Positions 1-36,751 of a DNA stretch of 36,751 nucleotides are shown here, in pieces. The position numbers and the translations under genes were made by a program. Numbering within the stretch: the stretch's first letter is position 1; every line of letters begins with the position of its first letter. The DNA is from an uncultured Oscillospiraceae bacterium (GTDB taxonomy: Bacteria; Bacillota; Clostridia; Oscillospirales; Oscillospiraceae): NCBI GenBank assembly GCA_905234575.1, contig CAJOIG010000001.1:1-36751 (forward strand), written 5' to 3'. The notes under the pieces were generated by a model, which ran no database searches, was not told the origin of the DNA, and was given only the letters and a program-made list of their open reading frames with translations.

Positions 1-190
1 GCGAATGGACTTCGGAGGGCAATCGGAAGGCGCGGACCCAGTCGTCCCGCCCTATGTGCGACGGAGAAGGCACTCCGTGAACAAGGCCGCCGTGTGATGG
101 CACGGAGCAGAGCGGGCGCGTATCGCGTCAAGCCGGGTGGCACCGCAGGTTTTATCCTGTCCCAGCATAGTATGCTGGGGCAGTTTTTTT
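1..190 (+). promoter_or_regulatory. T-box riboswitch leader (5' part probably cut by window edge), likely Trp-specific, controlling the downstream trpB2-like gene
   Basis: T-box consensus GGGTGGCACCGC at 135-146. It is followed by a 12-bp terminator hairpin (ctgtcccagcat / atgctggggcag, 157-183) and a T7 run (184-190). GAA-UGG-A at 3-9 is a possible Trp specifier. The element lies just upstream of a Trp-pathway gene. Confidence 0.6.
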
Positions 191-304
191 ATCGGAAAGG
201 AGAGATCACGATGAATCAGTTTCCGGGCAGGCGATGGCGGCGCTGACCGTTTCCGACATCCGCCGACCACCCAAACCGATCATGTAATAAAAAGGAGAAT
301 CATC

Positions 305-1693
305 ATGAGCATCAACGAAAACAAGATTCCTTATAAAATCTATCTCTCCGAGGAGGAGATCCCCCAGGCCTGGTACAACCTCCGGGCGGACATGAAGACG
401 AAGCCCGCCCCCCTGCTGAATCCCGCAACCGGCCAGCCCATGACCGCGGCCGAGCTCTCCGCCGTCTTCTGCGAGGAGCTCGTCGCCCAGGAGCTGGACA
501 ACGACACCGCCTTCATCCCCATCCCCCGGGAGATCCGGGACTTCTACAAGATGTACCGTCCCGCGCCGCTGGTCCGGGCGTACTGCCTCGAGGAGGCCCT
601 GGGCACCCCCGCGAAGATCTACTACAAATTCGAGGGCAACAACACCTCCGGCAGCCATAAGCTCAACTCCGCCATCGCCCAGGCGTATTACGCGAAGAAG
701 CAGGGCCTCAAAGGCGTCACCACCGAGACCGGCGCCGGGCAGTGGGGCACCGCGCTGTCCATGGCCTGCGCGTATCTCGGCCTCGATCTGAAGGTCTTCA
801 TGGTCAAGGTCAGCTACGAGCAGAAGCCCTTCCGCCGGGAGGTCATGCGGACCTACGGCGCGGACGTGACGCCCTCCCCCTCGAACACCACGAACGTCGG
901 GCGGAAGATCCTCGAGGAATTTCCCGGCACCACGGGCTCCCTGGGCTGCGCCATCTCCGAGGCGGTGGAGGTCGCCGTATCGAACCCCGGCTACCGCTAC
1001 GTCCTCGGCAGCGTGCTGAACCAGGTCCTGCTGCACCAGTCCGTCATCGGCCTCGAGGCCAAGGCTGCGCTGGACAAATACGGCGTGAAGCCCGACATCG
1101 TCATCGGCTGCGCCGGCGGCGGCTCGAACCTCGGAGGCCTCATCGCCCCCTTCATGGGCGAGAAGCTGCGCGGCGAGGCGGACTACCGCATCATCGCCGT
1201 GGAGCCCGCCTCCTGCCCGAGCTTCACCCGCGGCACCTTCGCCTACGACTTCTGCGACACCGGCATGATCTGCCCCCTCGCGAAGATGTACACCCTCGGC
1301 AGCTCCTTCATCCCCTCCCCGAACCACGCGGGCGGCCTGCGCTTCCACGGCATGTCCAGCATCCTCAGCCAGCTCTACCACGACGGGTACATGGAGGCCA
1401 CGTCGGTGGAGCAGACCTCCGTGTTCGAGGCCGCGGAGCGCTTCGCCCGGGTGGAGGGCATCCTGCCCGCGCCGGAGTCCGCCCACGCCATCCGCGTCGC
1501 CATCGACGAGGCCCTCAAGTGCAAGGAGACCGGCGAGGAGAAGACCATCCTCTTCGGCCTGACCGGCACCGGCTACTTCGACCTCACCGCCTACCAGAAG
1601 TTCAACGACGGCGAGATGAGCGACTACATCCCCACGGACGAGGAGCTCGCACGTTCCATCGCGATGCTTCCCCATGTCCCCGGCCAGAACTGA
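305..1693 (+). CDS. trpB: TrpB2-type tryptophan synthase beta subunit-like PLP-dependent enzyme (host gene)
   Basis: 462-aa ORF with RBS AAAGGAGAA upstream. The N-terminus (IPYKIYLSEEEIPQAWYNL) is typical of long TrpB2 proteins. Also present: the SGSHKLN PLP-lysine motif, the GCAGGGSN glycine loop, and strong GC3 bias. Confidence 0.85.
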   Translation: MSINENKIPYKIYLSEEEIPQAWYNLRADMKTKPAPLLNPATGQPMTAAELSAVFCEELVAQELDNDTAFIPIPREIRDFYKMYRPAPLVRAYCLEEALGTPAKIYYKFEGNNTSGSHKLNSAIAQAYYAKKQGLKGVTTETGAGQWGTALSMACAYLGLDLKVFMVKVSYEQKPFRREVMRTYGADVTPSPSNTTNVGRKILEEFPGTTGSLGCAISEAVEVAVSNPGYRYVLGSVLNQVLLHQSVIGLEAKAALDKYGVKPDIVIGCAGGGSNLGGLIAPFMGEKLRGEADYRIIAVEPASCPSFTRGTFAYDFCDTGMICPLAKMYTLGSSFIPSPNHAGGLRFHGMSSILSQLYHDGYMEATSVEQTSVFEAAERFARVEGILPAPESAHAIRVAIDEALKCKETGEEKTILFGLTGTGYFDLTAYQKFNDGEMSDYIPTDEELARSIAMLPHVPGQN

Positions 1694-1712
1694 AGCACGA
1701 AAGCGCAAAAAG

Positions 1713-1746
1713 GACCCGCCATCCGACAATGGATGGCGGGTCTTTT
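1713..1746 (+). terminator. Intrinsic terminator of trpB2
   Basis: Perfect 12-bp stem GACCCGCCATCC / GGATGGCGGGTC with a 6-nt loop, followed by TTTT. Confidence 0.8.
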
Positions 1747-1749
1747 CGC

Positions 1750-1794
1750 TGGAGCTAGTGGCCAGACTCGAACTGGCGACCTGCTGATTACGAA
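1750..1794 (-). repeat. attL: displaced 3' portion of tRNA-Thr (CCA end, T-arm, variable loop, 3' anticodon stem and anticodon loop); not a complete tRNA
   Basis: 41 of 45 nt are identical to 36527-36571. The four differences are two compensatory T-stem pair swaps. Identity ends exactly after ...GATTACGAA (1794 / 36571). No 5' acceptor or D-arm follows. Confidence 0.85.
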
Positions 1795-1916
1795 CCGGTC
1801 CGCGGAGACCGCGCGGTTATTGCGGTTCGCCCGCAATCCCTTGCGCCGTGCGGGGTTGACGGTTTGCCGCAGAGCGCAAGGCCGCGCCATAAAACGCCGC
1901 ACGGACGGCCCTGGAA

Positions 1917-1955
1917 ATGGGGTAACGAGTCAACGCAGGGGGTACAAATGGGGTA
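1917..1955. repeat. Putative integrase arm-type binding sites (P' arm): ATGGGGTA (1917-1924), AGGGGGTA (1937-1944), ATGGGGTA (1948-1955)
   Basis: Three direct copies of A-N-GGGGTA lie between attL and the integrase stop codon. The same octamer recurs in the opposite arm at 36423-36465. Confidence 0.5.
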
Positions 1956-3140
1956 TTATTTTGCAGGCTCGAAGGCAGCCAAAACTCCCGCGGCGAGCTC
2001 CGCCGGAGTGGCCTTCTGCAGGCTCGTGTAAATACGCAGTGTAATATCCGGGCTCGAATGCCCGGCCAGGTACTGGACGCGCTTGAGATCCATTCCCGAG
2101 AGCACCAGGCGCGTGACATAGGTATGCCGCAGGGTGTGCGGCGTCGGCATCGTGTCCAGGGTCACGGTCATTCTGTGCTTCGGGATCTTCTCCCCCAGGC
2201 GGCGCCCGGAGGCCGTACTGCGGGTGCGGATCGTCTCCCACCGGCGCCGGAACGCAGTGTAGCTTACCGGGCCGCCCTTGTCGTCACAATACACATACAG
2301 CTCCCGGAGCTTCTCGAGCTTCGCGGCCTCGCTGCCGCGGAGCTTTTTCATCTGCGCGGCACGGAGTCCGTGCAGATATTGCACGAGCTGCGGCGGGATC
2401 GGGATGTCCCGCCGGGCCGCCGCGGTCTTGAGCTCATCGCTCACCTCGGGCTTATGGGCATCCGGCCAGCGGCAGCCGCGCCGGACCTCGATGTAGGGCG
2501 CGTCCCCGTCCAGGTGGACGCAATCCCAGCGGAGGCCGCAGATCTCCCCGCGGCGCATCCCGGTATAGAGTCCCAGCATGACAAACGGCTCCACCTTCAG
2601 CCCGCGCACGGCCTCCAGCAGCGCCGCCTGCTGGGCGTCCGTGAGGGCCGCCTTCGGCGCCGGGGCCTCTCCCCCAGCCTTGATCTTGACGGACGGGTCC
2701 TTCGGGATCACGTCGGCGTCGGCGGCCGCGCTGAAAAGCTGCTTTAGAACCATCACCGTGTCCTTCTGGGTCCGGCGGCTGAGGTGCGCCCGGGTGGCCA
2801 GCACGTCCAGGAGATCGTCCTTTGTGATCTCCGCCATGGGCTTGCCGCCGATGACCGGGCAGATGATGTTATTGACCTGGTAGGCGTAGGACTTGCGCTG
2901 GCCCTCGCTCAAATGCGGAGCGCGCCGGGCGTACCAGGCCGCGGCGTACTCATAGACATACATTTCCTTCGGCGGCACGCTGCCGGCGACGAGCTCCGTC
3001 TTGCGCCGCTGGACCTTCTCGGCCAGTTCCGGGAGGGTTCTGCCGTAAACGTCCTCCGTCCGGCCGTCCGGGCGGGTGATCCGCTGCCGGTAATACTGCC
3101 CGCCGGGGCCGTATGCTTTTTTACGCTTTTTCGGCGGCAT
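1956..3140 (-). CDS. int: Tyrosine recombinase / phage integrase
   Basis: C-terminal catalytic signature (GMRRGEICGLRW ... HTLRHTYVTRLV ... LAGHSSPDITLRIYT). Adjacent to attL. I prefer the ATG at 3140 (RBS AAAGGA) over the GTG at 3170 used in the ORF track, because that GTG lies inside a 17-nt palindrome. Confidence 0.9.
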   Translation of the reverse strand: MPPKKRKKAYGPGGQYYRQRITRPDGRTEDVYGRTLPELAEKVQRRKTELVAGSVPPKEMYVYEYAAAWYARRAPHLSEGQRKSYAYQVNNIICPVIGGKPMAEITKDDLLDVLATRAHLSRRTQKDTVMVLKQLFSAAADADVIPKDPSVKIKAGGEAPAPKAALTDAQQAALLEAVRGLKVEPFVMLGLYTGMRRGEICGLRWDCVHLDGDAPYIEVRRGCRWPDAHKPEVSDELKTAAARRDIPIPPQLVQYLHGLRAAQMKKLRGSEAAKLEKLRELYVYCDDKGGPVSYTAFRRRWETIRTRSTASGRRLGEKIPKHRMTVTLDTMPTPHTLRHTYVTRLVLSGMDLKRVQYLAGHSSPDITLRIYTSLQKATPAELAAGVLAAFEPAK

Positions 3141-3153
3141 GGACGGTCCTTTC

Positions 3154-3170
3154 GTGCCCGATTCGGGCAC
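3154..3170. repeat. 17-nt palindrome GTGCCCGATTCGGGCAC (copy A), immediately 5' of the int RBS on the minus strand
   Basis: Exact second copy at 4988-5004. 7-bp stem with a 3-nt loop. Confidence 0.7.
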
Positions 3171-3176
3171 ATGATC

Positions 3177-3527
3177 TTATTGATGGCCGGTGGTAGTCTG
3201 CATGCCCGCGCGGATCGCGGCGACATCCAGGCAAAGCCCCATCAGCTGCGTCCGCTGGGTCTCCGTATCCTCCACGAGGGCGCCGAAGGCGTACAGGAGG
3301 AGCCCGTTCATCCAGCCGATCAGCGTGCCGGCCAGGGTGCACACCACCAACGGGACGGCGAAGTCCGCCGTGGAGCGCTCCATGATGACCCCCATCGCCA
3401 GGAGCTCATCGGTCTGGGCGCTGACCAGCCCGCCGACAACCAGGCCCGCCAGGAAGCCGACCAGGATGTCCAGGATCAGGATGATAGTCGCCAGGGTCTT
3501 CAGCTGCTTGCCGGGGTTCTTAAACAT
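3177..3527 (-). CDS. Small multi-pass membrane protein, unknown function (lysogeny-operon cargo)
   Basis: 116 aa with strong RBS AAGGAGG 7 nt upstream. Hydrophobic segments include TLATIILILDILVGFLAGLVVGGLV and LVVCTLAGTLIGWMNGLLLYAFGALV. High GC3. Confidence 0.7.
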   Translation of the reverse strand: MFKNPGKQLKTLATIILILDILVGFLAGLVVGGLVSAQTDELLAMGVIMERSTADFAVPLVVCTLAGTLIGWMNGLLLYAFGALVEDTETQRTQLMGLCLDVAAIRAGMQTTTGHQ

Positions 3528-3570
3528 GGGAGGACCTCCTTAGGGCTCTTTGGTTTGCCCGCGGGCATGT

Positions 3571-4002
3571 TTACAACCGCAGGCCGGGGGTTTTCTGCCC
3601 GGCGCGGAAGCGGCGGCCGCAGCTGAGGCAGGTGGAATAAACCGTCTGGCTGCCGATGCCGCCGGAGGCCATGCCGATGGCCGCGCCGATCGCAAGCCCG
3701 CCGAACGCTCCGAGCCAGAAGCCCGCGCCGCCCAGCACCAGCGCCCAGAACAGGCCGCGCCCGACTTTGTACCCGCGCTTGTTCGCCGAGAGGCTGGTGC
3801 CTCCGCAGAAGGGACAGCAGGCAATGCCCTGGGCTCGCTTTTTCTGCATATCTGCCTCCCGGCGTTTTCGGTCATCGAGCTGGCGCTGAACAGCCGGGCG
3901 CAGCAGCGTCTTGCCCTCTTTTTTCTTGACAATGACCGTCGGAATGATCATGAGGGCGAAAAAGCCCAACACGATCAGAACGGACAGCAAGCCGGCGTTC
4001 AT
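3571..4002 (-). CDS. Membrane protein with a split CxxC...CxxC zinc-ribbon and a glycine-zipper TM segment, unknown function
   Basis: 143 aa. N-terminal TM (LLSVLIVLGFFALMIIPTVIV), CPFCGG, a Gly-rich TM segment (LVLGGAGFWLGAFGGLAIGAAIGMASGG), then CLSCG. The start overlaps the upstream stop as ATGA (3999-4002). Confidence 0.7.
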   Translation of the reverse strand: MNAGLLSVLIVLGFFALMIIPTVIVKKKEGKTLLRPAVQRQLDDRKRREADMQKKRAQGIACCPFCGGTSLSANKRGYKVGRGLFWALVLGGAGFWLGAFGGLAIGAAIGMASGGIGSQTVYSTCLSCGRRFRAGQKTPGLRL

Positions 4003-4967
4003 GGCGCTGCGGCGCTGACGCCGACAATGGCCAGGAACTCGTCCTCGCCGATGATGCGAATTTGCGCGGCCCCGGATTCGTTCAGGGCATAGGCTTTCTC
4101 TTCCTTCGCGCTCATTCCGTCGTCGCCTACCAGCGCCATGTCCTGTCTGCCGACCACAAGTATGTTAGTTAGCTTACTTACGCTCGATCTGACTACAGCA
4201 CCGGCATTGACGGCCAACTGCGCGGCTTCTTTTCTCTCCATGCGCATCTCACCGGTGAAGACAATGGTCTTCCCGCATAAAGGGCCTCCCTCTGCGCCAT
4301 CGGCACAGGGTTGCAGATCGCTGACGCGGAAACTGGCGGTGGAGGGTATCTTCCAACTGCCGCCAATGGCCCGGATCGGCTTCAACTCCGAATAGACCCG
4401 CCTGTCGATGGGCTGCTTTGCCAGCAGCTCCCAGAGGGTCTCACAGCCCAGCGCCCGGATGCCCAGGACGGTAATATTCGCGCACATGGCGGCATCGGCC
4501 AGCGCGTCGTGATGCGTAAAGCCCTCAAGATTGATACCCATCTCTTTTGCGCAGTTATCCAGGGACAGACTGCCAGACACGAAATACCTGGCAATATCCA
4601 TGGAGTTGACATACACGAAGTCGGGAAACTCCGCCGCGTCCGAAGCCATACGCAGCACCGACATATCGAACTGGGGATTATGTGCCACGACGGGCACATG
4701 AGGGTCGAAGAACCGCGATATTTCCGGCAGCAGATCAGCAAAGGCAGGCGCGTTTTCCGTCTGCTTCGGCGTGATCCCGTGTATCTCTATGTTGTGCGCA
4801 TCATACACATTTTGGGGCGGCTGGATCAGCGAATAGAATTGATCCACGATATGCACGCCCGATACCGCAACGATGCCGACGGCGCAGGCGCTCGAAATGC
4901 GGGCTGTCGCCGTCTCGAAGTCTATGGCGATGAAATCAGGCGCTTGGTTCTCTGAGTTTTCAGTCAT
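3999..4967 (-). CDS. DnaQ/DEDDh-type 3'-5' exonuclease fused to a C-terminal BRCT domain
   Basis: 322 aa. Exo I is IAIDFETA, Exo II is VAHNPQFDMSVL, Exo III is HHDALADA. The C-terminal GKTIVFTG...AGAVVRSSVSKLTNILVVG...IRIIGEDEF is BRCT-like (LigA type). Confidence 0.8.
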   Translation of the reverse strand: MTENSENQAPDFIAIDFETATARISSACAVGIVAVSGVHIVDQFYSLIQPPQNVYDAHNIEIHGITPKQTENAPAFADLLPEISRFFDPHVPVVAHNPQFDMSVLRMASDAAEFPDFVYVNSMDIARYFVSGSLSLDNCAKEMGINLEGFTHHDALADAAMCANITVLGIRALGCETLWELLAKQPIDRRVYSELKPIRAIGGSWKIPSTASFRVSDLQPCADGAEGGPLCGKTIVFTGEMRMERKEAAQLAVNAGAVVRSSVSKLTNILVVGRQDMALVGDDGMSAKEEKAYALNESGAAQIRIIGEDEFLAIVGVSAAAP

Positions 4968-4987
4968 GCCGGTCCCCCTCTCTCCGT

Positions 4988-5004
4988 GTGCCCGATTCGG
5001 GCAC
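4988..5004. repeat. 17-nt palindrome GTGCCCGATTCGGGCAC (copy B), between the repressor stop and the exonuclease RBS
   Basis: Identical to 3154-3170. On the plus strand it is followed by a T7 run; on the minus (sense) strand it is preceded by an A-run. Confidence 0.7.
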
Positions 5005-5016
5005 CGTTTTTTTATA

Positions 5017-5352
5017 TTATGCGGATTGCGTCTCCGTCGCGGAGGACTCGTCTTGCCAGAAGGGGTCCAGGGCCAGGCGCACCATGTCCCGCGTGTGATC
5101 GTCGGCGCGGCGGTGCGCGATGATCAGGCTCTCCTCCTCCGGCGTGAGCTGGAGCCCGCCCGTCGGGCTGCGCCCCAAAAGGTAATCCGCGGTGCAATCA
5201 AAGATGTCACAGAGACGGCAAATAACAGAGGAGTCAATATTGTTGTGACCTGTTTCATAATGACCTATCGTCTGTCGGACTGAGTTCAAACGCTCTGCTA
5301 AATCATCCTGCGTCCAGCCCTTTGCCTGCCGGAGATCTTTAATTCGGTTCAT
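5017..5352 (-). CDS. XRE-family HTH repressor (CI-like)
   Basis: HTH sequence GWTQDDLAERLNSVRQTIGHYETGHNNIDSSVICRLCDIF. Divergent from the early operon. The ATG at 5352 with RBS GAGGTG is preferred over the GTG at 5361. Confidence 0.85.
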   Translation of the reverse strand: MNRIKDLRQAKGWTQDDLAERLNSVRQTIGHYETGHNNIDSSVICRLCDIFDCTADYLLGRSPTGGLQLTPEEESLIIAHRRADDHTRDMVRLALDPFWQDESSATETQSA

Positions 5353-5382
5353 TCCCCACACCTCTATATAGCTTTAGTGAAA

Positions 5383-5390
5383 ATTATACA
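5383..5390 (-). promoter_or_regulatory. Extended -10 element TGTATAAT of the leftward (repressor) promoter
   Basis: The minus strand reads GGGTTGACACTGTATAATTT about 30 nt upstream of the repressor ATG. Confidence 0.5.
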
Positions 5391-5416
5391 GTGTCAACCC
5401 TGCAATTTCATTAATT

Positions 5417-5502
5417 GCTATAAAACATAGCGGAAAAATGTTAATACACTTGACAAAGCTATTAATCGTAGCATATTATTAACTCGCGCTATGAAACGTA
5501 GC
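5417..5502. promoter_or_regulatory. Three operator-like 15-bp dyads GCTA-N7-TAGC (5417-5431, 5458-5472, 5488-5502)
   Basis: The dyads are GCTATAAAACATAGC, GCTATTAATCGTAGC and GCTATGAAACGTAGC, in the AT-rich divergent region. The middle site lies in the spacer of the rightward promoter. Confidence 0.6.
5450..5479 (+). promoter_or_regulatory. Rightward early promoter (TTGACA 5450-5455, TATTAT 5474-5479)
   Basis: Consensus -35, an 18-nt spacer, and a near-consensus -10, facing the early operon. Confidence 0.6.
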
Positions 5503-5628
5503 GTTTCTTCTCCCCGCCTTCCGAGGGTCCCTTGACGCCATTCGGGGTCCGGGCGCCCGCCGTCTTTTTCATACCCTTCTCCGGCGAGGCGCCCAGGCGA
5601 GGCGGGAGACAGACAGGAGGCGCGCACC

Positions 5629-5877
5629 ATGGGCAAGGGACCAAAACCAAACGCAAACCCCGCCCAGCTCCGGGCCGCGAAGGCCGAGGGCATGGACATC
5701 ACGATGGTCTTTTGCCTGACCGTCCTCGCGGACAAGTACGGCTTCGACCGGGAGGCCCTCAAGGGCTTTTTGACCCACATCAAGGACCTGTCCGAGGGGA
5801 TCACCCGGGGATATATCCAATACAAGGACCTGCACCGCGTCCTGGTGGACGAGCAGGATCTCGACTGGAGGAGCTGA
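5629..5877 (+). CDS. Hypothetical early protein (first gene of the rightward operon)
   Basis: 82 aa, RBS AGGAGG, GC3 bias. Confidence 0.7.
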   Translation: MGKGPKPNANPAQLRAAKAEGMDITMVFCLTVLADKYGFDREALKGFLTHIKDLSEGITRGYIQYKDLHRVLVDEQDLDWRS

Positions 5878-5988
5878 CAATGATGCTCAAGGGCTGGATC
5901 GCTATTACTGCGTCTGCGCGGCGGGCGCGCTGCTCGTAAAGCCGGCGGCGTCGATCCTCATGATCGCCGCGGCGATGGTGCTGACGCG

Positions 5989-6081
5989 ATGAACGACACC
6001 GTCTGGGGGCTGATCGCCGGGTCGATCCTCGGGATCCTCGTGTGCGTGGTCTGGCCCCTGGTCATGGGCTGGGCCGCCTGA
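5989..6081 (+). CDS. Possible 30-aa single-TM peptide (MNDTVWGLIAGSILGILVCVVWPLVMGWAA)
   Basis: Below the ORF-track cutoff. Very high GC3 and a hydrophobic core, but no clear RBS. Confidence 0.3.
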   Translation: MNDTVWGLIAGSILGILVCVVWPLVMGWAA

Positions 6082-6185
6082 CCGCTGCACGATGCGGGCC
6101 GCATAGCTCCGGGGAAAACGATTTGAACAGCCAGCGACAATGGAATATCCCCCGGCCCGTATCGTGGAGCGGTCAGCGCTCCGAA

Positions 6186-6198
6186 TATCACGAGAACA
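6186..6198 (+). promoter_or_regulatory. Motif TATCACGAGAACA (copy 1 of 4)
   Basis: Directly precedes the RBS of the 6211 gene. See copies at 6616, 8831 and 11274. Confidence 0.5.
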
Positions 6199-6210
6199 AG
6201 GAGCTGCAGC

Positions 6211-6405
6211 ATGAAGATCAAAGATTTGAAGAAGGGCGACTTTTTCACCCGCACCCCGAACCCGGACCCGAAGGACAGCCAGGTATGGATCCGCGGGGAC
6301 TATGACCGCGAGGCGAAGCGCTACGAGTGCACGCGCTTTGACAACATCTGCGTCTCGGTCCTCCTTCCGGGGGACAAGGATGTTTACACCGAGTTTGTGT
6401 TCTGA
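6211..6405 (+). CDS. Hypothetical small protein (64 aa)
   Basis: RBS AAGGAG, GC3 bias. Confidence 0.7.
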   Translation: MKIKDLKKGDFFTRTPNPDPKDSQVWIRGDYDREAKRYECTRFDNICVSVLLPGDKDVYTEFVF

Positions 6406-6418
6406 GGAGGACAACGGC

Positions 6419-6607
6419 ATGACAGACGACAAATTGCTCGCCGCGCAGGAGCGGATCATGGAGGCCGTGTGCGACCTCTGTCACTGGCCCTACGAGTACA
6501 GGGCCGCGGACGAGGAGACCATGCACGCCGAGAAGTGCGCGATCTGCCCGGCGGCCCAGCGCGTGGAGGAGGTCCTCCGGGAGGCGGGCAAGATCGAGGA
6601 AACCTGA
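6419..6607 (+). CDS. Hypothetical small Cys-rich protein (CxxC ... CxxC, 62 aa)
   Basis: RBS GAGGAGG. Sequence includes CDLCHW...EKCAICP. The internal ATG at 6419 is chosen over the ORF-track start at 6302. Confidence 0.7.
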   Translation: MTDDKLLAAQERIMEAVCDLCHWPYEYRAADEETMHAEKCAICPAAQRVEEVLREAGKIEET

Positions 6608-6615
6608 AAGGAGGC

Positions 6616-6628
6616 TGTCACGAGAACA
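6616..6628 (+). promoter_or_regulatory. Motif TGTCACGAGAACA (copy 2 of 4)
   Basis: Lies between the RBS and the start codon of the 6628 gene. Confidence 0.5.
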
Positions 6629-6873
6629 TGAGAACACCGGAACGGGGCCTTGTCGGCCTCGCGCCGAGGCGGAGGCTGGCGGGCTATACCCAGCAGAGCT
6701 TCGCCGCGGCGCTGAACGTATCGCGGTCCCTTGTCGCTGCATGGGAGGTGGGCCGCGTCTGGCCGTCGGCCGTATGGCTGCCGGAGCTCGCGCAGCGGCT
6801 GAGCTGCTCCATCGACGAGCTCTACCGACCGCCGGAGGAGCCCGGGACCATGCTATCACAGGAGGAGGCGTAA
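6628..6873 (+). CDS. XRE-type HTH protein (81 aa)
   Basis: HTH sequence LAGYTQQSFAAALNVSRSLVAAWEVGRVWPS. Confidence 0.7.
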   Translation: MRTPERGLVGLAPRRRLAGYTQQSFAAALNVSRSLVAAWEVGRVWPSAVWLPELAQRLSCSIDELYRPPEEPGTMLSQEEA

Positions 6874-6877
6874 AGCC

Positions 6878-7327
6878 ATGCAGGAGGACTACCGAAATAT
6901 CTATCTGGACGCCAGGCGGACTGCCGGTTTAACACAGGAGCGATGGGCCGAGGTGCTGGGGATCAGCGTGGAGGCCGTGAGGCTCTATGAGTCCGGGACG
7001 AACATGCCGTCGGACGGCGTTGTGCTGCGGATGGCCGAGGCCGCCGGGCAGCACATCATCTGCTACTGGCACCTCCTCCGCAAGAGCCGCGTGGCCGCGG
7101 ACATCCTGCCGGAGGTCCGGGAGAAGGCGCTGCCCGAGGCGGTGCTGGATCTGCTGTGCCGCCTGAAGGAGTTTTCCGCGGACGGCATGGAGGATCTCAT
7201 CCGGATCGCGGCGGACGGCCGCGTGGACGCCTCGGAGCGCGAGCCCTACATCTGCGCCATGAACCAGCTCCGGGCGCTCGTGTCCGCGGGGCTGCACATG
7301 GAGTACGCGAAGGGAGGCGAGGACTGA
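6878..7327 (+). CDS. HTH (XRE-like N-terminal domain) regulatory protein, 149 aa
   Basis: HTH sequence AGLTQERWAEVLGISVEAVRLYESGTNMPS. Tightly packed with its neighbours. Confidence 0.7.
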   Translation: MQEDYRNIYLDARRTAGLTQERWAEVLGISVEAVRLYESGTNMPSDGVVLRMAEAAGQHIICYWHLLRKSRVAADILPEVREKALPEAVLDLLCRLKEFSADGMEDLIRIAADGRVDASEREPYICAMNQLRALVSAGLHMEYAKGGED

Positions 7328-7560
7328 TGGAATGGCTCACGCGAGAGCAGGCGCGCGAGCGCCTGGGCATCGGCCTGCGGACGCTGGACCGGCTGATCGC
7401 CGAGGGGAAGCTCCCGGCGTACAAGGTGGGCTCGAGGCTCGTCCGCATCCGGGATACCGACATCGACGCCTACATGGCCGGGCAGCTCGTCGTGCCGGAG
7501 AAGGCTAAGCCGATCAAGCTGCGCCCCTGCGGCTATGTGCCGGGCATGAAGGTGGTGTGA
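7327..7560 (+). CDS. Excisionase-family / MerR-type HTH DNA-binding protein (candidate Xis)
   Basis: Sequence LTREQARERLGIGLRTLDRLIAEGKLPAYKVGSRLVRIRDTDIDAYM. ATGA overlap with the upstream stop. Confidence 0.65.
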   Translation: MEWLTREQARERLGIGLRTLDRLIAEGKLPAYKVGSRLVRIRDTDIDAYMAGQLVVPEKAKPIKLRPCGYVPGMKVV

Positions 7561-7751
7561 GTATGACCTGGAGTTATGTCTGGACGTTTCTGGCGGCGTG
7601 GTCGTCGGCACGCTGGCGGGGCTGATCCTCGCGGCGCTGTTTTCGGCGGGCGACCGATAAGGAGGAACTGACAACAGCCGAAACGCCCTGACGGGCGTCC
7701 GCCGCGGGATCGCCTCCCGGCGCTGAAGATGGCAGGCGAGAAAGGAAAAAC

Positions 7752-8048
7752 ATGTACGAAGGAAAAAAGTGCGTCGTCCGCTGCAACGGCGCCGGAGTCT
7801 TTTTCGCAGAGATCAAGGAGTGGAAGCCGGAAACCGGCGTGGCCACGCTGAGGAACGCGCGGCGCCTGTGGCGCTGGTATGGTGCCAGCGAGTGCCTGCA
7901 GCTGGCTCAGGAGGGAACGAAGGAACCCCGTAACTGTAAGTTTACCCTTTTCGTGCCGGAGCTGACAGTGGCGAATGTGCTGGAGGTCACGCCCTGCACT
8001 GAGGAGGCGTCGAGCAGTCTGGAGAATGTCCCGGTATGGAAGAGCTGA
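7752..8048 (+). CDS. Hypothetical phage protein (98 aa)
   Basis: RBS AAAGGAAAAA, GC3 bias. Confidence 0.65.
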   Translation: MYEGKKCVVRCNGAGVFFAEIKEWKPETGVATLRNARRLWRWYGASECLQLAQEGTKEPRNCKFTLFVPELTVANVLEVTPCTEEASSSLENVPVWKS

Positions 8049-8770
8049 TTAAACAATTTCTCGGCATAAGCTCCGGCTACGGCTACGGCTACGGCTCCGG
8101 CGACGGCTCCGGCGACGGCTCCGGCGACGGCTACGGCGACGGCTACGGCGACGGCTCCGGCTACGGCGACGGCTCCGGCTACGGCTACGGCGACGGCTCC
8201 GGCTACGGCTACGGCGACGGCTCCGGCTACGGCTCCGGCTACGGCGACGGCGACGGCGTCGGCGACGGCGACGGCTACGGCGTCGGCGACGGCTCCGGCT
8301 TAATCACATATAACGGTCAACCGGTTTACCTGGTGGACGGATTGCCGACGCTGATCGACCGAGTCCGCCTCGGCGTGGCAAAGGGCAGGATCGTCAACGG
8401 CGATCTGACGCTCAGACCCTGCTACATCGTCAAGCAGGACGATACGTTCGCCCACGGCGAGACGCTGCATGCGGCCCGGGAGGCACTGCTTGAAAAGCTG
8501 TTTGACGATATGCCGGAGGAGGACCGGATCGCCGCATTTGTCGAGGCGCATAAGCCGGGGACGACTTATCCAAACACGGATTTCTTCTCCTGGCACCACC
8601 GGCTCACCGGCTCCTGCGAGATGGGCCGCCGGCAGTTTGCCAGGGATCACGAGATCGACGTGGAGCATGGCAGCATGACGCCGGAGGAATTTATCCGTCT
8701 TACGGAGACAAGCTACGGCTCGGCCACGATCCGCATGCTGAAGGCGCATTATGAGGTAGGGCAGCCATGA
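8036..8770 (+). CDS. Protein with an N-terminal (Gly-Tyr/Ser/Asp/Val)n low-complexity region and a conserved-looking C-terminal globular domain
   Basis: 244 aa. Residues ~13-88 are G-X dipeptide repeats. The C-terminal half is non-repetitive (FFSWHHRLTGSCEMGRRQFARDHEIDVEHGSMTPEEFIRL). Confidence 0.7.
   Translation: MEELIKQFLGISSGYGYGYGSGDGSGDGSGDGYGDGYGDGSGYGDGSGYGYGDGSGYGYGDGSGYGSGYGDGDGVGDGDGYGVGDGSGLITYNGQPVYLVDGLPTLIDRVRLGVAKGRIVNGDLTLRPCYIVKQDDTFAHGETLHAAREALLEKLFDDMPEEDRIAAFVEAHKPGTTYPNTDFFSWHHRLTGSCEMGRRQFARDHEIDVEHGSMTPEEFIRLTETSYGSATIRMLKAHYEVGQP
8071..8300 (+). repeat. In-frame hexanucleotide repeat tract (GGCTAC / GGCTCC / GGCGAC / GGCGTC units)
   Basis: About 230 bp of strict GGC-NNC periodicity, visible directly in the sequence. 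Confidence 0.9.
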
Positions 8771-8830
8771 GAGCAACAAAAAAGGCCGGGGCGGCGCTGC
8801 ATGCCGTCCCGGCGGTGGTAGCACAAAGGC

Positions 8831-8843
8831 TATCACGAGAACA
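8831..8843 (+). promoter_or_regulatory. Motif TATCACGAGAACA (copy 3 of 4)
   Basis: Lies in the 8771-8891 intergenic gap upstream of the replication organizer gene. Confidence 0.5.
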
Positions 8844-8891
8844 AAATTATTTTATCAGACTTTCCGGCGGATGTCAAGGAGGTGACGGAGC

Positions 8892-9632
8892 ATGGGCGTG
8901 ATCCGCGTGGAGCACAACGCAAACTACACCACCATGGCCAACTACCACCTCCGGGACCGGCGGCTGAGCCTGCGGGCCGTGGGGCTCATGAGCAAGATGC
9001 TGAGCTTCCCGGAGGACTGGGACTACACCGTCAAGGGCCTGGCCTCGATCTGCGTCGAGGGCCGGGACGCGGTGCGGAAGGCGCTCATGGAGCTGGAGGC
9101 CGCGGGCTACCTTGTGCGGGAGCAGACCCGCGGGAGCCACGGCAGCTTCGCCGGGAACGACTACACCCTGTACGAGGCACCGACCGCCGCCGAAAATCCA
9201 CCGTTGACTGAAAACCCGTCAGCGGGTGAGCCGTCAGCGGCGGAACCGTCAGCGGGAAAACCGTTGACGGAGAATCCGCCACAAATAAATAACTTACTTA
9301 ACCAAAGTACGAAAGGAACAAAACATGCGCCGGCGAGCTCGACGAGCTGGGAGCCGGAGATGTTTGAGCGCTTCTGGCGGGCGTACCCCAAGAAGGGCCG
9401 CAAGGACAAGGCCACCGCCCGGCGCGAGTGGGACAGGCTGAAACCAGACCGCGAACTCATGCGCGTCATGAGTGCTGCGCTCGACCGAGCCAAGACCTCG
9501 GACGAATGGCAGCGCGGCATCGGCATCCCCTACGCCTGCCGGTGGCTCCGAAACCGCCGCTGGGAGGACGAGCCCGACACGGCGCCGGAGGCCGACGCCC
9601 CCGAGGAAAGGCTGGTGGGCGAGCAATGGTAG
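8892..9632 (+). CDS. Replication initiator / replisome organizer (N-terminal winged-helix domain, DnaD-like context)
   Basis: The N-terminus (NYTTMANYHLRDRRLSLRAVGLMSKMLSFPEDWDYTVKGLASI...LMELEAAGYLVRE) is typical of Firmicutes phage/ICE initiators. It sits directly upstream of, and overlaps, the DnaB-like helicase gene. RBS AAGGAGG. Confidence 0.7.
   Translation: MGVIRVEHNANYTTMANYHLRDRRLSLRAVGLMSKMLSFPEDWDYTVKGLASICVEGRDAVRKALMELEAAGYLVREQTRGSHGSFAGNDYTLYEAPTAAENPPLTENPSAGEPSAAEPSAGKPLTENPPQINNLLNQSTKGTKHAPASSTSWEPEMFERFWRAYPKKGRKDKATARREWDRLKPDRELMRVMSAALDRAKTSDEWQRGIGIPYACRWLRNRRWEDEPDTAPEADAPEERLVGEQW
9201..9275 (+). repeat. Five 15-nt-phased iterons (CCGTTGAC / CCGTCAGCGG cores at 9201, 9216, 9231, 9246, 9261) followed by an AT-rich stretch (9281-9325): candidate phage origin inside the initiator gene
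   Basis: Exact 15-nt register. The three central cores are identical, and the outer two share CCGTTGAC. Confidence 0.55.
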
Positions 9633-11026
9633 CGGACTACGCAAGCCTGGAAAAGAACCTCCCGGAGGTGAGCGTCATCGGCTCCATGCTGATCGACGAC
9701 CGCACCGTCCCCATGCTCATGCAGGAGCTGACGCCGGAGCATTTTACCGACGGCGAGCTCCGGCACGTCTTCGAGGCCATCCGGGAGATCTTCCAGCGCC
9801 ACGGCAACGTGGACGTCACGACCGTGCTCGGGCAGCTCGGGGACGAGGGTTACGCGCCGAAGCTCATCGCCGTCATGGATCTGACGCCCACGGCGGCCAA
9901 CTGCATGGAGTACGCCCGGATCCTTCGGGACCGGCGCACGCTGCGGCAGATCCAGGGGGCCTGCATGGAGATCCTCAGCGAGGGCACGGACCTCGACCGG
10001 GCAAAGGAGCTGCTCGCCGGGGCCGCGGGGCTGCTGGCCGAGCGGCCGAACGACCGGGGCCGGAGCTATGTGGAGCTCCTCGCGGACCTGCTGACCCGGC
10101 AGGCCGACAAGACCCCGCCCGACTATCTCGACTGGGGCATCGAGGCCCTCAACAAAAAGCTGCACGCCGGGCCCGGGCGCTTTATCCTCCTGGGCGCGGA
10201 CAGCTCCGTCGGCAAGACGGCGCTGGCCCTGCAGTTTGCCCTCGCCATCGCCAAGGCGGGCAAATCCGTCGGCTTTTTTTCCTACGAGACCACCCTGGCC
10301 GACGCCGCGGACCGTCTGGCCGCCAACGACGCGGACGTCAGCCTGAGCCGGATCAAGGCGAAGGGGCTGGAGCGCGGGGAGATCGAGCGGATCATCCAGG
10401 CGGCGACGGACTTCGGCGAGAAAAACCTGTACATCCAGGAGAGCGCCCGGTACACCGTCGACCAGCTCCGGGCCAAGACCATCGCCAAGGGATTCCGGGT
10501 CATCGTGATCGATTACGTCCAGCTCATCCCCACGCGGCGCCGGGAGCGCTACGACGCGGTGACGGAGATCTCCATCGGCCTGCACGCCATGGCCCAGGAG
10601 CTCGGCGTCACGGTCATCGGCCTCTCGCAGGTCACGGTCCCGGAGACTGACAAAAAGGGCCGCCGGCGCTACATCACCAAGGAGGACCTTCGGGAGAGCC
10701 GGCAGCTCAAGCAGGACGCGGACATCATCCTCCTGCTGGACCTCGTGGAACCGACCGACCCCTACGGCAACCGGATCCTGCAGGTGGCAAAAAACCGGGA
10801 CGGTCCCCTGGGGCGCGTCGTTCTCCAGTTCCGGCCCTCGCGGATGCGGTTTGTGTACGTCGATCCGGTGGAGAGCGAGGCGGACAAAAAGCGCCGGGAG
10901 AAGCTCGCCGCCATGGACGCAAAGCGCGAGGCCGAGCGGCAGGCCCGGGCCGACGCCGCCGACTGGAAGGAGCGGCAGGGCGATATGTTCCAGGACATCG
11001 ACGACAAGGAGGACATCCCGTTTTGA
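9626..11026 (+). CDS. dnaB: Replicative DNA helicase (DnaB family)
   Basis: DnaB N-domain-like start (EVSVIGSMLIDDRTVP...) and Walker A GADSSVGKT. The ATG at 9626 overlaps the upstream stop (ATGGTAG). The N-terminal extension in the ORF track is rejected. Confidence 0.85.
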   Translation: MVADYASLEKNLPEVSVIGSMLIDDRTVPMLMQELTPEHFTDGELRHVFEAIREIFQRHGNVDVTTVLGQLGDEGYAPKLIAVMDLTPTAANCMEYARILRDRRTLRQIQGACMEILSEGTDLDRAKELLAGAAGLLAERPNDRGRSYVELLADLLTRQADKTPPDYLDWGIEALNKKLHAGPGRFILLGADSSVGKTALALQFALAIAKAGKSVGFFSYETTLADAADRLAANDADVSLSRIKAKGLERGEIERIIQAATDFGEKNLYIQESARYTVDQLRAKTIAKGFRVIVIDYVQLIPTRRRERYDAVTEISIGLHAMAQELGVTVIGLSQVTVPETDKKGRRRYITKEDLRESRQLKQDADIILLLDLVEPTDPYGNRILQVAKNRDGPLGRVVLQFRPSRMRFVYVDPVESEADKKRREKLAAMDAKREAERQARADAADWKERQGDMFQDIDDKEDIPF

Positions 11027-11259
11027 TCGCCATCGACCAGCGCGACCCCATTCTCCCGGCGCAAGGGCCGCGGATCGGAGACAAGGTCCGTTTCATCCCC
11101 TCGTGCAATTACGACAACAGCGCCGGCTTCGGCGGCATCCTCATGACGCCGGTCACCGGCACCATCGTGCAGATCCACGCCGACCACCGCTGGTACCGCG
11201 TGGAGTACATCATGGGAGACAACCCCGGCTGCATCGGGTACGAGTGCTTCAAATACTGA
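11023..11259 (+). CDS. Hypothetical protein (78 aa, TTG start overlapping the dnaB stop)
   Basis: GC3 bias and overlap coupling. The start codon is uncertain. Confidence 0.5.
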   Translation: MIAIDQRDPILPAQGPRIGDKVRFIPSCNYDNSAGFGGILMTPVTGTIVQIHADHRWYRVEYIMGDNPGCIGYECFKY

Positions 11260-11273
11260 CAAATCAAGGAGGT

Positions 11274-11286
11274 TATCATGAGAACA
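11274..11286 (+). promoter_or_regulatory. Motif TATCATGAGAACA (copy 4 of 4, one mismatch), overlapping the parA start codon
   Basis: Same 13-mer family as the copies at 6186, 6616 and 8831. Confidence 0.4.
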
Positions 11287-12033
11287 ACAGCGATCCTCAA
11301 TCTCAAGGGCGGCGTGGCGAAGACCACCACGTGCGTCAACATGGCGGCGATCCTCGCCAAGGACTACAAAAAGCGCGTCCTGGTGGTGGACGCGGACAGC
11401 CAGGCAAACACCACCGAGTTCCTGGGCGGCCAGCCCGGATACTCCACCATGGGTGACCTGCTCCGGCGGATCGACCTCAATCCGATCATCCAGCCCTCCT
11501 CCCTGCCGGGCGTTTCGCTTCTCGCGGCGGACGAGAGCCTCATGGATCTCGACCTCTCCGCGGTCAAGAGCAAGACGGCGCACGTCGAGGATCTCCGGCG
11601 GCTGCTGGTCAGTTTCGCGGGCTCCTACGACCACTGCCTCATCGACTGCCCGCCGGCCTTCAGCGCGGCGAGCGCGGCGGCGCTCCTCGCGGCGGATGAC
11701 GTCGTCATCCCCATCAAGCTCGACGCCTTTTCCCTCCGCGGCATGGCAAACCTCATCCGGCAGGTCCGCAACATGCAGGAGATCAACCCCGTCCTGCGGG
11801 TGGCCGGGCTCCTGCCCGTGATGGTCTACCGCTCCGACCGCATCAAGGCGGCGCTGGAGGTGCTCTATGCTTCCGACTTCCCCATCTTCCCTGTTATCCA
11901 CCGATCCGACAAGGTCGATGACATGACTTTTGCCCAGAAGCCGCTGGTGGAGAGCTCGCCGAAGTCGGCGGCCTGCGTCAGCTACCGCCGGTTCGTCCGG
12001 GCGTATCTGGAGGGAGGCGCGGGAAATGGCTGA
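11278..12033 (+). CDS. parA: ParA/Soj-family partition ATPase
   Basis: Deviant Walker A LKGGVAKTT, then VLVVDADSQANTT. RBS AAGGAGG. Confidence 0.85.
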   Translation: MRTTAILNLKGGVAKTTTCVNMAAILAKDYKKRVLVVDADSQANTTEFLGGQPGYSTMGDLLRRIDLNPIIQPSSLPGVSLLAADESLMDLDLSAVKSKTAHVEDLRRLLVSFAGSYDHCLIDCPPAFSAASAAALLAADDVVIPIKLDAFSLRGMANLIRQVRNMQEINPVLRVAGLLPVMVYRSDRIKAALEVLYASDFPIFPVIHRSDKVDDMTFAQKPLVESSPKSAACVSYRRFVRAYLEGGAGNG

Positions 12034-13297
12034 ATTTGACCTTTCTGCGCTCATGAAGGACGTGTCCAAATCGGGTACCGGCCGGGAGCAGATCCGATAC
12101 ATCGCCTGGGAAAACATCCGCCCGGCGGAGAACAACGGCTACAGCATGGACGGCTTGCCGGATCTCGCCCGGAGCATCGAGCTCGTGGGGCTGCAGCAGC
12201 CGCTGCGGGTGCGGCCCCTGGCGGACGACTCCGTCGAGGTGATCTCGGGACACCGGCGCCGGGCGGCCATCGGGCTGCTGATCGACCAGGGCTCCAAGCG
12301 CTTTGACGGCGGCGTGCCCTGCATCGTGGATACCTCGGCCGCGTCGCCGGCCCTGCGGGAGCTGCAGCTCCTCCTCGGCAACGCGGACAACCGCAAGCTC
12401 ACGAGCGCCGACGAGGCCCAGCAGGCCGAGCGCATATCCGACTGCATCCGCCGCCTGGAGGACGAGGGGTACGAGTTCCCCGGCCGGCACCGGGACTGGG
12501 TGAGCAAGCTCTCCGGCATGAGCCGGTCGAAGCTCGCCCGGCTGAAGGTCATCCGGGACAGGCTGGCCCCCGGCCTCCGCGAGCAGTACGAAGAAGGGGA
12601 GCTCAATGAATCCGTAGCCTATGAGTTTTCCAAATTCGACCACGCGAAACAGGACCAAATATGGGATGATCTCGCAGAGGCCAACCTCCCATTTACCGTT
12701 GAAAACGTCCAGCGGGCAGCGGGCCGGCTTCCGAAAGAGGCCCCGCCGCCGACGCCACAGACGAAAAAACTGCCGGCCGACTCCACCGTCTGGCTGAAGC
12801 CAAAGGACGCATACCGGCGGATAACATCCATTCGGACGGCTGCCTCTGCCCTGGGCATCACGCCGGAGAAGTCGATCCAGGAGCAGATCGAAGCCCTTAT
12901 GCGCGATTGCCGGTCCCATCGCGGCGCCGGCGGCCCCGGCTACAATGTCGAGTTGCGACCGCCATGTCATGTGATCCTGGATGAATACACGCGCTATGAG
13001 CGGCGATATACGATCAAACAGTTTCTTGAGCTTGTCGCGGAGGTGTGGATTGAAAACGATCTGAACGCGTTCCAGGCGGATACCGTCCGGACGCCCGCGC
13101 TTACCGATGTGTGGTATGACACCGAGGAAGGCGATTTTCCGGACGAAGATATTGATCTTGCGGACATCATCGCCTGGGGCGACGCCGGACTTAAGACCGT
13201 ACCGGGTACGAGCTTCCTACGCGCATACCAGGCATTCCCCGGCCGCTATCGCTGGTGGGCCGTGGTCGACGGCCCGGAGGAGGACGAGGACGAATGA
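12026..13297 (+). CDS. parB: ParB-like protein (ParB/Srx N-terminal domain) with a long uncharacterised C-terminal extension
   Basis: Motifs LARSIELVGLQQPLRVRP and VISGHRRRAA. The start overlaps the parA stop (ATGGCTGA). Confidence 0.75.
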   Translation: MAEFDLSALMKDVSKSGTGREQIRYIAWENIRPAENNGYSMDGLPDLARSIELVGLQQPLRVRPLADDSVEVISGHRRRAAIGLLIDQGSKRFDGGVPCIVDTSAASPALRELQLLLGNADNRKLTSADEAQQAERISDCIRRLEDEGYEFPGRHRDWVSKLSGMSRSKLARLKVIRDRLAPGLREQYEEGELNESVAYEFSKFDHAKQDQIWDDLAEANLPFTVENVQRAAGRLPKEAPPPTPQTKKLPADSTVWLKPKDAYRRITSIRTAASALGITPEKSIQEQIEALMRDCRSHRGAGGPGYNVELRPPCHVILDEYTRYERRYTIKQFLELVAEVWIENDLNAFQADTVRTPALTDVWYDTEEGDFPDEDIDLADIIAWGDAGLKTVPGTSFLRAYQAFPGRYRWWAVVDGPEEDEDE

Positions 13298-13560
13298 AAG
13301 TGAAACGCTTCAGCGCCATCGACGTATCTATCGCCACGGGAAGACCATACTCCACGGTGACAAACTATGCCAGCAAGAAGCACTTTCCGTCCCGGGATGG
13401 CTTCACCGCGGAACAGGTCATCGACTTCGTTCAGTCCACGGCGCCAATGAGAAGACCATGCAAGACGCCAAATGCGGATGACATACAGACGCTCGAGCTG
13501 ATCCTGTCTCTTTGGGGCCTGCCCACAGGAAGCGGGGAAATCCCGGAGGTGAAGACATGA
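13294..13560 (+). CDS. Hypothetical protein (88 aa)
   Basis: ATGA overlap with the parB stop; GC3 bias. Confidence 0.6.
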   Translation: MKVKRFSAIDVSIATGRPYSTVTNYASKKHFPSRDGFTAEQVIDFVQSTAPMRRPCKTPNADDIQTLELILSLWGLPTGSGEIPEVKT

Positions 13561-13781
13561 AGATCTATCGCAACGGCGACCGGTGCCCCTGCTGCGGGGA
13601 GATCATCGAGGGCAGGCCCGACCAGTGGCTGGAGCTGTTCTCTTCGACCGTCTATTTCATGGGCCTGAGCGAGCCGGATCCGGTCGACGCCGAAGCGATG
13701 GCCGCCATCGACCGCCACGAAGCCGAGTTCGCCGCCGACGGCACCCGCGCCTTCGGGCCGTACAGAGGTGACGGGACGTGA
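13557..13781 (+). CDS. Hypothetical protein with a CPCC motif (74 aa)
   Basis: ATGA overlap coupling. Confidence 0.6.
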   Translation: MKIYRNGDRCPCCGEIIEGRPDQWLELFSSTVYFMGLSEPDPVDAEAMAAIDRHEAEFAADGTRAFGPYRGDGT

Positions 13782-14437
13782 AGCCGATCCTGTTCAACAC
13801 GGAAATGGTCCGGGCGATCCTGGACGGAAGAAAAACGCAGACGCGGAGGGTTATAAAGCCGCAGCCGAACAGTACCTTCGACCGCCATTGGCAGTGTTTT
13901 ACAGCCGAGAACGGCGAAATAGTCGTACTTATGGAGCCATATCGGCCCGGAGATGTCCTGTATGTCCGGGAGACGTGGGCGGAGTGGACGGGCGGATATG
14001 TCTATAAAGCAGATGGCTCTGCTTCTCCCTATCCGCTGGCCTTCGTGGATAGATGGCGTCCCTCCATCCACATGCCGAAAGAGGCGGCACGGCTATTCCT
14101 CCGGGTGACGGATGTGCGGGTGGAGCGGCTGCAAGAGAGTTTCAATGCTCCAACTACCCCTATCCTTTCGGTTGAGGCCGAGGGTATTGACATCGGCGAC
14201 ACCTGCCGGGAGTGCGTCGATAGCTACAGATGGCCCTGCTGTGTTGACGCTCTTGACGATGATGGCAGCACCCTCGGTGAGTGCGGAATGCTTGATACAA
14301 ACCGTGGCGAATTTTCCGACCTATGGGACAGCACCATCAAGCCCGCCGACCGCGAGCGCTACGGCTGGGCCACCAATCCCTGGGTGTGGGTGATCAGCTT
14401 CGAGCGCTGCGAGAAACCGAAGGAGAAAGACGCATGA
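13778..14437 (+). CDS. ASCH/PUA-like domain protein (phage-associated)
   Basis: The N-terminus (KPILFNTEMVRAILDGRKTQTRRVIKPQP) matches the phage ASCH-like family I recognise. GTGA overlap start. Confidence 0.5.
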   Translation: MKPILFNTEMVRAILDGRKTQTRRVIKPQPNSTFDRHWQCFTAENGEIVVLMEPYRPGDVLYVRETWAEWTGGYVYKADGSASPYPLAFVDRWRPSIHMPKEAARLFLRVTDVRVERLQESFNAPTTPILSVEAEGIDIGDTCRECVDSYRWPCCVDALDDDGSTLGECGMLDTNRGEFSDLWDSTIKPADRERYGWATNPWVWVISFERCEKPKEKDA

Positions 14438-14568
14438 AAGACGACAATTTGCTTTTATCCATCGTTCTGGCGGTCATTATCGCCGCCGCCGTCTGGTACG
14501 GGTGCTGGGTCTGGAAGAATCCCGATTTGACCACCTTCCAGAAGCTGCTCCTGCTGAAAGGACGGTGA
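14434..14568 (+). CDS. Small single-TM protein (44 aa)
   Basis: ATGA overlap; TM segment LLLSIVLAVIIAAAVWYGCWVW. Confidence 0.5.
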   Translation: MKDDNLLLSIVLAVIIAAAVWYGCWVWKNPDLTTFQKLLLLKGR

Positions 14569-14573
14569 CGGCC

Positions 14574-14804
14574 ATGGCGCGAACCTTTGGGCGGCTGTTC
14601 TGCCGCCATGTCTGGAGGGTCATCGCCTGGCATTACACCCACGGCCCCGGGGACAATTCCCCGCTGTTCATCCAGGTCCGGCGCGTCTGCCTGAAGTGCG
14701 GGCGGGTCGACACCAAAGACTATGCCCGCGGCGGCTCCATGGAGGAGTACCTCCTGGAGTGGTCCCGGAAAAACTCACCAACCGAAGGAGGACATCCATG
14801 TTAA
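14574..14804 (+). CDS. Hypothetical small protein with a CxxC motif (76 aa)
   Basis: GC3 bias and tight packing. Confidence 0.5.
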   Translation: MARTFGRLFCRHVWRVIAWHYTHGPGDNSPLFIQVRRVCLKCGRVDTKDYARGGSMEEYLLEWSRKNSPTEGGHPC

Positions 14805-15244
14805 TCAAGATAGGCAATTACTTTGTGGACCCGACCGAGATCGCGGCGGTCGGCGGTGAGTTTGCCGACATTGACGGAATCCACTACATCAACATCTGGC
14901 TTCGGAAGAACGAGCAGTCGGTGCTCGTCGAGTCCACCATGGACGAGGCCGAGGCCGCGCTGATCGACGCGGACGTGATCGAGGATCCGGCCGACGATCC
15001 GATGGCGCTGATCGTCGAGGAGATGGAGCTCCTCGAACAGCTCGACGACGAGGGCTATCACTTCCTCGCCCGGGACCGGGACGGCAAGCTCTTCGCCTAC
15101 CGGCACATGCCGACCTACGACGGCGCGTACTGGAACCCGGAGACGCCTGTGAACGACGAGGTGAAGGCGCTGAACAGGGACGCCTGCCCGTTCGTCACGG
15201 TGGACGACGCCGCGCCCTTCGACATCCGGGAAGTGCTGCCCTGA
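14798..15244 (+). CDS. Hypothetical acidic protein (148 aa)
   Basis: RBS GAAGGAGGA; GC3 bias. Confidence 0.65.
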   Translation: MLIKIGNYFVDPTEIAAVGGEFADIDGIHYINIWLRKNEQSVLVESTMDEAEAALIDADVIEDPADDPMALIVEEMELLEQLDDEGYHFLARDRDGKLFAYRHMPTYDGAYWNPETPVNDEVKALNRDACPFVTVDDAAPFDIREVLP

Positions 15245-15293
15245 CAGGCGGCGCGCCACTCAAATCTATTTGACATAGGACGAGAGCCAATAG

Positions 15294-15333
15294 GGCCACG
15301 GTCTGACACATCCAAGGAGGTTAGACCGTGGCC
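15294..15333 (+). promoter_or_regulatory. Perfect 11-bp inverted repeat GGCCACGGTCT-N18-AGACCGTGGCC enclosing the RBS and start codon of the HUH Rep-like gene
   Basis: Arms at 15294-15304 and 15323-15333. The loop contains AAGGAGG, and the 3' arm contains the GTG start (15328). Confidence 0.8.
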
Positions 15334-16161
15334 AAAACACTGAAACGAATCGACGCCGGCGGGATCCAGGTGGCCGCGCTGTATGACCGGGTCCGCCCGC
15401 GGGACACGCCGCCGCAGCGGGCGGCAAAGCACCGGGCCAGCACCGACGCCCAGCGCCGGATGAATCAGATCTACAGCTACCAAAAGCTCGAGCTCATGCT
15501 GGCCGTGAATTTCCCGACGCCCGGCAGCGGCCTCGTGGTGACGCTGACTCACGACGACCAGCACATGCCGAAGGACCGCAGGGAGGCACAGCTCCGCTTT
15601 AAGTATTTCCTGGCCAAGCTGCGGGCGGCGCGCAAGGCCGCGGGCCTGCCCGAGCCGGTGGTGTTCTGGGCGCCGGAGATCCTTACATCCTCATCCGGAC
15701 GCTGGCACCAGCACGTCGTGCTGGACAACACCGGCCGGGATTATGAAATGATCCGCAGCTGTTGGATCTACGGCAGTGAGATCGAGATCCGCAAGCTGGG
15801 AAAACCGGAGCCGGGCGAGGATCCTCCGGAGTGGTGGCAGCCGGATGCGGAAGAGCCGGACAACTACTTCAAGGCCGTGGCCAGGTACATGACCAAGGAG
15901 CTGCGCGAGTGCCAGGAGTATACATCAAAGCCCGGTCTGCACGGCTGGAGCTGCACGCGGAACGCGAAGCGCCCGGAGGTGGACACCATGACCGTCCCGG
16001 ACGATTACGAGCTGACGCCGCCCGACGGCAGCACCGTCCTGCTGGACGAGGGGCGGCGCACCGAGTGGGCGAGCTGGCGGGTGATCAAGTACCGGTTCTC
16101 CGGCGAGGCCTTTGCCCCGGCTCCCAGGGCCAGACGCCGCAGACCGAGGCGGCGGCGCTGA
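15328..16161 (+). CDS. HUH-superfamily Rep-like protein (rolling-circle initiator / relaxase-like, single-Tyr type)
   Basis: Motif I is LVVTLTHDD, motif II is GRWHQHVVLD, motif III is VARYMTKEL (YxxK), in canonical order and spacing. GTG start with RBS AAGGAGG. Confidence 0.6.
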   Translation: MAKTLKRIDAGGIQVAALYDRVRPRDTPPQRAAKHRASTDAQRRMNQIYSYQKLELMLAVNFPTPGSGLVVTLTHDDQHMPKDRREAQLRFKYFLAKLRAARKAAGLPEPVVFWAPEILTSSSGRWHQHVVLDNTGRDYEMIRSCWIYGSEIEIRKLGKPEPGEDPPEWWQPDAEEPDNYFKAVARYMTKELRECQEYTSKPGLHGWSCTRNAKRPEVDTMTVPDDYELTPPDGSTVLLDEGRRTEWASWRVIKYRFSGEAFAPAPRARRRRPRRRR

Positions 16162-16218
16162 ACCTTTTTATTTAATTTTTCAGCCTTGAAATCTATATTA
16201 TTTTGAGGACAAAAAGGG

Positions 16219-16431
16219 GTGAAACCGTTGACGGCAAGCGGAAAATCTGATAGACTGGTGAAAGTGAAGGACGGCTGGGTCACGTGCCCGATCTGCGGGA
16301 ACAACCGCCTCAAGCGGATCCGGCCGGACGAGACCGCGGCGCTCGTGTATGTGCACTGCCGCCGCTGCAAAAACGACATACCGCTGACGCTTAAACAGGG
16401 CCAGTGCCTAGAGGGCCAGGGCCAGCAATGA
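16219..16431 (+). CDS. Cysteine-rich KTR-type zinc-ribbon protein
   Basis: Sequence WVTCPICGNNRLKRIRPDETAALVYVHCRRCKNDIPL resembles the Cys-rich KTR family of Firmicutes mobile elements. The start is uncertain (GTG 16219 or TTG 16228). Confidence 0.55.
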   Translation: MKPLTASGKSDRLVKVKDGWVTCPICGNNRLKRIRPDETAALVYVHCRRCKNDIPLTLKQGQCLEGQGQQ

Positions 16432-16467
16432 CGTGCATGACACGTTGATGCTGGCCCTGGCTTTTTG
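16416..16467 (+). terminator. Intrinsic terminator between the early/middle genes and the late operon
   Basis: 12-bp GC-rich stem CCAGGGCCAGCA / TGCTGGCCCTGG, followed by CTTTTTG. It lies 20 nt before the HNH start codon. Confidence 0.7.
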
Positions 16468-16487
16468 TATGTCCCGGAGGTGATCCC

Positions 16488-16850
16488 ATGGCACAGCGAC
16501 CGCTGCGGCCCTGCCGGCATCCCGGCTGCCCCGTGCTGACGCGGGATGGCTGGTGCGATCGGCACAGGCCAAAGCATAAGCGGCGCATGAGCGCCGAGTG
16601 GCACGGCTGGTACAACCTGCCGATCTGGACGGAGAGACTGCGGCCCGCGCAGCTGATCCGGGAGCCGTTCTGCCGGGCCTGTGCCGCGGCGGGCGTCCGG
16701 ACAAGGGCCACGGTGGTGGACCATGTGACGCCGCACCGCGGGGACTGGGCGCTGTTCACGGACGCGGGCAACCTGCAGAGCCTCTGCAAGTACCACCACG
16801 ACCAGAAGACGGCGCGGGAACAGGCACGGGATCGGCTCGAAAAGGGCTGA
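16488..16850 (+). CDS. Phage HNH endonuclease (packaging-associated)
   Basis: Sequence VDHVTPHRGDWALFTDAGNLQSLCKYHHDQKT. Position is immediately upstream of terS. Confidence 0.85.
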   Translation: MAQRPLRPCRHPGCPVLTRDGWCDRHRPKHKRRMSAEWHGWYNLPIWTERLRPAQLIREPFCRACAAAGVRTRATVVDHVTPHRGDWALFTDAGNLQSLCKYHHDQKTAREQARDRLEKG

Positions 16851-17052
16851 TTTTCGACCGGGCTTTTTCGGCGGAAGCTACGTCCGCGCAGCCGCACACG
16901 CGGCCAGGCGCGGGCCGCATCGCCGGCGCGAGCGCGGGCGCGGGGCATCAGATGCCCCTCCCCCCGGGCCTCGAAACTTTCGGCGCCCCGCCCCTAATGC
17001 CCCGGCTCCCCTCGTGTGCATAAAAAATTCCCCGATGACGGAGGTGATCACC

Positions 17053-17508
17053 ATGCCGACGCCGGTGAAGGCCCTGGACAATATGAGCAAGCACCTGACC
17101 CTCGAGGAGATCGAGGCCAGGGAGCAGGCGGAGACGGCACTCGGTCCGGCTCGGACCCCGAAGCCTCCGAAGAGCTTCACCCGGAAGACGGAGGAGCGGA
17201 AGATCTGGGACCGCGTGCTCGCGGATATGGAGGGCTGCGAGATCCTCGACCGGCTCGACACCGACGTGCTGGAGATCTATTGCCGGCAGCTGGTGCGGCT
17301 CCAGGCTCTCCGGGACACACTGGAGGGACGGCGGGGGCAGCTCCTCACCAAATACGACTTTGAGGTGCTCAAGGAGATCCGGTCGATCGAGGCGAGCGTG
17401 CTGAGCTACGCCTCGAAGCTGGGCCTCACGCCGGAAAGCCGGGCTCGGCTGGCTAGGCGCATGGCCGAGCAGGAACCGGAGGATCCCGACGACGACCTGT
17501 TCGCGTGA
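17053..17508 (+). CDS. terS: Terminase small subunit (P27-like family)
   Basis: Features RKIWDRVL, DVLEIYCRQLVRLQAL, ASKLGLTPESRARL, plus an acidic tail. RBS GGAGGTG. Confidence 0.8.
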   Translation: MPTPVKALDNMSKHLTLEEIEAREQAETALGPARTPKPPKSFTRKTEERKIWDRVLADMEGCEILDRLDTDVLEIYCRQLVRLQALRDTLEGRRGQLLTKYDFEVLKEIRSIEASVLSYASKLGLTPESRARLARRMAEQEPEDPDDDLFA

Positions 17509-17516
17509 GGGACGGC

Positions 17517-18356
17517 ATGGCGGAATTTGAGAACATGACCATCGACGGCTGGGAGGACGAGGAGTACCTGGCCTTTGTGGATAAATTCAAGGCCAAGAAG
17601 ACCACCGACGACTGCTACACGCCGCCGGAGATCTACGAGGCCGTCGCCGGGTGGGCGGCGAAGGAGTACGGCGTCGACCGGGCCGCCTTCCTGCGGCCCT
17701 TCTACCCGGGCGGCGACTACCAGAGCGAGGAATACCCGCCGGGAGCCGTCGTGGTTGACAACCCGCCCTTTTCGATTTTGAGCGAGATCCTTCGCTTTTA
17801 CGGCGGCAGGGGCGTGCGCTTTTTCCTCTTCGCGCCGGCGCTGACCCTCTTTTCCGCGGCGGCCGCAGAGACCGGCTGCGCCATGCTGCCCCTCGGCGTG
17901 ACGGTGACTTACGAAAACGGCGCCGAGGTACCCACGTCCTTCCTGACTAATCTCGAGCCGGAGGACATCCGCGTCCGCACCGTGCCGGAGCTCTACCGGC
18001 TCGTCGACAAGGCGAACCGCGACCGGCTGCGCGCCGACAAGGTGGAGCTGCCGAGGTACGTTTATCCCGACCATATCCTGACGGCGGCCATCGCCCAGCG
18101 GTGGTGCAAGTACGGCGTGGCCTACACCCTGCGGAAGCGGGACAGCCTGCGCGTGCCCGCCCTGGACGCCCAGAGGGCGGCCGGGACCTCCATCTTCGGC
18201 GGCGGCTTCCTCCTCTCCACGAGAGCGGCGGCGGAGAGAGCGGCAGCGGAGAGAGCGGCAGCGGAGAGAGCGGCAGCCACGGTCTGGACCCTCTCGGAGA
18301 CGGAGCGCGGCTATGTGGCCTGGCTGGACGGGCGCGGCGGGGAGAACCACGGATAA
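17517..18356 (+). CDS. N6-adenine methyltransferase-like protein (DNPPF motif) with a C-terminal (AAAER)3 repeat
   Basis: Features DDCYTPPEIYEAV followed by VVVDNPPFSILSEI (motif IV-like). No clear FxGxG motif. The start could instead be the GTG at 17505. Confidence 0.5.
   Translation: MAEFENMTIDGWEDEEYLAFVDKFKAKKTTDDCYTPPEIYEAVAGWAAKEYGVDRAAFLRPFYPGGDYQSEEYPPGAVVVDNPPFSILSEILRFYGGRGVRFFLFAPALTLFSAAAAETGCAMLPLGVTVTYENGAEVPTSFLTNLEPEDIRVRTVPELYRLVDKANRDRLRADKVELPRYVYPDHILTAAIAQRWCKYGVAYTLRKRDSLRVPALDAQRAAGTSIFGGGFLLSTRAAAERAAAERAAAERAAATVWTLSETERGYVAWLDGRGGENHG
18221..18277 (+). repeat. 15-bp tandem repeat GAGAGCGGCAGCGGA, ~3.8 copies, in frame (ERAAA units)
   Basis: Read directly: copies start at 18221 (1 mismatch), 18236 and 18251, with a partial copy at 18266. 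Confidence 0.9.
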
Positions 18357-18368
18357 AGGAGTTTTTTC

Positions 18369-19412
18369 ATGTACGGGAATGTTTTCTATTTTTCCAACAT
18401 CAACGCCATCGGGGGGATCGAGACGATGTTCTGGATGCTTGCACGAAAGTACGGCGACCGAGACATCACGGTGCTCTACCGGACGGCGGATCCGGCGCAG
18501 CTGCGCCGGATGCGTGAGCTGGTGCGCTGCGTCCGTTTTACCGGGCAGCGTATCCGCTGCCGCAAGGCGTTTTTCAACTACACCATTGACATCATAGATC
18601 ATGTGGATGCCGACGAGTATAACCTGATCCTCCACGCCGACTACAGTGCGTCGGTTTACTCTTACCTGAAACCGCCGGTGCACGAGAAGATCGACCACTA
18701 TCTGGCGGTGAGCCAGGTGGCGGCAGATGGTTTCAAGGCTTTGACCGGGATCGAGCCGGCGGTGATCTACAACCCCTTCATCGTAGACAAGCCGCGGAAG
18801 GTGCTGCGGCTGATCAGCGCCACGCGGCTGACGCCAGAGAAGGGCAAGGCCAGGATGGAACTGCTGGCCCAGGCTCTGGACGCCGCGGGCATCCCCTGGC
18901 GCTGGGACGTGTACACCAACGACCGGAGCGGCTTTCGGCATCCCAACATCACGCTGCGGGCGCCCCGGCTGGGCATCCTGGACGACATCGCCGACGCCGA
19001 CTACCTGGTGCAGCTCTCCGACAGTGAGGCGTACAGCTACAGCATCGTGGAGGCCCTGGCTGTCGGCACACCGGTGATCGTCACCGCGATCCCGGTATGC
19101 GAGGAAATGGGCATCCAGGACGGCGTTAACGCCTTTGTGCTGCCCTTCGACATGAGCGAGATCCCGGTGGCGCAGATCTACAAGGGCCTCAAGCGCTTCA
19201 AGTACACGCCGCGCCCGGACCGCTGGCCGGAGCTGCTGGCGCCAGGTGCGAGCAGCTGGCCGGAGGAAAAGGCCCAGGGCGTCACGGCGGAGGCCGCCGT
19301 GAAATTCCGCGACCTGAAGGCGGAGCTCATCCGGGAGAAGGGCGACCGCTTCCCGTGCTCCTGGGAGCGCGCGCTGGACCTGGAGGCCAAGGGCCTGGCC
19401 CGGCTGGTCTGA
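18369..19412 (+). CDS. GT-B fold glycosyltransferase (GT4-like, EX7E motif)
   Basis: N-terminal INAIGGIETMFWMLARKY and C-terminal SDSEAYSYSIVEALAVGTPVIV (E-x7-E). RBS AAGGAG. Confidence 0.7.
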   Translation: MYGNVFYFSNINAIGGIETMFWMLARKYGDRDITVLYRTADPAQLRRMRELVRCVRFTGQRIRCRKAFFNYTIDIIDHVDADEYNLILHADYSASVYSYLKPPVHEKIDHYLAVSQVAADGFKALTGIEPAVIYNPFIVDKPRKVLRLISATRLTPEKGKARMELLAQALDAAGIPWRWDVYTNDRSGFRHPNITLRAPRLGILDDIADADYLVQLSDSEAYSYSIVEALAVGTPVIVTAIPVCEEMGIQDGVNAFVLPFDMSEIPVAQIYKGLKRFKYTPRPDRWPELLAPGASSWPEEKAQGVTAEAAVKFRDLKAELIREKGDRFPCSWERALDLEAKGLARLV

Positions 19413-19413
19413 T

Positions 19414-21213
19414 ATGCCGGAGCGCCGGAAGACCGGCCTGCACCATCCTGTTTCGGTCTACGCCAAGCAGGTCACGCAGGGCAAGCTCCTGGAAAAGTGC
19501 GGGCCGTATGAGATCAAGGCGTGCCAGCGCCATCTGGACGACCTGCAGCGCGTGGGCGACGAGGACTTCCCCTACGTTTTCGACACCACCCGCGCCGACC
19601 GGATCCTCCGCTGGTTTTCCCTGTGCATCCAGAGCCGCGGCCCGGAGGCCGGGCAGCCCATCAAGCTGCAGGACTGGCAGATCTTTGACCTCGGGTGCGT
19701 GTACGGCTGGGTGCACAAGGACACCGGCGCGCGGCGGTTCACCGTGACCTACGAAAAGCGCGCCCGGGGCAATTTTAAATCCACCGAGAAGTCCGGCCAG
19801 TGCCTGTACCATATGTGCGGAGACGCCCTCTACCCCCCGTACCGGCCGGAGGAGGCCGTCTACGAGCGGAGCCCGGAGGTGGACTGCGTGGCCGTGGACC
19901 GGCTGCAGGCCATGCGCGTATTCGGCGACGCCAAGGAGATCGCGGAGGTATCGCCCAAGATCGCGGCGCGGCTCATCATCCCGAAGAGCCTGCCGGTGAA
20001 GCATAAAAAGCTGGGCGGCCGGATGCGGGCCCTCTCGAAGGACGTCAAAAACAAGGACTCGGGCGCGCCGACCTTTGTCGTCATCGACGAGTATCACGCC
20101 CACCCGACGAGCGACCTGCACGACATCGAGCTCAACGCCTTTGGCAAGCGCTGGCAGAGCCTTATGGCCGTGATCACCACCGCCGGCGACGACGCCGAGA
20201 ACAAGCCCTGCTACAAGGAGGAAGCCTACGCCCGGCGGATCCTGGACGGCCTGGTGCGGGACGACCGCTATTTCGTTATGATCCGGGAGCTGCCGGAGGG
20301 TGCGGATCCCCACGACAAGAGCCTCTGGTGCATGGCAAACCCCTGTTTGCGGGAGGACAACGCCTACAGCCGGGCGCTGCGGGACCAGATCGAGAGCGAG
20401 TACACCGCGGCCTACGGCTCGAACGACGCCACAAAGATCCGGCAATTTCTCACCCGGCGCATGGACCGCTGGCAGGCCGCCGCCGAGAACAGTTACCTGG
20501 ACGAGACCTGCCGGGAACTGGCCCGCAGGGCCATGGTGCCGCCGGAGCGGTTCGCGGCCCTCACCGACGGGCTGGAATGCTGGTGCGGCTTCGACCTGGG
20601 CAAGCGGATCGACCTCTCCGGCGTCGCTGCCGTTTTTCTTCTCCCCGACGGGCGCGTGGCCGTGAAGATGCACGGCTTTCTCCCGGAGGGCGCGGCCACC
20701 AAGCACGAGCACAGCGACCGGATCGAGTACCGGGCGTGGGCCAAGCGCAGTTGGTGCACGCTGACGCCGGGCGACGTGACCGACAACAGCTACGTGGCCG
20801 ACTGGATCCACGCTGGGCAGCTTGATCACCGCTGGCGCGTGCTGGAGGTCTGCTACGACGGGCACAACGCCACGGACCTGGCCATCAAGCTCTGCGAGGA
20901 GGCCAATAACGAGGACTGGTGCGTGGAGATCAGCCAAACCTGCGCCGGCCAGAATCTGGCCGTGAAGGGCTTCCGGGAGCTGCTGCTGCAGGGCAAGATC
21001 GTCATCGAGGAGTCCGGCCTTGCACTCTGGTGCCTTGCCAACGCCGTGGAGATTCAAAACAACTACGGCGACCTGAAGCTCTCCAAGAAGCACAAGGACG
21101 ATACGCAGCGCATCGACCCGGTGGCCGCGATGATGAACGCGCTGGCCAGAGCCCTGATCCGACGAAATAATCCGACCCTCAGCGACCGGCTGGAGTCCGG
21201 GTGGACGATGTAA
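19414..21213 (+). CDS. terL: Terminase large subunit
   Basis: 599 aa. Walker B-like FVVIDEYHAH, and C-terminal nuclease region with the DPVAAMMNAL motif. Confidence 0.9.
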   Translation: MPERRKTGLHHPVSVYAKQVTQGKLLEKCGPYEIKACQRHLDDLQRVGDEDFPYVFDTTRADRILRWFSLCIQSRGPEAGQPIKLQDWQIFDLGCVYGWVHKDTGARRFTVTYEKRARGNFKSTEKSGQCLYHMCGDALYPPYRPEEAVYERSPEVDCVAVDRLQAMRVFGDAKEIAEVSPKIAARLIIPKSLPVKHKKLGGRMRALSKDVKNKDSGAPTFVVIDEYHAHPTSDLHDIELNAFGKRWQSLMAVITTAGDDAENKPCYKEEAYARRILDGLVRDDRYFVMIRELPEGADPHDKSLWCMANPCLREDNAYSRALRDQIESEYTAAYGSNDATKIRQFLTRRMDRWQAAAENSYLDETCRELARRAMVPPERFAALTDGLECWCGFDLGKRIDLSGVAAVFLLPDGRVAVKMHGFLPEGAATKHEHSDRIEYRAWAKRSWCTLTPGDVTDNSYVADWIHAGQLDHRWRVLEVCYDGHNATDLAIKLCEEANNEDWCVEISQTCAGQNLAVKGFRELLLQGKIVIEESGLALWCLANAVEIQNNYGDLKLSKKHKDDTQRIDPVAAMMNALARALIRRNNPTLSDRLESGWTM

Positions 21214-21214
21214 T

Positions 21215-21231
21215 GTGTCCTACTAGGACAC
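21215..21231. repeat. 17-nt palindrome GTGTCCTACTAGGACAC (copy C), between the terL stop and the next RBS
   Basis: Near-identical copy at 26381-26397. Shares the architecture GTGYCC-N5-GGRCAC with 3154 and 4988. Confidence 0.7.
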
Positions 21232-21245
21232 GGGAGGTGTTTGCT

Positions 21246-21599
21246 ATGGCACGATATGACGACGCGGCGGAGCTCAACAGGCGCGTGACCTTCCAGCGCT
21301 TTGTGGGAGAGGCCGACATCGTGGGCGACTATCAATACCTGGACGACGACAACTGGGAGGACGTGCTGACCGTATGGGCCCAGGTGCGGACCATCGGCAG
21401 CCGGGAATTCATGGCCGCCGGACAGGAGCAGAACGAGGTCACCCACAACATCAAGCTCCGGTACCGACTCTGGGGCTATGACGCGGTGAGTCTGCGGGCC
21501 ACCTGCGGGGACCGGGTCTTCCGGCTGCTCTCCCCGCCGCTGGACCTGGACGGGGACCGGCGGTATCAGCTCATCAAGGCCGCGGAGGTGTGGCGATGA
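21246..21599 (+). CDS. Head closure / head-tail adaptor protein (SPP1 gp16 / HK97 gp7-like)
   Basis: Pattern LNRRVTFQR...DDNWEDVLTVWAQVRTIGSREF...HNIKLRYR...RVFRLLSPPLDLD is typical of this family. RBS GGGAGG. Confidence 0.65.
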   Translation: MARYDDAAELNRRVTFQRFVGEADIVGDYQYLDDDNWEDVLTVWAQVRTIGSREFMAAGQEQNEVTHNIKLRYRLWGYDAVSLRATCGDRVFRLLSPPLDLDGDRRYQLIKAAEVWR

Positions 21600-22108
21600 G
21601 CGGCGCGGAGGTGACCTTCGACACCCGGGGCCTGGTGAAGATGGTGAAGGCCCTGGACAAGATGGGCAAGAGCCCCCAGAAGGCCGTCACGAAGGCGGCC
21701 TCCAAGGGCATCACGCCGGTGAGACGGGCGATCAAGTATGGCACTGTGCCGGTCGAAACCGGGACCCTGAAGCGCGCCATCATCCGCAAGGCCGAGAAGA
21801 GCCGGGCCAGGGGCAAAAAGGTCTACGAGGTCACATTTGACCCAGCCTACAACGACGTGCTGCAGAAGCCCGTGAAGAACCCGGGCGCCGCCGGAAGCAG
21901 GACCACCAAGGGCGGGCACGCCTACTACCCCGCCTCCCAGGAATACGGCTACCTGACCCGGTCGAAGGGCGGCGGCTACAGCTACGTGCCCGGCCTGCAC
22001 TTTATGCGCCAGGGCGCGGAGCAGGCGGAGCCCGAGGCAAAGCAGATCATGATCGACACCATGGGAAAGGAGCTTGACAAGCAATGGCAGGAAGCACAGC
22101 ACGGATGA
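21596..22108 (+). CDS. HK97 gp10-family neck/tail component
   Basis: Features KMVKALDKMG...AASKGITPVRRAIK...VETGTLKRAI. ATGA coupling. Confidence 0.6.
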   Translation: MSGAEVTFDTRGLVKMVKALDKMGKSPQKAVTKAASKGITPVRRAIKYGTVPVETGTLKRAIIRKAEKSRARGKKVYEVTFDPAYNDVLQKPVKNPGAAGSRTTKGGHAYYPASQEYGYLTRSKGGGYSYVPGLHFMRQGAEQAEPEAKQIMIDTMGKELDKQWQEAQHG

Positions 22109-22554
22109 GCCCGGAGTTTGCCCTGGCGGCGGCGCTGGAGACCGTGCCGGCGCTGCTGGACAAGGTGAGCTCCCTGCAGCCGCCGAAAAGCGCGGCTCCG
22201 CCTTTCGCCTTTTACATCCCGGCGGCGGACAGTGAGGACGAGTGCCTGGACGGGCCCTCCGGCCTGCAGAGCTTCGCCGCGGCGCTGCACCTGGTGGCCG
22301 CGAGCCACCGCGCCTTGCAGCTGATCAGCGCCCAGGCAAAACAGGCGGTGCTGGATATGCGCGGCAAGACCTACCGGACGCCGTCGGAGGACGAGGCCGC
22401 GGGCCTCAAGGGCGCGGTGCTGGTGGAGTATACGAAGATGGACCAGAGCTCTCCGGATCTCTACGAGGCCGAGGTGGGTCTGTACCGAAGGATATACAAC
22501 GTCCGGCTGGACTACCAGACGGAGAACGTAACCGAGGAGGGAATCAGCGGATGA
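22105..22554 (+). CDS. Hypothetical structural (neck/tail-completion candidate) protein
   Basis: ATGA coupling; call is by position only. Confidence 0.45.
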   Translation: MSPEFALAAALETVPALLDKVSSLQPPKSAAPPFAFYIPAADSEDECLDGPSGLQSFAAALHLVAASHRALQLISAQAKQAVLDMRGKTYRTPSEDEAAGLKGAVLVEYTKMDQSSPDLYEAEVGLYRRIYNVRLDYQTENVTEEGISG

Positions 22555-23375
22555 AAATCAATCTTTACGGCGAGATCGTCAGCGACGAGTGGGACTGGAT
22601 CTACAGTCTCTTCGAGATCCCGCACTGCTGCCCGCGGCTGGTGCGGGAGGCCATCGAGCAGCTGGGCGCGGACGAGGACCTGATCCTGGAGATCAACAGC
22701 CCCGGCGGCGACGTCTGGGCGGGGTTTGAGATCTTCGGCCTGCTGCAGGGCTGCCGCGCCCGCACGGAGGCGCACATCATCGCCATGGCGGCCAGCGCCG
22801 CCACCACGGTGTGCAGCGCCTGCGACACGGTGCTGGCCTCCCCCGTGGCCCAGGTCATGATCCACCAGCCCAGCACGTGGGGCGGGTACGTGAACAACGA
22901 CGGCGCGCGGGAGCTCCTGAACTTCCTGGACAGCGTGCGTGCGTCGATCATCAACGGCTACGTCATCAAGGCCGCGGGGAAGACGTCCCGGGACCGCTTC
23001 GAGGCGCTCGTGGACGAGAGCACCTGGATGCCGGTGCAGGACGCCATCGACCTGGGCCTCGTGGACGGGATCCTCGACGCCGATGAGGAGGCAGCGCAGC
23101 GCCTCCGGGAGCAGGGCGGGATCCTCGTGAGCAACATGGCAAGCCTCTCCCCCGCCCCCACGGCCCTCCTGGAGCGCTACGAGGCCGCCGTGCGGGCCGG
23201 GACGATGGCGGAGGCCCCCGGGCACCCGGTGGACCGCAGCGGCGCGCCGGCGGCCCCGGAAACGACCGACGCGGCGCCGGTGATCGACCGGGCGGACGCG
23301 GAGACGGTGGAAGACCTCATCGCCGACTGGAGGCTCCAGGCCGTCATTGACCTGGAGAGAGCGAGGCCGGTATGA
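22551..23375 (+). CDS. ClpP-family (S14) head maturation protease
   Basis: Features LEINSPGGDVWAGFEIF, AMAASAATTV and VMIHQPS. Confidence 0.85.
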   Translation: MKINLYGEIVSDEWDWIYSLFEIPHCCPRLVREAIEQLGADEDLILEINSPGGDVWAGFEIFGLLQGCRARTEAHIIAMAASAATTVCSACDTVLASPVAQVMIHQPSTWGGYVNNDGARELLNFLDSVRASIINGYVIKAAGKTSRDRFEALVDESTWMPVQDAIDLGLVDGILDADEEAAQRLREQGGILVSNMASLSPAPTALLERYEAAVRAGTMAEAPGHPVDRSGAPAAPETTDAAPVIDRADAETVEDLIADWRLQAVIDLERARPV

Positions 23376-24661
23376 ACAGACTGGAACGGGGCCTTGCGTC
23401 CCTCTTTCCCGGCGACCGGCCCAGGGACCCCCCGGCGGCGCGGGACGCCGTGACGGTGGAAAGCCTCGGCCTTTCCGGCAGCCCGATCCGGACGGATCTG
23501 GACAGCGCCATGAAGCTCTCCACGGTGAGCCGGTGCATCGACATCCTGAGCGACAGCATGGGGAAGATGCCGTTTTTCATCTACGACGCGGCCACCCGCG
23601 AACGGGTGCAGCACCCGGTGCTGGAGCTCATGAACCTGCGCCCCAACCCCTGGCAGACGCCGTTTGCCTTCCGCAAGCAGGTGGAGGCCGAGCGCGTGTG
23701 CAGCGGCAACGGCGTCGCCTGGATCCGCCGGGATCCCCGGACCCTGGCGCCTGTGGAGCTCGTGCCCATCCCCTGGGGCAAGTGGACCGTGCAGCTTCTC
23801 ACCGACGGGGCGCTGCGGTACACCCTGACCCACCCCTTCACCGGGGAGACCGTCACCTGCGGCCGGATGGACGTGATCCACGTGACGGCCTTCACCCGGA
23901 ACGGATACAAGGGTATCGGCTACCTGGAACGGGCCCGGGAGACGATCCTGGCCGCCCGGGCCGCCCAGGAATACAGCAGCAGCTACTACCAGAACGGGGG
24001 ACAGCCCTCCGGCATCCTGCGGACGGAGTCCGACCTCTCCGGCGAGCTGACCGTGACGGACCCGGACGGGACGCATCGGACCATCAGCAAGAAAGACCGC
24101 ATCCGCGAGGAGTGGGAGAAGCGGCACAGCGGCCCCCAGAACGCCCAGCGGATCGCCGTGCTGGACCTGGGCCTCGACTACAAGCCCCTCTCCATCTCCA
24201 ACCGGGACGCCCAGTTCGTCGAGCAGACGGCGCTCTCCGTGGAGGACATCGCGCGGTTCTTCGGCGTGCCCCTGTACAAGCTCCAGGCGGGAAAGCAGAG
24301 CTACAGCTCCAACGAGCAGAACGCCATCGAGTACGTCGTCGGCACCCTGCACCCCAACGCCACCGGGTGGGAGCAGGAGCTCCTCTACAAGCTCCTGACG
24401 CCCCAGGACATCAGCCGGGGCCTGCGAGTCCGCGGGAACCTCATGAACGAGCTTCGGGGCGACTTCCAGAGCCGGGGCGCGTGGTACCGCAATATGCGGG
24501 ACAACGGCGGCTTCTCGGTGAACGACATCCGGGCGCTGGAGGACATGCCCGACGTGGAGGGCGGCGACGACCACTACGCGAGCCTCAACTATGTGCCCCT
24601 GGCGGACTGGGCGGAGCTTAGCCGGCAGCGCGCCGCGGGCGGAAACGGGGGCGGCGCGTGA
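23372..24661 (+). CDS. Portal protein (HK97 family)
   Basis: Features LSTVSRCIDILSDSMGKMPFFIY, NLRPNPWQT, SGNGVAWI, VEDIARFFGVPLYKL. Confidence 0.85.
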   Translation: MNRLERGLASLFPGDRPRDPPAARDAVTVESLGLSGSPIRTDLDSAMKLSTVSRCIDILSDSMGKMPFFIYDAATRERVQHPVLELMNLRPNPWQTPFAFRKQVEAERVCSGNGVAWIRRDPRTLAPVELVPIPWGKWTVQLLTDGALRYTLTHPFTGETVTCGRMDVIHVTAFTRNGYKGIGYLERARETILAARAAQEYSSSYYQNGGQPSGILRTESDLSGELTVTDPDGTHRTISKKDRIREEWEKRHSGPQNAQRIAVLDLGLDYKPLSISNRDAQFVEQTALSVEDIARFFGVPLYKLQAGKQSYSSNEQNAIEYVVGTLHPNATGWEQELLYKLLTPQDISRGLRVRGNLMNELRGDFQSRGAWYRNMRDNGGFSVNDIRALEDMPDVEGGDDHYASLNYVPLADWAELSRQRAAGGNGGGA

Positions 24662-24807
24662 TGGTGACGGTCCTGTTCCTGCTGGGCGTGGCAGCCCTGG
24701 CCGCCGGGGTGGGGATGATCTTTCTCCCCGCCGGGATCATCACGGCGGGCGTTGGCCTGGTGGCCCTGGCACTGATCCTCGCGAGAGGATCCAACAACAG
24801 CAAATAA
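24661..24807 (+). CDS. Small two-TM membrane protein (48 aa) between portal and capsid genes
   Basis: Sequence MVTVLFLLGVAALAAGVGMIFLPAGIITAGVGLVALALILARGSNNSK. Overlaps the portal stop (GTGATG). Very high GC3. Below the ORF-track cutoff. Confidence 0.5.
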   Translation: MVTVLFLLGVAALAAGVGMIFLPAGIITAGVGLVALALILARGSNNSK

Positions 24808-24855
24808 CCGCGGCCCGGCCGCTGTTATAAATACTATCTTTTTGGAGGTAACAAC

Positions 24856-26043
24856 ATGAAGAGAAAACTCATCGCACTGGCCGCGGACCGCAAGGCTTGC
24901 CTGGACGCGGCGGAGAACGCCCTGAACAGCAACGATCAGGCGACCTTCGACTCCAAGATGGAGGAGCTCAAAAACATCGACGGTCAGATCAAGGACGTCA
25001 AGGCCCTGATCGCCGCCCAGGAGACCGTCATCGACACCGACCGCATGAGCGCGGGAGAGGTGAGCGACATGATGGCCGACCGGGGCGAGAAGATCCTCAA
25101 CCACGAGCGCGTGAAGATCACCACCGGCGAGATCCTGAAGGGTCTCCGCAACGCCGTGACCATCGGCGGCACCCTGGTGCAGCCCACGGGCGCGGGCAGC
25201 GAGATCCACGGCGGCGAGGACGCTATTTCCTCGATCCTGGATCTCGTCCAGGTGGAGGATTATACCGGCCTTTCCGGCTACGAGGAGCCCTATGTCGTGA
25301 GCGAGTTCGACGGCACCGCGGGCGGCATCGGCACGAACTCCGGCCAGGCCCGCACCGCCAGCGACGATCCCACCTTCGGCATCGCGCAGATCAAGCCCGT
25401 GGAGGTCACTACCACGAGCTATGTGGACCGGAACATCGCCAAGCTCAGTCCGGCCAACTATTACGCCAAGGTGCAGCGGATGGCCCTGCGCGCCCTGCGC
25501 CGGAAGGCGGCCGCCCTGATCGTGAACGGCTACAGCGTGAGCTCGGACGTGACCTATGGCATCAAGACCGCCGTGAACAAGGCCGGCAGCGCCATCTGCG
25601 CCGCGGACACCTACAGCGCCATCGACGTGAACACCCTCGACGACCTGTACTTCGCCTACGGCGCGGACAGCGAGATGGGCGGCCAGGCGGCCCTTTTCCT
25701 GAAGAAGGGCGACCTGAAGACCATCGGCCAGCTGCGGGGCACCAACGAGAAGCGCCGCCTGTTCACCATCACCCCCCAGGGCAACGGCAACCGCGGCGTG
25801 ATCGCCGACGGCGGCGTGCAGATCCCCTATGTGCTGACGCCCCCCCTGAGCGACGGCGACCTGATCTACGGCAACCCCCTGCACTACATCCTCGGCCTCT
25901 TCGGCGACTACGAGATCCGCGTGGACGAGTCCGTGAAATCCGTGGAGCGTCTGCACACCATCCTGGGCGATGTGGCCCTGGGCGGCAACGTGGTGTGGCA
26001 CCACGGCTTCGTCTACTACTCCAAGGCTCTGAGCCAGGGCTGA
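24856..26043 (+). CDS. Major capsid protein (HK97 fold) with an N-terminal coiled-coil delta-like region
   Basis: 395 aa, strong RBS GGAGGT. Position follows protease and portal. Typical HK97-family sequence features. Confidence 0.85.
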   Translation: MKRKLIALAADRKACLDAAENALNSNDQATFDSKMEELKNIDGQIKDVKALIAAQETVIDTDRMSAGEVSDMMADRGEKILNHERVKITTGEILKGLRNAVTIGGTLVQPTGAGSEIHGGEDAISSILDLVQVEDYTGLSGYEEPYVVSEFDGTAGGIGTNSGQARTASDDPTFGIAQIKPVEVTTTSYVDRNIAKLSPANYYAKVQRMALRALRRKAAALIVNGYSVSSDVTYGIKTAVNKAGSAICAADTYSAIDVNTLDDLYFAYGADSEMGGQAALFLKKGDLKTIGQLRGTNEKRRLFTITPQGNGNRGVIADGGVQIPYVLTPPLSDGDLIYGNPLHYILGLFGDYEIRVDESVKSVERLHTILGDVALGGNVVWHHGFVYYSKALSQG

Positions 26044-26049
26044 TAAACC

Positions 26050-26379
26050 ATGGCGGGGAAATCGGCAGCGGCTTTGGCCGCCGAGGCTGAGGAGGCAGCG
26101 GCTGCCGCCCTCGAAGCCTGCAAGACGTACATGCACGTGGACGGGGACGAGGAGGACGACCTGATCCGGGACGAGCTCATGCCTGCCGCGAAGGCGTACC
26201 TGGCCGGCGCCGGCATCCCGGAGCCGGAGGAGGACAGCCGCCTGTACACCCTGGCGGTCCACTCCCTGACCCTGCATTACTTCGACCACCGGGACGCGGT
26301 CGGCGGGGAGGCGCCTCTCCCCACCGGCCTGCGGCCCATCCTGAACCAGCTCAAGCACAGCGGCAGCGCACCGCTGTGA
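26050..26379 (+). CDS. Head-tail connector (gp6-like)
   Basis: Features YMHVDGDEEDDLIRDELMPAAKAYL...YTLAVHSLTLHYFDHRD. Confidence 0.75.
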   Translation: MAGKSAAALAAEAEEAAAAALEACKTYMHVDGDEEDDLIRDELMPAAKAYLAGAGIPEPEEDSRLYTLAVHSLTLHYFDHRDAVGGEAPLPTGLRPILNQLKHSGSAPL

Positions 26380-26380
26380 C

Positions 26381-26397
26381 GTGTCCTACCAGGACAC
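26381..26397. repeat. 17-nt palindrome GTGTCCTACCAGGACAC (copy D), between the connector stop and the major tail protein RBS
   Basis: 16 of 17 nt identical to 21215-21231. Confidence 0.7.
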
Positions 26398-26422
26398 AAT
26401 CCATCTTAAGGAGGATCACGCT

Positions 26423-26839
26423 ATGAGTAAATCAAACTCCATCGGCACGAAGCTGATGGTGAACAACAAGAAGGTCGGCGGCCTGAACAGCATCAACGGC
26501 ATCCAGATCAACGCCGACAGCATCGACGTGTCCGACTTCGACAACACCTCCGGCTACAGGGACAAGATCCCCGGCTGGAAGGAGGTCGGCGATCTGACCG
26601 CCTCCGGTTTCCTGGACGGCGACGACGAGGGCCAGGACGAGTGCTACGCCCTTCTGGCCAGCGGCGACGTGGTGCCCTGCCAGATCGTCTTCCCGACGAA
26701 GATCGGCAAGACCTGGAGCTTCAACGCCGGCGTGGTGGGCTTCACCACCGGCGCGGAGATCGGCGACGCCATCACCTTCGAGGTGACCTTCGCCGTGAGC
26801 GGCACGCCCACGCTGGCGGCCAGCGCCGTCAGCGCGTAA
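26423..26839 (+). CDS. Major tail (tube) protein
   Basis: 138 aa, RBS AAGGAGGA. Position is before the chaperone/tape-measure genes. Resembles small TP901-1/phi13-like tube proteins. Confidence 0.75.
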   Translation: MSKSNSIGTKLMVNNKKVGGLNSINGIQINADSIDVSDFDNTSGYRDKIPGWKEVGDLTASGFLDGDDEGQDECYALLASGDVVPCQIVFPTKIGKTWSFNAGVVGFTTGAEIGDAITFEVTFAVSGTPTLAASAVSA

Positions 26840-26851
26840 CGGAGGCCCCCT

Positions 26852-27280
26852 ATGGACGAGAATACAATGGACCAGACCGCGGAGACCCCGGCGCGGCCGC
26901 AGATCGAGCCCCCCACCGTCGAGCTGGGGGGCCGGCTGTGGGAGCTGCGCTTCGGGCACAAGGCCATGCGTATGTTCTGCCGGGCCGCGAAGTGCACCCT
27001 CTCCGACCTGGAGAAGGCCCTGGACACCTACGACAACGAGATCGCCCTTCTGTGGTGCATCGTGAGCACCCAGGACCCCGCCGTGAAGCGGGAGGAGCTG
27101 GAGGACTGGCTGGACGACATGCTGCTGGAGGATCTCTTCTCCCTGGTGCAGGACTGCTTTGCCGCGGCCCTGCCCAACACCTACGGCCGGAGACTGCAGA
27201 AGGCGCGGGCCGCGCTGGCCGCCGAGGACGAGGCAAACCCTACGACCGGGGCCCCGGCCGGTACTTCCGCGACAGCCTGA
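26852..27280 (+). CDS. Tail assembly chaperone (G-like)
   Basis: Position is immediately upstream of the tape measure gene. RBS GGAGG. Confidence 0.75.
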   Translation: MDENTMDQTAETPARPQIEPPTVELGGRLWELRFGHKAMRMFCRAAKCTLSDLEKALDTYDNEIALLWCIVSTQDPAVKREELEDWLDDMLLEDLFSLVQDCFAAALPNTYGRRLQKARAALAAEDEANPTTGAPAGTSATA

Positions 27281-27567
27281 AGGCCGCCGCCCGGATCGGC
27301 GTCACCCTCTCCGAGTGGGAGAGGATGACGCCCCGGGAGCTGGACGCGATGCTGGAGGCCCGGGCGGAGCAGGCGGAGGTCGAGGACCGGCAGACCCGGC
27401 TGAAGATCTACAACCTGGCCGCCGCGGTGCGGACCATGATCTGGGCGAAGAACCCGCCCAGCTATGAGCGGATGTTCCCGGAGGACCGGAAGAACGACAT
27501 GACCGACGAGGAGATGTATGCCCAGGTACGGGCACTGAACGCCCTCTTCGGCGGATCGGAGGAGTAA
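26852..27567 (+). CDS. Tail assembly chaperone, -1 frameshift product (GT-like)
   Basis: The -1 frame stays open from the slippery site to 27567, directly abutting the tape measure start. That frame has high GC3 and plausible protein sequence (SEWERMTPRELDAMLEA...). Confidence 0.65.
27235..27241 (+). promoter_or_regulatory. Candidate -1 programmed frameshift heptamer A-AAC-CCT (X XXY YYZ in frame)
   Basis: The register was checked against the 26852 frame. Confidence 0.55.
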
Positions 27568-30054
27568 ATGGCCGTTATCAAAAACATGATGGTACGCGTG
27601 GGGGCGGACGTCTCCGGCTTCACGACCCAAATGACAAAGGCCTCCAAGTCCGTGAAGGGGCTGCAGACCGGCGTGGGACAGAGCCTCAAAGGCATCCAGG
27701 GCGCCATGGCGGGGCTTCGGACCGCCCTGGGGGCCCTGGGCATCGGCGTGGGCATCCACGCCATTGCCGGCGCCGTACAGGAGGCCAAGGAGGCCTATGA
27801 CGAGGCGTCGGAGGCCTCCATGAAGCTGGCCACGGCCATGCGGAACACCATGGGCGCCCGGAACGAGGAGATCCAGAGCGTGCTGGACCTGTGCGAGGCC
27901 CAGCAGAGGCTCGGGATCATCGAGGACGACACCCAGGTGGCGGGGGCCCAGGAGCTGGCCACCTACCTGCGGCTCTCGGACAGCCTCAAGACCCTCATCC
28001 CCGCCATGACCGACATGGTGGCCCAGCAGTACGGCTTTTCCGCCTCGGCGGAGAACGCGGTGAACATCGCCACCATGATGGGCAAGGTCATGGAGGGCCA
28101 GACCGGCGCCCTGCGCCGCTACGGCTATTACTTCACCGAGGCGGAGGAGGCCATCCTCAAGTACGGCACGGAATCGGAACGGGCCGCCACCCTGGCGGGA
28201 ATCATCGAGCAGAGCGTGGGAGGCATGAACCAGGCCCTGGCCCAGACCCCCACGGGGCGGCAGCAGCAGCTGGCGAACACCCTGGGCGACGTGAAGGAGC
28301 AGTTCGGCGCCGCGGCCCGGGCGGTGGGGACCCTCTTCCTGCCGCTGATGTGGAAGGCGGCGGAGGCGCTCGGCTCTGTGGCCGCCTGGGCGGAACGGGC
28401 GGCAAACTCCCTCGGGAGGGTCTTCGGCACCGCGCCCCTGCTGACCGACTGGAAGACCGTCAGCATCGGGGTCTCGGGCTACGGCGACGCCTGGGAGGAC
28501 ACCGCCGACGCAGCCTCCGACGCGGGAGACGCCGTCACCGCCGCCGGGAAGGCCGCCTCTGAGGCCCGGAACAAGATCCTGGGCTTCGACGAGCTGAACA
28601 TCCTGGGAGACGACGTGACGGCCTCGGCGGGCTCCGGGAGCCTGGGCGCCGGCGCCGGTCTGGGTGACCTGGGCATCGGCGACATCGCCGCGGCGCTTCC
28701 CTCGGCCATGCAGGGCCTGCTGGACAAGGAGGTGGGGGACATCCCCTGGCTGACGAACCTGGTGCAGTGGATGAAGGATAGTTATGACTCTGCGCAACCA
28801 CGTAGGGTCGCATTTAAACTAGCAATAAAGGACGTCCTCTTCGACTGGAAGGACCTGAACCCGGAGCAGATCGCCCAGAAGGCCATCAGCGGCCTGGGTG
28901 TGCTGCTGGGCGCCGGTACCGGCTTTATGCTGGGCGGCGTGCCCGGGGCCATCGTGGGCACCCTGCTGGGGCTGGGGCTCACCCTGGTGGCCGATTCCGC
29001 CATCTTTGACCATGACGGGGTGCTGGACCGGAATGAGATCGCCTCCATGCTGGAGATCGGCCTGAACGGCCTGGTGGGCGGCGCCATCGGCTTTGCCGTG
29101 GGCGGCCCGGCCGGGGCGCTGCTGGGCGCCACCATCGGCGTGGGCGTCACCCTGCTGGCAAAGACCATCGAGTCGCAGCTGGGCGAGAAGGGGCAGAAGA
29201 TCCTGTCCGGGATCGTGGACGGGCTGAACTACGGCATAGCCGGCGGCGTGGGCGGGGTCCTGGGCTTTATGGTCGGCGGACCCGGCGGCGCGGCCATCGG
29301 GCTGCTGGCGGGCCTGGGGATCACCTTTGCCATCGGAAAGCTCAAGGCAAACTATACGGACGGCGACAACGGCCGCAGCAAGTACAAAAGCGGCGCGGCC
29401 TGGTTTCTGTGCGGTGTGCTGGGCATGCCGACGGATGAGGAGGTCAACGCCTGGTTTGCCCAGCTGGGGCGGGATCTCATGGAGGATCTGAGGGTCCTGA
29501 TCATCAACCCCGTCCTGGACGCCTTCGATTCGATCCGCGGCCTGTGGGACCGGCTGAAGAGCTGGTGGAGCAATCTCACCCTAGGCGCGATCAACATCAA
29601 AATGCCGCACTTCTCGTGGAGCTGGCAGAGCGTCGGAGGGGTCCTCTCCGTGCCGAAGATCTCCGTGGACTGGTACGCCCGCGGCGGCGTATTCGACAGC
29701 CCCAGCGTCATCGGCGTGGGCGAGGCCGGCAAGGAGGCCGTGGTGCCCCTGGAGCGCAACGCCGGGTGGATCGACCAGGTGGCCGGCTCCCTGGCGGACC
29801 GGCTGGACCGGCTGACCGCCGCCGGGAGCTACGGCAGCGCCTACCGGGCCCCGGCCGGCTCCGGCGGAGGCCCCGAGGCCTTCCTGGCCGCCTTCGGCGG
29901 GGATCTGATGCGGGCCATGGAGAGCCGGGAGCCCAGCCGTCCGGTCACCACCATCTTCAAGGTCGGCGAGCGCGAGTTCGCCCGGGCGACCTACGACGCC
30001 CGGAACGCGGTAAAGAAGGAAAAGGGCTTCTCTCTCATCTCAAACTTTACGTAA
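27568..30054 (+). CDS. Tail tape measure protein
   Basis: 828 aa, with Ala/Gly-rich helical and TM-like glycine-zipper segments. Position is canonical. Confidence 0.9.
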   Translation: MAVIKNMMVRVGADVSGFTTQMTKASKSVKGLQTGVGQSLKGIQGAMAGLRTALGALGIGVGIHAIAGAVQEAKEAYDEASEASMKLATAMRNTMGARNEEIQSVLDLCEAQQRLGIIEDDTQVAGAQELATYLRLSDSLKTLIPAMTDMVAQQYGFSASAENAVNIATMMGKVMEGQTGALRRYGYYFTEAEEAILKYGTESERAATLAGIIEQSVGGMNQALAQTPTGRQQQLANTLGDVKEQFGAAARAVGTLFLPLMWKAAEALGSVAAWAERAANSLGRVFGTAPLLTDWKTVSIGVSGYGDAWEDTADAASDAGDAVTAAGKAASEARNKILGFDELNILGDDVTASAGSGSLGAGAGLGDLGIGDIAAALPSAMQGLLDKEVGDIPWLTNLVQWMKDSYDSAQPRRVAFKLAIKDVLFDWKDLNPEQIAQKAISGLGVLLGAGTGFMLGGVPGAIVGTLLGLGLTLVADSAIFDHDGVLDRNEIASMLEIGLNGLVGGAIGFAVGGPAGALLGATIGVGVTLLAKTIESQLGEKGQKILSGIVDGLNYGIAGGVGGVLGFMVGGPGGAAIGLLAGLGITFAIGKLKANYTDGDNGRSKYKSGAAWFLCGVLGMPTDEEVNAWFAQLGRDLMEDLRVLIINPVLDAFDSIRGLWDRLKSWWSNLTLGAINIKMPHFSWSWQSVGGVLSVPKISVDWYARGGVFDSPSVIGVGEAGKEAVVPLERNAGWIDQVAGSLADRLDRLTAAGSYGSAYRAPAGSGGGPEAFLAAFGGDLMRAMESREPSRPVTTIFKVGEREFARATYDARNAVKKEKGFSLISNFT

Positions 30055-30071
30055 GGAAGGAGGGACGCGCC

Positions 30072-30434
30072 ATGGCGTTTCTCATCGACGGCGTGGATTA
30101 CACCGACACCATCGCGGCCGGCGGCCTCAAATGGCAGCGCAACGACATCGACGGCCCGAACGCCGGACGGAACAAGAGCGGCACCATGATCCGTGACCGG
30201 ATCGCCACCAAGATGCGGACCGACTGGAAATGCCGCCCCCTGCCCGGGCCCCGGAACCGTCAGCTCCTGCAGGCGCTGACGCCGGAATTTGTCACCGTCA
30301 CCTACGACGACCCGCAGGACGGCGCGGCCACCCGCGTCATGTACGCGAACAACCTGACCTCGGAATTCCTCATGCGCCGCCCGGACGGGACCGACTGGTG
30401 GCAGAACACGCAGTTCCCGCTGGTCGAGAGGTGA
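30072..30434 (+). CDS. Small tail component (distal-tail position, 120 aa)
   Basis: Called by position after the tape measure gene. RBS GGAAGGAGG. Confidence 0.5.
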   Translation: MAFLIDGVDYTDTIAAGGLKWQRNDIDGPNAGRNKSGTMIRDRIATKMRTDWKCRPLPGPRNRQLLQALTPEFVTVTYDDPQDGAATRVMYANNLTSEFLMRRPDGTDWWQNTQFPLVER

Positions 30435-30438
30435 GGCG

Positions 30439-32667
30439 ATGGAAAACCGCATTTTCATCGGCTCGCCGACCGAGCCGGACTGGTACTTCGACAACGACAG
30501 TCTGTGGGAGGCGGACGTGGAGCAGAACGTCGGCCTCGTGGGCCAGAACCTGAGCATCGACAGCTTCACGGCCGAGGTGTCCCCCGACGAGGCGGAGCTG
30601 CACGACCTCTATCGCTTCCGGTCCTCCGACGGCCATGAGATCACAGACGCGGCCGGGCAGCTCGTCGTCCTCGACATCGGCGAGGGCACGAACGTCTCGC
30701 CCCTCGTCACCCTGGAGCACGGCACGCCGGTGTGGTACTACCAGGACCAGGAGCTCATCGGAAAATTCTACATCGACAGCGTGGAGCGCACCGGGCGCAG
30801 CCGGTACCGCCTCAACTGCGTCTCCGCCATCGGGCTGCTCGCAGACACCGATCACGGCGGCGGGCTTTTTCTCGCCTCCACCTTCGGCGCGGTGCTCACG
30901 CACATCCTGGCGGCGGGGGTGCACGGCACGGGGGATCCCATCATCGACTATGCCATCGACGACGACGTGGCGGAGCTGCCCGTCTCGGGCTGGCTCCCCC
31001 ACGACACCAAGCGGAACAACCTCTACCGGCTGATCTTTGCCACCGGCGTGAACATTGTGAAAAACGCGGACGGCAACCCGCGCTTCACCTTCCTCTACCC
31101 GGCCGGGTCGATGGCCCGGCCCATCGATCCGGAGCGCGTCTACGACGAGGGCTCCGTGGCCTACGAGACGCCGTACAAGCGCGTCGTCGTGCTGGAGCAT
31201 ACCTACACGCCCCTCGCGGACGAGGCGCCCGTCACGCTCTTCGACAACGCCGAGGGCGAGCCCGTCACCGCGGCGGAGGTGTGGTTCGACCGGGCGCCCG
31301 TCGATGTGTCCACCCTGGATACATCCGGCACGCTGACCGTCGTATCGGCCACGGAAAACAGCGCGGTGCTCTCCGGCAGCGGCAAGCTCACGGGCGTGCC
31401 CTACCTCCACGACACCCGAGGCGTCAGCCTGGGCGATCCGACGGCCCCCGAGGAGAAGACCATTCGCGTCGAGGATTCCACCTTTACGAACGTCCTCAAC
31501 TCCGGGAACCTGCTCAACCGGCTCTATGCCTTCTACTGCCCGGCGGACTACATCCAGAGGATCACGAACGGCATCGTATGGGACGGGGAGCGCTGCGGGA
31601 AGGTCTACGCCTTCCCGGATCCCTTCGACGGCGCGGCCACGGCCTTCCTCGCGCGGATGCAGATCACCGCCTCCGCCGTCAACAAGGCCGTATGCGAGTG
31701 GTACGGAGACTACGCCCCCGCCGGACAGGCAGGGCTTTACCAGCACGTCGCCGTCCTGGTCCCCGTCTGGGACGAGGAGAACGAGGAATGGGTCTATGAC
31801 GGCGATTGGACCGTGCCGGAGGGCGTGACGGAGTTCAAGGCCGTCCTGATCGGCGGAGGGACCGGCGGCGGCTCCGGCCTGCCGGGCGCGAACGGCCAGG
31901 ACGCCTACACCCACGTGAACGTCGCCTCGGACGCCGACATCTCCGGGATGTGGTACGGCGCGGAGGGCGGCGATGGCGGCGCAGGAGGCGCAGGAGGCGC
32001 GCCTGCGCGCGTCAAGGTCGTCACCGTATCCGACGCCGTCCCCGGCGCTTCCTACAGCTACACCCTCGGCCAGGGCGGCCAGGGCGGCGCGGCGACAGGC
32101 TTTCGCCCAGACACGGAGGACGAGCTGCGGGCGGCGCTGCGGGCCGAGGACCCGGACACGGAATACACCGCGGAGGAGATCGCCGCCATGCTTGCGGAGG
32201 AGCAGGCGCTCTCCGACTGGGCCGGCAGCCCGAACGCCGGGAGCGCGGGCTCGGCCTCCACACTCTCGGACGGGACGAACACCTGGAGCACGGCAGACGC
32301 GGACGGCGCGGTCCCCGCGGGCGGCGTCTATGAGCCCATCGGCGGAGAGTATTTCGCGCTGCCGGGCAAGTCCGGCGTCCGGGGCGGCAAGGGTGGCGCT
32401 CGGAAGGTGCAGAGCGGTGAGACCTACAACTGGGTCACCGACGGGGAGAGCGTGAGCGTCCCTGCCGGGGCCGACATCATCGATTACAGAGGTGGACGGA
32501 CCGGCACAGCCAAGGTAAGTGTCTCCGGTCTGCCGGAGGCAAAGCTCACCATCTACGGTGGCAACGGTGCCGGGGCCGCAGTGGGGCTGGACCGGGCCGA
32601 GCACGAACACATGGACGGCGGCAGTGACGCCGCAGCGACCTGGGAGGTGGTAGAGGATGGCACATAA
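30439..32667 (+). CDS. Tail tip / tail-associated protein with a C-terminal glycine-rich domain
   Basis: 742 aa, by position. Gly-rich segments include GGGTGGGSGLPGANG and GAEGGDGGAGGAGGAP. Confidence 0.6.
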   Translation: MENRIFIGSPTEPDWYFDNDSLWEADVEQNVGLVGQNLSIDSFTAEVSPDEAELHDLYRFRSSDGHEITDAAGQLVVLDIGEGTNVSPLVTLEHGTPVWYYQDQELIGKFYIDSVERTGRSRYRLNCVSAIGLLADTDHGGGLFLASTFGAVLTHILAAGVHGTGDPIIDYAIDDDVAELPVSGWLPHDTKRNNLYRLIFATGVNIVKNADGNPRFTFLYPAGSMARPIDPERVYDEGSVAYETPYKRVVVLEHTYTPLADEAPVTLFDNAEGEPVTAAEVWFDRAPVDVSTLDTSGTLTVVSATENSAVLSGSGKLTGVPYLHDTRGVSLGDPTAPEEKTIRVEDSTFTNVLNSGNLLNRLYAFYCPADYIQRITNGIVWDGERCGKVYAFPDPFDGAATAFLARMQITASAVNKAVCEWYGDYAPAGQAGLYQHVAVLVPVWDEENEEWVYDGDWTVPEGVTEFKAVLIGGGTGGGSGLPGANGQDAYTHVNVASDADISGMWYGAEGGDGGAGGAGGAPARVKVVTVSDAVPGASYSYTLGQGGQGGAATGFRPDTEDELRAALRAEDPDTEYTAEEIAAMLAEEQALSDWAGSPNAGSAGSASTLSDGTNTWSTADADGAVPAGGVYEPIGGEYFALPGKSGVRGGKGGARKVQSGETYNWVTDGESVSVPAGADIIDYRGGRTGTAKVSVSGLPEAKLTIYGGNGAGAAVGLDRAEHEHMDGGSDAAATWEVVEDGT

Positions 32668-33766
32668 CGAGAGCGGGCTCATGAGCCTGGACACCCGGAC
32701 CTATGGGCTGGGGGGTTACATCTTCGGCCTGTCCGCCCAGGTGGGGGACAGCTCCACCACCTGCATCGTGACATGCACCCACGAGGGTCAGGCGGCTATG
32801 CGGCGGCAGACCATCAACGGAAAGGCCGAGGGCTGGTATGTGGAGGCCGACGAGACCGAGGCAACAGTATATGCTAAAATTAGAATTGAGGCCCAGGAAG
32901 CTGATACAGGCGGCATTGTAAAGCCTGTGCCGAAAGCGTCAACGGTGCATTTAGCAAGAGGACCAATTACAGCAGGTAATTATGCGGATGAAATATGGCT
33001 AACAGCAGATGCTGTAACGGCTCAACGATATGATAACAACAAGAGGCATTGGGCTGTTATGGCTTCCTCAAACCCAAACAGTACATATCATTACTTAGAA
33101 AAAAGGAATGGCAATGTAACCACAGATCAAGACTATCCTCTGAATTCATCATACACCTTAAATGGATTAACAGTTTATTACTCAGTGGATACCTTTGGAT
33201 GGGCACGCGAAATCATTGTTTGTGAACCTGTAGAAGCACAGGGTAACAATCCTAAATATGGTGGGATTGCATGGGAGATGATTTATGGTCGAAGTGAAGC
33301 AGAGGATGGAGACAAACTTGTTGCCCGTTTTGCCATTGAGCTGGCGGAGGCGGACGGTGGTCCCGAGGGCGGATGGATCGGTCCCGGCGGCGGATGGATC
33401 GAGCCCAGCGGCGTGTGGGACGAGCCGGGGGATGTGGACTACGACTGGGAGCCGGGAGACCCCACCCACACCCTGCGGCTCAACGTCACCGGAGCCCTCT
33501 CCGGGAGGCACAATGATCCGGTGGAGGATCCCAGTTATTCCTATACCCCCTACGACCAGGACAGCGTGCCGGGCTACGGATGCGGCGGAGACGGCGGCCA
33601 CGGGGGCGGCGGGGGCGCAGGAGCGTCCACGGTCATCGTGCGGCAGTTTGCCACGGGCAAGGCCAAGTCCAAAGAGATCACCGCGCTCGCCCGACGCCAT
33701 GGCTATGGCTCCGGCGGCGGCAAGGGCGGCAAGGGCGGCGACGGGATCATCCTGATCTACTACTGA
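32657..33766 (+). CDS. Tail fibre/receptor-binding candidate with a low-GC central module and a Gly-rich C-terminus
   Basis: 369 aa; overlaps the upstream stop. C-terminal segments GCGGDGGHGGGGGAGAS and GSGGGKGGKGGDGIILIYY. Confidence 0.6.
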   Translation: MAHNESGLMSLDTRTYGLGGYIFGLSAQVGDSSTTCIVTCTHEGQAAMRRQTINGKAEGWYVEADETEATVYAKIRIEAQEADTGGIVKPVPKASTVHLARGPITAGNYADEIWLTADAVTAQRYDNNKRHWAVMASSNPNSTYHYLEKRNGNVTTDQDYPLNSSYTLNGLTVYYSVDTFGWAREIIVCEPVEAQGNNPKYGGIAWEMIYGRSEAEDGDKLVARFAIELAEADGGPEGGWIGPGGGWIEPSGVWDEPGDVDYDWEPGDPTHTLRLNVTGALSGRHNDPVEDPSYSYTPYDQDSVPGYGCGGDGGHGGGGGAGASTVIVRQFATGKAKSKEITALARRHGYGSGGGKGGKGGDGIILIYY

Positions 33767-33778
33767 GGAGGCACACCC

Positions 33779-33958
33779 ATGGCTGATACGATCCGGGCCC
33801 CGCAGACGGGGCGGCAGCTCGACCGGGATCTCCGGGCGATCTATCAGGCTGAGACCACCGACAACGACGGCCTCATCCTCTACATCCGACACGGCGAGCT
33901 TGCCTTTGACACCGAGGAAAATCTTTTCACGGTCACACCACTGACACAGGAGGACTGA
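33779..33958 (+). CDS. Hypothetical small protein (59 aa)
   Basis: RBS GAGGAGG and high GC3. One residue below the ORF-track cutoff. Confidence 0.55.
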   Translation: MADTIRAPQTGRQLDRDLRAIYQAETTDNDGLILYIRHGELAFDTEENLFTVTPLTQED

Positions 33959-33959
33959 C

Positions 33960-34715
33960 ATGGCAAATACATATTATGACTCTGAGCTCACCGGCGAGCA
34001 GATCGAGGCCGCGCTGCAGGCTATCGACGGCGTGATTGCCCCGGCGAACAACAACAAGGTCCTCGCGATCGCGAACGGGAAGCTCGTCGCCCGCAGCGTC
34101 CAGTGGGGCGGGGAGAGCGCGGTCCTCGAGCCACTGTCTGTCACCGCGAACGGGGATTACTATCCCGGCTCCGGCGTGGACGGCTTCGACGAGGTCCATG
34201 TCGCCGTGTCGGGTGGCTACCCGGAGCCAACAGGTACAATCCAGATCACCCAAAATGGGACAGTCAATGTCAAGGACTACGCTGAGGCCAATGTCCAAGT
34301 ATCCGGTGGTGGAGCAGTTGTCCAGCCTCTGAGCGTTACAGCAAACGGCACATATAATCCTCCAAGCGGCGTGGATGGGTATTCCCCTGTGACGGTAAGT
34401 GTCCCTGGCGGGGGAGGATCGTCTGTCCTGCTCATGGAGCATGGACAGGTATCAGATACCTCGAATTACATGACCGCGTATTTTGACGAGCCCATCAACT
34501 TCTCGAGCTATGACGTGATCCTCGTCATCCTGTATGAGGGGACCGGGCAGCATAAAGGTGGGACAAATATGGCCGGAACCTTTTATATTGAGAGGAATTC
34601 TTACTCTTCTGGGGCATTTTACAGAATGGCAATATCCACAACATCCATAGCCTGTACGCAATACTCCGGGAATTACCTCAATCTATATGTAGACGTATAC
34701 GGCATTACAATGTAA
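33960..34715 (+). CDS. Tail fibre-like protein with two internal ~31-aa repeats (PLSVTANGxYxPxSGVDGxxxVxVxVxGG)
   Basis: RBS GGAGGA. The repeats are visible in the translation. The C-terminal part is low-GC. Confidence 0.6.
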   Translation: MANTYYDSELTGEQIEAALQAIDGVIAPANNNKVLAIANGKLVARSVQWGGESAVLEPLSVTANGDYYPGSGVDGFDEVHVAVSGGYPEPTGTIQITQNGTVNVKDYAEANVQVSGGGAVVQPLSVTANGTYNPPSGVDGYSPVTVSVPGGGGSSVLLMEHGQVSDTSNYMTAYFDEPINFSSYDVILVILYEGTGQHKGGTNMAGTFYIERNSYSSGAFYRMAISTTSIACTQYSGNYLNLYVDVYGITM

Positions 34716-34887
34716 CGGAGAACACGACAATGGAAACGAAATTTCTGGAGATCAAGGCGGCGGTGACGGCGTTCTTCGCCCTGACAAAAATGCTATAAAT
34801 ACTACAAAGGAGGCATGTAAACATGAAACACTTAACCATCATTGGTAGTTAACATGAGTGAAAATACCATACAAGGAGGATAAAACG

Positions 34888-35088
34888 ATGAAAAACACGA
34901 AATGGACTTGGTGGAAAGCTGCGGGCATCCGCGCCATCAAGACCGTCGCCCAGACCGCCGTCGCCACCATCGGCACGAGTGCCGTCATGGGGGACGTGAA
35001 CTGGATCGCGGTCGGCAGCGCGTCGCTGCTGGCGGGCATCCTGAGCCTTCTGACGAGCATCGCGGGATTACCCGAGGTGGACGGATGA
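34888..35088 (+). CDS. Putative holin (r1t/LL-H-like)
   Basis: 66 aa with features [13 protein letters not shown]...[38 protein letters not shown] 7 nt upstream. Lies immediately before the lysin cassette. Confidence 0.6.
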
Positions 35089-35339
35089 GCGACGCGGTCA
35101 TGGCAGCCCTCGTTACGGGCGGGGTGTCTCTGATCGGCACGATCATCACCGTACTGGCAACGAACCACAAGACGGCGGCGGAGATGCGCGTTTCCCAGGC
35201 CGTGACGGACACCAAGATCGAGGAGCTGACGCGGGAGGTCCGCCTGCACAATGACTTCGCGCAGCGGATCCCCGTGCTGCAGGAGCAGATCAAGGTCGCA
35301 AATCACCGCATCGATGACCTGGAGCATCAGGCGTCATAG
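35085..35339 (+). CDS. Membrane-anchored coiled-coil protein (XhlA-like / holin accessory candidate)
   Basis: N-terminal TM ([19 protein letters not shown]) plus a heptad-like C-terminus. ATGA coupling to the holin gene. Confidence 0.45.
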
Positions 35340-35350
35340 GAGGACAAGCC

Positions 35351-36073
35351 ATGGGAATGCTGATCCCTAAGACCGCAAACTGCGGGACCCTGGGAGACTG
35401 GGCGAAGGCCAGCGGCTGCTTTGTGCCGTACACGCAGATGTCCCAGCCGGGGGACCTGGTCCTCTTCGACTTCAAGGGCACCCACAAATGGCGGGACCAC
35501 GTGGGCATCGTCGTCGCCCAGACCGGGGACACGCTCTCCACCATCGAGGGCAACACCTCCGTCACCTCGGACGACAACGGCGGCGCGGTCATGCGCCGGA
35601 CGCGGTACATATCCCAGGTGACGGGCTTTGTCCGGCCGAAGTGGACAAGCACCCAGACCGCCCAGAAGGCCCTCGCCATCGCCGCGGCGGAGGTGGGGAC
35701 CAAAGAGAGCCCGGCAGGCTCGAACAATGTCAAGTACAACACCTGGTTCTATGGCCGGACCGTATCCGGCAGCGCATATCCCTGGTGCATGGCGTTCATC
35801 GCGTGGTTGTTTGCGGTACTGGCGAGGGAGATCGACACGGGAGGAGGGACATGCATGGTCACGGCAAAGGTGCTGCGGAAGGGCTCGACGGAATCCGCGG
35901 TGAAGAAGCTGCAGATCCTGCTGATCGGGCTTGGCTATGACTGCGGCCCGGACGGAGCCGACGGCGTCTTCGGCGCGAACACCCTAGCCGCCGTGAAGCG
36001 CTTCCAGGCCGCGAACGGCCTCACGGCGGACGGCATCGTCGGCAGCGCAACGTGGGGCGCTCTGATCGGATGA
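35351..36073 (+). CDS. Endolysin: CHAP/NlpC-P60-like domain in an apparently permuted order, plus a C-terminal PG_binding_1 domain
   Basis: The His-half (PGDLVLFDF...DHVGIVV...TIEGNTS) precedes the Cys-half (VGTKESPAGSNNVKYNTWFYG...YPWCMAFIAW). C-terminal LRKGSTESAVKKLQILLIGLGYDCGPDGADGVFGANTLAAVKRFQ. RBS AGGAGGA. Confidence 0.75.
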   Translation: MGMLIPKTANCGTLGDWAKASGCFVPYTQMSQPGDLVLFDFKGTHKWRDHVGIVVAQTGDTLSTIEGNTSVTSDDNGGAVMRRTRYISQVTGFVRPKWTSTQTAQKALAIAAAEVGTKESPAGSNNVKYNTWFYGRTVSGSAYPWCMAFIAWLFAVLAREIDTGGGTCMVTAKVLRKGSTESAVKKLQILLIGLGYDCGPDGADGVFGANTLAAVKRFQAANGLTADGIVGSATWGALIG

Positions 36074-36198
36074 GCGCGCTGAAGGCTGTGCTGCTCGTGC
36101 TGCTGGGGATCGCCCTGGGGATCGCGGCGGTGATCGTCTGGATCATCGGATCCATCCGCCGGCAGCACCGGGAGCAGGGCAGCGGCATAAGCGATTAG
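36070..36198 (+). CDS. Small single-TM protein (42 aa)
   Basis: ATGA overlap with the lysin stop. Sequence AVLLVLLGIALGIAAVIVWIIG followed by a basic tail. Confidence 0.5.
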   Translation: MSALKAVLLVLLGIALGIAAVIVWIIGSIRRQHREQGSGISD

Positions 36199-36207
36199 GA
36201 GGCGGAC

Positions 36208-36408
36208 ATGCGATACATTCTTGCCGGCCTGATGGTGGCAGCGCTCCTCCTGGGCGCAGCGCTGGGGCTCATGGCCCACGAGCTGGACCGAGATCTCGCG
36301 CCGGTCCCTACGTCGTCGCCGACCTACTGGCACTACCTGGACGCCGTCGCGCCCCGCGAGGACACGGCGCACTACTACTACGGCGACGCGATCGGGGACT
36401 TTCCGTGA
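36208..36408 (+). CDS. Small secreted/membrane-anchored protein (66 aa), last prophage gene before attR
   Basis: Strong RBS AGGAGG. N-terminal hydrophobic segment ILAGLMVAALLLGAALGLMA. Confidence 0.65.
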   Translation: MRYILAGLMVAALLLGAALGLMAHELDRDLAPVPTSSPTYWHYLDAVAPREDTAHYYYGDAIGDFP

Positions 36409-36422
36409 GTTCCGCGATTAAA

Positions 36423-36465
36423 ATGGGGTACGCCATGGGGTAATTTTTGAGCATCCTTACCCCGT
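36423..36465. repeat. Putative integrase arm-type sites (P arm): ATGGGGTA at 36423-36430 and 36435-36442, plus an inverted ACGGGGTA at 36458-36465
   Basis: Same octamer as in the left arm (1917-1955). The second and third copies can also pair as a 7-bp hairpin. Confidence 0.45.
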
Positions 36466-36491
36466 CGGCCCGAAAAACGGACATAGAAAAA

Positions 36492-36523
36492 GCCTGCAAT
36501 CCCTTGTGATTGCAGGCTTTTTT
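36492..36523 (+). terminator. Intrinsic terminator at the prophage right end
   Basis: 10-bp stem GCCTGCAATC / GATTGCAGGC with a 6-nt loop, followed by T6. Its 3' arm and tail resemble the trpB2 terminator next to attL. Confidence 0.75.
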
Positions 36524-36526
36524 CGC

Positions 36527-36571
36527 TGGAGCTAGTGGGGAGACTCGAACTCCCGACCTGCTGATTACGAA
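36527..36571 (-). repeat. attR (part of the intact tRNA-Thr)
   Basis: Direct repeat of 1750-1794. The 18-bp perfect core is at 36554-36571. Confidence 0.85.
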
Positions 36572-36602
36572 TCAGCTGCTCTACCGACTGAGCTACACTA
36601 GC
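36527..36602 (-). tRNA. tRNA-Thr (anticodon CGU), CCA encoded
   Basis: The reverse complement folds by hand. Acceptor GCTAGTG/CACTAGC. D-arm GCTC-AGTCGGTA-GAGC. Anticodon arm GCTGA-TTCGTAA-TCAGC. Variable loop AGGTC. T-arm GGGAG-TTCGAGT-CTCCC. Discriminator T, then CCA. Confidence 0.9.
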
Positions 36603-36612
36603 AAGCTAAAAT

Positions 36613-36641
36613 ATAATAGCACAGCCGGAGTTCCAAGTCAA
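36613..36641 (-). promoter_or_regulatory. Promoter of tRNA-Thr (TTGACT, 17-nt spacer, TATTAT on the minus strand)
   Basis: The minus strand reads TTGACTtggaactccggctgtgcTATTATattttagctt, followed by the tRNA 5' end. Confidence 0.65.
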
Positions 36642-36751
36642 CAAAAAAATCATGCAGACGCCCGACAATTACCTTTTGTAATATTCCGCGCAATTTGCAG
36701 CAAAGCGAACGGATTATGCATTTTGGGGCGTCAAACCCTTCCACTTTCTTC

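What the first reader, a model, noticed from the sequence alone, without database searches (positions are those of the whole stretch)
3177..4967. Cargo cluster between repressor and integrase: DEDDh exonuclease-BRCT fusion coupled to two small membrane proteins (candidate prophage defence/exclusion system)
Seen in sequence: three minus-strand genes sit inside the lysogeny operon, in the order cI-like repressor, exonuclease-BRCT, zinc-ribbon/glycine-zipper membrane protein, multi-pass membrane protein, integrase. The exonuclease carries all three DEDDh motifs (DFET, HNPQFD, HHDALAD) and a LigA-type BRCT module. Its stop overlaps the start of the next gene (ATGA at 3999-4002). The third gene has a strong RBS. 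Identical 17-nt palindromes bracket the cluster at 4988 and 3154. Established knowledge: genes co-transcribed with the repressor are expressed in lysogens, and the int-repressor interval is a recurrent hotspot for prophage defence and superinfection-exclusion cargo. Inference: a nuclease with a DNA-end or phospho-binding BRCT module, translationally coupled to membrane proteins, does not match any named defence system I recognise. It could be an injection-site-coupled nuclease or an abortive-infection module. This is my top candidate for an undescribed system.
Basis: partly seen in the sequence, partly recalled or inferred. Interest (0 to 1): 0.75.

Follow-up and report, generated by a model that had tools for sequence, protein, structure and literature searches.

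The report
Independent prophage cargo genes, not system
The three genes between the prophage repressor and integrase are real, but related phages carry them separately, so they are most likely independent cargo (a widespread exonuclease-BRCT gene already catalogued as an untested defence candidate, plus two small membrane proteins) rather than a new three-part defence system.

Summary
Every sequence observation holds: the gene order, DEDDh motifs, LigA-type BRCT, ATGA overlap, strong RBS and two identical 17-nt palindromes. The element is a 34.8-kb prophage in tRNA-Thr.

The three-gene system does not hold up.
- Phages with the same integrase (63-70% identity) and repressor carry the exonuclease alone, the exonuclease plus a different Cys-rich partner, or the zinc-ribbon protein alone.
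- Of 168 other exonuclease loci, only one has a zinc-ribbon neighbour.
- The second membrane protein is an orphan.

The exonuclease-BRCT is a large, already annotated family. It sits next to the integrase in S. aureus phi12/phiN315/phiNM3, in pneumococcal prophages and in a streptococcal satellite. Both of its domains match the two ends of PADLOC's untested single-gene candidate PDC-S48.

My best reading, which is inferred, is a stand-alone exonuclease directed at 5'-phosphate DNA ends or nicks that protects the lysogen. The two membrane proteins would be separate exclusion-type cargo.

The palindromes are not cassette brackets. They belong to a multi-copy family (GTGYCC-N5-GGRCAC, four copies plus a variant) that tracks the phage's ParB-like gene, so they are probably parS-type sites.

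Interest is modest.

The parts
1738..1794 (.). attL: displaced 3' fragment of tRNA-Thr; direct repeat of 36515-36571
   Evidence: 57-nt direct repeat, 89% identical, 34,777 nt apart. An intact tRNA-Thr(cgt) lies at 36527-36602.
1956..3143 (-). Tyrosine integrase, last gene of the leftward lysogeny operon
   Evidence: Pfam Phage_integrase 2.9e-21 plus Phage_int_M. phrog_1 3e-55.
3154..3170 (.). 17-nt palindrome GTGCCCGATTCGGGCAC, 10 nt upstream of the int ATG (3143)
   Evidence: Folds as a 7-bp hairpin that leaves the SD free. Member of the GTGYCC-N5-GGRCAC family.
3177..3527 (-). Orphan small membrane protein (116 aa, two hydrophobic segments read from its sequence), own GGAGG RBS
   Evidence: ORF and RBS. 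GC3 0.91. No homologue other than itself among 5.8 billion proteins. No Pfam, PHROG or PADLOC hit.
3571..4002 (-). Membrane protein: N-terminal TM helix, charged helix, then a zinc ribbon split by a glycine-zipper hairpin. Its start overlaps the exo stop (ATGA) and it has no SD of its own.
   Evidence: phrog_2546 1.2e-17, function unknown. The family has 1338 cluster representatives. AF2 secondary structure fits this layout, but pLDDT is only 66.
3999..4967 (-). DEDDh 3'-5' exonuclease fused to a LigA/RFC1-type BRCT (322 aa)
4988..5004 (.). Second copy of the palindrome, between the repressor stop and the exo RBS
   Evidence: On the + strand it is followed by a T-run and so scores as terminator-like. 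The same position (after the repressor gene) is occupied by a family member in L162, L166-L171, L081 and L083-L087.
5017..5361 (-). Xre/cI-type HTH repressor (114 aa, no S24 domain), first gene of the leftward operon
   Evidence: HTH_3 4.3e-13. phrog_8 and phrog_3.
5383..5479 (.). Divergent promoter-like sites: leftward 5411-5383, rightward 5450-5479
   Evidence: Consensus scan scoring 10/12 and 11/12. No promoter-like site was found between the repressor and exo.
11278..12033 (+). ParA-type ATPase
   Evidence: AAA_31 3.2e-38, CbiA 1.3e-19. KGGVAKTT Walker A motif.
12026..13297 (+). ParB-like protein; carries a variant palindrome GTGTCCAAATCGGGTAC at 12062-12078
   Evidence: ParB_N 7.1e-5, below the Pfam cut-off. 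Spo0J 1vz0 E 0.0043. Palindrome.
21215..21231 (.). Palindrome family copy GTGTCCTACTAGGACAC, between the stop of ORF 19414-21213 and the next RBS
26381..26397 (.). Palindrome family copy GTGTCCTACCAGGACAC, at a junction between two + strand ORFs (26050-26379 and the ATG at 26423), 5' of a GGAGG RBS
36515..36602 (-). attR repeat and intact tRNA-Thr(cgt)

Best explanation
The repressor-integrase interval of this tRNA-Thr-integrated prophage is a cargo slot that holds three independently inherited genes. It is not one system.

(1) Exonuclease-BRCT. This is a stand-alone enzyme. The DEDDh domain is intact and removes nucleotides from 3' ends. The C-terminal BRCT is of the LigA/RFC1 class, which binds 5'-phosphorylated DNA ends or nicks. 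The gene is a recurrent lysogeny-module gene of temperate phages and satellites of Bacillota, and it has the two-domain architecture of PADLOC's untested single-gene candidate PDC-S48. I infer the following mechanism. It is made from the repressor operon. It docks on 5'-phosphate ends or nicks of incoming linear DNA, for example annealed cos ends before ligation, and chews back the adjacent 3' strand. This blocks circularisation or replication of a superinfecting phage. The integrated prophage and the chromosome offer no such ends.

(2) and (3) The two membrane proteins. The zinc-ribbon/Gly-zipper protein and the orphan membrane protein are separate morons of the Sie/Ltp kind: small membrane proteins in the lysogeny module. 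The ATGA overlap with the exonuclease is a by-product of mosaic assembly.

(4) The palindromes. The two identical palindromes are copies of a genome-wide site family that most likely serves the phage's ParB-like protein (parS-type sites).

What is shown and what is inferred. Shown: the anatomy, the independent distribution, the domain identities and the palindrome family. Inferred: expression in lysogens, the DNA-end substrate, any defence phenotype, and ParB binding.
For: Independent assortment. Loci with the same integrase type (63-70% identity) and repressor type (48-61%) carry different cargo:
- exo only (L162);
- exo plus a CCSRY protein (L161);
- ZnR only (L167-L171).
A ZnR HMM hits 1 of 168 other exo loci. 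The third gene is an orphan. GC is 55-62% over exo against 64-69% over ZnR, the orphan gene and int, and GC3 is 0.70 against 0.83-0.91.

Exo is a lysogeny-module gene.
- In 80 IMG/VR loci it lies a median 2.4 kb from the contig end.
- A repressor homologue is upstream in 34 of 80 and an integrase is downstream in 42 of 80.
- It is annotated next to cI or int in S. aureus phi12, pneumococcal IPP43 and satellite Javan542.

Enzyme. Catalytic residues are invariant. The AF2 model has pLDDT 88.9. The exo domain resembles PolC-exo, DinG-exo, epsilon and ExoX, and the BRCT resembles LigA and RFC1 BRCT.

PDC-S48. The exo domain hits profile positions 5-167 and the BRCT hits 335-405 of 411. PDC families come from genes embedded in known defence systems and are untested.

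Precedent for membrane exclusion genes in lysogeny modules. [quoted passage not shown]

Palindromes.
- The window has 4 exact-pattern copies plus 1 variant.
- All 8 exo-selected viral loci with a ParB-like gene carry the motif, against 4 of the 72 without one (Fisher p = 1.7e-8).
- A copy lies within the first 200 nt of the ParB-like gene in 14 of 20 loci.
- ParA and a ParB-like gene are present in the window.
Against: - No expression or phenotype data exist.
- No paper describing this gene's function was found.
- The PDC-S48 match skips about 165 central profile positions, and PDC-S48 is itself unvalidated.
- Chromosomal homologues are common and solitary, with no conserved neighbours. This fits a housekeeping or repair role equally well.
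- A palindrome or hairpin directly after the repressor gene could attenuate read-through, so lysogenic expression of the cargo is not assured.
- The ATGA overlap, the absence of an SD for ZnR, and one natural fusion protein (P0153: TM + DEDDh exonuclease + ZnR module) leave room for a local functional link between exo and ZnR.
- The ParB-palindrome association may partly reflect shared ancestry, since L083-L086 are near-identical.
Confidence: 0.6

Rival explanations
1. The exonuclease is translationally coupled to the two membrane proteins, which tether or gate it at the membrane. Together they form an injection-site nuclease or an abortive-infection module.
For: - The ATGA overlap, with no separate SD for the ZnR gene.
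- L082 also has exo and a ZnR homologue in one slot.
- One cluster representative, P0153, naturally fuses two TM helices, a DEDDh exonuclease and the ZnR/Gly-zipper module.
Against: - ZnR accompanies exo in 1 of 168 other exo loci.
- In L082 a CCSRY gene separates exo from ZnR.
- The closest exo relatives and the closest ZnR relatives occur without each other in otherwise similar phages.
- The third gene is an orphan.
- Composition changes at the junction.
- The ZnR module is promiscuous. It sits C-terminal to many unrelated N-termini, and only 1 of 154 inspected family members carries an exonuclease.
Confidence: 0.1
2. The exonuclease-BRCT is a replication or repair accessory, not an immunity gene. 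It would be a DnaQ-like proofreader or an end-processing enzyme serving the phage or the host.
For: - It aligns end to end with NF004844/PRK06195 'DNA polymerase III subunit epsilon' (2.5e-60).
- phrog_192 is named 'DNA polymerase exonuclease subunit'.
- Mycobacterial DnaQ has the same exo+BRCT layout and acts as a clamp-bound proofreader (bioRxiv 10.1101/2023.10.24.563508).
- Many homologues are solitary chromosomal genes.
Against: - 0 of 29 family members have a Q[Y/L]ALF/QLxLF-type clamp-binding motif at the C-terminus, where mycobacterial DnaQ carries it, and the two Q..L.F matches elsewhere are internal (the linker of the window protein was checked only by eye).
- The NF004844 score of 204.5 bits is below the 373-bit cut-off.
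- The gene sits in the leftward lysogeny operon next to int, opposite the replication module (DnaB at 9428-11026), and this holds across distant phages and a satellite.
Confidence: 0.2
3. The exonuclease is part of the lysogeny switch. It would sense DNA damage or ends and trigger induction of a repressor that lacks a self-cleavage domain, taking the place ImmA holds in immR-immA-int operons.
For: The gene immediately follows a short HTH repressor with no S24 domain in the window, L161, L162 and L174. That is the same position ImmA holds (position of ImmA from my own knowledge of ICEBs1).
Against: - In phi12 it follows a full HTH+Peptidase_S24 CI.
- In IPP43 it follows an ImmA/IrrE-type M78 protease. 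Both canonical induction devices therefore coexist with it.
- Related phages with the same repressor type lack it altogether (L167-L171).
Confidence: 0.07
4. The palindromes are RNA hairpins (mRNA stabilisers, processing sites or attenuators) or recombination scars at cassette boundaries, not protein-binding DNA sites.
For: - They lie 10-29 nt upstream of start codons, just 5' of the SD, in the window and in about 15 related junctions.
- They fold as 7-bp hairpins, with -11 to -16 kcal/mol for the 46-61-nt segments folded.
- 42% of 168 copies precede an SD plus start codon, against 15% of random positions.
- In several loci they flank cargo.
Against: - The arm sequence GTGYCC/GGRCAC is conserved across phages whose neighbouring proteins share only 30-68% identity, while the centre varies.
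- Copies also lie inside coding regions, always read as V-S/P-x-S/L-D/G-T, including the 5' end of ParB-like genes.
- L162 has rep-palindrome-exo-int with no second copy, which does not fit a simple flanked cassette.
Confidence: 0.3

Closest known systems
PADLOC PDC-S48 (model PDLC05027), an untested single-gene 'phage defence candidate'
   Same: It has an N-terminal DEDDh exonuclease and a C-terminal BRCT. The window protein hits profile positions 5-167 (1.7e-31 for the whole protein), and its isolated BRCT hits 335-405 (7.6e-10). Its single-gene character agrees with the lack of conserved partners.
   Different: The window protein is 322 aa against a 411-position profile, and about 165 central positions are unmatched. 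It lies in a prophage lysogeny operon, whereas PDC families were defined from genes embedded in BREX, DISARM, RM type I or Hma loci. No PDC-S48 phenotype is published in the library searched.
Lysogeny-module 'exonuclease' of S. aureus phi12 (phi12p04), phiN315, phiNM3 and phi2958PVL, pneumococcal IPP/phiARI0923 prophages and satellite Javan542 (phrog_192)
   Same: Full-length homologues at 27-34% identity over 94-97% of the protein. They hold the same position between the repressor region and the integrase.
   Different: They come from different hosts and are annotated variously as exonuclease, DNA ligase, DinG helicase or pol III epsilon. I found no functional study. Their neighbours differ: an S24 CI, an ImmA-like protease and a RelE-like gene.
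NCBIfam NF004844 / PRK06195 and mycobacterial DnaQ (exo+BRCT proofreader)
   Same: End-to-end alignment 11-315 to 2-306 of 309, with the same two-domain layout.
   Different: The score is below the curated cut-off (204.5 against 373 bits). There is no C-terminal beta-clamp-binding motif. The context is a prophage, not a chromosome.
Superinfection-exclusion membrane proteins of Gram-positive lysogeny modules (Ltp of TP-J34; Sie2009 of Tuc2009)
   Same: They are small membrane-associated proteins encoded in the lysogeny module between integrase and repressor. Ltp is expressed in the prophage and blocks DNA injection (PMC3952083; Sie2009 from my own knowledge).
   Different: There is no detectable sequence relationship. 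ZnR belongs to phrog_2546/3845, of unknown function, and the 116-aa protein is an orphan. Neither has a lipoprotein signal or any tested phenotype.
Dispersed centromere (parS/IR) sites of plasmid-prophage N15 and chromosomal parS sites inside parB
   Same: Short perfect palindromes are scattered singly through the genome, and the element encodes ParA and ParB. N15 has four separate IR sites such as GTGCGACCACGGTCGCAC (PMC7205306).
   Different: This prophage is integrated. The ParB_N hit is weak. Binding is untested. Two of the sites sit in the lysogeny operon directly 5' of RBSs.

Membership tests
   ZnR HMM: 1 of 168 other exo loci. ZnR homologues occur without exo in L166-L171. The third gene has no homologue.
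   GC 55-62% over exo against 64-69% over the other two genes. GC3 0.70 against 0.83 and 0.91.
DEDDh (DnaQ-like) 3'-5' exonucleases | Exo I (DxE), Exo II (D) and Exo III (H-x4-D) catalytic residues | tested here: met
   D16, E18, D101 and D158 are invariant and H153 is at least 90% conserved in 29 sequences. RNase_T 2.1e-14. The fold matches epsilon, ExoX and PolC-exo.
LigA/RFC1-class BRCT (DNA 5'-phosphate-binding) | Sequence similarity to the LigA and RFC1 BRCT domains, with the conserved TG...R...SVSK motif | tested here: met
   PDB profile hits to LigA (1l7b, 1dgs, 2owo) and to RFC1 BRCT (2k6g/2k7f). T238, G239, R245 and S264 are invariant. The role of these residues in phosphate binding is from my own knowledge and was not tested.
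PADLOC PDC-S48 | N-terminal exonuclease and C-terminal BRCT both match the profile | tested here: met
   Profile positions 5-167 and 335-405 with the isolated BRCT.
PADLOC PDC-S48 | Near-full coverage of the 411-position profile, including the central region | tested here: not met
   Positions of about 170/210 to 334 are unmatched in the window protein and in all 10 relatives tested.
PADLOC PDC-S48 | Confers phage resistance | not testable with these tools
   PDC systems are described as untested candidates. No paper mentions PDC-S48.
NCBIfam NF004844 (PRK06195, 'DNA polymerase III subunit epsilon') | Score above the curated cut-off (373 bits) | tested here: not met
   204.5 bits, although the alignment is end to end.
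Clamp-bound DnaQ proofreader (mycobacterial DnaQ type) | C-terminal beta-clamp-binding motif Q[Y/L]ALF | tested here: not met
   Motif taken. It is absent from the C-termini of all 29 family members.
Sie/Ltp-type superinfection-exclusion proteins | Small membrane-associated protein encoded in the lysogeny module between repressor and integrase | tested here: met
   Positions. Hydrophobic segments are visible in the translations. The AF2 model of ZnR has TM-like helices at 3-30, 80-94 and 101-114.
Sie/Ltp-type superinfection-exclusion proteins | Homology to a characterised Sie protein, or a demonstrated block of DNA injection | tested here: not met
   No Pfam, PHROG-function or PADLOC hit for either protein. 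The phenotype is not testable here.
ParABS partition/silencing module (for the palindromes) | ParA Walker-type ATPase next to a ParB with an N-terminal ParB/Srx domain | tested here: inconclusive
   ParA is clear (AAA_31 3.2e-38). ParB_N scores 23.2 bits against a cut-off of 26.3. Spo0J E 0.0043.
ParABS partition/silencing module (for the palindromes) | Palindromic sites genetically linked to the parB gene | tested here: met
   All 8 ParB-like-positive exo loci carry the motif, against 4 of 72 without (p = 1.7e-8). A copy lies in the first 200 nt of the ParB-like gene in 14 of 20 loci. The window has a one-mismatch copy at 12062. Binding was not tested.

The most novel reading that the evidence does not exclude
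The exonuclease-BRCT would be a genuine, lysogen-expressed exclusion nuclease that attacks 5'-phosphate ends or nicks of incoming DNA. In this particular phage it would have been newly wired, by translational coupling, to the zinc-ribbon/Gly-zipper membrane protein. The nuclease would then work at the membrane, which is the arrangement hard-wired in the natural fusion P0153 (TM + DEDDh exonuclease + ZnR module).
Probability: 0.1. Interest if true: 0.65.

Novelty: new member of a known kind. Interest (0 to 1): 0.3.

Why it matters
As proposed, a new three-component, membrane-coupled nuclease defence would have been notable, but the evidence does not support it.

What remains useful is narrower:
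- An uncharacterised exonuclease-BRCT gene sits in the lysogeny modules of medically important prophages (S. aureus phi12, phiN315 and phiNM3, and pneumococcal prophages) and of many gut Clostridia phages.
- It shares its architecture with an untested PADLOC candidate.
- In one clade it has a tightly linked Cys-rich partner.

A single cloning and phage-challenge experiment could settle whether this common gene is an immunity factor.

The palindrome result also warns against reading repeated sequences that flank a cluster as cassette borders. Here they belong to a genome-wide, probably ParB-related site family.

Tried and rejected
Literature. Searches for BRCT + exonuclease + prophage/lysogeny, for PDC-S48, for DnaQ-like + BRCT + defence, and for BRCT + anti-phage found no description of this gene's function.

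Induction-sensor idea (exonuclease replacing ImmA). Rejected, because the gene coexists with an S24 CI in phi12 and with an M78 ImmA-like protease in IPP43.

Clamp-bound proofreader. Weakened by the absent clamp-binding motif.

Palindrome as the repressor's operator. Rejected by eye: the switch regions of the window, L161 and L162 carry different repeats, while the palindrome is shared among them.

Palindrome as a simple terminator. Only the 4988 copy has a T-run, and that is on the non-coding strand. 146 of 168 copies elsewhere have none.

Steps that gave nothing usable:
- The open-reading-frame test for coding versus intergenic palindromes was uninformative in this high-GC DNA.
- I did not run a fold search on the ZnR model because pLDDT was only 66.
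- Chromosomal neighbourhoods of exo homologues showed no conserved partner beyond the genus level.
- The CCSRY partner has no Pfam or PADLOC hit, and only two of eight members gave weak PHROG hits, to phrog_14632 and phrog_4225.
Full report
OBSERVATION

The minus strand carries five genes:
- integrase 1956-3143 (ATG at 3143);
- a 116-aa membrane protein, 3177-3527;
- a 143-aa zinc-ribbon/glycine-zipper protein, 3571-4002;
- a 322-aa exonuclease-BRCT, 3999-4967;
- a 114-aa HTH repressor, 5017-5361.

Pfam finds RNase_T (residues 13-165) and BRCT (229-313) in the exonuclease, Phage_integrase in the integrase and HTH_3 in the repressor. The stop of the exonuclease and the start of the next gene share ATGA at 3999-4002, and the third gene has GGAGG 7 nt before its ATG. 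GTGCCCGATTCGGGCAC is exact at 3154-3170 and 4988-5004, far above the shuffle expectation.

The setting is a 34.8-kb prophage. A 57-nt direct repeat at 1738-1794 / 36515-36571 overlaps tRNA-Thr 36527-36602. The rest of the window carries phage-type replication genes, namely DnaB, ParA and a ParB-like gene, followed by a run of large rightward ORFs that I did not annotate.

IS THE TRIO A UNIT? NO

The exonuclease family is large: 1645 proteins at E <= 1e-10, mostly 310-320 aa with RNase_T+BRCT. I fetched 80 genome loci and 80 viral loci around relatives. I also fetched contigs for the closest relatives.

- The closest relative (68% identity, L162) is rep-exo-int with nothing in between.
- The next (63%, L161) is rep-exo-200-aa protein-int.
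- A zinc-ribbon-module HMM searched against all ORFs of 169 exonuclease-bearing loci (the window among them) finds a neighbour only in the window and in L082.
- The closest relatives of the zinc-ribbon protein (51-61% identity) sit alone between a repressor and an integrase, with no exonuclease. They are found in L166-L171.

Most of these loci share the window's integrase type (63-70% identity) and repressor type (48-61%). The one exception is L166, which has no integrase match and a 34% repressor match. They therefore form a natural presence/absence series in one phage lineage.

The third gene has no homologue other than itself in 5.8 billion proteins. Composition changes at the exo/ZnR junction: GC is 55-62% against 64-69%, and GC3 is 0.70 against 0.83-0.91.

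WHAT THE EXONUCLEASE IS

Catalytic residues D16, E18, D101 and D158 are invariant and H153 is at least 90% conserved in 29 relatives. The AlphaFold model is confident, with pLDDT 88.9. By sequence and fold the N-domain resembles PolC-exo (2p1j), S. aureus DinG-exo (8zef), Pol III epsilon and ExoX. The C-domain resembles LigA and RFC1 BRCT. From my own knowledge, that BRCT class binds 5'-phosphorylated DNA ends or nicks. The TG...R...SVSK residues are conserved here.

The protein aligns end to end with NCBIfam NF004844/PRK06195 ('Pol III epsilon'), but below its cut-off. Mycobacterial DnaQ has the same layout and binds the clamp through a C-terminal Q[Y/L]ALF motif. None of the 29 family members has such a motif at its C-terminus.

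PADLOC comparison

In PADLOC the protein hits PDC-S48 (1.7e-31, profile positions 5-167 of 411). The isolated BRCT region hits positions 335-405 of the same model. About 165 central positions are unmatched, and this is also true of ten relatives. PDC families are 145 untested candidates derived from genes embedded in known defence systems. The architecture is therefore already catalogued as a single-gene candidate. Strict membership is inconclusive.

WHERE IT LIVES

In IMG/VR loci the gene lies a median 2.4 kb from the contig end, and 55 of 80 are within 4 kb. A repressor homologue is upstream in 34 of 80 and an integrase is downstream in 42 of 80. Genome loci show neither pattern, with 0 and 2 of 80 respectively.

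Annotated phages with full-length homologues include S. aureus phi12, phiN315, phiNM3, phi2958PVL and 47, pneumococcal IPP and phiARI0923 prophages, and the streptococcal satellite Javan542. The gene orders are:
- phi12: cI(S24)-exo-...-int;
- IPP43: cro/CI-...-ImmA-like-exo-int;
- Javan542: HTH-exo-int.

Chromosomal homologues are solitary, and their neighbours are conserved only within a genus. Because the gene coexists with both S24 repressors and ImmA-like proteases, it is unlikely to be an induction device.

A DIFFERENT, REAL PARTNER

Twenty-one loci carry this partner. They include every locus whose exonuclease is 45-63% identical to the window's and whose downstream gene is not cut off by a contig end. 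In them the gene is immediately adjacent to a 160-200-aa protein with an invariant C-terminal Cys motif (CCSRYxECSDAxxCxxPD...C.Y...G..FYG.N). The partner is downstream in 19 loci and upstream in L096 and L111. It has no Pfam or PADLOC match. Its only PHROG matches are weak ones, for two of eight members, to phrog_14632, a family that also covers an exonuclease domain, and to phrog_4225. The window and L162 lack this partner.

THE MEMBRANE PROTEINS

The zinc-ribbon protein belongs to phrog_2546/3845, of unknown function. Its C-terminal module (CxxC, Gly-zipper hairpin, CxxC) is found in about 1338 cluster representatives behind many different N-termini. One of these, P0153, is a fusion of two TM helices, a DEDDh exonuclease and this module. 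That is the only evidence that hints at a nuclease-membrane link, and it is 1 of 154 inspected. The AF2 model is low-confidence but shows the expected helices and ribbon strands.

Position and size make both proteins resemble Sie/Ltp-type exclusion cargo. There is no homology to support that.

THE PALINDROMES

The two copies belong to a family, GTGYCC-N5-GGRCAC.

In the window:
- The window has four exact-pattern copies: 3154, 4988, 21215 and 26381. All are intergenic and lie 10-25 nt before a start codon.
- A one-mismatch copy at 12062 lies inside the 5' end of a ParB-like gene.

In related phages:
- A copy follows the repressor gene in at least 14 related loci.
- Another often precedes int.
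- The exact 17-mer occurs in at least 120 IMG/VR stretches, often several per contig.
- In coding regions it is read as V-P-E/D-S-G-T.

Link to ParB:
- The window encodes ParA (11278-12033) and a ParB-like protein (12026-13297; ParB_N weak, Spo0J E 0.004).
- Among exo-selected viral loci, all 8 with a ParB-like gene carry the motif, against 4 of the 72 without one (Fisher p = 1.7e-8).
- In 14 of 20 loci a copy lies within the first 200 nt of the ParB-like gene.

Dispersed single palindromic centromere sites are known from prophage N15. I therefore read the palindromes as parS-type sites, with confidence of about 0.55. RNA hairpins are the main alternative, since they fold well and leave the SD free. 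Either way, they are not borders of this cargo cluster.

MECHANISM AND VERDICT

Shown:
- three real genes;
- an intact DEDDh+BRCT enzyme;
- independent distribution of the three genes;
- a recurrent lysogeny-module position for the exonuclease;
- a multi-copy palindrome family.

Inferred:
- The exonuclease is made from the repressor operon. No promoter-like site lies between rep and exo.
- It targets 5'-phosphate ends or nicks of incoming linear DNA and resects the 3' strand, excluding superinfecting phage.
- The membrane proteins act separately as exclusion-type cargo.

I put about 0.6 on this overall picture. That figure mixes higher confidence for 'not a three-gene system' with about 0.35-0.4 for the defence function itself. 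It leaves 0.1 for the coupled-system model and 0.2 for a replication or repair role.

Novelty: a new member of a known, already catalogued but untested kind. Interest is modest.

Noticed in passing
L161 7071-7673; L082 1537-2040; L083 8951-9481; L172 5939-6526; L174 5929-6417; L096 1726-2253; L111 7450-7974 (absent from the window): A 160-200-aa protein with an invariant C-terminal five-Cys motif (CCSRYxECSDAxxCxxPD...C.Y) is always adjacent to the exonuclease-BRCT in 21 loci, in either gene order. It has no Pfam or PADLOC hit and only weak PHROG hits in two of eight members. It looks like the genuine two-gene partner of this exonuclease clade.
   Followed up: partly
window 3154, 4988, 21215, 26381, and variant at 12062; ParA 11278-12033; ParB-like 12026-13297: An integrated prophage encodes ParA and a ParB-like protein and carries a dispersed palindrome family, GTGYCC-N5-GGRCAC. 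The family is statistically tied to the ParB-like gene in related phages, and two copies sit directly upstream of exo and int. It may act as parS-type sites with a silencing or regulatory role.
   Followed up: partly
protein P0153: A natural fusion of two N-terminal TM helices, a DEDDh exonuclease and the zinc-ribbon/Gly-zipper module, which would be a membrane-anchored DnaQ-like nuclease. Its genomic context could not be looked up.
   Followed up: partly
window 8036-8770 (+): A 244-aa ORF whose N-terminal third is a long run of (G-Y/D/S-G-D/S) repeats. These are encoded by 12-nt tandem repeats at 8022-8345, and a globular C-terminal domain follows.
   Followed up: no
window 1738-1794 vs 36515-36571: The two att copies differ by paired changes in the tRNA T-arm: GGCCAGACTCGAACTGGC against GGGGAGACTCGAACTCCC. 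The phage-borne and bacterial tRNA 3' halves are therefore distinct but both can form the stem.
   Followed up: no
window 4988-5019 (+ strand): The palindrome after the repressor gene is followed by TTTTTTT on the + strand. It therefore scores as an intrinsic terminator facing into the repressor gene from the exo side, and it could block antisense transcription.
   Followed up: no
window 5415-5505: The divergent switch region contains three GCTAT-N5-(A/G)TAGC-like palindromes (seen by eye). These are probably the repressor's operators. They differ from the repeats in the switch regions of L161 and L162, which suggests different immunity specificities on a shared backbone.
   Followed up: no
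window 18369-19412 (+) and 15328-16161 (+): A glycosyltransferase-like gene (Glycos_transf_1/4) lies in the stretch downstream of the replication genes. A weak REP_ORF2-G2P-like replication protein also lies inside the prophage.
   Followed up: no
L172 4358-4909; L164 2320-2583 and 2596-2976; L133 8949-9356: Other occupants of the same repressor-integrase slot in related phages are a DUF4352/DUF5067 protein, a gene annotated 'plasmid stabilization system protein', an ImmA-like M78 protease and a DUF4429 protein. This shows how variable the slot is.
   Followed up: partly
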